Source: Gammaproteobacteria bacterium | Lineage (GTDB): Bacteria; Pseudomonadota; Gammaproteobacteria; Eutrophobiales; Eutrophobiaceae | Assembly: GCA_963422205.2 (NCBI GenBank) | Contig: CAXMWX010000001.1 | Location: forward strand, 96,001-160,000 | DNA length: 64,000 bases | Reading direction: 5' to 3' | Shown: positions 1-64,000 of the stretch, in pieces | How positions within the stretch are numbered: the stretch's first letter is position 1 | Layout: each line of letters begins with the position of its first letter | Notes under the pieces: model-generated | The model's database searches: none | What the model was told of the DNA's origin: nothing | What the model saw: only the letters and a program-made list of their open reading frames with translations | Position numbers and translations under genes: made by a program

Positions 1-2543
1 TTATACACCTGCGCCAGCGCCGATTCCCCCAGCCGGTTCTGGCCGCCGCCCAGATCAATCAGTAGCAGCACAGTCTCCGGCTCGGCTTGCAGTTGCGGTG
101 TCAGGCTTTTATGCGTATCGGCAACCGGTGCGAAGGCCGTGATGACGACGGTCAGCGGGGAGATCACCTGGCAGGTCTCGCCCTGTTGCTGCCAGCGGGT
201 GTGCATGGACAGCGAATCCTTGCCCACGGGGATGGGGATCCCCAGCTCGCAGGCCAGAGTCGAGACTGCCTGCACCGCCGTGAACAAGGCGGCATCCTCA
301 TCCGGCTCGCCACAGGCAGCCATCCAGTTGGCCGAGCAGGCGATATCGCCGAGACGCAGTATCCGGCTGGCAGAGATATTGGTAATGGCCTCGGCGAGGG
401 CCATGCGGCCAGAGGCGGCCGGGTTGGTAACGGCAAGCGGGCTGCGCTCGCCCAGCGCCATCGCCTCGCCACAGGCGGCATGAAACCCCGCCGCCGTCAC
501 CGCACAATCTGCCACCGGGCTCTGCCAGGGGCCGACCATTTGATCGCGGCAGACCAGCCCGGAGACGCTGCGATCAGCGATGGTGATTAAAAAGCGTTTA
601 TCGGCGATGGTCGGTAGCTGCAACAGGCGTTTGATCGTCTCGGCCAGCGCCAGGCCATCCCCGATCAGGGCGCGGCTTTGCGGCGGCTGGCGGCTGGCGG
701 TTTTTGTCAAGCCCGGCGGCTTGCCGAACAACACAGACAAGGGCATGTCAACGGCATGGCATCCGGTGGTATCGACTAATTGCAGTTGGTGTTCAACGGT
801 GGCCTTGCCGAGGATGGCAAAGGGCGCGCGCTCTCGCTGGCATATCGCCCTGAAGCGGGGCAGATCAGCGGCGGCGATTGCCAGCACGTAGCGCTCCTGT
901 GATTCGTTGCACCACAACTCCATGGGCGATAGGGCCGGATCAGCGCGGGGAATCCTGTCCAGTTCAAACCGGCCACCACGGCCACTGCCATGTACCAGCT
1001 CCGGCAGGGCGTTGGCCAGCCCGCCCGCCCCCACATCATGGATGGCCAGCACGGGGTTAGCCTCCGCCAGGGCGCAGCAGTGATCGATCACTTCCTGACA
1101 ACGCCGCTGCATCTCTGCATTGGCGCGTTGCACCGAGGCGAAATCCAGGGTCTGATCGCCCTCACCAGAGGCCATGGAGGAGGCGGCCCCGCCGCCCAGA
1201 CCAATCAACATGGCCGGCCCGCCTAATACGATCAGATAGCTGCCGGCGGGAATATTTTTTTTATCGACATGCGGCTTGAGGATGCGTCCATAACCGCCGG
1301 CGAGCATGACGGGCTTGTGGTAGCCGTAGTGTTTGCCAGCCAGGGTTTGCTCATAGCTGCGGAAGTAGCCGGTCAATAACGGGCGGCCAAATTCATTGTT
1401 GTACGCTGCTGCCCCCAGCGGACCGGCCAGCATGATCTCCAGCGCCGAGGCGATGTGTGCCGGCCTTCGCATGGCGCCCTCCCAGGGTTGCGGCAGCCCG
1501 GGCAAATGCAGATTCGACACCGCAAAACCGCATAAGCCGGCCTTGGGCTTCCCGCCAGTGCCAGTGGCGGCGGCATCACGAATTTCACCACCGGCACCCG
1601 TGGCAGCACCGGCATGGGGGGAGATGGCGGTGGGGTGGTTATGGGTCTCCACCTTCAGGGCGATGCCGGCTGCTTCCCGGGTGTAACCGTAGTGGTGCTG
1701 TATCGGGTCGGCGGAGAAGCGTACCGCAGGATACCCGGTGATCACGGCGGCATTGTCGGTATAGGCCGACAAGATATTGCCGGGGCTTGCCTTGTGCGTT
1801 CGCTTGATGAGATCAAACAAGCTGTCATCCTGGGTTTTGCCATCGACAGTCCATGCCGCATTAAAAATTTTATGCCGGCAATGTTCGGAGTTGGCCTGGG
1901 CAAACATCATCAGCTCGGCATCGGTCGGGTCTCTGCCGAGCGCCTTGAAGGCGAGGCGTAAATAGGCCATCTCGTCAGCCGACAGTGCCAGCCCCATGGC
2001 GCTGTTCGCCTGTTCCAGTGCGGCCAGGCCCTGGCGGGTGAGATCGATCATGCGCCGTTGCCGTACCTTGCTGTGGGTAAACAGGCAGGTTGCTGCCATC
2101 TTGTCTGTCAGCACGATCTCGGTCATGCGATCGTGCAGCAGGGCGGCCAGTGCCTGTTGCGATGGCGTGTCTATGGCTGATGTTGTGCTGTGCAGATACC
2201 AGCATATGCCGCGCTCGATGCGTTTCACCTTGTGCAGACCGCAGCGATGAAAGATGTCCGTGGCCTTGCTTGACCAGGGCGAGATCGTGCCCGGGCGAGG
2301 CACGATGATGAATTGCAACCCCTGTCCCCTCGCCGGCGCACTGCCGTGTTCTGGCCGGTGGCCGTAATCCAGCAGGTGGCGGGTTGTCTCCCATTCCGCC
2401 GCATTCAGCTCGGCCTTGCTGTCCAGAAAGTGCAGGTGCTCGGCTTGGGCGTGGCTGATGTCCGGGCAGCATTGTCGTAATGTGGCCAGTATTTTACTGG
2501 TATGAAAGCGGGAGAGTGCCGCACCGCCAGTGATGATCTGCAT
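1..2543 (-). CDS. purL: Phosphoribosylformylglycinamidine synthase, large form; 5' portion, runs off the left edge
   Basis: Absent from the ORF track because it has no stop in the window. Manual translation from ATG at 2543 gives [14 protein letters not shown]..., [36 protein letters not shown] and [13 protein letters not shown], all hallmark PurL motifs. Confidence 0.96.
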
Positions 2544-2684
2544 GCAGGTTATTGTTAATGTGTTCTGTTTTAGATAACTGGCAGGTTTTGCTTAAAACCC
2601 GTTAAGTATACGTGATACGGCTGGCGGTCGAAATATGGCGGCCAGCCTGGGCCTTGCACAGCGTCTTTGTTGACCGGCAGCGAA

Positions 2685-3575
2685 TCAGGGCAATTCAACC
2701 ACCTTGAGCTGGATGCGGCGGTTTTCCCGGCGGCTGTTGTTGCTGCTTGTCAGATGGCGGCGCTCGTGGCGCTGGCTGCTGTGATCAACACCGCCTATGT
2801 CGAGCCATTCGCCCAGGCGGCCGGTGATGGTGGTCGCCAGATTTTGCGTGTTGATGATGCCGGGGGTGCGTTCATCCAGGCTGGCGAGTTGCGGTGCTAT
2901 CGATAAGGTGACCTGCTCGCCGGCCAGCCGTGGCAGCACATAAAACCCGGACGTGATGTCACGGTATTGCACACTGTCTGTGGCGATGATGCCTGCCGGG
3001 GTGATGATGGTTTGTGGTGCGGCAAACGGCACCGACTGCCCGGTCTGGATGAAGGCCGCCCTGCCCTCCACAGTTTGCACATGAAACAGATTCTCATCGC
3101 TGTCAGCCAGGCGGGTGTGCTGATCGCGATAGGCGATGGTGTTGCCATCGGTGTCTGTTGCCCGAAGGCGGGTGCCGGCAGCCTGTCCTCGCGCCGCTGC
3201 TGGTGCACCGCCGCCGGAGAGTGTCACCTTGCCTGTGGCATAGCGCCCTGAAAGTGCGCTTGCTTTGTCGTGTTGCTGCCTGTCTGTGTCCTGTCTTACA
3301 TAAATAATTAACCGGCGGGCGGCTTTGTCAATCGTTTGCAGCAGGTGGTTTATCTCGCTTAAATTGGCGGCGGTGGTTTTTACGATCAGCTGATCATTTA
3401 ACCCGGTCACCGAACCGCCCCGAACGAGCAGAGGCTTGATGATCGGGATGATCTCGGCGGCTGTTCGGTGTTGCAGTTGCAGGCTGTGAAGGTGCAGTGA
3501 CTCGGCCAGGACTGTGGCGATGCAGAACAATCCCGGCAGGGCGAGGGCAAGCGTGCGTAGGCGAAATCGGTTCAC
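2685..3575 (-). CDS. Short secretin-like exported protein (NolW/N3-like domain plus reduced secretin domain)
   Basis: Signal peptide; N3-like segment LQHRTAAEIIPIIKPLL...QLIVKTT...LLQTIDKAARRLII; secretin-like strands GRAAFIQTGQSVPF, VQYRDITSGFYVLPRL and TTITGRLGEWLDIGG. Confidence 0.7.
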   Translation of the reverse strand: MNRFRLRTLALALPGLFCIATVLAESLHLHSLQLQHRTAAEIIPIIKPLLVRGGSVTGLNDQLIVKTTAANLSEINHLLQTIDKAARRLIIYVRQDTDRQQHDKASALSGRYATGKVTLSGGGAPAAARGQAAGTRLRATDTDGNTIAYRDQHTRLADSDENLFHVQTVEGRAAFIQTGQSVPFAAPQTIITPAGIIATDSVQYRDITSGFYVLPRLAGEQVTLSIAPQLASLDERTPGIINTQNLATTITGRLGEWLDIGGVDHSSQRHERRHLTSSNNSRRENRRIQLKVVELP

Positions 3576-4087
3576 AGGTGAAATTTCCTCGTGTTGCTGT
3601 CAGGGGTGGCTGTCTCCCATAACGCATTAAACTGGCGCAGCAGGTATTTGGCGATGCTTTTATCAGCAAAGTTTATCGTAGCGTCATACCGGTGTGCGTG
3701 TAACGTGTGAATATAGCCTGTGCCATCGGCGATAAACAGGGATTCATTGCAATGGCTGGCCTCGGCTTTTGGTGTGCGTAACTGGATAAAGCTGCTCAAA
3801 TTGCCCGCCATATCAATGAGTCTATGGCCCTTTCTGACGATTTCTTTAAGATCATAGAGCAATATCCGTAGACGGGTGCGCCGGTGTTGCAGGACAAAAC
3901 CGCGTATGGCCTGGAGAAATTCTGTGGTGTTGTAGATGTGCGGATCAAGGTCTCGGCTCAAGATGTCGATATGGTACCGGCTTTGTTGTGTCATGCTGAG
4001 GGTGGCCTGGCTGTTTTCCTTGCGGGTTTCAACCATCATCACCTCATCGGTCTCACCGAGGATACAGTGATCAAAGACGGGTTGCAC
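3572..4087 (-). CDS. Conserved hypothetical protein, possibly a degenerate PLD-like fold
   Basis: 171-aa ORF overlapping the next gene by 4 bp. Motifs IDILSRDLDPHIY, RLRILL, SLFIADGTGY and FNALWE resemble the gene found downstream of purB in Pseudomonas-like loci. Confidence 0.65.
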   Translation of the reverse strand: MQPVFDHCILGETDEVMMVETRKENSQATLSMTQQSRYHIDILSRDLDPHIYNTTEFLQAIRGFVLQHRRTRLRILLYDLKEIVRKGHRLIDMAGNLSSFIQLRTPKAEASHCNESLFIADGTGYIHTLHAHRYDATINFADKSIAKYLLRQFNALWETATPDSNTRKFHL

Positions 4088-4135
4088 GTAACGCTCCTTG
4101 CGCGATCATGGTTTGCTATTGGTCAGAGTTCTGGG

Positions 4136-6585
<2,450 letters not shown>

Positions 6586-6712
6586 ACTTATCTCCAGATA
6601 AATTACGACAGGATTTTCCAAGGGGGCATTCTAGCAATGCTGCCGACAAGTACCAACATGCCTTGCCGGTCAGGCTGTGGCTAAATTCCCAGGATGCGAT
6701 TAAGATGATGCG

Positions 6713-7765
6713 ATGGACGAGGAGATCAGTTTAAGGGCCCCTGATGATTGCCACCTGCATCTTCGAGACGGCGCCCAGATGGCTTGTGTATTGCCGCATT
6801 CGGCCCGGCAGTTTGCCCGTGCGATCATCATGCCGAACCTCACGCCGCCGGTGGTGACAGTCGCCGAGGCCGTTAAGTACCGGCAGCGGATTCTCACCGC
6901 CCTGTCCAGGAGTATGACAGGCGATGCCGGTCTTCATCCCCTGATGACGCTCTACCTTACCGATCTGACCTGCACCGATGAGGTGCTTAAAGTGGCCGAA
7001 ACTGCGGAGGTCCTCGGTTTCAAATACTATCCCGCCGGGGCAACGACAAATTCTGCGAGTGGTGTGACGGCGCTGGAGAAGGTCTATCCGCTGCTGGAGA
7101 GAATGCAGGAACACGCCGTCCCCCTGCTGGTGCATGGCGAGGTGACGATCAGAGAGACCGACATATTCGACCGGGAAGCCGCCTTCATTGACCAGGTACT
7201 CATCACGCTGACACGAGAGTTGCCCGCACTGCGTATCGTCTTTGAGCATATTACCACGGCCGAGGCCGTCGCCTTTGTACAAGAGAGCACCGCACCCATC
7301 GCCGCCACGATCACCGCCCATCATTTATTATTAAATCGCAATGCGCTGTTTGCCGGTGGTCTCAGACCACACCATTACTGCCTGCCCGTGCTGAAGGCGG
7401 AACGGCACAGACAGGCATTACTGGCGGCAGCCGTCAGTGGCGACCGCCGGTTTTTTCTGGGCACCGACAGCGCACCACACGCCGCCTCTGCCAAGCTGAC
7501 GGACTGTGGCTGTGCCGGTATTTACTCCGCCCTGTGCGCCCTGGAGATCTATGCCGAGGTGTTTTATCAGGCCGGATGTGTTGAGCGCCTTGAGGGTTTT
7601 GCCAGCGAGCATGGGGCCGATTTTTATGGCCTGCCGCCTAACTCATCACGCATCACCCTGCGGCGAGATGCCTGGACTGTGCCTGCTTCCCTGCCTTACG
7701 GCGATGATCGGATTGTGCCGCTGTTGGCCGGCGAGGAGTGCCACTGGAGATTGCTGGATCAATGA
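6713..7765 (+). CDS. pyrC: Dihydroorotase, type II
   Basis: HLHLRDG, IMPNL, KYYPAGATTNS, FEHITT, FLGTDSAPH. Confidence 0.97.
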   Translation: MDEEISLRAPDDCHLHLRDGAQMACVLPHSARQFARAIIMPNLTPPVVTVAEAVKYRQRILTALSRSMTGDAGLHPLMTLYLTDLTCTDEVLKVAETAEVLGFKYYPAGATTNSASGVTALEKVYPLLERMQEHAVPLLVHGEVTIRETDIFDREAAFIDQVLITLTRELPALRIVFEHITTAEAVAFVQESTAPIAATITAHHLLLNRNALFAGGLRPHHYCLPVLKAERHRQALLAAAVSGDRRFFLGTDSAPHAASAKLTDCGCAGIYSALCALEIYAEVFYQAGCVERLEGFASEHGADFYGLPPNSSRITLRRDAWTVPASLPYGDDRIVPLLAGEECHWRLLDQ

Positions 7766-8376
7766 GTGCTGCCAGGCATCCTGCCTCCCGGCGTTTTCGC
7801 AGTTACCTGCCGGTGGTGGTCGATGTTGAGACCGGCGGCTTCGATCCCGGCACAGATGCCCTGCTGGAATTTGCCACGGTATTGCTGAGCTTGAACGAGG
7901 AGGGCAGGTGGTGCATGACCGAGACGATTGCCAAACACATACAGCCTTTCCCCGGCGCCAATCTGGATAAAGCGGCGCTGGAGTTCACCGGGATTGATCC
8001 AGAACATCCGTTTCGCAAGCAGATCGCCGTCCCGGAAAAACAAGCCCTGCATGACACCTTCCAGACAGTCCGGCGGGCGATAAAACAGCATGACTGCCAC
8101 CGGGCCATCCTGGTCGGACATAATCCCAGCTTTGATTTGAGATTTATCCAGGCTGCCGTGGACAGGTGTGCGCTTAAACGCAATCCGTTTCATCCCTTCA
8201 GCACGTTTGATACCGCTACCCTAGGCGGCCTGGCCTATGGACAAACCGTATTATCCAGGGCCGTTAAAGCGGCGGGCCTGCAATGGGATGATGCTGCTGC
8301 ACATTCGGCGCGCTACGATGCTGAGAAAACCGCCGAGCTGTTCTGCCATGTGGTCAACCGATGGGTGATGGATTAG
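7762..8376 (+). CDS. rnt: Ribonuclease T
   Basis: DEDDh motifs VVVDVETGGF, GHNPSFD, RNPFHPFSTFDTATL and AHSARYDAEKTA. ATGA overlap with pyrC; pyrC-rnt synteny is canonical. Confidence 0.96.
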   Translation: MSAARHPASRRFRSYLPVVVDVETGGFDPGTDALLEFATVLLSLNEEGRWCMTETIAKHIQPFPGANLDKAALEFTGIDPEHPFRKQIAVPEKQALHDTFQTVRRAIKQHDCHRAILVGHNPSFDLRFIQAAVDRCALKRNPFHPFSTFDTATLGGLAYGQTVLSRAVKAAGLQWDDAAAHSARYDAEKTAELFCHVVNRWVMD

Positions 8377-8747
8377 CTTTCAACCTAGCGGCTGCACGAT
8401 GTGTCTGCTTATCCTTGCCCTTAAACAGCATCCTGATTACCCCGTCATTGTTGTTTTTATGAGAGGGTGTATGATCAACAGGCAAACATCATCAGCGATC
8501 TTGCGTACACGGCGCCTTAACAGGCATGGAAGATGGCGTTGAGGATGGTCTGAATATGACCGGTACAGGCAAGGCGTGACTGGCTGAATTGCCATCCGGC
8601 CTGACGGCACCGGGCGGTGGTTCAGCACGATAAAATACGGTGGTGAACTTCAGCGTTGCCTGCCTGAAAAAACCTGATTTTTATTATTTTTCAAGCGCTT
8701 TTTTTCGTTTTTTTCTCGCAGCAAAAAATACTCTCTGGCAGCAATTA

Positions 8748-8756
8748 TGGTATAGT
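8748..8756 (+). promoter_or_regulatory. Putative extended -10 promoter for gyrA
   Basis: TGgTATAGT about 80 bp upstream of the gyrA ATG, preceded by long A/T tracts (about 8667-8729). Confidence 0.45.
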
Positions 8757-8838
8757 TGCGAATGCTGCTCCAAGCCTTGTATGCACCGACACAAAGATCA
8801 ACAACCTGAAGGCACCTGCCTGATTTTCAATGTGATAT

Positions 8839-11439
8839 ATGTCTGATCAAATAGCCCGTTCGCTCTCCCCGGTCAATATAGAAGATGAGATGCGGCAGTC
8901 CTATATGGACTATGCCATGAGCGTCATTGTTGGCCGTGCCCTGCCGGATGTGCGTGATGGCTTAAAGCCGGTACACCGGCGGGTGCTCTATGCCATGAAT
9001 GAGATGAGCAATGTGCACAACAAGCTGTATAAAAAATCGGCGCGCGTGGTGGGCGATGTCATCGGTAAATATCATCCGCATGGCGATACCGCCGTCTACG
9101 ATACGATTGTGCGTATGGCGCAGGATTTCTCTTTGCGTTATGTGCTGGTTGACGGGCAGGGCAATTTTGGCTCGGTTGATGGGGATGCCCCGGCTGCCAT
9201 GCGTTATACCGAAGTACGCATGGCGCGCATCGCCCAGGAATTGCTGGAGGACATCGACAAACAGACAGTCGATTTTGTGGCGAACTATGATGGGGCCGAG
9301 CACGAACCGGCGGTCTTGCCCACCCGCCTGCCCAATCTGCTGGTCAATGGCTCCAGCGGGATTGCTGTCGGGATGGCAACCAATATCCCGCCACACAATC
9401 TGCATGAGGTGATCAACGCCTGTGTGGTGTTGATTGCTGAACCGGCAGCCACCCTCGATCAGTTGCTGACCCATATCCCCGGCCCGGATTTTCCCACCGC
9501 TGGCATCATCAATGGCTCGCAGGGGATTCATGAGGCCTACCGCACTGGCCGGGGCCGGATTTATCTGCGCGCCCGCACCCACATCGAGACGGATGAGAAG
9601 ACCGGCCAGCAGACAATCATCGCCACCGAGCTGCCTTATCAGGTCAACAAGGCCCGGCTGCTGGAGAGGATTGCCGAGCTGGTCAAGGACAAGAAGCTGA
9701 CCGGCATCCGTGAATTGCGTGATGAGTCCGATAAAGATGGCATGCGTATGGTGATCGAGCTAAAGCGCGGCGAGGTGCCGGAGGTGATCCTCAATAATCT
9801 GTATCAGTTCACCGCCATGCAGTCTGTGTTTGGCATTAATCTGGTGGCCCTTGATGGGGGGCAGCCACGGCTGATGAACCTGAAAGACATGCTGGCCGCC
9901 TTTATCCGGCACCGGCGCGAGGTGGTGACCCGCCGCACATTGTTTGACTTGCAAAAGGCGCGCAACCGAGCGCATATTCTGGAGGGGCAGGCGATTGCGC
10001 TCGCCAATATCGATCCCATGATCGCCCTGATCAAAGGCTCGGCAACGCCGGCTGAGGCAAAGGCCGCCATGCTGTTGCGTCTCTGGCAGTCAGACACCGT
10101 GCTCGCCATGCTGCAACGCACGGATGCGGCCATCTCAAGGCCAGATTCGTTGCCGGATGAATACGGCTTGCAGGCGGCCGGCTATCGGCTGTCCGATGCC
10201 CAGGCACAATCCATCCTGGAGTTGCGCCTGCAAAAGCTGACCGGTCTGGAGCAGGACAAGATCATCACGGAATATGAGGGGCTGCTGGATACGATCATCG
10301 ATCTGCTGGACATCGTCGGTCGGCCTGAACGCCTGATGCAGGTCATCCAGACTGAACTGGAAGAGATGCGTGAGCGCTACGGCGATGATCGGCGCACGCA
10401 AATCATCGACGATCGCCAAAACCTCAGCATGGAGGATCTGATCACCGAGCAGGATGTCGTGGTCACCCTGTCATACACCGGTTATGCCAAGACTCAGACC
10501 ATAGACACCTACCGTTCGCAGCGGCGCGGCGGCAAGGGCAAGTCGGCGACCAATGTCAAAGAGGCGGACTTCATTGACAAGCTGTTCATCGCCAGCACGC
10601 ACGATACGATGTTATGTTTTTCGAGTGAAGGCAGGTTGTACTGGCTGAAGGTCTATGACCTGCCGCAGGCGAGCCGGACAGCACGGGGCAAACCTGTCGT
10701 TAATCTGCTGCCCTTGCGCGAGGGCGAGCGCATCAGCGCCATTTTGCCCATTCGTGAGTTTACCGATGAGGCGTTTGTGTTCATGGCGACTGAAGATGGC
10801 ACCATCAAAAAGACAGCACTGAAGAATTTCTCCCGCCCGCGCCCCAGCGGCATCATTGCCATTGAGCTGGCGGCGGGTAATCAACTGGTCGGGGTCGAGC
10901 TGACCGATGGCGAGAAGGATGTCATGTTATTCAGCAATGCTGGCAAGGCGATACGCTTTCATGAGTCGGGGATTCGGGCGGTTGGCCGCACCGCAAGGGG
11001 CGTACGCGGGATGCGGCTGGGCGGTGATGAGAAGATCATCTCGCTGATCATTGTCGAGCCGGGCAAGACTGTGCTGACAGCCACCGAGAACGGCTATGGC
11101 AAGCGCACACCGATAGCGGATTTTCGCGCCCAGGCGCGCGGTGGTCAGGGCGTGATCTGTATTCAGACCGATGCCCGTAACGGCAAGGCCGTGGGGGCGC
11201 TGATGGTCAGTGATGAGGATGAGATCATGTTGATCTCCGATCAGGGGACATTAATCCGCAGCCCGGTGCGTGAGATTTCCGTGGTTGGCCGCAACACCAA
11301 GGGCGTGCGGTTGGTCAGCCTGCATGGAAAGGAGCATCTTGCCAGCCTTGAACGCATCGTTGAGATGAAGGCCGATGCCAATGACAGCACCACGGCTGAT
11401 GAGGATACACCCCCGCACCAGGGCCAGCATGAGGCGTAA
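8839..11439 (+). CDS. gyrA: DNA gyrase subunit A
   Basis: [32 protein letters not shown], catalytic AAMRYTE and the GyrA box QRRGGKG. Confidence 0.99.
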
Positions 11440-11487
11440 ACTCAAGCCGGTATTTATCCCGTCCAGGGTCAACCGTGGGGTTATCTC

Positions 11488-12576
11488 GTGTCCACAATGA
11501 AGGTGTTTAATTTTGGCGCCGGCCCGGCGCAGCTGCCGCCGCCCGTGATGCAGCAGGCACAGGCGGAATTTCTTGACTGGCACGGCACCGGCATCTCGGT
11601 GATTGAAATGAGCCATCGCAGCCCGTCATTTGCGGATATCATTGATCAGAGTGAGCATGATCTCAGCGAACTCCTGTCCCTCCCCGAACACTATCAAATA
11701 CTGTTTCTGCAGGGCGGGGCCACGCACATGATGAGCATGGTGCCGCTGAATTTTTTATCCCGTGGGCAGAGTGCGGATTATCTGCACACGGGCAACTGGT
11801 CAGGCAAGGCCATTAACGAGGGCCGCCGGCTGGCGGCGGTGAATGTGGTCGCCAGTTCAAAGGCCGATGAGTTTATGCGTATTCCCCCGCCATCACAGTG
11901 GCAGCTTGACCCTGGCGCCGGTTATTTTTATTATTGCGATAATGAGACCATCAGCGGCGTGGAGTTTCAGGACGTGCCGGATGCGGCCACCGCCCCGCTG
12001 GTCTCGGACATGACGTCCAATTTTCTGTCCAGGGAATTCGACATCACACGATTTGCCTGTGTGTTTGCCGGGGCGCAAAAAAATATCGGCCCTGCCGGCT
12101 TAACTGTTGCCATCATACGCAAGGACTGTATCGGCAGCAGCGATCGTACCCTGCCCCTGCTGTATGATTTCAAGACCCACGCCGATACCCGCTCTTTATC
12201 CAACACCCCGGCAACCTTCAGCTGGTACATGGCCGGGCTGACCTTTCGCTGGATTTTGCAGCAAGGCGGCCTGGCGGCGATGCACAGCAATGCCCTGGCA
12301 CGTTCAGCGCTATTATACGACTGTATTGATAGCGATGATTTTTACAGCAGCCCGGTAGACAGGGCCTATCGTTCACGCATGAACATCCCGTTTGTGCTGG
12401 CCGATGATTCACTGGATAAGGTATTTTTACAGCAAGCGGCTGAGGCCGGCCTGCTGGCATTGAAAGGCCATCGCAGCGTGGGCGGGATGCGCGCCAGTCT
12501 CTACAACGGTATGCCGCTTGAGGGCGTTGCCACACTGGTTGAGTTTATGCGCGATTTCAGCCGCCGCAAGGGATGA
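11488..12576 (+). CDS. serC: Phosphoserine aminotransferase
   Basis: FNFGAGPAQLP, EMSHRS, FLQGGA, AGAQKNIGPAG, LKGHRSVGGMRASLYN. Confidence 0.98.
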   Translation: MSTMKVFNFGAGPAQLPPPVMQQAQAEFLDWHGTGISVIEMSHRSPSFADIIDQSEHDLSELLSLPEHYQILFLQGGATHMMSMVPLNFLSRGQSADYLHTGNWSGKAINEGRRLAAVNVVASSKADEFMRIPPPSQWQLDPGAGYFYYCDNETISGVEFQDVPDAATAPLVSDMTSNFLSREFDITRFACVFAGAQKNIGPAGLTVAIIRKDCIGSSDRTLPLLYDFKTHADTRSLSNTPATFSWYMAGLTFRWILQQGGLAAMHSNALARSALLYDCIDSDDFYSSPVDRAYRSRMNIPFVLADDSLDKVFLQQAAEAGLLALKGHRSVGGMRASLYNGMPLEGVATLVEFMRDFSRRKG

Positions 12577-12654
12577 GTGACATCAGCTTAACTCTCCGCC
12601 CGGCTAACTGGCTTTGCTGTACAATGCGCTGAACCGCCTTAATAATTTTTTGCC

Positions 12655-13737
12655 ATGACAGATAAGGACAGGCTGGCCGAGGTCCGCGCCGACATTGATT
12701 TGATCGATCAGCAGTTGATTGCATTGATCAACCAGCGCGCCCGGCTGGCACAGACTGTCGGCAGGCTCAAGCAACAGGCCGGGCAGGAAAATCACTTCTA
12801 CCGCCCTGAACGTGAGGCCGCAATCCTGCGAGAGGTGGTGCAGCATAACCCCGGCCCCATAGATCAGCAGGGGCTGGTGCGGATATTTCGTGAGCTTATG
12901 TCGGCCTGCCTGGCGATGGAGAAGCGCTTGCAGGTCGCCTATCTGGGGCCTGAGGGCACGTTTACCCAGGCGGCGGTCGGCAAGCATTTTGGTGGCTCGG
13001 TCACGGCCTGCGCCTTGCCCGGTATCGATCTGGTGTTTCGTGAGGTGGCTACTGGCAGTTGTGAGTATGGCGTGGTGCCGATAGAAAACTCAATTGAAGG
13101 CGTGGTCAATCATACCCTGGACATGTTCATCAACTCAGCAGCGATCATCTGTGGTGAGGTGCATTTGCGTATTCACCAGAGCCTGCTCTCCAGTGCAGAC
13201 GATGTGAAGCATATCAAGACGGTCTACTCCCATGCCCTGTCGTTCGCCCAGTGTCGGCACTGGCTGGATACCCATTTGCCCGGCGTCTCGTGTGTGAACG
13301 TCTACAGTAATGCCGAGGCCGCAAAGTTGGCACAGGCAGATCGCACCGCCGCGGCCATCGCCGGTCACGTGGCGGCTGACACCTATCAGCTACACACCCT
13401 GGCCGATAATATTGCCGATGAACCGGACAACACCACGCGTTTTTTAGTGATAGGCAATCAGGCGGTGCCGGCAAGCGGTGATGACAAGACATCAGTCCTG
13501 TTCGCCACACCAAGCGAGCCCGGGGCATTGGTCAACGTATTACACTGTTTCTCTGATAACAAGGTCAATATGAACCGGATTGAATCCCGGCCCTCTCGCC
13601 AGGTGATGTGGGAATATGTATTTTTTGTTGATCTGGAAGGACACCGGGACGATGCCAATGTCAGCACCTCTCTGGAGCAACTCAAGGCCAACGCCTCGAT
13701 GGTAAAAATACTCGGCTCTTATCCGGTGGCGAGTTGA
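12655..13737 (+). CDS. pheA: Chorismate mutase / prephenate dehydratase (P-protein)
   Basis: AroQ N-terminus (RADIDLID...YRPERE), AYLGPEGTFT, NTTRFLV and ACT-domain IESRPSR. Confidence 0.97.
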   Translation: MTDKDRLAEVRADIDLIDQQLIALINQRARLAQTVGRLKQQAGQENHFYRPEREAAILREVVQHNPGPIDQQGLVRIFRELMSACLAMEKRLQVAYLGPEGTFTQAAVGKHFGGSVTACALPGIDLVFREVATGSCEYGVVPIENSIEGVVNHTLDMFINSAAIICGEVHLRIHQSLLSSADDVKHIKTVYSHALSFAQCRHWLDTHLPGVSCVNVYSNAEAAKLAQADRTAAAIAGHVAADTYQLHTLADNIADEPDNTTRFLVIGNQAVPASGDDKTSVLFATPSEPGALVNVLHCFSDNKVNMNRIESRPSRQVMWEYVFFVDLEGHRDDANVSTSLEQLKANASMVKILGSYPVAS

Positions 13738-13829
13738 CAGGTGTCCGTCTCGCCGCCGCTGTGGATGAGATTTCACTTTTCTCAACACGGCCTGTACCCT
13801 GCCGGGCTTTGCCATGCGGTGCAGGGTAG

Positions 13830-14720
13830 ATGGGCATGCAGATAGACAAGCTGACGATTATCGGTGTCGGGCTGATTGGCGGCTCACTGGCGCGTGCCTT
13901 AAAGCGAGCCGCCGCCTGTGCCAGGGTCTGTGGCTACGATATCAATCCGGCCAGCCTGGATAAAGCCATGCAGCTTGGCGTCATTGATGAGGCCCATACG
14001 GATCTGCCAGCCGCCGCCGCCGGGGCCGATGTCATCGTGCTGGCGATACCACTGGCCGGTTACCGCCAGGCGTTACATGCCCTGTCAGGGGTGATAAACG
14101 AGCAGACCATCATTACCGATGTGGGCAGCGCCAAGGCCAGCGTCATTGCCGCAGCAAAGGCCGCGTTAGGCAAACAGATCAGCCATTTTGTCCCAGGGCA
14201 TCCGATTGCAGGACGTGAGACAAGCGGGGTGCAGGCAAGCGATGCCCGTTTGTTTTTTGAACACAAGGTGATTATCACCCCGATCGCTGAAACCTCACAG
14301 AAGGCAAAGACCTGCATCGCCGCCCTCTGGCGGCAGGCCGGGGCCAGCGTGCTGGAATTGACCGTCGAGCATCATGATGAAGTGCTTGCCGCCACCAGCC
14401 ATCTGCCACACATGCTCGCCTATGCGCTGGTGGATTGTCTGTCCAGTATGCAGGATGAGCGCGAGGTCTTTGCCTATGCGGCCGGTGGTTTTGCCGATTT
14501 CAGCCGCATCGCCTCCAGTGATCCCCAGATGTGGCATGATGTCTGCTTGGCCAATCGCAGGCCCCTGCTGGCCGCCCTGACCGCCTTTGAACGGCACCTT
14601 GCCCATATCAAAGTCGCCATCGAAAATAACGACAGCCAGGCCCTGCTGAGGCTGTTCACATGTGCCAAGCAGACCCGCGATCACTATGCCGCTACCGGTG
14701 ATCTGTCAGGTGCAGCATAG
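13830..14720 (+). CDS. tyrA: Prephenate/cyclohexadienyl dehydrogenase
   Basis: GVGLIGGS Rossmann motif, TDVGSAK, GHPIAG, HDEVLAATSHLPH, GGFADFSRIASS. Confidence 0.95.
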   Translation: MGMQIDKLTIIGVGLIGGSLARALKRAAACARVCGYDINPASLDKAMQLGVIDEAHTDLPAAAAGADVIVLAIPLAGYRQALHALSGVINEQTIITDVGSAKASVIAAAKAALGKQISHFVPGHPIAGRETSGVQASDARLFFEHKVIITPIAETSQKAKTCIAALWRQAGASVLELTVEHHDEVLAATSHLPHMLAYALVDCLSSMQDEREVFAYAAGGFADFSRIASSDPQMWHDVCLANRRPLLAALTAFERHLAHIKVAIENNDSQALLRLFTCAKQTRDHYAATGDLSGAA

Positions 14721-14732
14721 CGGGCCGGCCAA

Positions 14733-16094
14733 ATGGATGACCAGACCGACAGCCAGGCAGATAACCCGGCGGATGATCCACACCGAATAGATTATTGCAT
14801 CCGGCCGAATCATACCGGCCTGTCCGGCGAGCTGACCGTGCCGGGCGATAAGTCCATCAGCCATCGTGCCCTTCTGCTGGCGGCACTGGCAGTGGGTACG
14901 AGTGAGATACACGGCTGCCTTGACAGTGCCGATACCCGTGCCACCATGCAGGCGCTTGAGCAAATGGGCGTTGCGATAACACAAACGGATGCCGGTATTT
15001 GCATGGCGGGGGTGGGGAAGGCCGGCTTGCAGTCGCCGGGTCAGCCTTTGGATTGTGGCAATTCCGGCACCCTGGTACGGCTGCTGTCGGGCATCCTGGC
15101 GGCACAGACGTTTGATACTGCGCTGATCGGCGATGCTTCACTGATGCAGCGGCCCATGCGCCGGATCACCGAGCCGCTTGAGCGCATGGGGGCGGTCATT
15201 ACCACGACCGAGGCCGGCACCCTGCCCATGCACATCCGGGGCGGCCGGCCCCTGCATGGCATAACCTATGAATTGCCGGTGGCCAGCGCCCAGCTTAAAT
15301 CGGCCATCCTGCTGGCCGGCCTGTATGCCCGTGGCGAGACCACGGTGCACCAGCCGCTTATCACCCGTGATCATACGGAGCGCATGTTGATCGCTTTCGG
15401 TGCCGATCTGCGCTGTGATGGAGAGCGTATTACCGTGTCGGCTTCAGACTTGCAGGCAAGCCCGGTTAAGGTGCCGGCGGATATCTCATCGGCGGCGTTT
15501 TTTCTGGTGGCGGCCAGTATCACGCCGGGGGCGGATATCACGCTTAACAATGTCGGCATGAACCCCACCCGCCATGCCATCGTTGGCCTGTTACAGGCGA
15601 TGGGCGCGGACATAACGATCAAGCGGCGAGATAGCCCGGCGGGTGCTGAGCCCATCGCTGATTTACGGGTGCGCCACAGTCGCTTAACCGGGATTACCAT
15701 TCCCCCGGCAGCCGTGCCGGTTGCGATTGATGAGTTGCCCGTGCTGATGATTGCCGCCGCGGTGGCTGAGGGCGAGACATGCCTGCGCGGTGCTGGGGAA
15801 TTGCGGGTGAAAGAGAGCGATCGTATCGCTGTCATGGTGGCCGGGCTACGGCAGCTGGGCATAGCGGTGGAGGAGTTCGCTGATGGGATGCAGGTAGCCG
15901 GTGCGGCCTTTACTGGCGGTGAGGTGGACAGTGGTGCTGATCACCGCATCGCCATGGCATTTAGCATCGCCGGTCTGGTGGCCGCCGGCCCGGTGGTGGT
16001 GCAGGACTGTGCCAATGTCGCAACATCCTTCCCCGGTTTTACCGACTGTCTGGGGCAGTTAGGTGCTGATATATCGGTTATGCAACATGGCTAA
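14733..16094 (+). CDS. aroA: EPSP synthase, class II-like
   Basis: PGDKSISHR, DCGNSGT, ASAQLKSA, RDHTERML, ELRVKESDRI, DHRIAM. Confidence 0.98.
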   Translation: MDDQTDSQADNPADDPHRIDYCIRPNHTGLSGELTVPGDKSISHRALLLAALAVGTSEIHGCLDSADTRATMQALEQMGVAITQTDAGICMAGVGKAGLQSPGQPLDCGNSGTLVRLLSGILAAQTFDTALIGDASLMQRPMRRITEPLERMGAVITTTEAGTLPMHIRGGRPLHGITYELPVASAQLKSAILLAGLYARGETTVHQPLITRDHTERMLIAFGADLRCDGERITVSASDLQASPVKVPADISSAAFFLVAASITPGADITLNNVGMNPTRHAIVGLLQAMGADITIKRRDSPAGAEPIADLRVRHSRLTGITIPPAAVPVAIDELPVLMIAAAVAEGETCLRGAGELRVKESDRIAVMVAGLRQLGIAVEEFADGMQVAGAAFTGGEVDSGADHRIAMAFSIAGLVAAGPVVVQDCANVATSFPGFTDCLGQLGADISVMQHG

Positions 16095-16767
16095 GGCGCA
16101 TGTTATCTGCATAGACGGGCCGGGCGGGACGGGCAAGGGCACCCTGGCGCTGGCCCTGGCGCATCGCCTGGGCTGGCATTTGCTGGATAGCGGCGCCTTA
16201 TACCGCATTCTTGCCCATGTCGCCAGTACCCGGCACCTGGCCCTGACCGAGAGCCGCAAGATAGCTGTGCTGTCGGCCGGGTTGGATGTCAGCTTTCAGA
16301 TCAGTACCGAACAAGAGCAGGTTGCGGTCTGGCTGGCCGATGTGGACATCAGCGATGCCATCCGCAGCGAGGAGTGCGGCAATGCAGCATCCGTGATCGC
16401 CGCTTCCGCCGTGGTGCGTACGGCCATCTTGCAGTGGCAGCGGGATTTTCGCCAGCCGCCCGGTCTGGTGGCCGATGGTCGGGATATGGGCAGCGTGGTA
16501 TTTCCCGATGCGGTGCTGAAAATTTATTTGACGGCCAGCCCGGATGAGCGTGTGAAAAGGCGGCATAAACAGTTGAATGCTAAAGGAATTGGTGTTACTC
16601 TCCCACGCCTTTCGGCGGGCTTGAGCGAACGGGATGACAGAGACAGGCAGCGCACGGCTTCACCCTTAATGCGTGCAGAGGATGCGATTGTCATTGACAC
16701 CACGGCTTGCAGTCGGGAGGCAGTATTTCAGCGGGCCTGGGAATTATATCAGCAAAAAACCGGCTGA
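16087..16767 (+). CDS. cmk: Cytidylate kinase
   Basis: IDGPGGTGKGT P-loop, LDSGALYR, DGRDMGSVVFPDA. Confidence 0.97.
   Translation: MAKAHVICIDGPGGTGKGTLALALAHRLGWHLLDSGALYRILAHVASTRHLALTESRKIAVLSAGLDVSFQISTEQEQVAVWLADVDISDAIRSEECGNAASVIAASAVVRTAILQWQRDFRQPPGLVADGRDMGSVVFPDAVLKIYLTASPDERVKRRHKQLNAKGIGVTLPRLSAGLSERDDRDRQRTASPLMRAEDAIVIDTTACSREAVFQRAWELYQQKTG
16573..16601 (+). promoter_or_regulatory. Putative rpsA promoter inside the 3' end of cmk
   Basis: TTGAAT-17 bp-TACTCT with an extended TG. The position is equivalent to the known cmk-internal rpsA promoter of E. coli. Confidence 0.55.
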
Positions 16768-16840
16768 CAGGATAAGCCCCTGTTTGCCGTGATGCGTTGA
16801 AATGACAGATTTTTTCATTTTACTTTTGAGGTAGTGGAGT

Positions 16841-18514
16841 TTGGTAACTGAGAGTTTTGCGGAGTTGTTTGAACAAAGCCAGATTGAGGCCAAGATGCAG
16901 CCCGGATCGATAGTCACGGGCACGGTGGTGGAGGTCCGTCAGGACACGGTCATCGTCAATGCGGGCTTGAAATCGGAGGCTTGGATCCCGGCAAGCCAGT
17001 TCTATGATGAGAAGGGCGAGCTTGAGGTCAGCATCGGTGATGAGGTGGATGTGGCGCTGGATACCGTGGAAGATGGTTACGGGGAAACCCGTCTGTCACG
17101 AGAGAAAGCCAAACGCTTAATCGCCTGGGATAAGCTGGAGAAGGCCAATGAGGCCAATGAGACAGTGACGGGCGTCATTACCGAACGGGTGAAGGGCGGT
17201 TTTACGGTGGATGTTGAAAACGTCCGTGCTTTTCTGCCCGGCTCGCTGGTTGATGTCCGCCCGGTGAAGGATACGGCGTACTTGGAGGGCAAGCCGCTTG
17301 AATTTAAGGTCATTAAAATTGACAGGAAACGCAGCAATGTGGTGGTTTCCCGGCGGGCGGTGGTGGAAAAAGAGAACACGGCAGAGCGCCAGGCCCTGCT
17401 GGATAAACTGACCGAGGGAGTCAATGTCACGGGCGTGGTAAAAAATCTGACGGAGTACGGCGCCTTTCTTGATCTGGGCGGTATTGATGGCCTGCTGCAT
17501 ATCACCGATATGGCCTGGAAGCGGGTGAAGGACCCGGCGGAGATCGTCAGCATCGGCGATGAGATAGAGGTCAAGGTGTTGAAGTTTGATCGGGAGCGCA
17601 ACCGGGTTTCACTGGGGCTGAAACAGACCGGCGATGATCCCTGGAATGATCTGACCCGGCGTTTCCCGGAAGGCACCAGGCTGCACGGCCGGGTGACCAA
17701 CCTGGCGGATTATGGCTGTTTTGTTGAGCTGGAAGAGGGGGTTGAAGGGCTGGTGCATGTCTCGGAGATGGACTGGACGAATAAAAACGTGCATCCATCC
17801 AAGCTGATGCACATCGGCGATGAGGTCGAGGTGGTTATTCTCGACATCGATCAGGAACGCCGCCGTATCTCGCTGGGCATGAAGCAGTGCCAACCGAATC
17901 CCTGGGAGGAGTTTGCGGCGGTTCACAACAAGAACGATCGGGTCTCAGGCCAGATTAAGTCCATCACGGATTTCGGTATTTTTATCGGCTTGCAGGGGGG
18001 CATAGACGGCCTGGTGCATCTGTCTGATGTGTCCTGGACGGACGATAGCGAGACAGTGCGGCGTAACTTCAAGAAGGGAGATCAGATAGAGACCATGGTG
18101 CTGGCGGTTGATGCTGAGCGGGAGCGCATCTCATTAGGGATAAAACAACTGGGCAAGGATCCATTCTCCAGCTATGTCGCTGAACATCCCAAGGGCTCCA
18201 TCGTCAAGGCGGTGGTGCTGGAGGTTGAACAGCGCACGGCACGGGTGCAACTTGCCGAGGATGTTGAGGCAAGCCTGAAGGCCGCCGAGTTGTCCAATGA
18301 TGAGAAAATCAACGATGCCAGAATGGTTGTCAAGCAGGGGCAGGAGCTGGATGTGAAGATCATGATGGTAGACAGAAAAAAACGCCTCATTTCGGTGTCG
18401 GTGCGGGCAAAGCAGTCGGATGAGGAATCCGCTGCCGTGAAAGAATACTCACCGGAGGTGTCAGGCGGGGCAAAATTGGGTGATTTGCTAAAAGAACAAC
18501 TTGATAACAGTTGA
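16841..18514 (+). CDS. rpsA: 30S ribosomal protein S1
   Basis: ESFAELFE and six S1 repeats ([34 protein letters not shown]). TTG start. Confidence 0.99.
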
Positions 18515-18596
18515 CAGTGTAGCGATTGTGGGCGATCCGGTCAGTTATTGATATATAATTGATTTTACAGCGATTATGAGATGCAGGGTAACAGCC

Positions 18597-18971
18597 ATGA
18601 CGAAATCTGAGTTAATAGAATCGCTATCAAGACGGCAGTCACAGCTGGCTTCAAAAGATGTTGAACTGGCGGTCAAGACGATTCTCGAACACATGGCGCA
18701 GACCCTGTCCAATGGCGAGCGGATCGAAATCAGGGGATTCGGCAGTTTCTCCCTGCATTACCGCCCGCCACGGGTAGGCCGTAACCCGAAATCCGGCACG
18801 CCTGTCTCGTTGCCTGCCAAGTATGTGCCGCATTTCAAACCGGGCAAGCACATGCGTGAACGAGTCGATCAATCCAAGCTCAACTCACCTATCATCCCCC
18901 ATCAGGATGATCCCCACCAGAACACCGCTTACCGGAATCATCCCCGGAATAACCCCCAGAATAAAAATTAG
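18597..18971 (+). CDS. ihfB: Integration host factor beta subunit with a repeat-derived C-terminal tail
   Basis: [33 protein letters not shown]; follows rpsA. Confidence 0.97.
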
Positions 18972-19150
18972 TCGCTCCATTCGCCCCTGCGATTACTCCT
19001 GGCAATGTGCGGATTTTAAGGCGGGCAGGCAGGCCGCTTGCATTGCTGTGGCCAATGGCGTTCGCAAGGCCAGCGGGTGCATCACACCGAGGTTAGCGGT
19101 AATATGACTTATCGTGCAGACTCATTCACTCATTCCACTGGAGAGGGCAG

Positions 19151-19459
19151 ATGTCCAGGATCATCACCATCCTTACATTAATCATCGTCATCATTGCGGG
19201 TTTGGCCTTACACTTGCGAAATAATCAGCCAGTCGTCCTGGATTATTACCTGAATACACAGGAGTTGTCTTTGTCATTGGTCATCGTCGGCGCCGTGTTT
19301 TTCGGTGCGCTGCTTGGCATACTGGCTAGCCTGCCGATCATCATCAAATTAAAGCACGCCAATATCCGCCTGGGTAGACAAGCCAGACTCACGGGGGAAG
19401 AATTGAACAACCTCAGGGCCTTGCCCATCAGCGACAGACCGGCCAGGAACACAGGTTAA
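19151..19459 (+). CDS. lapA: LPS assembly protein A
   Basis: Two TM helices, NNQPVVLDY and a basic coiled tail; lies between ihfB and lapB. Confidence 0.85.
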   Translation: MSRIITILTLIIVIIAGLALHLRNNQPVVLDYYLNTQELSLSLVIVGAVFFGALLGILASLPIIIKLKHANIRLGRQARLTGEELNNLRALPISDRPARNTG

Positions 19460-20646
19460 TGGATGTCTACTGGTGTTATGCCCTGCTGGCATTAATGCCG
19501 GTTGCCGCCTGGTCAGGCTGGCTTGCTGCACGTAACAACACACATCGCTTTGAGCATGAAAACGCCATTCACCCGGATTACCTTAAAGGCTTGAATTATG
19601 TGCTGAATGAGCAGCCGGACAAGGCCATAGAAGTCTTTATCAAGATGGTTGAGATTGATGCACAAACGATAGAGACGCACCTGGCCCTGGGTAATTTGTT
19701 CCGCCGTCGGGGTGAGGTAGACCGGGCCATACGTATCCACCAGAATCTCATCGCCCGGCCGACATTAACGGGCACGCAACGGCAGTTGGCCGTGTTGGAA
19801 CTGGCCATGGACTACATGCGCTCCGGTTTGCTGGATCGGGCTGAGGGCTTGTTTAATGAGCTGTTGGAGTTCAATGGCTATACCGACTGGGGCTATACCG
19901 ACCGGGCACTGGAAGGCTTGTTAGCGATCTATCAACAGGAGCAGGAGTGGCAGAAAGCCATCCTCGTTGCCAGACGCCTGCAATCCGGCACGGTCGGCTC
20001 ATACAATGCCATCATTGCCCAGTTCTACTGTGAACAGGCAGAGCAGTTGACCACGGCAGGGCAGATGAGGGAGGCAAAAGACATGCTGAAACATGCCTTG
20101 AATACCGACCCCGGTTGTGTGAGGGCAAGCCTGATGGAAGGGTACGCCGCCGAGCAGAAAGGCAACATCAGCCAGGCGATCAAGGCTTACCGGCGGGTGG
20201 AAAAACAGGCACCGGATTATCTGGGCGAAATCATTGAACCATTGTATCGCTGTTATCAGCAACTGGGTAAGCCGGCCGAGTTCAAAGGCTATGTAGAGGG
20301 CTTGTATCGCCGCCATGGTGCAGACCCTCTGTTGCTGGCATTAACGCAGTTATATGATGAGCTTGATGGCGAGCAGCCGGCGCTGGAATTTATCTCAGCT
20401 GAGTTGGCGACACGTCCGACTGTCGCTGGTGTCGACCGGCTGCTGGGGTATATCATCAAGGCATCGGAGGGGGTCGGCCGGCGCAATCTGGAGACGATAA
20501 AAAAACTCACCGGCCACCTGCTCAGTCACCGCCCCTTATACCAGTGCAGCCGTTGTGGCTTTGATATGAAGGTGTTGCATTGGCACTGCCCCGGCTGCAA
20601 GCACTGGAATACGATAAAGCCGATACCGGAGATGGCCTGTGGCTGA
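19459..20646 (+). CDS. lapB: LPS assembly protein B (TPR repeats plus rubredoxin domain)
   Basis: [37 protein letters not shown]-terminal CSRCGF...WHCPGCKHW. Confidence 0.97.
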
Positions 20647-21346
20647 TGCCAGAGTCATCGTGGCCCTGGATCTTCCTGATGCGGCTACGGCATTGCAGTT
20701 TGCCGACCGGCTGGCGCCGGAAAAATGCCGGCTTAAAGTTGGTAAGGCCCTGTTTACTCAGGCTGGCCCGGATATCGTTAAGTGCCTGGTGGATAAGGGG
20801 TTTGATGTCTTTCTGGATCTGAAATACCACGATATTCCGAACACGGTGGCGGCGGCTTGCCGGGCGGCGGCTGATTTGGGTGTGTGGATGCTGAACGTCC
20901 ATGCCGCCGGGGGTAGGGACATGCTGCTCGCTGCACATGAGGCCGTGGGCGATCAAACACCGCTACTGATCGGGGTGACTGTCTTGACCAGCCTGCATGA
21001 TGATGATCTGCAAGCGATCGGGTTTGCCGGGGACAGTGCCGAGCAGGTCGTCAGGCTGGCGGGGTTGTGTGCCGAAGCAGGCTTGCAGGGTGTGGTGGCA
21101 TCTGCTCAGGAGAGCGCCAGGCTAAGGCAGCATTTCCCGCGGGATTTTATGCTGGTGACGCCGGGGATCCGGCCGGCGGGCAGCGGGGCGGATGATCAGG
21201 CCCGGACCATGACGCCCACCGAGGCCATTCGTGCGGGCAGTGATTATCTTGTGATGGGCAGGCCGATCACCCGGGCCGCCGACCCGGTAGCGGTGCTTGA
21301 TGAGATAAATCAGGCGCTGCATCAGGCCATTAGCCCAAACCATTAA
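20639..21346 (+). CDS. pyrF: Orotidine-5'-phosphate decarboxylase
   Basis: [37 protein letters not shown]. Confidence 0.98.
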
Positions 21347-21405
21347 CCCGGCATCCACTTGAAACCTGCGTTTATCATCCTTAAGGCCGCCGTGTTGTTC
21401 TCACC

Positions 21406-24400
21406 GTGAGGAACTATCAAAGCCCGTTACAGCCAGTCTTGCCGGAACGGCCTGGCCGGAGAGGCAACTGGGGACGTTTGCAGGGATGCAGCAAGGCGCT
21501 GGCCGTATCATCGGCGGCCAGGCAGGCGGACACCTTGCTCGTGTTGCTGACCTGCAATCCGGGTGATGCGATCAAATTTACTGAGGAGCTCGGTTTTTTC
21601 CTTAAAGGTGAGCCGGATATTCCGGTGCTGTCATTTCCTGATTGGGAAACCCTGCCCTATGATAATTTCTCGCCCCATCAGGATATTATTTCTGAGCGGC
21701 TGGCAACCTTGACCGCCCTGCCAACTGTGGCCTGTGCAATCTTGATCGTGCCTGTCTCAACGCTGATGCACAGATTGCTGCCGGTCGATTATCTCAAGGC
21801 CAACAGTATGCAGCTTGCCGTGGGCGAGCGGCTTGTGCCGGCAGATTTCCGGGCGAGGCTTGGCCGTTACGGCTACCGCCACGTTGAGCAGGTGATGGAG
21901 CACGGTGATATGGCCGTGCGCGGTTCGATCATGGATCTGTTTCCCATGGGTTCAACCCATCCCTTCAGGATAGATCTTTTTGACACGGAAATTGACAGTA
22001 TCCGGCTGTTTGATGTCGAGACCCAGCGCTCGCTGGAGATGGTCGATGGCATCAACATACTGCCGGCAAGGGAGACGCCGCTGACCCCGGCGCATATTGA
22101 AACATTCAGACAAAGCTGGCGCACTTGTTTTTCCGGCAATCCGAATGATTGTGAGATGTATGCCGATGTCAGCCAGGCCATCGCCCCGGCGGGCATTGAG
22201 TATTACCTGCCGTTTTTTTATGACCAGACCAGTCTGTTTTTTGATTATATTGCCGAGGATGCACTGCTGGTTCTGGATGAGGGAGTTGATGAGGCGGCAG
22301 AGGATTTCTGGGAGGTGGTGGAGATGCGTTATGCCCAGGCGAAAGATAATCCCGCCCGGCCAATCCTTACACCGGAGGCGATGTTTATCCGGCCGGATAC
22401 CCTGTTTTCCGGTATTAACGACTTTGCGGTGGTGCAGATGAGGGCATCACACTGTGCCGAGGCCGCTGCCGGTGTCAACTATGCCAGCCGGCTGCCGGTC
22501 AAGCTGCCGGTGGATGCCAGGGCGAGTGCGCCGTTTGCTCTGTTTAATCAGTTCATGGCAGATTTTGCCGGCCGGATTTTGTTGATAGCCGAGACCGCCG
22601 GTCGTCGGGAGACGCTGCTGGAGTTGCTGGCAAGACAGGGCTGGCGAGCCGATGTGGTGGATGACTGGCAGAGTTTTCTCAGCACTGATTGCCGCTTTGC
22701 GCTGACCGTTGCACCGTTGGAGTTGGGCGTACAACTGGATGCACCTGCTATCGCAATCATCACGGAATCGCAGTTGTTTGGAGAACGTGTCAGCCAGCGG
22801 CGCCTGCGTAAGCGTAACCAGCAGCAGACAGAGGCCATCGTTAAAAATCTGACCGAGATCTCCATCGGCTCGCCAGTTGTGCATAGTGAACACGGGGTAG
22901 GGCGTTATCTTGGCTTGAAGACATTGGAGATAAACGGTGTCATGGGCGAGTTTATCCAGCTTGAATATGATCAGGGAGATAAGCTGTATGTCCCGGTATC
23001 TGCGCTGGATTTGATCAGCCGTTTTACCGGCACAGCACCGGAGCATGCACCATTACACCGGTTAGGCAGCGGGCGATGGCAGAAAGTACGCAAAAAAGCC
23101 GCACAAAAAGCCTACGATGTGGCCGCGGAGTTACTGGCAATGCATGCCCGAAGAGCCGCACGTCAAGGGTATGCTTTTGAGATTAACAACGATTTGTATC
23201 AGGGCTTTGCCCAGGGTTTCCCGTTTGAAGAGACGCCCGGGCAAGTGGAGGCAATCAGCAGCGTGTTGGATGATATGCAGAGCAGCACACCTATGGATCG
23301 ATTGATATGTGGCGATGCCGGTTTTGGCAAGACCGAAGTCGCCATGCGGGCGGCCTTTATCGCCGTGCAAAATAATAAACAGGTGGCCTTGCTGGTGCCC
23401 ACCACGCTGCTGGCACAGCAACACCATCAGAATTTCTCTGATCGATTTGCTGACTGGCCGGTGCGGATTGAGGTGTTATCACGTTTTGTCAGTCGCAAAC
23501 AACAGCATGACGTGTTGGCGGCGCTGGGACAGGGGCGGGTGGATATTATTATTGGCACACATAAATTACTGCAAGATGCCGTGTCTTTTAAGCATCTGGG
23601 TTTGCTTATCATCGATGAGGAGCATCGTTTTGGCGTCAGGCAAAAAGAAAAATTCAAGGCCCTGCGCGCCGAGGTTGATGTGCTGACATTGACCGCTACG
23701 CCCATTCCGCGCACGCTCAATATGGCCTTATCCGAATTACGCTCGCTGTCCATTATCGCTACGCCACCATCGCGCCGCCTGGCGGTCAAGACATTCGTCA
23801 GTCAATGGACAGTTGCGCTGTTAAAAGAGGCGCTGTTGCGTGAAATAAAACGGGGCGGGCAGGTCTATTTTCTACACAACAACGTGGAGTCCATTGATGC
23901 CACGGCAGAGCAGGTCGCCCGCTTGATTCCTGAGGCCAGGGTGCGTACCGCCCACGGGCAAATGCCAGAGCGGGACCTGGAGCAGGTGATGCAGGATTTC
24001 TATCATCGGCGTTTTAATGTGCTGGTTTGCACCACTATCATTGAGACCGGCATTGACGTGCCGAATGCAAATACGATGATTATCAACCGGGCGGATAAAT
24101 TCGGGCTGGCGCAATTATATCAACTCAGGGGGCGGGTCGGGCGCTCGCATCACCGGGCTTATGCGTATTTGATCGTGCCGGATAAAAGGGCGCTCAGTCA
24201 GGATGCGGCAAAACGACTACAGGCGATTGAGTCGCTGGAGGAACTGGGGGTGGGTTTCACCCTGGCAACGCACGATCTGGAAATACGAGGTGCTGGTGAG
24301 CTGCTGGGTGAAGAGCAAAGCGGCCAGATTCAGGAGGTCGGTTTTGGCATGTACATGGATTTGCTCACCCGTGCGGTGAACTCATTACGGGCCGGGCAGC

Positions 24401-24876
24401 AGCCGGAGCTTGACCGGCCCCTGGATGATGGAGTTGAAGTCGATTTGCACGTCCCGGCGCTGATCCCGGCAGATTATATTGCCGATATTCATACCCGCCT
24501 GATGATGTACAAGCGTATCGCCAGCGCCGACAGCGAGCAGGAGTTGACCGAATTAAAAGAGGAGTTCATCGACAGATTTGGTATCCTGCCCGATGCCTTC
24601 AAGAATCTCTTGCAGGCGACTGCCTTAAAATTACAGGCTCGCCCCCTGGGGATCAGGAAGATTGATATGGGAGAGAATGGTGGACGTATCTGGTTTCATG
24701 CACATACGCCTGTTGCACCAGCGGCCATTGTTGAACTCATCTCGGCCGGTGCCGACAAATACCGGCTGGATGGTGCTGACAAGCTCAGGATATTAAAGCA
24801 AACAGAGAATGTGCAGCAACGCATTGACAGCATCGGTGAATTTATCCATGCGCTTCACATGAAGAATGCCGCATGA
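21406..24876 (+). CDS. mfd: Transcription-repair coupling factor
   Basis: FPDWETLPYD, GDAGFGKTEVAMRA, DEEHRFG, TATPIPRT, QLRGRVGR and a C-terminal TRCF domain. Confidence 0.98.
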   Translation: MRNYQSPLQPVLPERPGRRGNWGRLQGCSKALAVSSAARQADTLLVLLTCNPGDAIKFTEELGFFLKGEPDIPVLSFPDWETLPYDNFSPHQDIISERLATLTALPTVACAILIVPVSTLMHRLLPVDYLKANSMQLAVGERLVPADFRARLGRYGYRHVEQVMEHGDMAVRGSIMDLFPMGSTHPFRIDLFDTEIDSIRLFDVETQRSLEMVDGINILPARETPLTPAHIETFRQSWRTCFSGNPNDCEMYADVSQAIAPAGIEYYLPFFYDQTSLFFDYIAEDALLVLDEGVDEAAEDFWEVVEMRYAQAKDNPARPILTPEAMFIRPDTLFSGINDFAVVQMRASHCAEAAAGVNYASRLPVKLPVDARASAPFALFNQFMADFAGRILLIAETAGRRETLLELLARQGWRADVVDDWQSFLSTDCRFALTVAPLELGVQLDAPAIAIITESQLFGERVSQRRLRKRNQQQTEAIVKNLTEISIGSPVVHSEHGVGRYLGLKTLEINGVMGEFIQLEYDQGDKLYVPVSALDLISRFTGTAPEHAPLHRLGSGRWQKVRKKAAQKAYDVAAELLAMHARRAARQGYAFEINNDLYQGFAQGFPFEETPGQVEAISSVLDDMQSSTPMDRLICGDAGFGKTEVAMRAAFIAVQNNKQVALLVPTTLLAQQHHQNFSDRFADWPVRIEVLSRFVSRKQQHDVLAALGQGRVDIIIGTHKLLQDAVSFKHLGLLIIDEEHRFGVRQKEKFKALRAEVDVLTLTATPIPRTLNMALSELRSLSIIATPPSRRLAVKTFVSQWTVALLKEALLREIKRGGQVYFLHNNVESIDATAEQVARLIPEARVRTAHGQMPERDLEQVMQDFYHRRFNVLVCTTIIETGIDVPNANTMIINRADKFGLAQLYQLRGRVGRSHHRAYAYLIVPDKRALSQDAAKRLQAIESLEELGVGFTLATHDLEIRGAGELLGEEQSGQIQEVGFGMYMDLLTRAVNSLRAGQQPELDRPLDDGVEVDLHVPALIPADYIADIHTRLMMYKRIASADSEQELTELKEEFIDRFGILPDAFKNLLQATALKLQARPLGIRKIDMGENGGRIWFHAHTPVAPAAIVELISAGADKYRLDGADKLRILKQTENVQQRIDSIGEFIHALHMKNAA

Positions 24877-25625
24877 GATCAGGCCGCCTCATCCCCCTCG
24901 TCCTGGTGTGCCTGCTGCTGTGTTGTGGCCGCCTGCATGCCGCTTCCTGGTATCAGCTTGAGGTGATCGTCTTTGAGCATCTGCATGCTGATCATGACGG
25001 CGAGCTTTGGTATGACAATCCGGGCCTGCCTGATCGGTCTGGTGCCATACCGCTTGTCCATGAGTTCAGTGGCAAGAGTCCGCAGGCAACGACTGAGGCA
25101 GAGACGGGAGCGCTCATCCCGTATCAGGTGCTTGCCAGAGGGCATTATCGGCTTGCAGGTGTAGAGCGGGTGCTGAAGCTCTCACGTGATTATCGTCCCT
25201 TGCTGCACATTGCCTGGCAACAACCCGTGCTGCGTGCCCGTGCTGCCCGCGCCGTGTATCTTGCCAATACGCCGTTTGAAGAGAGGACAGCCACCGCCGC
25301 CAGGCAGGAGGGGGTGGCGGCATTTGATAATTCTGAGCGGCGCGATGCCGGGATGGTTTATGAGGGTATCATACGGTTGCGGAGTTCAAATTTACTCCAT
25401 GTTGAGGTGGATTTCAGTTTTGCCATCTCCCACTTTGCTGATGAACAACGACTGCCAGGCCAGGCGCCGGGCCAGTCACAAGGCCCGTCATTGTTCAACC
25501 AGCAATATGCCGATTATGCCAGGTTGACCGAGACCCGAAGAGTGAAGCTGAATGAGATACATTATTTTGATCACCCCCTGTTCGGGATCATCCTGCAAGT
25601 GAGCCGGTTTAAAAAAAACCCGTGA
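24873..25625 (+). CDS. csiV: CsiV-family periplasmic peptidoglycan-binding protein
   Basis: Signal peptide, WYQLEVIVF, YRPLLHIAWQQ and C-terminal EIHYFDHPLFG; follows mfd as in Vibrio and Pseudomonas. Confidence 0.8.
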   Translation: MRSGRLIPLVLVCLLLCCGRLHAASWYQLEVIVFEHLHADHDGELWYDNPGLPDRSGAIPLVHEFSGKSPQATTEAETGALIPYQVLARGHYRLAGVERVLKLSRDYRPLLHIAWQQPVLRARAARAVYLANTPFEERTATAARQEGVAAFDNSERRDAGMVYEGIIRLRSSNLLHVEVDFSFAISHFADEQRLPGQAPGQSQGPSLFNQQYADYARLTETRRVKLNEIHYFDHPLFGIILQVSRFKKNP

Positions 25626-25682
25626 GGGAATCGCCGCCCAGGCAGCATGAGGCCGGGCGCTGCCTGTGCCGATGGAGATGGT

Positions 25683-26555
25683 TCAGCGGTTTTTCAGCCT
25701 CTGTCGGCCAGTCCAGTCGCTGGCAAACTGCCAGGCACTTCTGCCACTTCGGGAGCCCCTCTCCAGCGCCCATTGTAATGCGGCCTGTCGGGTTTGCGCG
25801 TTATCCCCATCTTCTGCCCCGAGTTTTTTTAACCAGTGCTGGCAGATGGTCAGAAATTGTTGTTGATTAAACGGCTCAAATGACAGCCAGAGCCCGAATC
25901 GCTCAGACAGGGACAGCTTCTCTTCCAGCGACTCATGCAAATGAATCTCACCATCCAGCATCTCTGAATGCGTATTTTCCGCCATGTATTCCGGGAGCAG
26001 GTGCCGCCGATTGGAGGTGGCGTAAATGAGCATGTTTTCCGGCAGCTGGCTGATGCTGCCATCCAGTAACACCTTTAATGATTTGTAGCCAATCTCATTC
26101 GGTGCAAAAGACAAATCATCACAGAACAGGATAAAACGTTGGTTCGCACCGCTAATTGACCGGCACAGCGTGGGCAAATCCTGCACATCATCCCGTCCAA
26201 CTTCTATCAACACCAGATCAGAATCGCCGTATTGCATCACCAGCGACTTCACCAGCGAGGACTTGCCGGTGCCTCTCGGCCCGCACAGCAGCACGTGATT
26301 GGCGGGCAGGCCATGCAGAAACTGCCGGGTGTTATTGAGCAGGGTCTGCTTCTGTCTATCAATACATAATAGATCCGCTGGTTGCAGGCGGTTATCCGGC
26401 GTCACGGTTTCGAAATACTGGCACCAGCCCGTGTGCTGCCAGCGCATGGCCGGTGGCACAGGCTGAGGCAATGCAATCGCCGGGGATGGGATTAACAACT
26501 CAATTCGATCAAGCAGCTTCTCAAGACGGGCAAGCAGGTTGTCCGTGTCAGCCAT
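25683..26555 (-). CDS. DUF815-family AAA+ ATPase
   Basis: Walker A GPRGTGKSS, FCDDLSF, YATSNRRHL, SLSERFGLWLSF, RSGRSAWQF. Confidence 0.9.
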   Translation of the reverse strand: MADTDNLLARLEKLLDRIELLIPSPAIALPQPVPPAMRWQHTGWCQYFETVTPDNRLQPADLLCIDRQKQTLLNNTRQFLHGLPANHVLLCGPRGTGKSSLVKSLVMQYGDSDLVLIEVGRDDVQDLPTLCRSISGANQRFILFCDDLSFAPNEIGYKSLKVLLDGSISQLPENMLIYATSNRRHLLPEYMAENTHSEMLDGEIHLHESLEEKLSLSERFGLWLSFEPFNQQQFLTICQHWLKKLGAEDGDNAQTRQAALQWALERGSRSGRSAWQFASDWTGRQRLKNR

Positions 26556-26912
26556 GTCATGTATAAGGCCAGTCAAACATGGTGGCATTATACGATGCAG
26601 GCCGTGTTTAACAAGCCGACGACCGGCCGCCCTGGCAGATGCCGGTTTTTATTTATGGCGAGAAGGTGTACCCTCGATTCGTATTTTGGCATCTGCTTAT
26701 CTGCTGCATGATGCGTAAGACTATCGGCAGCAGCGAGTACAGGTTGTGGCGGTGTGGCGGCTTGTGTAAAATTCTGCTCATGCCATAGTCGGTATATATT
26801 TACCCGTGATTTCAATCCGTTGGTAATCAATCGGCGTTTAGCCCCCGGCCAGGAGATGACGCAAGAGGGGGTCGCCATCCTGCACTTCTAACATCCGGGG
26901 AGATTAAGAGTT

Positions 26913-28166
26913 ATGTTTACTAAAACGATGTCAATCGCAGAGTTTGATCCCGACTTATGGTCGGCCATGGAAGGTGAGCGCCGTCGGCAGGAAGAACATA
27001 TCGAACTCATCGCCTCTGAAAACAATGCCAGCCCCCGGGTGTTGCAGGCCCAGGGATCGGTGTTGACCAACAAGTATGCCGAGGGGTATCCGGGCAAGCG
27101 GTATTACGGCGGCTGTGAGTATGTTGATGTGGTTGAACAACTGGCGATTGACCGGGCGAAGCAGCTTTTTGCGGCTGATTATGCGAATGTGCAGCCGCAT
27201 TCCGGCTCTCAGGCGAATGGGGCTGTCTACCATGCCTTGTGTGAGCCGGGCGATACCATCATGGGCATGAGCCTGGCGCACGGCGGCCACTTAACGCACG
27301 GGGCGGCGGTCAATGTGTCTGGCCGTATCTATAATGCCATTCAATATGGCCTGGATGAGCAGACCGGCGAGATTGATTATGAGCAGGTGGAACGGCTGGC
27401 GCTGGAACACAAACCGAAATTGATCATGACCGGTTTCTCCGCTTATTCAAGAAAAGTCGACTGGCAGCGTTTCCGGGACATCGCCGATCATGTGGGTGCT
27501 TACATGGTTTCTGATATTGCCCATGTGGCTGGCCTGGTGGCCAGCGGTGACTATCCCAGCCCGGTGCAGATTGCCGATGTCACCACCACCACCACCCACA
27601 AAACACTACGCGGCCCGCGCTCTGGTCTTATCCTGGCCAAGGCCAATGAGGAGCTTGAGAAGAAGATCAATTTTCTTGTCTTCCCGGCCTACCAGGGCGG
27701 CCCGTTAATGCACATCATTGCGGCCAAGGCGGTGGCATTTAAGGAAGCCATGCAGCCTGAGTTCAAGACCTATCAGCAGCAGGTGGTAAAAAATGCACGC
27801 AAAATGGCCGAGGTGTTTATCGCCCGAGGGATTGACATTGTCTCTGGCGGCACGGACAACCACCTGTTCCTGGTCGATTTGATCAGCAAGGGCATCACCG
27901 GTAAAGCACTGGATGCTGCACTGGATAAAGCGCATATCACGGTCAACAAGAATGCCGTGCCCGGCGATCCTCAGTCACCTTTCGTGACCAGCGGTATTCG
28001 TATCGGCACCCCGTCAATTACGACTCGAGGATTCACCGAGCAGCAGGCGGGCGAGGTGGCGGGCTGGATAACCGATATCATCGAGAACATGGACGATGCG
28101 GCTGTGCATGATCAGGTCTGTGCCAAGGTCAAGGCGCTGTGCGAGCAGTACCCTATGTATGAGTAA
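26913..28166 (+). CDS. glyA: Serine hydroxymethyltransferase
   Basis: [42 protein letters not shown]. Confidence 0.99.
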
Positions 28167-28273
28167 AAACCGGCGATGACAGCAGGCGGCTATAGCGCGG
28201 TGCTTTGTCAAGACAGATTGCAGGCAAGGCGATAACTGAATAAACACTGATAGCGTGGAGGGGTGCATTAATT

Positions 28274-28786
28274 ATGCGCTGTCCTTTTTGCTCCTGCATG
28301 GAGACCAAGGTGGTTGACTCACGGCTGGCCGGTGAAGGCGAGCAGATTCGCCGCCGCCGGGCGTGTCTTGAATGCAAGGAAAGATTCACCAGCTATGAAT
28401 CGGCCGAGTTGAACTTCCCCCGGATCATAAAAGCAGACGGTCGGCGTGAGCAGTTCATGGAAGAGAAGCTGCGTGCCGGCATCCTGCATGCACTGGAGAA
28501 ACGGCCGGTCGAGATGGAGAAGGTGGAAACAGCGGTCTCGCATATCAAACATAAATTGCGTGCGCTGGGTGAGCGGGAGGTCGCTTCGGGCACGATAGGT
28601 GACTGGGTTATCCACGATTTGCGTAACATTGATCAGGTCGCCTATGTCCGTTTTGTTTCAGTCTACCGCAGCTTTGAAGATGTCAAGGCGTTTCTGGAGG
28701 AGATTGAACGGCTGGAGAATGAGTTGCCGCCGGAGTTAAAGGAAAACCAGCTTGATTTGCCGATTGATGAGCATGGTGACAGTTGA
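28274..28786 (+). CDS. nrdR: Transcriptional repressor NrdR
   Basis: MRCPFC...VVDSR...[10 protein letters not shown] zinc ribbon, ATP cone, AYVRFVSVY. Confidence 0.98.
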
Positions 28787-29901
28787 ACTGGACGGAGCTG
28801 GATGTCAGGTTCATGTCCCGTGCCGTCGAACTGGCTGAACTCGGGCGCTACACCTGCCAGCCTAATCCCCGTGTTGGCTGTGTGTTTGCCCGGCATGATG
28901 CCAGCCTGGCCGAAGGCTGGCACCGGAAGACGGGCGGGCCGCACGCTGAAATTGAGGCGATCCGCTCGGCCACGTCCTCTCTGGCGGGCAGTTGTTGTTA
29001 TGTCACGCTGGAGCCCTGCAATCATACCGGCAGGACACCCGCCTGCACCGAATCGTTAATGGCGGCTGGTGTGTCCAGGGTGGTGGTGCCGATGCCGGAC
29101 CCGAACCCGCTGGTCGCCGGCAGAGGCATAGATACGTTGCGCCGGGCCGGTATTCAGGTGGATGTCGGTCTGCTGGCTGGTGAGGCCGCCCAGCTTAACC
29201 GCGGCTTTATCAGCAGGATGCAGCACCAGCGTCCGTTCATCACCTGCAAGCTGGCGATCAGCCTGGATGGTAAGGTCGCGCTGGCCAGCGGCGCAAGCCA
29301 ATGGATTACCGGCGAGGCGGCGAGGCTGGATGTGCAGCGCCTGCGGGCCTCCAGCTCGGCGGTGATGACGGGGATCAACACGGTCTTGGCCGATGATCCG
29401 AAGTTGAACGTCAGGCAAGTCGATACCGCCGGCCGTCAGCCGTTGCGGGTGGTGCTGGATAGAGGATTCAGGTTGCCGCCCGCCGCCCGCCTGTTGTCCC
29501 TGCCGGGGCAGAGCATTGTCATGGGGCAGGCGCATAAGGCCAGCGCCAGGCGGGTGCTGGAAGAGGCGGGTGCGATCATCGAGTGTATTGATGCCGGGCG
29601 GGCCGGGTTTATGCCTCGCTGCCTGGCGTTATTGGCAGAGAAATATCAGGTCAATGACTTATTGGTGGAAGCCGGGCCGACTCTCTCCGGCGCCCTGCTG
29701 CAAGCCGACCTGGTTGATGAGTTGCATGTCTACCAAAGCCCTTGCCTGCTGGGGCCTGATGCGCTTGATATGATAAACCTTGAACCGCTGACAGACATGC
29801 AGGAGCGTCTACGCCTGGAATTAATACATGAGGCAATGTTTGCAGAAGATAGAAAGCTGGTTTTCAGGCTACACAAGAAGATCAGACCGGTGCCATCGTG
29901 A
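28783..29901 (+). CDS. ribD: Bifunctional riboflavin deaminase/reductase
   Basis: [31 protein letters not shown]...SQWIT, VEAGPTL. Confidence 0.97.
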
Positions 29902-30323
29902 CGATGAGAAAAAAAACAGCACATGCACGTTCAAGGGCAAGGCGGAATGCGGTACAGGCATTGTACCAGTGGCAGCTTAACCGGGCAGCGATTGAAACCA
30001 TCATGGCGGAATTCGAAACCGATAGAACAGAATTGCAAAGAGCGGACAAAGCCTATTTCAAGGTGCTTGTGCTGGGCAGTGTAAACCATGCAGCCGAGCT
30101 TGAGCAGGCATTACGCTCCCATTTGGATCGAGAGATCAACCAGCTTGATCCGGTTGAACGGGCGATATTGACCCTGGGGGCGTATGAACTCACCTATCAA
30201 ACGGATTTATCCATCCCTGTCATCATCAATGAATCCGTTGAGTTGGCGAAGCTGTTTGGGGCGGCGGAGTCGTATAAATATGTCAATGGTGTGTTGGATA
30301 AGCTGGCGAATGTTGTTCGCTGA
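29898..30323 (+). CDS. nusB: Transcription antitermination factor NusB
   Basis: RSRARRNAVQALYQW, LDPVERAIL, INESVELAKLFG, YVNGVLD. Confidence 0.97.
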   Translation: MTMRKKTAHARSRARRNAVQALYQWQLNRAAIETIMAEFETDRTELQRADKAYFKVLVLGSVNHAAELEQALRSHLDREINQLDPVERAILTLGAYELTYQTDLSIPVIINESVELAKLFGAAESYKYVNGVLDKLANVVR

Positions 30324-30337
30324 GGCGGGGTGCGGCC

Positions 30338-31285
30338 TTGCATGAGTTCGACGTCATAGCACAGTATTTCAGCGGGATCATGAACCCGCAGGATGATGCC
30401 GTGCTGTGCGGTCCGGGCGATGATGCGGCGGTTATTGCGATTGATGATGAACATGCCCTGCTTGTGGCCACCGACACGTTTATCCAGGGTGTGCATTTTC
30501 CCGAAGACACGCCAGCGTTTGCCGTGGGTTATAAATCGCTGGCGGTTAATTTAAGTGATATGGCGGCGATGGCGGCCGAGCCACGCTGGTGTACGCTGGC
30601 GATCACATTACCAGAGACCTGTCGGTGCGATGCCTGGCTGCGGGATTTTCGCCGCGGGTTTCATGCCCTGGCCAGCCAGCATGGCGTATCGCTGATCGGC
30701 GGTGATACCTGTGCTGGCGCCGGGCTGGCGGTTACCGTGCAGATACTCGGCACGGCACCGCCTGAGCAGATCATCTATCGTGCTGGCGCCAGGGCGGGTG
30801 ATACGCTGTATGTCACGGGTGAGCTGGGTACGGCGGCCTATGCGTTAAGCCAATTACAGGCGGGCAGGGAAATCGACACCGCCCTTCGGGATAGTTTATA
30901 CCAGCCTGAGCCGCAGGTTGCGCTGGGCTTGAGTCTGCGTCATAAGGCCACGGCCATGATCGACATCTCTGATGGCCTGCTGGCGGATGTGCAGCATATC
31001 CTCAAGGCCAGCGAGGTGGGCGCCGTCATTCAGTTGGCTGATATTCCTCTCCATCCTGCCCTGAAACAGGCCATGCCTGCACAGGAATTGTGGCAGCATG
31101 TCCTAAATGGCGGTGATGATTATCAACTTTGTTTCACTTCTGCTCTATCAGCATCAATGTTATCAGCCAGGCTGGATGCCCCGGTGTTTGACATTGGCTG
31201 GGTGGTGCCGGGCGATGAGGTTCGGCTTATCCAGCAAGATGGCACTGACATGCAGGCGGAGGTGGCGGGTTTTCAGCATTTCTGA
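30338..31285 (+). CDS. thiL: Thiamine-monophosphate kinase
   Basis: EFDVIAQYF, GDDAA, NLSDMAAM, IGGDT, IDISDGL, GGDDYQL. Confidence 0.96.
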   Translation: MHEFDVIAQYFSGIMNPQDDAVLCGPGDDAAVIAIDDEHALLVATDTFIQGVHFPEDTPAFAVGYKSLAVNLSDMAAMAAEPRWCTLAITLPETCRCDAWLRDFRRGFHALASQHGVSLIGGDTCAGAGLAVTVQILGTAPPEQIIYRAGARAGDTLYVTGELGTAAYALSQLQAGREIDTALRDSLYQPEPQVALGLSLRHKATAMIDISDGLLADVQHILKASEVGAVIQLADIPLHPALKQAMPAQELWQHVLNGGDDYQLCFTSALSASMLSARLDAPVFDIGWVVPGDEVRLIQQDGTDMQAEVAGFQHF

Positions 31286-31370
31286 ACCCGGCAGTGGGCG
31301 GGCGCTATCATGTGCGGTAATGGTGGCCACCGGGGTTGGGGATGATGGCACAGCGTTCTCAGGGCGGGCG

Positions 31371-31973
31371 TTACAGATTGATGTAACCAGCCTGATTCAG
31401 GCGTTGGATCTCATCCGGCGCAAAGGGAACGGACTCAATAAAAGCAGGCACTTCCTGTCGGCTGATCTGGAATTGATTCAGCGATGCCTGGCAGATCTTA
31501 AGATCAATCACGTTGATCGCATCCAGCCTGGCGGCCAGATCAATCAGTTTTTTGTTAGCCGGGTACTGACTTTGTTTAAATAGCTTGATGCTCGGCCCGT
31601 GTATGACCATAGTGACCGCCAGATCAGCAAAGTCATCCAGTCTGTGGCGTGCAATTTCGTCAGCCCGTTGCAGCAGGTCTTCCAACTCAGCGACTGAATG
31701 CTCATCCACAACATACAGGTATTGCCGGTTATCCAGCCTGATCGAGTTTGGCTCGCTTTGCATCGGCGCTGTATAGGCCGCCGCTCCAGTTAATGCGGGC
31801 AACCCTTCGGCGGGCGGTAGTTCCTCTTGCGTACTGATAACAGCAGGCGCATTGTCCGTATCCATGAGATAAGGGAGTCCTTTGTCATACGCAAACAGCG
31901 ACAGGCAGATCAGCAGGGCGATGGCAAGACCTGCCCGCAGGCCGCTGCTTAAATATCGAATCTCCCATGCCAT
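31371..31973 (-). CDS. Membrane-anchored protein with a DsrE-like domain
   Basis: N-terminal hydrophobic helix, then VTMVIHGP...DLKICQASL...VPFAPDEIQRL, resembling the DsrE/DsrF-like fold with a single Cys. Confidence 0.6.
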   Translation of the reverse strand: MAWEIRYLSSGLRAGLAIALLICLSLFAYDKGLPYLMDTDNAPAVISTQEELPPAEGLPALTGAAAYTAPMQSEPNSIRLDNRQYLYVVDEHSVAELEDLLQRADEIARHRLDDFADLAVTMVIHGPSIKLFKQSQYPANKKLIDLAARLDAINVIDLKICQASLNQFQISRQEVPAFIESVPFAPDEIQRLNQAGYINL

Positions 31974-32011
31974 GCGGACATTCTAGCATACAGATGACGC
32001 TAATACTTGCC

Positions 32012-32950
32012 CTATAGTTTGATGAGCCAGTCACACAGCGAAACCATCTGTTCCTCATTGGTTAAGTTGGCTCCATTTGAAAGCGTACCCTCATGGAGTT
32101 GCTGGTATATCTCTTTTGCCATGGCCTTTTCAATCGCAGCGCCAATAAAAAATGTTTTAGGCTGGAGACCTTTTGCAGAAAATGCCGAGTTTGCCGTTTT
32201 CCAGTGCTCATCGGCTCCTGCTGGATCAATACCGCCTTTTAGTTCTCCCAAAGCAAGATATTTTTCTGGTTTATGATGCGCTGAATTCTTATTTTTTCCA
32301 AAAATTATCTCATTGGGTGAGCAGGCAAATAGACACAGATCAACATTCTTTTTTACTGTTGGTACCGTTAAGTTGTAAATCAAGGTTCTTGCATTGCTAT
32401 TAGACAGCCAATGTAAACCTCTAATTCGCTTCTCTATATCTGGTTCAGGCTTGGGGCTAAACCATTTTTTTGCCTTTGAGTCATAATACTCAAAATCTAT
32501 CCCACTTATGGCGCAAGTAGATATAAGCATCCTTGAAAATTTCCATTCTCCCAAAGCACCGGCCAAATTTCTCATACTGCCTCCAAGTGAATCACCCCTG
32601 GTAAGTAAGAAACGATAAACCAGTTCATCTATAAAAAATTTGCCGGAAGGTTTCAGGAAATTTTTGATTAGGCTTTGTATGGCCGCTTGTTTATCTGCTT
32701 CTCGCAGGTGATTCTTAGCTTTGTCAGAAATTCCTGATGCAGTCAGTAAAGAATTTCTGATTTCACTTATTTGCAGTAAATCCTTTGGTGTTTTTGCCTT
32801 TAACGCAAATACCCTGAGTGCGTTAGCCTCCTCAACAAAAGGGGTTGCTTTTCTATTTTTTTCTAATGCTAAAGCAATGAAGCCTACCCGTATTTCTCCA
32901 TAAGGGGTGATCAGGTTTTTATAAGATTTCAGATGGTCATTGAATGGCAT
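32012..32950 (-). CDS. Type II restriction endonuclease, AvaI/BsoBI family (family target CYCGRG); possibly impaired
   Basis: GFIALALEKNRKATPFV, YRFLLTRGDSLGGSMRN, KNVDLCL and GELKGGIDPAGADEHWKTA match the AvaI/BsoBI family as recalled. DNA is AT-rich. Confidence 0.9.
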   Translation of the reverse strand: MPFNDHLKSYKNLITPYGEIRVGFIALALEKNRKATPFVEEANALRVFALKAKTPKDLLQISEIRNSLLTASGISDKAKNHLREADKQAAIQSLIKNFLKPSGKFFIDELVYRFLLTRGDSLGGSMRNLAGALGEWKFSRMLISTCAISGIDFEYYDSKAKKWFSPKPEPDIEKRIRGLHWLSNSNARTLIYNLTVPTVKKNVDLCLFACSPNEIIFGKNKNSAHHKPEKYLALGELKGGIDPAGADEHWKTANSAFSAKGLQPKTFFIGAAIEKAMAKEIYQQLHEGTLSNGANLTNEEQMVSLCDWLIKL

Positions 32951-34402
32951 TTAGGCTCTTTTTTTCCAGACACAGACACATTTTCTTAGTGCGGTTCGTC
33001 CATGTTTACCCATTTGTTGAGAGCTATTGCCTTTACCCTGAGGCAGGACAAGAATATTTTCTACTCGAAACCCTGTGGTTTCAGCGATTTTTGACAGTAG
33101 GGTATCTACGGATATCGCTGCACCGGCATATCGGACATTGTCATTGACCATAAACATCAAGCCACCTTTATCCAAAACCCGATAGCATTCCTGGATGACA
33201 CAACTCATTTCATAGAAATAACCTCTCACCATGCGGGCTATACCGCTATTATTCAATTCTTTTTGCTCCTTCTTATAATCCAGGTAATTCAATATTTTCT
33301 GCAAGAGCGGTAAACCATCGCAAATATCAATGGCTTTTTTCCACTCGTTGTTAAAATCGGTCAGTTTTTTTGCTCTATTTTCTACGGTACAACTTAGCAG
33401 AGCTTGCCTTAATCCCATCAACTCGGCTTCATTGATTCCAAGTATGGCGTGTTCTAACGCATAAGTGCGCGTATAGTCATAGCGGTTGCAGTAAGGCGGG
33501 GAGGTGATTATCCCAGAGTAAGCATCACGTTCTAATTGAGGAAGAATATCCAGGCATGAGCCTTTGAATAAACGAATATCGCCCGCGCGCACCTCCCTGT
33601 GTAAAAAAGTAAACAGATCATTTTTATCGTCACAACGATTGATGTCCTGCTTGATTTCATGGAGCTTTTCTATAATCGCCTCATCAAACGGCAAAATGGC
33701 ACCTTTGTCAAAAGGGGTTTTGCCATTCCTTCGTCCAGACCGGTAATCCCAACGCAGGTATTGTCCATCCTTCCTCGTATAGCTGATTGACTCCAGGATA
33801 CATAACAGCGCAAATAATAATAGCTCTTTTGTGTCTATGGATTCATGTTCCAGCTCATGCAGGTATCTTCCTATTTTGCCCTGCGTCTCTGACGAATAGG
33901 CGCCCTTCGTGATGCGAAGCACGGCAAAATCTTTCATTGGACCTTGGGTATTCCAGGGTTTTTCAAGCAACCAGTTGTCTAAGCCAGCAATAATATTTTG
34001 TTTAGTCGCCCCCCTTGCCAGAATATTCGCATTGATGATTCTCTGGCCCACGGGCAAAACCTCAATGCCATCTGCATCATAACCCAAAGAAGAAGACACA
34101 AATAAAGACGTACCCGTTCCAGCGAACGGATCAAGCACCCTGCCTTGGTTCACACGATAGTTATGCAGAAGGTACTCAACTAACTCGGCAGAAAAGGCTT
34201 CCTTGTGTTTATACCATCTGTAGTAGGCACGCCCCTTATTCGCCTGGAAACTGACCAGCTTTCTGGTTAAGGCACTATCCGTGACTAAGGCACTGGAAAA
34301 ATATTCTGTTGACGATTTATCCAGCGCTGTTATTTCTCTAAAAAAAGTACCATCCTTTGCCATGCTGGAACTTTCGTCCTTCTCAACGGCGTTAAATGGC
34401 AT
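32951..34402 (-). CDS. N4-cytosine DNA methyltransferase (alpha motif order), cognate of the adjacent nuclease
   Basis: Motif I VLDPFAGTGT precedes motif IV ITSPPY. Its stop directly abuts the nuclease ATG. Start is more likely 34402 than 34483, which overlaps the fumarase gene. Confidence 0.9.
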   Translation of the reverse strand: MPFNAVEKDESSSMAKDGTFFREITALDKSSTEYFSSALVTDSALTRKLVSFQANKGRAYYRWYKHKEAFSAELVEYLLHNYRVNQGRVLDPFAGTGTSLFVSSSLGYDADGIEVLPVGQRIINANILARGATKQNIIAGLDNWLLEKPWNTQGPMKDFAVLRITKGAYSSETQGKIGRYLHELEHESIDTKELLLFALLCILESISYTRKDGQYLRWDYRSGRRNGKTPFDKGAILPFDEAIIEKLHEIKQDINRCDDKNDLFTFLHREVRAGDIRLFKGSCLDILPQLERDAYSGIITSPPYCNRYDYTRTYALEHAILGINEAELMGLRQALLSCTVENRAKKLTDFNNEWKKAIDICDGLPLLQKILNYLDYKKEQKELNNSGIARMVRGYFYEMSCVIQECYRVLDKGGLMFMVNDNVRYAGAAISVDTLLSKIAETTGFRVENILVLPQGKGNSSQQMGKHGRTALRKCVCVWKKRA

Positions 34403-34434
34403 GTTGAAAATATTATCCCTGGGCAGTACAACGG

Positions 34435-35964
34435 CTATGTGGTCGAGGCGGCGGTACGTTTTTTTATGATGATCTCCTGCCACTTTGCCGGGCCGCTCTG
34501 ATGCACTGAATTGCCAGTAGCATCAACAGCCACGGTCACCGGCATGTCCTTGACCTCAAATTCATGTATGGCCTCCATGCCCAATTCTGGAAAAGCGACC
34601 ACTCTGGCGGCGGTGATGGCCTTGGAGACCAGGTAAGCGGCGCCCCCCACCGCCATTAAATACACCGCCCCGTGTTTTTTGATGGCCTCTATGGCGACCG
34701 GGCCGCGCTCGGCCTTGCCGATCATGCCGATCAAGCCAGTGCTCTCCAGCATGAATTCGGTGAACTTGTCCATGCGCGTTGCCGTTGTTGGGCCGGCCGG
34801 GCCAACGACTTCTTCCCGGACGGCATCCACCGGGCCAACGTAATAGATGAATCTGTTGCGTAGATCAACCCCCTCCGGCAGCGGCTCGCCGTTATCCAGC
34901 AGGTCTTTGATGCGCTTGTGCGCCGCATCCCGCCCGGTGAGTAATTTTCCGGACAGCAGCAGGGTCTCACCGCTCTGCCAGTCCGCGATGCTGGCCTTGT
35001 TGAGTTCATCTAAGTTGACTCGGCGGGAACCCGCACCGGCATCCCAACTGATCTGCGGCCAGTCATCCACATCCGGCGGGCTTTGCCGGGCCGGGCCGGT
35101 GCCATCCAGGGTGAAGTGGGCATGGCGGGTGGCCGCACAGTTCGGGATGAGGCCAACCGGCAGCGAAGCGGCATGGGTCGGGCAGTCCAGGATCTTGACA
35201 TCCAGCACAGTGGTCAGGCCGCCCAGCCCCTGGGCGCCAATACCCAGATCATTGACCGCATGGTAGATGTCCAGCCGCAACTCTTCAATGCGATTTTGGG
35301 GGCCGCGCTGTTGCAGTTGCTGGATATCAATAGCGGCCAGCAAGGACTCCTTGGCCAACACGGCGGCCTTCTCGGCCGTGCCGCCGATGCCAATCCCCAG
35401 GATCCCCGGCGGACACCAGCCAGCGCCCAGGGTCGGGACTGTCCGCACCACCCAGTCAACGATGTCATCGCTGGGGTTCAGCATCACCAGCCTGGCCTTG
35501 TTCTCCGAACCGCCACCTTTGGCCGCCACATGTACTTCAACCTTATCTCCGGGGACGAGCTCGGTATGAATCACCGCCGGGGTATTATCGCCGGTATTCT
35601 TTCGGCTGCCCGCCGGGTCGCTCAGGATGGATGGGCGCAGCACATTGTCCGGGTGGGTATATGCCTGCCGCACGCCAGCATTGACCATCGCCGCCACACT
35701 CCTATCGGCCTCCCACTGCACCTGCATGCCGACTTTGAGAAACACGGTCACGATGCCAGTATCCTGACACATCGGACGCCTACCCATTGCACACATCCGG
35801 GAGTTCACCAGAATTTGTGCCAGCGCATCTTTGGCGGGGAGAGATTCCTCTCTCTCGTAAGCCTGGTTGACGGCCTCGATAAAATCCAGGGGGTGATAGT
35901 AAGAGATAAATTGCAGGGCATCGGCAATGCTCTCAATCATGTCTTGCTGCTTAATTATCGTCAT
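34435..35964 (-). CDS. Class I Fe-S fumarate hydratase
   Basis: RPMCQDTG, KGGGSENK, AGWCPP, NCAATRH, TGRDAAH, AGPTTATRMD. Confidence 0.95.
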   Translation of the reverse strand: MTIIKQQDMIESIADALQFISYYHPLDFIEAVNQAYEREESLPAKDALAQILVNSRMCAMGRRPMCQDTGIVTVFLKVGMQVQWEADRSVAAMVNAGVRQAYTHPDNVLRPSILSDPAGSRKNTGDNTPAVIHTELVPGDKVEVHVAAKGGGSENKARLVMLNPSDDIVDWVVRTVPTLGAGWCPPGILGIGIGGTAEKAAVLAKESLLAAIDIQQLQQRGPQNRIEELRLDIYHAVNDLGIGAQGLGGLTTVLDVKILDCPTHAASLPVGLIPNCAATRHAHFTLDGTGPARQSPPDVDDWPQISWDAGAGSRRVNLDELNKASIADWQSGETLLLSGKLLTGRDAAHKRIKDLLDNGEPLPEGVDLRNRFIYYVGPVDAVREEVVGPAGPTTATRMDKFTEFMLESTGLIGMIGKAERGPVAIEAIKKHGAVYLMAVGGAAYLVSKAITAARVVAFPELGMEAIHEFEVKDMPVTVAVDATGNSVHQSGPAKWQEIIIKKRTAASTT

Positions 35965-36108
35965 GCGATCAGAATTCTGTTGCTGGTTAAACCCCAGAGG
36001 TCATGCGTATCTTTAAGGCCATTATAAACGCAGAGCCGGTCAATAATCGAATTGAAAACAGACCCGGGTGCGCTCGTGCATCATCCATGATGCTGCCCAT
36101 GATATTAA

Positions 36109-38826
<2,718 letters not shown>

Positions 38827-39014
38827 TGCAGACTCCAGGTTGGTTTGTATGATCTGGCGGCGATTATCCGCTATTTATCGCAGATGTGACAGGGGGCAGA
38901 GAGCAAATGACGGCGCTTTGTCTGCCGCTGACCGGCGTGTCATAAAGCAGCGCAGGCTGTTACCGGGCTGGCAGAGACAGATGACCGCCATCAACATCCC
39001 GCTGCCGACTGGCC

Positions 39015-40097
39015 TCATGAGGTGGTGCTGATCACCCCTCCCCCTAAGCACTCTTCGGCTTGATACAACACCACGTATTGGCCGAGGGTGATGGCACGTT
39101 GTGGCTGGTTAAAGTGTACCTGTATCTGCTTCTCGGCACACAGGGTGACAGTGCAGGGCTGCTCGGTTTGTCTGTAGCGTGTCCTGGCGGTGCAGGTGAA
39201 GGTCTCCTGTTCGGGCGGCCCGCCGATCCAGTGCATGTTCTCAGCGCAGAGATGCTGGCTGAACAGGGCGGGGTGATCATGGCCCTGGGCGATAATTAGC
39301 CGGTTGTCGTCAACCGCTTTCTCGACCACATACCAAGGGGCTTGCCCATGGCCGGCAACGCCACCGATACCCAAGCCATGTCGTTGCCCCAGGGTATAGA
39401 AATGCACACCATCGTGTTCGCCCATGGTCACGCCGTCCAGGCTGACGATCGGCCCCTTGTTGACGGGCAGGTACTGGCCGAGAAATGCCCGGAATGGGCG
39501 CTCGCCAATAAAACAGATCCCGGTGCTGTCTTTTTTATTGTGGGTTATCAGCCCGGCCGCTCTCGCCCGTGCACGCACTTCGGCTTTTCTCATCGGGCCG
39601 ATGGGGAACAGGCTGTGCTGTAGTTGCTGTTGGGTTAAGCGGCACAGGAAGTAGCTCTGATCCTTGGCCGGATCATGGCTTTTTAACAGATGCAGCCCCG
39701 CCTCATCCTGGCGGATACGGGCATAATGACCGGTGGCGATTTGGCTGACGCCGAGATCAAGAGCGTGTTGCAGGAAGGCGCGAAACTTCACTTCCTGATT
39801 GCATACGATGTCCGGGTTAGGCGTCAGCCCGGCCTGGTAGGCTCGCAAAAAATCGGCGAAGACCGTATCCCGGTAATGCGCTGACAGATCGACCGTGTTC
39901 AGCGGGATGCCGAGTTGCTCGCACACATGCAGGGCATCTTCGACATCTTCCTCCCAGGCACAGCCACCGGCCTCATCCTGACCATGCCAGTTTTTCATGA
40001 ACCAGGCGGCCACCTCATGCCCTTGTTCTAGCAATATCAGCGCCGCCACCGAGGAATCGACGCCGCCTGACAGGCCAACGATAACATGTGAGGTCAT
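39015..40097 (-). CDS. mnmA: tRNA 2-thiouridylase
   Basis: SGGVDSSV, TPNPDIVCNQEVKF, ATGHY, KDQSYFL, KKDSTGICFIG. Confidence 0.98.
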   Translation of the reverse strand: MTSHVIVGLSGGVDSSVAALILLEQGHEVAAWFMKNWHGQDEAGGCAWEEDVEDALHVCEQLGIPLNTVDLSAHYRDTVFADFLRAYQAGLTPNPDIVCNQEVKFRAFLQHALDLGVSQIATGHYARIRQDEAGLHLLKSHDPAKDQSYFLCRLTQQQLQHSLFPIGPMRKAEVRARARAAGLITHNKKDSTGICFIGERPFRAFLGQYLPVNKGPIVSLDGVTMGEHDGVHFYTLGQRHGLGIGGVAGHGQAPWYVVEKAVDDNRLIIAQGHDHPALFSQHLCAENMHWIGGPPEQETFTCTARTRYRQTEQPCTVTLCAEKQIQVHFNQPQRAITLGQYVVLYQAEECLGGGVISTTS

Positions 40098-40103
40098 GCG
40101 GGC

Positions 40104-40547
40104 CTAGAGGTGTTGCAGTAATTCCAGCGGGTAACGGCGGGCCTGGAGATAGTCGTCAATACACCGAAGCACCAGTTCGGTACGCAGCTTGTCCGGGGCA
40201 GCCAGCAGCTCGGCCCTGCTCAACCAGAGGGCCTGGATGATGCTGGTATCCAGTGAGGCATGGGGGTCAGGTGCATTGCATTGGCCGGCAAAACATACCC
40301 GAAGATAGCTGGCATCAGCATTGGGTGGGCTAAACAGGTAAATGCCGATGAGGTATTCGGGTGTGAATTGCCGTGCGGTCTCTTCCTGTACTTCACGCTT
40401 GACGGCATCGAGCAGGGTTTCATCTTTTTCCAGATGGCCGGCGGGCTGGTTATAGACAGGCTGGCCGTTTATCTCCTCCTCGACCATTAAAAACCGCCCC
40501 GCTTCCTCAATGATGGCAGCGACAGTGATATGGGGAGTCCACTGCAT
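40104..40547 (-). CDS. nudJ: Nudix hydrolase, NudJ family
   Basis: PHITVAAI, NQPAGHLE and Nudix box REVQEET; upstream of mnmA. Start at MQWTPH (40547). Confidence 0.85.
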   Translation of the reverse strand: MQWTPHITVAAIIEEAGRFLMVEEEINGQPVYNQPAGHLEKDETLLDAVKREVQEETARQFTPEYLIGIYLFSPPNADASYLRVCFAGQCNAPDPHASLDTSIIQALWLSRAELLAAPDKLRTELVLRCIDDYLQARRYPLELLQHL

Positions 40548-40575
40548 GGTGGGATGAGGCTGACAAGATCTGTAT

Positions 40576-43500
40576 TTAATTGGGTGAAGCCGCCGCATCA
40601 GGTAACTTGCCGGGCAACTGGCTGAGTTGGTTTTGCCGCTCTGTATTGCGTAAGGTGAGCCGCTCAATGGTGGGGTTTTGCCACGGGCCGATAATACTGT
40701 ATTGATAGCTTAACATCTTGTCTATGCTGTTATTGATGGACTCAAACATATTGCCCGCCAGATACAGCACGGCCCCCACGCCCATGCCGAGCGGGCCGAG
40801 TAAGGCGCTGGCCACTGGTAAGGTGTCGGCGATTTGCGGTGTGATGGTGAGCAGCTGATCATAGTCTTGTTGTGCGAGCCCCGCCCGCCCGCTGATGGCA
40901 AGATTGGCCGCCGGCCCAATCAGGCGTAGATCATTGGTGTAGGCATTGCCCCGGCTGATGGTGAAGTTCCCTTCGATCCTGTCAAACGCCAGGCCCTTGC
41001 CCAGCAGATCGCTGAAGTCCAGCGACAATCGTCTTGGCAGGGTTTGCAAACTGAGCAGGCCAAACAAGCGTCCGGCGGAGGGTTCGACTGCCAGTATCTG
41101 CCCTTTGCTCACCTCAATGATGAGTTTGCCGTTCATCTTCTCCAGGGCAAAGTCCATCGGTGAGCCGGCCCATTCGGCTTTAAGTTGTATATCCGTTTCC
41201 CCCCTTCTCATCGGCGAGCCGTCATAGTTGAAGGTCTCCAGCATGGCGGCTATCTCATCAGCATGTAGCGTGGCGGTAAAACGGGAGTTGTCCCGATTGC
41301 CCGCACCCTGCCAGTTGCCCCTGGCCGAGATCGTCAACCCGGGTTTGGCGAGCGTGATCTTTTCAATCTGTATGCCGTCATCATCGCGCAAGGCGAGCAG
41401 GTGCAATTTGCCGAGCGGCATGCCGTGAAAAACGAAATCATCCACCTGGATGTCCAACGCCGGGAAGGTGAGCGGGTCTGCGATCATCGTCTGGCCAGAC
41501 CCGCCGTTACCATTTTTTTTCTTCACTGCCAGTTTGTCGAGCCTGGCGCTGATTTTATGATCGCCGCTTGATTGCGCCGGAATATGCACAGTGCCGCTGA
41601 CATCAAATGCCGTGGGTTGGATTTGCCAGTCGCCCTGCCTGCGCTCGGCGGCGATGTGTATGTGTTCAATATGTTGCCCATAAAAATCAAGCGCATCAAT
41701 GTCCAGATCAATGGCTGTCTTGTGGTGGGTAAGGACGCCTGTCTGTTTACCTGTGTTGTGTGAAAACTCTCTGATGGTATCGAACCAGTCTTGAAAGTTC
41801 AGCTTGTCGGTTGCACCACGGATTAGCAGCCCGGTTTTATCGTTCGCTGGTTGCCGTGGCTGCTGGTCAACACGGGCTGGCGATGGCGGGGTTTTGCCGG
41901 CGAGAGTGGGCGGCGTGAACGTGGCCTGTATTTTGTCGTTGTAGTCGATGGTGACAGTCCTTGCAGCAGACAATGGCCGGTTGATCGATAAGGGTTTTCT
42001 CTCCCCGGCAGACTTCCCCAGGGGATAGGGCAGGCTGATTGCCATGCCGTCAAGGTCTGAGGATAAGCGCAGGTGCTGTGCTATGTTATTTTTATCTTTG
42101 CTATAACTGAGGGTGGCCTGCCAGCTGAGTTCGCCTTGCAGGTGTTGGTTTAATGTTTGCGCGAGGTGTGCCAGCGGCGGCGCCCGGCTTTGTAATTGTT
42201 CAGTGATAAAATCCTGATCAGATCTTCCTGACAAGGTGATTGAACCCAGTTGTCCCGGTGCAGCTTCAGGCCCCTCAATACGAAGTGAAACTGGCTGCCC
42301 ATCAAACATGGCAGTCAGCTTGTTCGATCGTACCGAGGTGCGTGTGAAGGTCACCGGGCCGTTGATCTGATCAATGCGGATTTTTTTATTCTGGCTGAGG
42401 AGGGCAGCATCTGTAAAATGGACAGTCCCATCTATCTGCGGCTTGATCTTTTTCGACTTGACCGCCATCAGGGTATTAATATCAAGGGCTATCTGGCCGG
42501 CTGTCAGGTTATTTATTGTTGGTGCCAGCAGTTTATGATGCTGCAACGGGCTGGTGTTGATAAAGCCGTTTAAATCGGCGACCGTGCCTGCAAGCCTGCC
42601 GCTTAACGCAACCCTTTTGGGTTTCTGGCTGATATCCTGAATATGCACAACGCCGCCGCTCAAGATATCTGCATCCAGTAATTTCCCGCTCACGGCGGTG
42701 GTGGTTACCCGTTGATTATCGATCAATACCTCGGCGGTCAGTTCATTGATTTCAGGCCAGTGCGGAGAGTATGCCAGTATCACATCAGAGATGTTGATAA
42801 TCCCCTGCAACTGTCCTTCCCTGTGCCTGAATGGGAACAGGGCCGGGTTACCTCGGAACACGATCTGGGCGGAGTCCAGATTACCGCCCTGGACGGCTCT
42901 CTCCAGCCAGTGTTTCAGTTTGAATTTGCTGCTGGCGGGTATCAGTTCATGCAGCTTGTCAATCTTGCGGGTATGCAGGCTGGCAAACAGGTTCAGCTCA
43001 GGTGTGTTGTCATGGGTATGGTTATGGATATTGGCCTGCAACTTAACGGCATGATCTGGATTACCCAGGGCAAGGTCGTCTGTCTCCACCCGCCACTTAC
43101 CCCCTGCATGTACTGCCTGGATACGCCCATCGAGTCGGGTCAAGACAATATCCGGCTGCACCTTATCGGCAAACATAAAGCGCAGGTTATCGTCTTCCAA
43201 ATCTACCCGCACCGTGTTGTTTGATCCCTTCAGGCGACCGGTCAAGCCGCTGATGTTCGCCAGGGCGGCAGGAAAATCTGTCTGCAAGCGAGTAAATGCC
43301 AGATCATAGAAAAACACATCTTCTGCCTGTGCTTTGCGCTCATACACCACAGACCCGTGGCCTAACTCGCCACTGATATCACCGGCCAACAAGAGGTCTT
43401 TTGCCATGGCAGGCAGGTCTGTCCACTGGCTGAGTAAGGGCAGCAGGTCGTCCAGCTTCAGGTAATCAAAGCCGACTGTCAGGCGGTAGTCATTGTCATT

Positions 43501-44541
43501 CCCCGGCGAGGCCACCATGGCCATTTCAATATGAGATGGCGGCCAGTGGCCGTTTTCGGTGAGCAGATCATCCAGCATCACCCGGAGATGCCAGTCTTTG
43601 TGTTGGTTACGCTGGCCGTAAAAGCGATATGACAAGGCGTCAATCGGCAGTGACTCCGTGCCTGCCCGAACAACCAGGCCGGTGTGTCGCAGTTCTCCCT
43701 GTATGTTGCTGATGTGTCCCTCCTGCCAGTTGCCCCACAGCTTCATGTCAGCCTGGCCACCAGCGATCGTTACATCGGCCAGCCGGTAGTGTCCAGGCCA
43801 GTGATCCGGCCAGTCATCCAGGCTGATCTCATGTGCTTCCAGATACATATCGCCTGACCAGTCAGATGATGGCAGATCACCCACGGCATCAAAGGCAAAC
43901 GTCATGGATCTGCCGTATTCTGCGGGTAGTTCACAGTCGCCATCGATTTGTATGCGCCCATTATCGGTTTGTAGAGTCAGGCTGACGTGAGACAGTTGTA
44001 TCGGCGGCTGCTGATGTTTGGTATCGGTCCATACAATGTCGGCATTTTGAATGACAATCCTGTGCTGCTTGAACAACCAGTCGGCCAGTTCACTGTGGTC
44101 AGTGTGGCTGGCCCCGGCATCGATGTTGACCCCTTCAATGAGGATCGCACCGCTTGCCAGACGTGTTATTGCAAGCTGCATCCCGGAGATAATCAGCCGC
44201 CTTGGTATGAATTGCCGTTGCAGCAGCGTTGGCAGCGGATCGATCTCAATCCGGGCCATGGCAAAACCGGTGATTCGGCGGTTTGTCGTCTTATCCAGCA
44301 GATCGATGTCAGTCAGGGAAAGCTGCGGTGTCCAGCCTTTCCAGTCGGCCTGCATGGTGCGAATCACCACCGGATAGCCCATATAATCGCTTACCCATGC
44401 CTGTATCTCATGACGATATTCGCCGATAGCCGGCAGCGCCAGCCGGATTAAGGTTACGCTGATGGCGACCAGCAGCACGATGGCGCCAACACAGTAGGCA
44501 GCCGTATGGTAAAGCCCGGTTAATACCTTTTTATACGACAT
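40576..44541 (-). CDS. yhdP: AsmA-like phospholipid transport bridge protein YhdP
   Basis: 1321 aa with an N-terminal TM helix; C-terminal GRLFGLLSLQTLPRRLSLDFSD...YSIIGPWQNP; follows rng. Confidence 0.92.
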   Translation of the reverse strand: MSYKKVLTGLYHTAAYCVGAIVLLVAISVTLIRLALPAIGEYRHEIQAWVSDYMGYPVVIRTMQADWKGWTPQLSLTDIDLLDKTTNRRITGFAMARIEIDPLPTLLQRQFIPRRLIISGMQLAITRLASGAILIEGVNIDAGASHTDHSELADWLFKQHRIVIQNADIVWTDTKHQQPPIQLSHVSLTLQTDNGRIQIDGDCELPAEYGRSMTFAFDAVGDLPSSDWSGDMYLEAHEISLDDWPDHWPGHYRLADVTIAGGQADMKLWGNWQEGHISNIQGELRHTGLVVRAGTESLPIDALSYRFYGQRNQHKDWHLRVMLDDLLTENGHWPPSHIEMAMVASPGNDNDYRLTVGFDYLKLDDLLPLLSQWTDLPAMAKDLLLAGDISGELGHGSVVYERKAQAEDVFFYDLAFTRLQTDFPAALANISGLTGRLKGSNNTVRVDLEDDNLRFMFADKVQPDIVLTRLDGRIQAVHAGGKWRVETDDLALGNPDHAVKLQANIHNHTHDNTPELNLFASLHTRKIDKLHELIPASSKFKLKHWLERAVQGGNLDSAQIVFRGNPALFPFRHREGQLQGIINISDVILAYSPHWPEINELTAEVLIDNQRVTTTAVSGKLLDADILSGGVVHIQDISQKPKRVALSGRLAGTVADLNGFINTSPLQHHKLLAPTINNLTAGQIALDINTLMAVKSKKIKPQIDGTVHFTDAALLSQNKKIRIDQINGPVTFTRTSVRSNKLTAMFDGQPVSLRIEGPEAAPGQLGSITLSGRSDQDFITEQLQSRAPPLAHLAQTLNQHLQGELSWQATLSYSKDKNNIAQHLRLSSDLDGMAISLPYPLGKSAGERKPLSINRPLSAARTVTIDYNDKIQATFTPPTLAGKTPPSPARVDQQPRQPANDKTGLLIRGATDKLNFQDWFDTIREFSHNTGKQTGVLTHHKTAIDLDIDALDFYGQHIEHIHIAAERRQGDWQIQPTAFDVSGTVHIPAQSSGDHKISARLDKLAVKKKNGNGGSGQTMIADPLTFPALDIQVDDFVFHGMPLGKLHLLALRDDDGIQIEKITLAKPGLTISARGNWQGAGNRDNSRFTATLHADEIAAMLETFNYDGSPMRRGETDIQLKAEWAGSPMDFALEKMNGKLIIEVSKGQILAVEPSAGRLFGLLSLQTLPRRLSLDFSDLLGKGLAFDRIEGNFTISRGNAYTNDLRLIGPAANLAISGRAGLAQQDYDQLLTITPQIADTLPVASALLGPLGMGVGAVLYLAGNMFESINNSIDKMLSYQYSIIGPWQNPTIERLTLRNTERQNQLSQLPGKLPDAAASPN

Positions 44542-44543
44542 GA

Positions 44544-46085
44544 TTACAGCAACACGATATCATATTGTTCCTGGGAGTATATCGGCTCAACCTGAAACGT
44601 GATCGGTCTGCCAATAAATTCCTCAAGCTCTGCCACGCTGCTGGATTCCTCATCCATCAGCATATCAACGATTTTTTGTGGTGCCACCACCAGCAGTTTC
44701 CGGGCATCAAATTGCCTCACCTCGCGCAATATCTCACGAAAAATCTCGTAGCAGACGGTCTCGGCGGTCTTGATGCTGCCGCGCCCATCGCAGGCCGGGC
44801 AAGGCTCGCAAAGAATATGTTCCAGGCTTTCACGGGTTCGTTTTCGGGTCAGCTGTACCAGCCCAAGTGACGTCAGCTCGCTTATGCTCACCTGGGAATT
44901 ATCCTTCTCGATATATTTTTCCATAGCCCGCAGAACCTGGCGTTTATGTTCCGGCTCCTGCATGTCGATGAAGTCAATGATGATGATGCCGCCAAGGTTG
45001 CGTAGTCGTAACTGTCTGGCGATAGTCTGGGTGGCTTCCAGGTTGGTTTTGTAAATGGTCTCTTCCAGGTTGCGATGGCCGACAAACTTGCCCGTATTGA
45101 CATCGATCGTGGTCATGGCTTCGGTTTGATCGATCATCAGATGACCGCCGGATTTCAGTTGCACTTTTCGGCTCAGGGATTTTTGTAACTCATCTTCGAC
45201 CGAGTAGATATCCAGTATCGGGCGCTCGCCAGGGTAATATTCGATGCGGGAGAGAAACTCCGGGTTAAATTGTTTGCTGAACTCCCTCAGACGTTGATGG
45301 CTTTCCCTGGAGTCGATCCTGACTTTTTCTATCTCATCATGAACCAGATCGCGCATGGTACGCATGAGCAGGGGCAAATCCTCAAACACCAGGGCGGGGG
45401 CGATGGTATTTTTCGCCCTGACAAAGGTGGATTGCCAGAGTTTGTGCAGAAAGTTCATGTCTTTCTGTATTTCCCTGGCGGCTATGCCCTCGGCGGCTGT
45501 GCGGACGATAAACCCGCCTTTGCCCATGCTCTCAACATCGCGCAGGCTGCCGTGCATCACGACTTTGATACCATCAACGGCGGCTAAGTGTTGTATGGTG
45601 GGCTGGTAATCTGCCACCGCTTCTCGTAGCCGTTCGCGCTCTGCCTCTGCTTCAATGCGCTGGGAGATCCCGATGATGCTGTCATCCGGGATATACACCA
45701 GATAGCGTGAGGGGATAGAGATGCGGGTCGTGAGCCGGGCACCTTTGCTGCCCAGCGGGTCCTTCATGACTTGCACCAGGGTTTCCTGACCTTCATGCAG
45801 CAGCGCATCAATATTGTTATGCTGGCTCACCTCCTGGACGATCTCCAGATCTTCTACAGTCTGCCCGATATCGGCGATATGCAGAAAGCCGGCACGTTGC
45901 AGACCGATATCGATAAAAGCCGCCTGCATCCCCGGCAGCACCCGCGATACCTTGCCTTTGTAGATGTTACCGACCAAGCCCCTTTTCTGCGTCCGCTCAA
46001 TGTAGATATCTTGCAGCATCCCGTTTTCAACCACGGCAATGCGCGTCTCATGGGGGGTGACGTTGATTAGGATCTCCTCGCTCAT
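44544..46085 (-). CDS. rng: Ribonuclease G
   Basis: VGNIYKGKVSRVLPGMQAAF, TEAMTTIDVNTG, RNLGGIIIIDFIDM, CPACDGRG. Confidence 0.97.
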   Translation of the reverse strand: MSEEILINVTPHETRIAVVENGMLQDIYIERTQKRGLVGNIYKGKVSRVLPGMQAAFIDIGLQRAGFLHIADIGQTVEDLEIVQEVSQHNNIDALLHEGQETLVQVMKDPLGSKGARLTTRISIPSRYLVYIPDDSIIGISQRIEAEAERERLREAVADYQPTIQHLAAVDGIKVVMHGSLRDVESMGKGGFIVRTAAEGIAAREIQKDMNFLHKLWQSTFVRAKNTIAPALVFEDLPLLMRTMRDLVHDEIEKVRIDSRESHQRLREFSKQFNPEFLSRIEYYPGERPILDIYSVEDELQKSLSRKVQLKSGGHLMIDQTEAMTTIDVNTGKFVGHRNLEETIYKTNLEATQTIARQLRLRNLGGIIIIDFIDMQEPEHKRQVLRAMEKYIEKDNSQVSISELTSLGLVQLTRKRTRESLEHILCEPCPACDGRGSIKTAETVCYEIFREILREVRQFDARKLLVVAPQKIVDMLMDEESSSVAELEEFIGRPITFQVEPIYSQEQYDIVLL

Positions 46086-46202
46086 CAGCAGAGAACTATA
46101 TCATGATGCACAGATCTGATGCTTAACCTTAACACCATATCTGCAACCGGATAAGCAGCCTGACAAATAACGATGATTTATTTTTAGGGCAACGGCCTGT
46201 GG

Positions 46203-47054
46203 CTATTCAATGATCAACACGGACTCATCACCCGCCTCAACATCAAACAACTCATCGTAGTCCTCACTTGGGGGGTTGCCGTCATGCACAAGGAATTTGC
46301 GTCGCTGCAAGAAGGCCTCACGGGTAAACGTATACGGATCAATAGACGCCTCATCGACAAACTCAGACTCATCCAGCAGGTTGGCACGGCTGTTGATCAG
46401 GCTTAATACGGTCAGTGGCAGGAAGCTCAGGCCACCAATGTATGTGATCGGATTGGTTACATAACTGCTGCCATAGTTTGGCACGTTGCGGGCGGTGTTC
46501 AACCCCATAAGCGGTATATTCAAATAAGCCCCTTGGTCAACACCCCAAACGGCCAGGGTTTGACCAAAATCTTCCTCATGCACAGGCAGACCCATGGGGG
46601 TGGCGACATCAAATAACCCTCCAATGCCGACAGTGGTATTGATAATAAAACGCAACAGATCAGAGAAACCGATATTCAGCTTGCCCTGCAGAAAACTGTT
46701 CAACACGACATTTAAGTATCTTAGGTTGTCAAAGAAATTGGTGATAACATCACGCACCGGTTCCGGGGTGATGTGGCGATAGCCCCTGGCAACCGGCCGC
46801 ATGAAATTGCGATCCAGGGAGTCATTAAAATTGTACACCTGGCGGTTTGTCTTCTCATAAGGGTCGTTATTGACTGTTCCGTCCGGGCTTTTGGTCGTCG
46901 CACAACCTGACAGTAATACCGTTGCAATCAGCATCGCTGGCATACACCTTAACCATCCGGCCCGGGCGCCGGCCAGGGTTGTTTTCATTCTCTGTCCCTC
47001 ATCGTTATTTTGCAGGCTGTTCATGTTATGCACTGAAGTTATGCGCCGGGCCAC
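46203..47054 (-). CDS. mlaA: VacJ/MlaA-family outer-membrane lipoprotein
   Basis: Lipobox LLSGC, DPYEKTNR, RFIINTTVGIGGLFDVA, EDFGQTL, DPYTFTREAF. The true start is probably downstream of 47054. Confidence 0.9.
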   Translation of the reverse strand: MARRITSVHNMNSLQNNDEGQRMKTTLAGARAGWLRCMPAMLIATVLLSGCATTKSPDGTVNNDPYEKTNRQVYNFNDSLDRNFMRPVARGYRHITPEPVRDVITNFFDNLRYLNVVLNSFLQGKLNIGFSDLLRFIINTTVGIGGLFDVATPMGLPVHEEDFGQTLAVWGVDQGAYLNIPLMGLNTARNVPNYGSSYVTNPITYIGGLSFLPLTVLSLINSRANLLDESEFVDEASIDPYTFTREAFLQRRKFLVHDGNPPSEDYDELFDVEAGDESVLIIE

Positions 47055-47061
47055 AGGCGCA

Positions 47062-47703
47062 TTACTCTACAGGCTTGGTCATCGTCCTGGCGTTTTCCTC
47101 CAGGGCATGAACCTTTGCTGCAAGTTTATCACGCAACACATTGTAACCGTTTTCTTTTAGAACGGAAGTGTATTCGGCTCTTTTCAGCGACAGATCACTG
47201 ACTCCGTTTGCGGTGACATTAATAATCTGCCATTGCCCATGGGTCGGCTGCAACAGATAATCCAGTGTCACAGATGGCTTGCCGGGCCGCCGTAACTCCG
47301 TCTTAACCCGCAAGCGACCGCGTTTTGCCCTCTCCGTGGTATTGATGTGAAATGACTCCCCATCATAGCCGGCGAAACGAGAGGCATAGGTGGCGGTGCT
47401 TAACTGCTGAAACAAGCGGACAAACCCTTCCTGCTGGGCCTCATCCAGCCCAGCCCAGTGACGGCCCAGGACAACCTCTGCTATGCGTCTGGAATTAAAA
47501 TGCGTGGCGATCACAGGCTGCATGATCTTAACCCTGCCATCATAACCCAGAACATCCGCCTGCTGCATGATTTCCAGCAGGGCATTGTGCAGCGTGGTGA
47601 CTGTCAGGTTAGCCGCCTCATTATCTGCCTCGCTATCTGGCAGGGACTGCACCTGACCGGACAGGCAAAGCAAAACAAGCAGCAGGGGTAATGATGGCAG
47701 CAT
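47062..47703 (-). CDS. hpnM: HpnM/MlaC-like periplasmic lipid shuttle
   Basis: Signal peptide, VLGRHW, YASRFAGYDGESF, WQIINV..NGVSDLSLKRAEY; in an operon with hpnH and hpnB. Confidence 0.78.
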   Translation of the reverse strand: MLPSLPLLLVLLCLSGQVQSLPDSEADNEAANLTVTTLHNALLEIMQQADVLGYDGRVKIMQPVIATHFNSRRIAEVVLGRHWAGLDEAQQEGFVRLFQQLSTATYASRFAGYDGESFHINTTERAKRGRLRVKTELRRPGKPSVTLDYLLQPTHGQWQIINVTANGVSDLSLKRAEYTSVLKENGYNVLRDKLAAKVHALEENARTMTKPVE

Positions 47704-47827
47704 TGAGATTGGCTGGCCGGGCAGGTGCTGTTTAAGGGGCGAAGTAAAAAAAATCATGGGCAAAAATCACGCGTTGTTTTGTATGTGCTGACAAGTTCTG
47801 ACCCGGCTTGTTCAAAAATTATGCCGG

Positions 47828-48964
47828 TCAATAGTGGCGGTCTTTCCAACTTGGGCCCGCCCCGCACCAATAGCGCCAGGCTGAATGCCAGGTCATGAGC
47901 AGATACAGGCAAGCAGATAACGGCAGAGCAAGCGCCCAGACAGGGTGCAACTGGTAGTAACAGACAGTCGGCAGGTAGCTTAACACCATGATGAGCAGGG
48001 GGAGCAATGTGAGGCTGCCCAGGGTGAGATTGCCCAGGGCAAGATTGCCAGGGCCGGGTGCAAACAAGGCCAGCGATAGCACCGGCAGGACAAATGTGCT
48101 GATCATGAGCAGCGTACAAAGCACTAACAGACCGACAGAGCAGCGCAGCTGGGTGAAGGCCGTGCGTGTCACCATAGACCAGATGGCGGTCAGCCGCTCG
48201 TAAGGGCGCCGGCTGATGGCGGCCTGGGTGAGACCTGTCCAGGTGCGGTAGCCGGCCGCCTTGATTTTTCGCGCCAGGCGGCAGTCATCGATGATGGCAT
48301 CCTTGATGGCGGCAAACCCACCGATTTCTATCAGCACTTTTCTGTCAAGCAAAATGCAGCCGCCGGCCGCGGCGGCAATCAGCGGATGGCGTGAATTGGC
48401 CAACTGAAACGGATACAGCAGCTTGAAAAAATAGATAAATGCGGGCAGCAACAGCCGCTCCCAGCCAGAGCGCATGGGCAAAACGGCCATCAGAGAGATA
48501 AGTTGACGTTCTTCAATCTGCATTTTCCGCTTTAAGGCGGCGATTGTCCCGGGCAGCAGTTCAATATCCGCATCAAGTAACAACAGCTTGTCTGTTTCTG
48601 CAAGGTTAAGGCCATGCTGCAAGGCCCATAATTTTCCAGTCCACCCCCGGGGCAGCTTCGGGCTGTTGATGATGGTCAGGTTTTCAAGGTGCAGTGCTTC
48701 GGCGGTGGCGACTGTGGTGTCGGTGGACTCATCGTTAATCAGAACCATGTTAAGGCCGTGGCCTTGTTGTGACAGGGCGGTCAAGGTGGTGGCGATACAG
48801 TCAGCCTCATTGCGTGCCGGTATGAGGGCGGTGATGTCAGACAGATCGGGCATGCTCCCTGCCATCGCCTTGAGCGTCTCGCCAATGCGCCAGGGCTGCC
48901 ACGGCAGAGCGATGATGACAGACCATAGCATCGCCCCTGGCAAGGCCAGCCAGCCTGTATCCAT
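47828..48964 (-). CDS. hpnB: Hopene-associated GT2 glycosyltransferase
   Basis: IPARNEA, DESTDTT, GWTGKLWAL, DADI, AAAGGCIL, IIDDCRLA, WSMVTRTAFTQL and C-terminal WKDRHY; TGATG-coupled to hpnH. Confidence 0.85.
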   Translation of the reverse strand: MDTGWLALPGAMLWSVIIALPWQPWRIGETLKAMAGSMPDLSDITALIPARNEADCIATTLTALSQQGHGLNMVLINDESTDTTVATAEALHLENLTIINSPKLPRGWTGKLWALQHGLNLAETDKLLLLDADIELLPGTIAALKRKMQIEERQLISLMAVLPMRSGWERLLLPAFIYFFKLLYPFQLANSRHPLIAAAAGGCILLDRKVLIEIGGFAAIKDAIIDDCRLARKIKAAGYRTWTGLTQAAISRRPYERLTAIWSMVTRTAFTQLRCSVGLLVLCTLLMISTFVLPVLSLALFAPGPGNLALGNLTLGSLTLLPLLIMVLSYLPTVCYYQLHPVWALALPLSACLYLLMTWHSAWRYWCGAGPSWKDRHY

Positions 48965-50142
48965 CAGGCGGCGTGTTTGTTATCGGTATCCCTGGTGCGG
49001 CTACAGCCTGTGGCTGGCCTGGTCCTGGCGACAGGGCCGGGCCGGGTGGGCGTTCCGGGGGGCGCATCCGCATACATGACGGGCAATTCAGGTGCCATCG
49101 GGCCGTCTGTTTTCGGGCCAAAGACAGCCACTTTTAACGCCTTGAGTGGATGCCTTAAAGTGTCATTGACCGCACTGGCCTCATAGCCGCTGTGTACCAT
49201 GCAGTTAGCACATTTGGGATTGCGCCCGCTGCCGTAATTATCCCAGTCTGTCTCTTCAATCAGGCTTTTATAGCTTGGTGCATAGCCCTCGCCGACCAGT
49301 AAATAACAGGGTTTCTGCCAGCCGAACACATTGCGCGTGGGGTTGCCCCAGGGCGTACACTGGTAACTCTGGTTGCCGGCCAGAAAGTCCAGATACAGCG
49401 AAGACTGATTAAATACCCAGCGCTTTTTGGCGCCCAGCACCCAGCGCTTTTTGGCGCCCAGCTTGAACAGATCACGGAACAGCTGCTTACTCTCCTTGCG
49501 CTTTAAGAACACATCCTGACGGGGCGCCCGCTCATAACTGTAGCCGGGCGAGATGGTCACGCCTTCAATCCCCAGTCCGCTCGCCATGTCCATAAAATCA
49601 GCAATCTCCTCAGCCGACTCCCCCTGAAATAGGGTGCAGTTGATGGTCACACGAAAGCCCCTCTGGCGGGCACGTTTGATGACGGCAACGCATTTATCGA
49701 ACACACCTTCCCGACAGACCGAGGCATCATGGCGCTCACGGTTGCCGTCCAGATGGATAGAGAAGGTGAGGTAACTTGACGGCTGGTAGTCATCAAGATG
49801 GCGCTCAAGCAGCAAGGCGTTGGTGCATAAATAGACGAATTTTTTCCTGGCAATGAAGCCGCTGACAATCTTTGGCATTTGCTTGTGGATCAGCGGCTCA
49901 CCGCCGGCAATGGACACAACCGGCGCCCCACATTCATCAATCGCCTGCATACAGTCATCATAATCAAGGCGTTTGTTGAGGATCTCCTCCGGGTAGTCTA
50001 TCTTGCCACAACCTGCACAGGCCAGATTGCAGCGGAACAGCGGCTCCAGCATGAGCACGAGCGGGTATTTGCTCTCCCTTTTCAATTTCTTGCCGATGAG
50101 GTAGGTGGCGATCTTAAACTGTTGGATTAATGGTACAGCCAT
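48964..50142 (-). CDS. hpnH: Adenosylhopane synthase (radical SAM)
   Basis: YPLVLMLEPLFRCNLACAGCGKI, SIAGGEPL, CTPWGNPTRNVFGWQKPCYL, CANCMVHSGYE. Start at 50142 with a GGAG upstream. Confidence 0.95.
   Translation of the reverse strand: MAVPLIQQFKIATYLIGKKLKRESKYPLVLMLEPLFRCNLACAGCGKIDYPEEILNKRLDYDDCMQAIDECGAPVVSIAGGEPLIHKQMPKIVSGFIARKKFVYLCTNALLLERHLDDYQPSSYLTFSIHLDGNRERHDASVCREGVFDKCVAVIKRARQRGFRVTINCTLFQGESAEEIADFMDMASGLGIEGVTISPGYSYERAPRQDVFLKRKESKQLFRDLFKLGAKKRWVLGAKKRWVFNQSSLYLDFLAGNQSYQCTPWGNPTRNVFGWQKPCYLLVGEGYAPSYKSLIEETDWDNYGSGRNPKCANCMVHSGYEASAVNDTLRHPLKALKVAVFGPKTDGPMAPELPVMYADAPPGTPTRPGPVARTRPATGCSRTRDTDNKHAA
49415..49462. repeat. Perfect 24-bp tandem duplication inside hpnH
   Basis: acccagcgctttttggcgcccagc occurs twice, encoding LGAKKRWV-LGAKKRWV. 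Confidence 0.95.
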
Positions 50143-50519
50143 CTGGGTTACTCCAATGTCAGCTTGGAATGCAGGCGATTTCAAGGCACTTAACAGCGGC
50201 CTTGAAAAATTCCGGTTATTAACGATGGATTAATGATAAATCAGTGATAAATTAACAGCATAGCCATGATAATACAAACCTGACATGTATGGCTATCAGT
50301 TTTAAAAGTCTACGATGTTGTTTTATTGCAAAAAACACGGGCTTCTCATCTTGCAAGCATCGCCCGGGCTATTCATAATAGCGTAATTTTTGCACAGCAG
50401 GCAGTGACTGGCATGGCCCCATCAACACGGCCGCTATACCTCAAGGCAGGCCAGCCAGTGCTGATCTTTTGCAATGGCGGAGTTTAAGTTCAAGGCAATA
50501 ACAACAGCCAAATAACAAC

Positions 50520-52469
50520 ATGTCCGATACGATGATAACACCGCTGCTGGATACGATTGATTCTCCTGCTGATCTCAGAGAATTGCCGGAATCGAAACTT
50601 GTGTCCCTTGCCGGTGAAATACGTGCCTGCCTGCTGCACTGGGCCAGTAATAACAGCGGTCATTTCGCCGCCAGCCTGGGTGCGGTCGAGTTGACCATCG
50701 CCCTGCATTACATCTTCAATACGCCGGAGGATCGTCTGGTATGGGATGTGGGCCACCAAGCCTACGGCCACAAGATCCTTACCGGCAGACGTGGCCGCCT
50801 GCACAGCATTCGCAAGCAAGGCGGGCTGGCACCTTTCCCCAGGCGTGAGGAGAGCGACTACGATGCGTTTGGTGTGGGACACTCCAGCACGTCAATCGCC
50901 GCCGCCCTGGGCATGGCGATAGCCGCCCAGCGTCTGGGCAGCCAGCGTAAGGCTGTTGCTATCATAGGCGATGGCGGCATGACCGCGGGCATGGCCTTTG
51001 AGGCGCTTAACCATGCTGGGGATACGGGCAGTAATCTGCTGGTTATCCTGAACGATAACAACATGTCAATTTCACCGAATGTCGGTGCCTTATCAAACCG
51101 TTTCGCCAGGATACTGTCGGGCAGGCTCTATACCAGTGTGCGGGAGAGAGGCAGAAAAGTCCTGGCTAACATGCCCTCGGTCTGGGAAGTGGCAAAACGG
51201 GCTGAAGAGCATATCAAGGGCCTGATCGTCCCCGGCGTCTTGTTTGAGGAGTTTGGCTTTAACTATATCGGGCCAATAGACGGCCATCACCTGCCTACCC
51301 TGCTGGAGACCATCCGTAACGTCAAGCAGCTTGACGGGCCGCAGTTTCTGCACGTTATCACCCGCAAGGGCAAGGGCTATGGCCCGGCGGAGGATGATCC
51401 GGTGAAGTATCATGCGGTCAGCAGGCCGTTTGATCTTGAGACCGGCATGGTGACAGGCACCAAAAGCAAGCCATCCGGCGTAACGTACAGCGAGATTTTC
51501 GGCGACTGGGTGTGTGATATGGCCGAGCGTGATCCTCGGCTGGTGGCTATCACCCCGGCCATGCGTGAAGGCTCCGGCCTGGTCGGGTTTGCACAAAAAT
51601 TCCCCGACCGGTATTTCGATGTGGCGATCGCCGAGCAACACAGCGTTGCGGTCGCAGCGGGCATGGCATGTGATGGGCTGAAGCCAGTGGTGGCGATCTA
51701 TTCCACTTTTCTGCAACGGGCCTATGATCAGGTGATCCATGATGTGATCGCACAGAAGCTGCCGGTGTTGTTCGCTATCGATCGGGCCGGCCTGGTGGGG
51801 GCGGACGGGCCAACACATAACGGCGCTTATGACTTGAGTTTCCTGCGCTGTCTGCCCGATATCGTCATCATGGCCCCGGCCGATGAGAACGAATGCCGGC
51901 AGATGCTCTATACCGGCTTTACCCTGGATCAACCGGCGGCCGTGCGCTATCCGCGCGGGGTCGGCCCGGGTGTGCAAGTGCAACAAGAGATGACACCGAT
52001 CCCGGTCGGCAGGGCCGAGCTAAGGCGTCAGGGCCGGGGCGTTGCCATACTCTCCTTCGGCGCCATGTTGTTACCGGCGCTGTCGGCGGCGGAGAAGCTG
52101 GATGCCACGGTGGTCAACATGCGGTTTGTCAAGCCACTGGATCGGGGCATGATTGCACAGGTGGCACAGCAGCATGAATTGCTGGTGACCATTGAAGAGA
52201 ACATGGTGCAGGGCGGTGCTGGCAGTGCCGTGAATGAGTTGTTATCCGAGCTGGGGATCACGCCGCGGATTATCCACTACGGCCTGCCTGATCGACAGAT
52301 TCAGCATGGCTCACAGCAGGACATGCTGGCAGATGCCGGCTTGACCGCCGCTGGCCTGCTGGCGTTTATCCAGGATCATCTCTCTGCTGCACGCATCACC
52401 ACCGCCCGTGGCAAACAAGACTATCCCGACCGGCGTACAGGCCGGGCGGCTGTGAGGGCCTTGAATTAA
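50520..52469 (+). CDS. dxs: 1-deoxy-D-xylulose-5-phosphate synthase
   Basis: [15 protein letters not shown], ThDP motif GDGGMTAG...[30 protein letters not shown]. Confidence 0.98.
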
Positions 52470-52484
52470 GCTGGCGCTGTCTTG

Positions 52485-53642
52485 TCAGGTCAATCGGCCA
52501 AAAGCAAATTGTTGCCTCAACCTGTCTAACACCGCCGCTGGCGATACCGCCGGTCTTGGCAGCGGATCGACGGTGCCAGCTAAGGTTCTTATATGTGCAA
52601 AGCGCGCCCCCTTGACACCAGTCGGCTCAAATACCTGCCCCAGCACATCAAGGCGGCTGCCGCTGATCGCCATGCCATACCCACAGGCATGGGCAATGTC
52701 GGCAAAGCGCACGTTGGCCGATACGGTGGCCTGGGCGCCGGTGGAGTCATGCACCCCGTTATCCAGCAGCAGGTGGATCAGGTTGTCCGGGCCATAGCTG
52801 CCTACCGTTGCCAGATTACCCATACGCATCAACGCCGCCCCGTCACCATCAATGACGACAATGCGGATATCCGGTCGTGCCCTGGCAAGCCCCAGACCCA
52901 GGGCGGAGGCACACCCCATCGAGCCGACCATGTAGATATGGTTTGCCCGGTCTGCCAGTGCGAATAACTCCCGGCTGGTGTAGCCGGTGGTGGCGATGAG
53001 GATGGATTGATTCTCCGGGGTATGGTGCAACAGTTGCTCAAGCACCTGGTGCCGCGTTAATTGCGGATTGCCGGCATCAACATGGCGCAGCAGGCGGTCT
53101 GTCTGGTGGCGATCAGGGATGGTCTGTTGCGTCAGTTCACAGGCCGCCGCCGTGTTTTTTTGCATGATAAAGGCATAGGGGCGGGAGTCGGTCTGCATGG
53201 ACGTCAGCGCACGTGCCAGCGCCGGGGCGATGGCATCAGTCTCGGTCGGGAAGCCTTCCCATCGGATCTGCATCAGATCAAACAGCGCCGTGGTCATTGC
53301 ACCCATCAGGGCATGTTGGGGTTCGTCTGTTATCCCCGGCGCTCCCCGGTGCGTGGTGATGATGAGCAAGGGCAGCTTGAAAATATGCGTCAGCGAGGTC
53401 AGCGGATTCACCGCATTACCCAAACCTGAGTTTTGCATCAGCGCTACGGCGCCCTGGCCGGCAATGGCAAAACCGGCGGCAGTGGCGATCGCATCGCCCT
53501 CATTGACGGCCGAGATGTAGTTTAGATCATCGGCCGAGATCACATAATTGATGAACGGGGTGAGGTGCGAGCAGGGTACGCCGCAATAATGGATCAACCC
53601 GGCAGCCTGTGCCTGCTTGATGAAGGTAGCGGCCTCAATCAT
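52485..53642 (-). CDS. aepY: Phosphonopyruvate decarboxylase
   Basis: GVPCSHL, NEGDA, MQNSGLGNAVNPLTSL, DEPQH, YMVGSMG, DGDGAALM, HDSTGAQ; directly downstream of the PEP mutase gene. Confidence 0.94.
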   Translation of the reverse strand: MIEAATFIKQAQAAGLIHYCGVPCSHLTPFINYVISADDLNYISAVNEGDAIATAAGFAIAGQGAVALMQNSGLGNAVNPLTSLTHIFKLPLLIITTHRGAPGITDEPQHALMGAMTTALFDLMQIRWEGFPTETDAIAPALARALTSMQTDSRPYAFIMQKNTAAACELTQQTIPDRHQTDRLLRHVDAGNPQLTRHQVLEQLLHHTPENQSILIATTGYTSRELFALADRANHIYMVGSMGCASALGLGLARARPDIRIVVIDGDGAALMRMGNLATVGSYGPDNLIHLLLDNGVHDSTGAQATVSANVRFADIAHACGYGMAISGSRLDVLGQVFEPTGVKGARFAHIRTLAGTVDPLPRPAVSPAAVLDRLRQQFAFGRLT

Positions 53643-53656
53643 GCGGCAGATCGTGA

Positions 53657-55336
53657 TCAGGACTGGCCGTGGGTAAAGTCGGCTGCCTTGTCAAGATCAT
53701 CGAGCGTGTTCACATCCAGCCAGTGACCGTTGATGTAATGCACATTGACCGTCTTGCCGCCAGCCAGCAGGTGGTTGATGAGATCAGGCAGGCTGAGTTG
53801 CCGATAATCCGGCTGTTGTTGCAGCTCGGCTATCGCGGCTTCGATCTGCGCTCTGCCAGTGGCGTTGACCTTGAGCATGCCTATCCAGCGGCCTGAAGGC
53901 TCGCCGCTGTCCAGTTTTTTCCTCTCGGCAATGTGTTTGAGTGTCACCTCGGCCATGAATAATGCGCGGTCATCTTCCTGGCTGCAATAGGCATAATCCG
54001 GCGGGTCGCTGACGGGGACATGCCGGGCGGAATCAACCACGATGACGATATCGCCCGTACTTTCCAGCAGGTCGCGCAGGATATAACCACGAAATAACAG
54101 ATCGCCATAGGTGATGATCATATCATCGGTGAATTTGTCCAGCGCCGAGGCCAGGCTCACCAATTCGCCCGTGTCCTGATAATCTTCATTAATGCACAGA
54201 TCAAACCCCGCCGCGGCCAGCTTTTCTGCCTTATAGCCGGCTATCACGGTAACCGCCGTGACAGATTGTTCTCTGAACTCATCAACCAGCCGCCTGATCA
54301 ACGGCACGCCGCCGATGGTCAGCATGGCCTTGGGGCGATCTTCGGTCAGCTCATAAAGAGAATGACCGCGGCTGGCGGCAAGCACCAGTGCCTGTGTTTC
54401 GGTGGCCGGGTTGAGATAGCGCTCCTGGGCGCGGCGTAACTCATCTGCCCCCTGTAGTGCAAAGATGTGATCAACGCTGGCGATCTGATCTTCAATACCG
54501 GTTAATGATTGCTCGGCCATGATCTGCTGGCTGATGCTCTCCATGCTTTCAATCGAACTGCGGATCATGTGATTGGCCCAGATCACCAGGCTGATCCCCG
54601 CCTTGCGAAAGACCGCGGTTGGGGTGCTGTAGTACTTGGTCGGCACGATGACAACAGGGCAGCGATTATCCCAGGCGTTGGCGAAGGCGATGATCTCATC
54701 CGGGCGCGAGCGCTTGCTGTGGATCAGGATCGCATCGGCACCGGCCTGATGATACGCCTCGGCCCGGCGCAGTGCCTCGGCCAGGCCCCAGCCGGCGATC
54801 AACGCTTCGATACGCGCCACGATGCAAAAATCATCATCACGCTGGCTGTCTTTGCCAGCCTTGATCTTGCCGCAAAACTCATCGATGTCGGCCAATGGTT
54901 GTCGCTTGCCATCGATGAAGCTGTTGGTCTTGGGAAACAGTTTGTCCTCTATGCACACCCCGGCAATATGGCGCTGTTCCAGCTTGCACACTAGCCGCCG
55001 CATGTTATTGAAATTGCCATAACCGGTATCGCCATCCAGCAGGATCGGGATGCTGGTGGCATCGGACATGAACTCCAGCATGTCGATGATCTGTGTCCAG
55101 CTGGCCTCGTTGCTGTCACGCACACCGAACTGGGCCGACAGCGCCAGGCCGCTGGCCCAGATCCCCTTAAAGCCGGTGCGCTCTACAATTTTTGCCGATA
55201 TGCCATTGTGTGCTTCCAGGATAAATTCCAACTCCTGTGAGGCGAGCAAGGCATGTAACCGGGCTGATCTCGATAATTCGGGCGGCCGGGTTTTCCTGGT
55301 CTTGTCGGGTATATGATTAGAGACAGGATCAGGCAT
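53657..55336 (-). CDS. aepX: Phosphoenolpyruvate mutase fused to a C-terminal nucleotidyltransferase domain
   Basis: PepM-diagnostic EDK-x5-NS ([10 protein letters not shown]), DGDTGYG, EAHNG; C-terminal domain LAASRG...DRPKAML...YGDLLF...WLDVNT. Start at 55336 (MPDPVS). Confidence 0.95.
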
Positions 55337-56072
55337 GGAATCTCTCCAGCACCTCTGTCTGTGCTCTCTGTACATCTTCCGGGAAGTCGATTTCAATCCA
55401 CGGCAGGCCGGTAATGTTCTCATAGTGAAACTGTTCAGGCTGGCCAAGCACAAGGGCGCGAATCGCCTCCTCATGCGGTTCATTGACATGCCCCTCATCG
55501 ATACGGCGTTGCACCTGTTGTAATAACTGTGCGGCGAGCCTGCCGTCAAAGCGGAAAAAACCGACGGACTCGCCTTGTATATCCCAGCGCAGATGGCCGT
55601 CTATTTGCTTTCGCAATTCCACGATGCGATCAGCGTGTATACAGATTTTTACCGGCTCATCACCGGCGGCGAAATGCTCATCCAGCAGCAGACAGTTACG
55701 GTGCTGGCTATGAATCAGACGCTGCAAAATTTCTGTATGATACAGGACATCGGCATCCATGAGGATAAGGTCGGTTGCCGCTGCCAGTATATCTCTGGCA
55801 CAGTACAGGCTGACCATGCTGCCTTGCGTGTAGTTGGCGTTATAAATCGTCTGGATTGTTATATCGATAGTAAGCCCGGCGATCGCCTGCTCGATCGCCT
55901 GCTGCTGATAACCGGTGATGAGATAAACCTGCCTGATCCCGCCGTGCGCCAGGTTCTGGATATGCCGTTCAAGCAGCGTCACACCATCGAAGGCCAGTAA
56001 TGCCTTTGGCTGATCCCGGCCTGCCTGACCCAGGCGCTCGCCACGACCGGCAGCGAGTATGACGGCTTTCAT
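55329..56072 (-). CDS. LicC/PntC-like cytidylyltransferase
   Basis: [42 protein letters not shown]; overlaps the pepM start by 8 bp. Confidence 0.88.
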
Positions 56073-56125
56073 CTGTGATGTGTTATTGTCAGATTCCAAG
56101 CGTTAGATTCCAGGGGCAAATACAT

Positions 56126-56161
56126 GGCATGTACCAGGGCATGTACCGGGGCATGTCCATG
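56126..56161. repeat. 12-bp tandem repeat (three copies) in the divergent intergenic region
   Basis: ggcatgtaccag / ggcatgtaccgg / ggcatgtccatg. Confidence 0.75.
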
Positions 56162-56385
56162 TTAAAATTGTGATCGGCTTGCAAACCGCTGAGCCGCCCG
56201 CCTATTATTATATGTTTGTTGCTGATTAGTCCTGTATTGCAGGGTGTCATTGCAGTAACATGACCGCTTAAATCATGCTCTGAACGCATCCTTACCAGAA
56301 GCTGTTTTCAAGAGGATGTGAACTTAAAAACAGGCATCCTGTTTGCTTGATTATAACCGGATATTTAAAGATATAAAGATCAGAT

Positions 56386-57681
56386 ATGTGTGCAGCTATA
56401 CCGAAAAAAATCGGTAAGTTTGAGATTCAGAAGCAGATAGGCAAGGGCAGCATGGGTGTTGTGTATCAAGCCTATGATCCTTTTACTGATCAGCTGGTTG
56501 CCGTTAAAGTGGCGCTGGCCGAATCGCTGAAGAAAAGCGAATCGGGGGCGCGTTACCGCAAGATGTTTTTCAACGAAGCGCATACCGCCGGGATGTTGCA
56601 TCATCCCAATATCATGAAAATTCTTGATGCCGGGGTGGATGAGGATGATTGCTATATCGTCATGGAACTGGTAGCGGGTGCCGATACGCTGAAGAGTTAT
56701 TGTCGGGCGGATAATCTGCTGCCGATAGCACAGGTCGTTGAGATCATCTTCAAGTGTGCCAAGGCGCTGGACTATGCACACCGGCAAGGCGTGGTGCATC
56801 GGGATATCAAGCCGACCAATCTGCTAATTACCCGGGAGAAAGACGTGAGGATTGGCGATTTCAGTATCGCCCATCTGATGACAACCGACATGAGTAACAC
56901 CATGCCCCTGGGGTTTGTTGGCTCGCCCCGCTATATGTCGCCTGAACAGGTGCAGGAGGACTCGATCACCAACCAGACGGATCTGTTCTCCTTAGGAATC
57001 GTGATGTATGAGTTGCTGACCGGCAGGCATCCATTCATCGCTAACAGTTTCTCCCGACTGATACACAAGATCATCAATGAGCAACAGCCGCCGCTGCGAT
57101 CCTATCGTAAAGATATTCCCGATATTCTGGAGAAGATCGTCCATCATGCCTTGCAGAAAAGCCCGGAGAAGCGCTACAAGATGGGACTGAATATCGCCGC
57201 CGATCTCAGCCTGACCTTTGATTATCTGGAAAAGCCACAAGAGGATATCGAGCAGGAGGAGAAATTAAACGCCGTGGAGAAATTGCAGTTTTTCAAGGGG
57301 TTTTCTACCGCTGAGATCGTGGAGATAATCAATGCGGGCATGTGGCAGACGTTTACCGAGGGCAGTCAGATCATCACCGAAGGGGAACTGGAGGATTCCT
57401 TTTATATTATTGTCTCCGGTGGTGTCAGCGTGTTGAAAGGCGAGCGGGTGATCAGACAGTTGCAGGCCGGTGATTGCTTTGGTGAAATGGGGTATCTCTC
57501 CAAGACCAAGAGGACGGCAACCATTGCAGCGGCCTCTGCTGTGCAGTTGTTAAAACTGAATGCGCTCCTCATTGAGCAGGCGTCACTGGAATGCCAGTTG
57601 CGTTTCAGCAAGGCATTTCTCAAGACGCTGGTGCAGCGTTTGTCCATGACGACATCCCTGTATGCCAACAGTGACAGGTAA
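56386..57681 (+). CDS. Hanks-type Ser/Thr kinase with a C-terminal cyclic-nucleotide-binding domain
   Basis: GKGSMGVV, VAVK, HRDIKPTN, GDFS, GSPRYMSPE, DLFSLG; CNB domain IITEGE..DSFYIIVSG...GDCFGEM..RTAT. Confidence 0.92.
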   Translation: MCAAIPKKIGKFEIQKQIGKGSMGVVYQAYDPFTDQLVAVKVALAESLKKSESGARYRKMFFNEAHTAGMLHHPNIMKILDAGVDEDDCYIVMELVAGADTLKSYCRADNLLPIAQVVEIIFKCAKALDYAHRQGVVHRDIKPTNLLITREKDVRIGDFSIAHLMTTDMSNTMPLGFVGSPRYMSPEQVQEDSITNQTDLFSLGIVMYELLTGRHPFIANSFSRLIHKIINEQQPPLRSYRKDIPDILEKIVHHALQKSPEKRYKMGLNIAADLSLTFDYLEKPQEDIEQEEKLNAVEKLQFFKGFSTAEIVEIINAGMWQTFTEGSQIITEGELEDSFYIIVSGGVSVLKGERVIRQLQAGDCFGEMGYLSKTKRTATIAAASAVQLLKLNALLIEQASLECQLRFSKAFLKTLVQRLSMTTSLYANSDR

Positions 57682-57686
57682 GGCGC

Positions 57687-59261
57687 CTAGCATTTCTCAG
57701 CCCGATAAAAAGCCAGCAATGCCTTGTTGGTCGCATCCATCGCCGTATCATCGCCCTGCTGTGCCATCGCCGCCCCGATACGCTTTGCCATCTGCTTGCC
57801 CAACTCCACGCCCCATTGGTCAAACGGGTTAATGTCCCACAAGACCGCCTCAACAAAGGTCTTGTGTTCATACAGGGCGAGCAATGCGCCCAGGGTATAC
57901 GGCGAGAGCTCGGTCAGCAGCACGGTGGTGCTGGGTCTGTCACCGGGGAAATGGCGGCAGGGCTGATCGTGATTTGGCTTGCCCTGCATGAGCGCTTCCC
58001 CCTGGGCAATGCAGTTGGCAAACAACAGCTCATGCGCCCCGTCTCCGTGAGGTGAGTTGACCACAGCGATCAGATCCAGGCTGGTTTTGATTGTCCCCTG
58101 ATGCAATAATTGAAAAAAAGCATGTTGGGCGTTACTGCCAACGCCGCCCCACAGTGTCGGTGCTGTAGGGTATTCGCACGGCTGCCCGCTATGGGTGATC
58201 GATTTGCCGTTGCTCTCCATCACCAGTTGGCTGAGGTAGTCCGGCAGCCGCCGCAGATTATGGGCATAAGGGACAACCGCATGGCAGGGATATTGCAGCA
58301 GACTGCTGTACCACACCCCCAGCAGACCCAGCACAACCGGCAGGTTTTTTTCTAACTCGCTATCGCTGAAATGCTGATCCATACAATGTGCACCAGCCAG
58401 GAAGCGCTTGAAGCGATCCTCCCCAAGCACCGCACAGATGATAAAACCCGCACACGACCAGACAGAATAACGCCCGCCCACCCAGGGCCACAGCCGCAGA
58501 TAATAATCGCTGCTGATCCCGAACTGGCTGACCGCCCTGGCATTCTCCGATACGCCGATAAAATGCTTGCTGATATCAGCACAGCCGTTTTGCTGTAACC
58601 AGGCTTTTGCGGCCCTGGCATTCGTTAAGCTCTCCAGCGTGGTAAAGGATTTTGAGACGATGACGAACAACGTCGTCTCTGGATCGGAATTACGCAGCAC
58701 CGCCTGCATCTCCGCCGGATCGAGGCTGGCGATAAAGTCATGGCCCAACCCGGTGGTCGGCAGGTGTGACATGGCCTCCAGCACCAGCCGGGGGCCGAGA
58801 TCAGAGCCTCCGATACCGATATTGACCAGCCGGGTGATGGGCTTGCCGCTGGCGCCAACCAGCACACCGGCCTGCAAGCCCTGGCACAGCCGGTACATCT
58901 TCTCTCGCTCTTTATCCACCTGCCGCCAGCCGGATTGTCCGTCTATCTCGACATCCTTATCGGCGGGCGCCCGTAACAAGGTATGCAGGGCCGCCCGGCC
59001 CTCGCTGTGATTGACGATCGCCCCCCCAAACAGATCGGCGATCCTGCCTTGCAGATGCCTGCCCGCCGCCAGTTCGAATAACAGCCGCATGGCATCGGCG
59101 GTTATCTTGTTGCGAGAGTAATCAACATACAGGCCCCCAAGCTGCAAGGAAAACGTATCGGCACGCCCGGCCTGCTGCTCAAACAGCTCCCGCAAAGGCT
59201 GTTTTGCTATGATCTCTGCCTGCTCTGTCAGGGCCTGCCAGATTGACGCACTCCTGTTCAT
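57687..59261 (-). CDS. pgi: Glucose-6-phosphate isomerase
   Basis: GIGGSDLGP, SKSFTTLE, VGGRYSVWS, MESNGK, QHAFFQLLHQG, FDQWGVELGK. Confidence 0.97.
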   Translation of the reverse strand: MNRSASIWQALTEQAEIIAKQPLRELFEQQAGRADTFSLQLGGLYVDYSRNKITADAMRLLFELAAGRHLQGRIADLFGGAIVNHSEGRAALHTLLRAPADKDVEIDGQSGWRQVDKEREKMYRLCQGLQAGVLVGASGKPITRLVNIGIGGSDLGPRLVLEAMSHLPTTGLGHDFIASLDPAEMQAVLRNSDPETTLFVIVSKSFTTLESLTNARAAKAWLQQNGCADISKHFIGVSENARAVSQFGISSDYYLRLWPWVGGRYSVWSCAGFIICAVLGEDRFKRFLAGAHCMDQHFSDSELEKNLPVVLGLLGVWYSSLLQYPCHAVVPYAHNLRRLPDYLSQLVMESNGKSITHSGQPCEYPTAPTLWGGVGSNAQHAFFQLLHQGTIKTSLDLIAVVNSPHGDGAHELLFANCIAQGEALMQGKPNHDQPCRHFPGDRPSTTVLLTELSPYTLGALLALYEHKTFVEAVLWDINPFDQWGVELGKQMAKRIGAAMAQQGDDTAMDATNKALLAFYRAEKC

Positions 59262-59325
59262 GCCGGGCCTGTTGTGTCAGTTACCTGTGTTGTAAGGGGT
59301 GCGCTGTGATTGCTGAAGAGTGAAT

Positions 59326-59360
59326 AAAAAAGCCACCTGCACCCGATGTACAAGCGGCTT
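59326..59360 (-). terminator. Rho-independent terminator after the TonB-dependent receptor gene
   Basis: Minus strand reads AAGCCGCTTGTAC-ATCGG-GTGCAGGTGGCTT, a hairpin with G-U pairs, running into a U-tract. Confidence 0.8.
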
Positions 59361-59385
59361 CCATATAGCCTGCGTTATGTGATGG

Positions 59386-61887
59386 CTAGAAGCTGTAACC
59401 CGCTTCCACACCGAAGGTTTGCGGGGCACCCAGAACACAACGTTGCAGCCCACCCCCCGTTGCCGGGTCGATCAGCCCCAGGGTGATGCCGATCGGCTGG
59501 TTAAAGATGGTCTGGCAATAGCCTTTGTCAAACGCATTTTTGATGAAAAAGGCCAGCTCCCACTGCTGGCGTCCCACCCCGCGCAAGCCGAGTTTGGCGT
59601 TCATCAGTGAATAAGCGCCTTGCCGGGATTGCGGGTTTTGATTAGTTTCGGCGCCCACATTCTGCTCGCCCACATGCTGGAATTCACCGCGCATAAACCA
59701 GCCCAGTCGGGTATTGGGCAGGGCGGCAGCATAATCGGCGACCAGCGATAGCTGCCACTTGGGCGAGAAATGATTGCGCTCGCCAGCGAGGTTCAGCGTG
59801 GCCGTGTTATCGGCGGCGATCTGCGCTGGCAGGGCGGTTGCATTGGCAAACGAATCAAATTCCGAATCCAGATAGCTGGCGCCCAGCATCACATACAGCG
59901 GCTCGATGGGGTTGGCGATGAGGTCCAGCTCCACGCCCTGCTGGATCAGCTTGCCGGCGTTTTGCACAAAGAAATTGATACCATCGAACTGGCGGTCTTG
60001 AAAGTCCGCTATTTCGGTGCGGAACAAGGTCACATTGGCGATCAGGCGATTATCCAGCCAGCCGCTTTTAACGCCGATTTCGTAGTTATACACCGTCTCG
60101 GAATTGAACACCCGCGAGACATTACGTGCATCGCCAGCCGAGTTAAACCCATCGGCATTAAAGCCGCCCGATTTGAAGCCGGTGGAGGCCGTGGCGAACA
60201 GCATCACATCAGCGGTCGGGTAGTAGCTTATATTCGCCAGCCAGGTCAGCTCGGTATCGTTAAAGGCCAGCGGCTCCAGCGGATCGTTGATGCGAAAGTC
60301 CAGCCCCGGCAGCCCGCCAGGCACTGTCGGCAGCACGCCGGGCGGTATGGCAAACGGTGCCAGCGAGGGATTATTCACGGTTTGGGCGAAGCTGCCCGAC
60401 TTCTCATCACGCGTTAAGCGCAGGCCGCCAGTGAGGCGCAGCTGCTCGTTCAGCTTGAAGGTGGCCTGGCCGAAGGCGGCATAGCTGGTGACAGCCTGTT
60501 CAAAGTCAGAGACCACGCCGCCAGTGAGCGGTGCACGGTTACAGACCCCGGCCAGCCCGCCGGCCGCTCCCAGACCCGTGGCTGCCGCTTCTCTCGCTGA
60601 CCTGCCCGCTCTTTGCAACAGGGTAAATGCGCGCAGAAAGGCCGCGTTGCTGGCCGCCTGACAGAAATCCACGCCCAAATCAAAGCGTTGATCAATGTCG
60701 TAGTCTTCCTGGTAGTAATACAGCCCGGCCACGTATTCCAGCCGCCCGCCCGCCGGGGAGATCAACTGGAGTTCCTGCGAGAAGGTATCCACCCTGTAAT
60801 CGGTTACCCGATTGAGCAGATCGGCCGGCAGACGCAGGGCAGATTCGAAGGTGGCGTTCTTCCAGCGGCGCAGGCTGGTGATGGAGCGGATGTCATGCCC
60901 GGCCACAGTCCAGGTCCAGTCCAGCGCCAGGCCCGCCTGCTGGTCGGTGGCATCATCACGGTGATCCTGATTTAAGTCATAGCTGAAGGTATTATCGGTC
61001 ACCGGCAGCGGCCCGTTAGGGCCGGGCGGGCTCATGCCCGGCACGGCATTCGGATCCAGCGCCCGTTGCAGGATGCCCGGGTAGCTGGCGGCGATGGTAT
61101 CGGCGATGACTGAGATCGGGCCGCCCTCGTTGTTAATCTCTGCATAATCGACGGCCAGGTTGATTTCCAGGTTGCTGGTCGGGGTAAAATACAACTTGCC
61201 GCGCACGCTCACATCCTCATAATCGCCCACCTCGCGGCGGCTGTCGTTGCTGGTGAAGGTATTATCGGCATAGCCATCCCGCCCGGCATATTGAAAGGCC
61301 AGACGCCCGGCCGCGGCGGCGGAGAAAGCACCACTCACCGAACCGGCCACCGAGCGGCTGTCGAAATTGCCGTATCTGGCTTTTATGCTGCCTTCGAAGT
61401 CATCAGCGGGTTGCTTCGTTCGAATGTTCAGGGCGCCGGTGGAAGCATTACGGCCAAACAAGGTGCCCTGCGGGCCGCGCAGGACCTCAACCTGGGCGAT
61501 ATCGGTCAGGTTGCCGATCACCGAGGAGGGCCGCGGGTAGTATACGCCATCGATAAACACCGCCACCGAAGGCTCGATTGCGCTGTTGCCCACCGAGCCA
61601 ACGCCGCGCAGGATGATGCGGTTGTTCGCCAGTTGGCTGGATTTGCTTAAAGTCAGGTTAGGCGTGTAGTAGCCGAGGCTTTGCAAATCATCAGCACCGG
61701 AGGACTCCAGAAAATCGCCGGAGAAGGTGGAGATGGAGATAGGCACATCTTGTGCATTTTGCGCCCTTTTTTGCGCCGTGACGATGATCTCTTCGATCTG
61801 TGCCTGTACCGTTGCACACGATAAAAATGTCAGGAGGGCGCACAGGCCGGTCAGGTGTTTGTTGAGGTGATAAGTGGTCTGTTGCAT
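59386..61887 (-). CDS. TonB-dependent outer-membrane receptor
   Basis: Signal peptide, TonB box IEEIIVTAQKR, plug motif VEVLRGPQGTLFGRNA, TGFKSGGFN and C-terminal GVEAGYSF. Confidence 0.95.
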   Translation of the reverse strand: MQQTTYHLNKHLTGLCALLTFLSCATVQAQIEEIIVTAQKRAQNAQDVPISISTFSGDFLESSGADDLQSLGYYTPNLTLSKSSQLANNRIILRGVGSVGNSAIEPSVAVFIDGVYYPRPSSVIGNLTDIAQVEVLRGPQGTLFGRNASTGALNIRTKQPADDFEGSIKARYGNFDSRSVAGSVSGAFSAAAAGRLAFQYAGRDGYADNTFTSNDSRREVGDYEDVSVRGKLYFTPTSNLEINLAVDYAEINNEGGPISVIADTIAASYPGILQRALDPNAVPGMSPPGPNGPLPVTDNTFSYDLNQDHRDDATDQQAGLALDWTWTVAGHDIRSITSLRRWKNATFESALRLPADLLNRVTDYRVDTFSQELQLISPAGGRLEYVAGLYYYQEDYDIDQRFDLGVDFCQAASNAAFLRAFTLLQRAGRSAREAAATGLGAAGGLAGVCNRAPLTGGVVSDFEQAVTSYAAFGQATFKLNEQLRLTGGLRLTRDEKSGSFAQTVNNPSLAPFAIPPGVLPTVPGGLPGLDFRINDPLEPLAFNDTELTWLANISYYPTADVMLFATASTGFKSGGFNADGFNSAGDARNVSRVFNSETVYNYEIGVKSGWLDNRLIANVTLFRTEIADFQDRQFDGINFFVQNAGKLIQQGVELDLIANPIEPLYVMLGASYLDSEFDSFANATALPAQIAADNTATLNLAGERNHFSPKWQLSLVADYAAALPNTRLGWFMRGEFQHVGEQNVGAETNQNPQSRQGAYSLMNAKLGLRGVGRQQWELAFFIKNAFDKGYCQTIFNQPIGITLGLIDPATGGGLQRCVLGAPQTFGVEAGYSF

Positions 61888-62062
61888 CGGAATTTCTCCA
61901 TACGGCGTGTCTTTTGGTGTTAATTTACAACACTTTTGTTCGAGTGTTGACTATGGTACACAGTTTAGCGAAATATCACGCCTTATCCAATGAAATAATC
62001 GCCAATGAAATCATCATGATCACGATAAGACAAACACGACACGGCCCTGGCATATAACGGCG

Positions 62063-63508
62063 ATGGACGGGATAACCATCGTCTGGTTTAGACATGATTT
62101 ACGCCTGGCGGACAATCCCGCCTTGCAGTTTGCCTGTGCTGGCGGGCGGTCTGTCCTGCCGGTGTACGTATTGTGTCGGGGGGCGGACCCCGCCTGGCCT
62201 GTGGGCGGTGCTGGCCGGGTGTGGCTGCATCATTCCCTGGCGGCATTGGCCGAGGCGCTCATGCAGGCCGGCGCCCGCCTGATCATTCGGGAAGGCGAGC
62301 CGGGCAAGGTATTGCAGCAGCTTGTGGATGAGACAGGGGCTACCCAAATCGCCTGGAACCGGCTGTATGAGCCGGCCATCATCCAGCGTGATACGGCCAT
62401 CAAGGCCCGGCTGGAGCAGCAGGGGCTAACCGTCAAGACCTTCAATGCCAGCGTGTTGTGTGAGCCATTTGCTATTCATAACAAACAGGGGCAGCCGTTT
62501 AAGGTGTTCACGCCGTTCTGGCGGCATTGCCAGAGGTTGGAACCGGTAGCGGCACCTCTGCCGAGAGTGAAGCAGATTCGACCGCCGGCAATACCCATCA
62601 ACACCTTGACATTAACCGAACTCAAGCTGCTGCCTGTCAGCGGCTGGCACGGCAGCATCATGACCCACTGGCAGCCCGGATGTGAGCAGGCAGAGAGGCA
62701 GTTGCAGCGGTTTTTGGGCAGCGACGCCCTGGCGGCTTATCTTGACAATCGGGACTTCCCGGGCCTGGCGGGTGTATCGAAGCTATCCCCTTATCTGCAC
62801 TTCGGTGAGATCAGCTCAAGGCAGGTCTGGCACGGTGTTCACCAGCAGGCACGGGCAACCGGGCAACTCTCACCATCGAAACAGGCCGCAGGCTATATTC
62901 GCCAGCTATACTGGCGTGAGTTTGCCCACCATCTGCTCTATCACTTCCCCGATACGCCCGCCCACCCCTTGAATGTGCAGTATCGCCGCTTCCCGTGGCG
63001 TGATGATCCATGCCAGTTGCGCGCCTGGCAACAGGGCCGTACCGGCTACCCGCTGGTCGATGCCGGTATGCGCCAGTTGTGGCACAGCGGCTGGATGCAC
63101 AACCGGGTGCGTATGGTGGTCGGCTCGTTTCTGGTGAAAGACCTGCTGCTGCCCTGGCAGGTGGGGGCGGCCTGGTTCTGGGATACGCTGGTCGATGCGG
63201 ATCTGGCCAATAACACGCTGGGCTGGCAATGGGTGGCTGGCTGTGGTGCCGATGCAGCGCCGTACTTTCGCATATTCAACCCCGTCCTGCAGTCGCAAAA
63301 ATTTGACGCCGATGGCACTTACATCAGAACCTGGCTGCCAGAGCTGGCGCATCTGGATGCCCGCCATATCCATGCGCCCTGGCAGGCCGATTCCTCTACC
63401 CTGGCACGGGCGGGCATTACACTGGGCGAGGATTACCCGCCGCCGCTGGTCGATCATGCACATGCCCGGCAGGCGGCACTGGCCGCCCTGGCGAGCATCA
63501 AAACGTGA
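62063..63508 (+). CDS. phrB: CPD photolyase / cryptochrome-family protein
   Basis: WFRHDLRLADNPAL, SKLSPYLHFGEIS, WREF, TGYPLVDAGMRQL, WMHNRVRM, DADLANN, YFRIFNP. Confidence 0.93.
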   Translation: MDGITIVWFRHDLRLADNPALQFACAGGRSVLPVYVLCRGADPAWPVGGAGRVWLHHSLAALAEALMQAGARLIIREGEPGKVLQQLVDETGATQIAWNRLYEPAIIQRDTAIKARLEQQGLTVKTFNASVLCEPFAIHNKQGQPFKVFTPFWRHCQRLEPVAAPLPRVKQIRPPAIPINTLTLTELKLLPVSGWHGSIMTHWQPGCEQAERQLQRFLGSDALAAYLDNRDFPGLAGVSKLSPYLHFGEISSRQVWHGVHQQARATGQLSPSKQAAGYIRQLYWREFAHHLLYHFPDTPAHPLNVQYRRFPWRDDPCQLRAWQQGRTGYPLVDAGMRQLWHSGWMHNRVRMVVGSFLVKDLLLPWQVGAAWFWDTLVDADLANNTLGWQWVAGCGADAAPYFRIFNPVLQSQKFDADGTYIRTWLPELAHLDARHIHAPWQADSSTLARAGITLGEDYPPPLVDHAHARQAALAALASIKT

Positions 63509-64000
63509 AGCCTTGAAGGGGAATGCCGCCCCCCGGCTGATTGCAGCCGCCGGGTCCTGAACATGGCCCCTAAGCATGGCCTTGGGCATGGCCCCGGTGC
63601 CCACTCACAGCCGCTCCCATCAGCATCGCCGGCGTAAAGCCAAGCCGTGATCCTCATCCGTGGCGTGACATGCCAGCCCATCATCGTCGCTGGTTAGCCG
63701 TTGCCTTTGAGGCAATTTGCAGAAACCATGATGCCGGGGCAGGCGAGGCAGGCCGGCTTTTATCAGCACATCGGGCCCCGGCACATGAGAAAATGGAATT
63801 AATTGTTTACCCCCGGGCATGTGCCGGTAAAATGACGCTGTTTCCATAGTACCTGTCATCAATGCTGGATATGGCAAGTTCCCCGGCCGAGCGATGCCTT
63901 AAAGTGACGCCGGGGCAGCCAGGCTGGATAAAGCCATGCTGGTGACAGTCATCCTGAGGGCCGTAGTTGCGGCCGGACACCTAACCACAGAGTTTACGTT

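Follow-up and report, generated by a model that had tools for sequence, protein, structure and literature searches.

The block at 46203..56072 of the 64-kb stretch of DNA analysed here (the window) raises the question of why phosphonate genes lie against hopanoid tailoring genes, and whether the two serve a common membrane lipid. We find that the linkage between phosphonate and hopanoid genes is real and recurrent, and that it is probably functional. Its occurrence in several unrelated groups suggests a membrane lipid, so far uncharacterised, that bears a phosphonate and may be a hopanoid. In our judgement the two modules are likely to be functionally coupled, and a covalent phosphono-hopanoid is plausible, at somewhat less than an even chance.

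Gene content of the block

ORF calls and family scans recovered all eight genes listed for the block by an initial annotation of this DNA, so that its gene content is real and no chance ORF pattern. The genes of the block and its divergent neighbour are as follows:

46203..47054, minus strand: mlaA/vacJ-family outer-membrane lipoprotein, last of the hpnH-hpnB-hpnM-mlaA string (PF04333, 227 bits)
47062..47763, minus strand: hpnM, MlaC-like periplasmic lipid-binding protein (TIGR03481, 191.0 bits, cutoff 160.1; PF05494)
47828..48964, minus strand: hpnB-like family-2 glycosyltransferase (TIGR03469, 359.5 bits, cutoff 379.25; Pfam GT2 and GT21)
48964..50184, minus strand: hpnH, radical-SAM adenosylhopane synthase (TIGR03470, 536.8 bits, above the equivalog cutoff of 225.05; Radical_SAM and DUF3463)
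50520..52469, plus strand: dxs (TIGR00204, 872 bits)
52485..53642, minus strand: ppd, phosphonopyruvate decarboxylase (TIGR03297, 417.6 bits, above the cutoff of 312.5)
53657..55336, minus strand: PEP mutase with a C-terminal MobA/LicC-type nucleotidyltransferase, Ppm::PntC-like (TIGR02320, 397.2 bits, above the equivalog cutoff of 319.55; PF13714, PF12804)
55329..56072, minus strand: stand-alone PntC-like nucleotidyltransferase (NTase), first gene of a three-gene operon (PF12804, 63.9 bits)
56386..57681, plus strand: divergent neighbouring gene for a Ser/Thr kinase that has a cyclic-nucleotide-binding domain (Pkinase and cNMP_binding domains)

The end coordinate given initially, 56072, is the start ATG of the stand-alone NTase, and the 15 bp reported between the dxs and ppd stops agree with ORF ends at 52469 and 52485. 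Orthologues of the kinase, 58-77% identical, adjoin the NTase gene in related gammaproteobacterial loci, where its position is conserved.

On the hopanoid side, dxs is divergent from hpnH across a 335-bp spacer and convergent with ppd. The hpnH ORF opens with TTG and the TIGR03470 model aligns from residue 15, which leaves the exact start uncertain. The hpnB-like gene, which shares 1 nt of its start with the stop of hpnH, scores just under its cutoff, with CruG (a carotenoid glycosyltransferase) and HpnI as the next best families; its place after hpnH is the place of hpnB in relatives. Only 7 bp separate hpnM from mlaA, which follows hpnM in related loci too and scores 145 bits against the E. 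coli MlaA equivalog profile, below the cutoff of 375. In the block, family scans detected MlaA (by Pfam) and the MlaC-like HpnM, and none of the mlaFEDB inner-membrane complex genes. The hpnH-hpnB adjacency, the hpnM-vacJ/mlaA pair and a linked MEP gene are shared with the hpnABH/ispH and hpnCEFGMN clusters of B. cenocepacia, the latter of which includes vacJ (PMC5472815). The window differs in that its 64 kb contain none of shc, the squalene synthesis genes, hpnA, hpnC-E, hpnG and hpnN, in that its MEP gene is dxs rather than ispH, and in the attached phosphonate operon. As late as 2025, HpnA, HpnB, HpnL and HpnM were described as hopanoid proteins of unestablished or elusive function (PMC12583986).

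On the phosphonate side, the longest ORF of the mutase fusion (53657-55549) runs into the upstream gene; translation probably begins at the ATG at 55336, overlapping the upstream TGA (ATGCCTGA), which gives 53657-55336 and 559 aa, and ppd begins 14 bp past the stop of the fusion. The top PDB match of the fusion is PEP mutase 1m1b (E 5.4e-126), its NTase part resembling LicC 1jyk (E 5.5e-9). Its translation carries the EDKXXXXXNS motif that sets Ppm apart from other isocitrate-lyase-family proteins (PMC6697681), at positions invariant in a 25-sequence alignment. Both TPP_enzyme_N and TPP_enzyme_C domains were found in Ppd.

The stand-alone NTase matches best, over residues 2-174, PDB entry 6pd1 (E 1.2e-10), the T. 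denticola PntC Tde1415 (PMC6697681). Both NTases contain PF12804 and have 6pd1 and 1jyk as closest solved relatives; one is fused to Ppm, the commonest Ppm architecture (PMC6697681), and the other overlaps its start. The stand-alone enzyme is further tied to the mutase by P0006, a natural triple fusion NT::Ppm::NT whose two NTase domains are 26% identical. Homology to PntC and LicC suggests that the window NTases would activate 2-aminoethylphosphonate (AEP) with CMP, as in the Pnt pathway, whose AEP cytidylyltransferase PntC belongs to the same Pfam family (Rice et al. 2019, PMC6697681). Unlike the Tde-PntC system, however, the window has two NTase domains, which are divergent paralogues, and similarity to Tde-PntC is low (the E-value given above). 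The top NCBIfam match of the stand-alone NTase, well below the cutoff of 580, is NF041135 (76.9 bits, E 1.5e-21), the cytidylyltransferase half of the inositol-1-phosphate cytidylyltransferase/CDP-inositol transferase IPCT/DIPPS. The two-step logic is alike, since related loci pair the NTase with a small CDP-alcohol phosphotransferase, but there the two genes are unfused and the substrates are certainly other.

Recurrence beside hopanoid genes

We counted hopanoid genes within about 10 kb of the fused mutase in the best 80 of its 585 genomic relatives, checking hpn calls for representatives against NCBIfam cutoffs. An hpn gene was present in 41 of these 80 loci, and in 28 of the 44 flanked by 7 kb or more on each side, although many counted loci are related MAGs, so that the counts overstate independent events. 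The fully flanked loci with an hpn gene fall into four clades (gammaA 14/17, gammaB 6/6, Burkholderiaceae 5/9, Cyanobacteria 3/12), and the mutase tree tracks taxonomy, with hpn-linked members in every large clade. In nine loci (L017, L018, L019, L022, L053, L056, L060, L070 and L077) hpn genes lie on both sides of the phosphonate genes. The co-localisation by which the initial annotation had proposed to test its idea of a phosphonate-bearing hopanoid thus extends over four tree clades and an alphaproteobacterial plasmid, in differing gene orders.

Relatives have a full cassette interleaved with hpn genes, in which the trio is joined by genes for a CDP-alcohol phosphotransferase, a 2OG/Fe oxygenase, an LPG-synthase-like membrane protein and an AEP transaminase (aepZ). 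The order is aepZ>dxs>hpnN<ispH>hpnH> in Pandoraea and Pararobbsia, and seven-gene core>dxs>..hpnN<ispH>hpnH>hpnA>GT>hpnG<shc< on a Mycetohabitans megaplasmid. A plasmid of Roseomonas marmotae has a complete hpnA-GT-hpnCDE-shc-hpnG / ispH-hpnH / hpnN-vacJ cluster with the AEP, CDP-alcohol transferase and LPG-synthase genes in its middle; in the Roseomonas plasmid and Mycetohabitans megaplasmid records, shc and squalene synthesis genes stand beside the phosphonate module. HpnR directly follows aepZ in Nitrococcus, and genuine HpnA/HpnH or HpnJ occur nearby in 5 of 20 Nostocales loci.

In four loci of one gammaproteobacterial group (L017, L056, L060 and L070) the CDP-alcohol phosphotransferase gene directly abuts or overlaps its neighbours hpnN and hpnA, leaving no gap on either side; in a fifth (L019), where no hpnN was called, 163 nt separate it from the preceding hpnG and it shares 4 nt with hpnA, an overlap of the same length as those in L056 and L060. 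This phosphotransferase, encoded inside the hpn string of five loci, is the likely transferase.

Candidate lipids and published precedents

The explanation that we favour, just short of an even chance, is that the block joins two modules for membrane lipids which recur together, a hopanoid being the favoured acceptor of the phosphonate. The first module comprises hpnH-hpnB-hpnM-mlaA and the divergent dxs. By family membership, HpnH is expected to convert hopene into C35 adenosylhopane; HpnB would probably glycosylate the extended hopanoid, HpnM and MlaA probably traffic hopanoids across the periplasm, and Dxs may raise MEP precursor supply. In the second module, NTase-ppm::NTase-ppd, Ppm and Ppd, likewise assigned by family membership, would lead from PEP through phosphonopyruvate to phosphonoacetaldehyde, a chemistry established for their families. 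Transamination, by an enzyme that the window does not encode, followed by NTase action would yield a CMP-activated 2-aminoethylphosphonate head group. In the likeliest mechanism, a CDP-alcohol phosphotransferase would then transfer the (hydroxy)aminoethylphosphonyl group from CMP to a lipid alcohol, bacteriohopanepolyol or its sugar being the favoured acceptor, and HpnN and HpnM/MlaA may carry the product outward. In its most specific form the proposal is tentative and possible rather than probable: at least four classes would make a new class of lipid, a bacteriohopanepolyol bearing a (1-hydroxy-)2-aminoethylphosphonyl group on the side chain or its sugar, with CMP-AEP as donor, a small CDP-alcohol phosphotransferase encoded inside hpn operons as the transferase, and export by HpnN and HpnM/MlaA. 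If so, abundant 'Group 1 phosphonolipid' clusters would be hopanoid head-group clusters, and part of nature's unexplained lipid-bound phosphonate would be hopanoid-bound.

The idea of a phosphono-hopanoid is not wholly new, since a phosphonoterpene is already in print. It was suggested in one-line remarks for Nitrosococcus GCF 731 and Acetobacteraceae neighbourhoods (PMC8942020, PMC8776678, PMC7285500), in one case as an 'undiscovered terpene-phosphonate' (PMC8776678). As published, and for Roseomonas marmotae as inspected directly, these loci place a fused large mutase beside squalene or hopanoid genes, like the window; the published remarks differ in resting on automated cluster calls, and as worded they come with no systematic count, transferase candidate or compound. 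Against the proposal, our literature search found no phosphorus-containing hopanoid and no reported compound for the suggested phosphonoterpene, and a 2025 survey of alphaproteobacterial hopanoids noted no new candidate genes in the surroundings of hpn clusters (PMC12583986).

The phosphonate module itself belongs to a known, uncharacterised phosphonolipid family, 'Burkholderiales_CDP-OH', whose families (Li & Horsman 2022) have been equated with what Yu et al. 2013 termed Group 1 phosphonolipids (PMC8942020). The window shares with it Ppd, a Ppm that is fused to a PF12804 NTase, and, immediately upstream of that fusion, a second NTase of PntC type. The whole seven-gene core, which also includes the CDP-alcohol phosphotransferase, the 2OG/Fe oxygenase, the LPG-synthase-like protein and AEPT, is present in relatives of the window's locus. 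In the window the trio adjoins dxs and hpnH-hpnB-hpnM-mlaA; the examples of the family that we checked in Burkholderia and Cupriavidus stand alone.

These examples bear on the principal alternative, that the module makes an ordinary phosphonolipid, with (hydroxy)AEP linked to diacylglycerol or ceramide, and that clustering with hpn genes reflects shared envelope remodelling through co-regulation or co-trafficking, with no covalent link; we regard this as a serious possibility, on balance doubtful. The cassettes of B. cenocepacia and Cupriavidus sp. P-10 have no hpn gene within 16 kb, and in all four Burkholderia replicons a distance of more than 1 Mb separates the cassette from hpnH. In favour of coupling, genera with the cassette away from hpn genes do still possess hpnH, as in these four replicons and in four of Cupriavidus. 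Among loci with full flanks, 4 of 9 from Burkholderiaceae and 9 of 12 from cyanobacteria have a cassette with no hpn genes nearby. In a plasmid and chromid collection, 18 of the 32 records that carry hpnH lack a full-length fused mutase, which makes the phosphonate module an optional add-on. Moreover, the LPG-synthase-like and CDP-alcohol transferase genes are of phospholipid-type families, and CDP-alcohol phosphotransferases classically take diacylglycerol or small polyols as acceptors. Burkholderia hopanoid profiles have also been studied with, to our knowledge, no report of a phosphonate conjugate, which we count for the ordinary phosphonolipid. Co-regulation, however, hardly accounts for a transferase gene set gaplessly between hpnN and hpnA, or for repeated interleaving in differing orders across four classes. 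A phosphonolipid is the product predicted in print for the same seven-gene core, but the published account of the Burkholderiales_CDP-OH family likewise describes none as characterised (PMC8942020).

The reduced arrangement in the window

The window carries three of the seven core genes. None of the CDP-alcohol phosphotransferase, the 2OG/Fe oxygenase and the LPG-synthase-like membrane protein was found in its 64 kb, and tblastn with an AepZ representative gave no match there at E <= 1e-3. In 51 of the best 80 of 585 relatives aepZ follows ppd, where in the window the end of dxs comes 15 bp on. The transfer step is therefore not encoded in the window, and the missing steps of this reduced arrangement would have to be encoded elsewhere in its genome. 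For the placement of phosphonate on a hopanoid, as proposed initially, the recurrent linkage and the transferase within the hpn string of five loci argue in favour and the absence of transfer genes from the 64-kb window against; hopanoid attachment cannot be read from the window locus alone.

The adjacency in the window might also be an inherited remnant of an ancestral, fully interleaved cluster of which this lineage retained NTase-ppm::NTase-ppd beside dxs/hpnH; the phosphonate would then go to a different acceptor, such as a glycan, LPS or a protein, or the pathway would be partly decayed. We consider this unlikely. In line with a remnant, aepZ is present in none of the window's seven assessable tree neighbours (L010, L012, L014, L015, L031, L036 and L065) and the CDP-alcohol phosphotransferase is within reach in none of 28 gammaA loci; the block is flanked by housekeeping genes, pgi on one side and rng and yhdP on the other; and in L012, L036 and L065 inserted defence islands part ppd from dxs, leaving both sides undisturbed. 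Relatives that lack the CDP-alcohol transferase occur in clearly non-hopanoid contexts; in one of them, the Lysobacterales locus L080, the same trio keeps company with glycerophosphotransferase-like and sulfatase-type genes. Yet all three genes of the window's trio are intact and translationally coupled, with 50-72% identity to relatives, indicating that the pathway is maintained, and 14 of 17 gammaA loci with full flanks retain the dxs/hpnH junction.

The FR-900098 cluster carries a resistant DXR copy, an analogy by which dxs might be read as a self-resistance gene. A diffusible small-molecule phosphonate as the product of the operon, with dxs as a self-resistance or precursor-supply copy, is highly improbable: MEP-targeting phosphonates exist (PMC9782300) and no gene is found next to ppd or aepZ more constantly than dxs, which adjoins one or the other in gammaproteobacterial, Pandoraea, Pararobbsia and Mycetohabitans loci, but the 64-kb window holds no further tailoring enzymes, and the AEP transaminase, two PntC-type enzymes, CDP-alcohol transferase and flippase-like membrane protein of relatives follow a head-group tailoring rather than a small-molecule logic (PMC6697681).

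Gene content of the block and its window

ORF calls combined with family scans identified eight intact genes in the block at 46203–56072. The initial annotation had correctly described this gene content and the convergent arrangement of dxs with a three-gene minus-strand phosphonate operon, their stop codons lying 15 bp apart; among its gene calls, the start of the fusion gene was moved to ATG 55336 and HpnB was found to score slightly under its family cutoff.

Genes of the block at 46203–56072
Minus strand: hpnH (TIGR03470, 536.8 bits, cutoff 225)
Minus strand: hpnB-like family-2 glycosyltransferase (TIGR03469, 359.5 bits, just below the cutoff of 379.25)
Minus strand: hpnM, MlaC-like (TIGR03481, 191.0 bits, cutoff 160.1)
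Minus strand: mlaA (PF04333)
Divergent from hpnH, 335 bp between: dxs
Minus strand, ATG 56072: stand-alone MobA/LicC-type nucleotidyltransferase (NTase), 247 aa
Minus strand, ATG 55336, overlapping the upstream TGA: PEP mutase with C-terminal nucleotidyltransferase (ppm::NTase), 559 aa
Minus strand, third gene of the phosphonate operon: phosphonopyruvate decarboxylase (ppd)

From hpnH to mlaA, the first two genes overlap by 1 nt, the next gap measures 64 bp and the last 7 bp, and the families ranking next for the hpnB-like protein were the carotenoid glycosyltransferase CruG and HpnI. The window mutase carries the EDKXXXXXNS motif, diagnostic for mutases as defined in PMC6697681, which also describes Ppm-NTase fusions and PntC. 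The closest solved structure to the stand-alone NTase is 6PD1, the 2-aminoethylphosphonate (AEP) cytidylyltransferase PntC of Treponema denticola, and that to the fused NTase domain is LicC. A natural NTase-PEP mutase-NTase triple fusion among the protein relatives (P0006, 797 aa) ties the stand-alone NTase to the mutase: its first 242 residues share 49% identity with the window's stand-alone NTase, and its own two NTase domains are only 26% identical to one another.

The other 54 kb of the window consists of housekeeping DNA (including purL, purB, gyrA, serC, pheA, aroA, cmk, rpsA, mfd, glyA, ribD, nusB, fumarase, acnA, mnmA, yhdP, rng, pgi, a TonB-dependent receptor and a photolyase) and one low-GC BsoBI-type restriction-modification island. 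Neither squalene-hopene cyclase, hpnA, hpnC-E, hpnG or hpnN, nor an AEP transaminase or CDP-alcohol phosphotransferase, was found in the 64-kb window. Its local phosphonate pathway ends at phosphonoacetaldehyde and two activating enzymes, and the window holds only a trimmed form of a wider arrangement.

Recurrence of the linkage across lineages

The fused-mutase family is large and well conserved: every one of 8000 scored candidates matched, and the 119 best non-self matches shared 65–78% identity and the same two domains. A 25-member profile yielded 585 relatives, one genome per species, from which the best 80 were taken with up to 10 kb on each side. This sample over-represents nearer relatives of the window (58–72% identity), includes many related MAGs and leaves out the window's own genome; the counts below refer to these best 80 of 585. 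Greedy ORF calls were discarded as antisense (clusters c5, c13, c14, c17, c25 and c26), and because the ORF caller chose such ORFs in high-GC loci, gene maps rest on tblastn with window proteins and representatives of recurrent neighbour families, the latter named by NCBIfam and Pfam.

The order NTase, ppm::NTase, ppd was nearly universal among these loci, and an AEP transaminase usually came next (PhnW-AepZ, 403 bits; cutoff 361). Of the 80 loci, 41 carried one or more hpn genes (43 before family verification), as did 28 of the 44 with at least 7 kb on both sides. Among these full-flank loci, linkage was seen in 14 of 17 from the gammaproteobacterial clade holding the window (group A), all 6 from a second gammaproteobacterial clade (group B), 5 of 9 from Burkholderiaceae and 3 of 12 from Cyanobacteria. 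In a random 20-kb stretch of a hopanoid producer, hpn genes would be expected at a rate of a few per cent, a figure that is a rough estimate and not a computed control. The co-localisation check suggested in the initial annotation is positive, and the linkage of phosphonate and hopanoid genes is real and more than chance.

Three kinds of match were left out of the hpn count: apparent hpnJ matches (24–25% identity) in L039, L047 and L049, which belong to a PhpK-like B12 radical-SAM family and fall far below cutoff; a weak hpnG match in L039 (86 versus 187 bits); and an HpnN-like RND protein in L048 (287 versus 752 bits). The match in L037 is HpnR and was retained. This hopanoid C-3 methylase gene (14052–15575; 888 bits, cutoff 650), in a Nitrococcus MAG, directly follows the AEP transaminase gene. 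The Nostocales radical-SAM protein lies upstream of the CDP-alcohol transferase gene (L039 6227–7876, L047 4658–6325, L049 3998–5662), and its best family is that of PhpK-type P-methyltransferases (74–80 bits versus a cutoff of 600), not HpnJ. Genuine neighbours in Nostocales comprise HpnA and HpnH in Brasilonema and Nostoc calcicola, HpnA in Tolypothrix, and HpnJ in two Nostoc.

A mutase tree built by a quick method from 82 of 85 sequences (three below 450 aa were dropped) grouped rows by taxon, with support of 100 for Burkholderiaceae, 100 for Cyanobacteria and 97 for group A. Hpn-linked rows occurred in each large clade, and the linkage therefore does not reflect one recent transfer. Counting label changes on the tree (24 changes; 71 of 500 shuffles equally low) was uninformative because unlinked rows included truncated contigs, and the flank-censored count was used instead.

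Group A loci share the window's order: pgi, the Ser/Thr kinase gene, NTase, ppm::NTase, ppd and, in some of them, aepZ; dxs (reverse), hpnH, hpnB, hpnM and mlaA (forward) and rng follow. Group B has an extra upstream arm, which places the phosphonate genes between hpn genes in 9 loci. This arm comprises a gene resembling squalene synthase, then hpnG and hpnN, the gene for a CDP-alcohol phosphotransferase of 203 aa (PF01066; 5716–6327 in L056), hpnA, and genes for an LPG-synthase-TM/HpnL-like protein (PF03706; TIGR03476, 168 bits, under its cutoff of 196) and for a HalD-like 2OG/Fe oxygenase (PF23169). The phosphotransferase gene sits between hpnN and hpnA without intergenic space in L017, L056, L060 and L070; in L019, where no hpnN was called, it is separated from hpnG by 163 nt and shares a 4-nt overlap with hpnA. 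Overlaps of 4 nt were seen in L056, L060 and L019, larger overlaps being overestimates from longest-ORF calls.

In Pandoraea (four loci) and Pararobbsia (two loci), the CDP-transferase, oxygenase, LPG-synthase-like, NTase, ppm::NTase, ppd, aepZ and dxs genes lie on one strand, followed by hpnN (reverse), ispH and hpnH (both forward). The annotated megaplasmid of Mycetohabitans rhizoxinica shows the same order and continues with hpnA, a glycosyltransferase gene, hpnG and shc. On a 430-kb plasmid of the alphaproteobacterium Roseomonas marmotae, phosphonate, CDP-transferase and LPG-synthase-like genes lie amid a complete hpn cluster. In one Pandoraea locus (L023 6681–8213), the CDP-alcohol phosphotransferase and the HalD-like oxygenase are fused in one 510-aa ORF.

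The linkage also has limits. Stretches from B. cenocepacia and Cupriavidus sp. P-10, unannotated and mapped by tblastn, showed no hpn gene within 16 kb of the cassette, which stands alone as well in loci from Cupriavidus and Paraburkholderia and in most of those from Nostoc. Among 32 plasmid or chromid records with hpnH (E ≤ 1e-60), the fused mutase was at most 13 kb away in 10 (9 Mycetohabitans, 1 Roseomonas) and more than 1 Mb away in 4 (Burkholderia replicons), and 18 (Azospirillum, Caballeronia, Cupriavidus, Methylobacterium and Streptomyces) had no full-length match on the same record; the phosphonate module thus accompanies hopanoid genes in some cases and not in others. No CDP-alcohol transferase was within reach in the 28 group A loci, and aepZ was found in none of the 7 assessable loci among the window's immediate tree neighbours. 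The Lysobacterales locus L080, also without this transferase, has glycerophosphotransferase-like and sulfatase-type neighbours instead.

A candidate pathway and its lipid acceptor

The seven-gene core of the cassette corresponds to the "Burkholderiales_CDP-OH" group of Li & Horsman (318 of 882 neighbourhoods surveyed). That study treats the group as equivalent to the Group 1 phosphonolipids described by Yu et al., predicts 1-hydroxy-AEP lipids for it, and states that no phosphonolipid from it has been characterised, so that the commonest predicted phosphonolipid gene family is described there as having no known product (PMC8942020). The phosphono-hopanoid idea is already hinted at in print: the genome paper behind an earlier terpene-phosphonate remark holds an automated "phosphonate-terpene" call only (PMC7285500), and a Pandoraea genome paper lists such a cluster (PMC5987411). 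A 2025 survey describes the functions of hpnA, hpnB and hpnL as not established, in agreement with the initial annotation on HpnB, and that of hpnM as elusive, and reports that the surroundings of alphaproteobacterial hpn clusters yielded no additional candidates (PMC12583986). The initial annotation knew of no characterised phosphonate-bearing hopanoid, and our literature search, which covered few subscription journals, likewise found none.

By family membership, Ppm converts PEP to phosphonopyruvate, from which Ppd yields phosphonoacetaldehyde; HpnH forms adenosylhopane from hopene, and Dxs opens the MEP route. AEP would come from a transaminase encoded elsewhere (in relatives AepZ, whose gene adjoins ppd), and one or both PntC-type domains may produce CMP-AEP. 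In relatives, the 2OG oxygenase would hydroxylate AEP, the CDP-alcohol phosphotransferase would transfer the phosphonyl moiety of the CMP adduct onto a lipid alcohol, and the LPG-synthase-like protein would flip the product.

The acceptor could belong to either of two lipid classes. Stand-alone cassettes and the usual acceptors of the CDP-alcohol phosphotransferase family favour a glycerolipid. Bacteriohopanepolyol or its sugar is favoured by two features: the transferase gene lies within the hpnN-hpnA string, and interleaving with hpn genes recurs. In that case HpnB would be a candidate for adding the sugar. We consider it probable that the phosphonate and hopanoid modules are functionally coupled; a covalent phosphono-hopanoid is a tentative proposal, a serious possibility that falls somewhat short of an even chance. 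For the window, a covalent product also requires the missing genes to lie elsewhere in the genome. The proposal in the initial annotation that an activated phosphonate is attached to a hopanoid side chain or sugar is plausible, with recurrent co-localisation in its favour, though unproven and with no transferase in the window.

Among bacterial membrane lipids, hopanoids are a major class and serve as geological biomarkers, and phosphonates form a sizeable pool of biological phosphorus. A covalent link, if true, would name a product for the commonest predicted phosphonolipid gene family, extend the known hopanoids by a class that contains phosphorus, and provide a new biomarker and a new phosphonate sink; co-regulation only would still assign the phosphonolipid cassette to an envelope programme associated with hopanoids. 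Beyond previous one-line remarks, the count across lineages and the concrete predictions are new, as is the singling out of the CDP-alcohol phosphotransferase, embedded in hpn operons, as candidate coupling enzyme. The lineage comparison turns a one-line speculation into a specific test, for which it supplies a candidate transferase, masses to look for and carriers that can be cultured (Nitrosococcus, Nostocales, Pandoraea, Pararobbsia and Roseomonas). The calculated [M+H]+ values are 654.4857 for bacteriohopanetetrol joined to AEP with loss of water and 670.4806 for the hydroxy-AEP counterpart.

Intergenic regions, insertions and neighbouring loci

An Rfam scan of the whole window gave no matches at gathering thresholds. 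Within 46000–56500, we counted 13 promoter-like sites (8.1 ± 2.7 in shuffles) and 13 terminator-like sites (9.4 ± 2.7), with no terminator in the gap between dxs and ppd; the only usable outcome of these scans was one promoter-like site, a 10/12 match, lying upstream of the NTase operon. The dxs-hpnH spacer, aligned between the window and 22 loci, contained no column block with 80% conservation.

Inserts of several kb occupy the ppd/dxs junction in L012 (12712–17131), L036 (13672–18019) and L065 (13605–17902), encoding GmrSD_N, AAA_15/AAA_21 with DUF3696, DUF6884 and two Dam-type methyltransferases. As defence and restriction-modification genes, these were ruled out as missing pathway steps, and the junction looks like an integration hotspot. 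On the Roseomonas plasmid (L081), a dxs-like stretch (12133–13497; 50% identity over 69% of the length) fills a gene-table gap between hpnN and a polyprenyl synthetase gene, and may be a pseudogene or simply absent from the gene table.

In the window, genes for a restriction endonuclease of BsoBI type (PF09194, E 6e-135) and an adjoining DNA methylase at 32012–34483 (minus strand) coincide with a GC dip (0.41 versus ~0.56), and the pair is probably an acquired restriction-modification island. Divergent from the NTase operon is the gene for a Ser/Thr protein kinase that also has a cyclic-nucleotide-binding domain (56386–57681, plus strand). Orthologues of this kinase (58–77% identity) are encoded at the corresponding site in many of the group A loci, where a second copy often lies beyond pgi, and they are more strongly conserved than the NTase (42–55% identity); the kinase may be a regulator.
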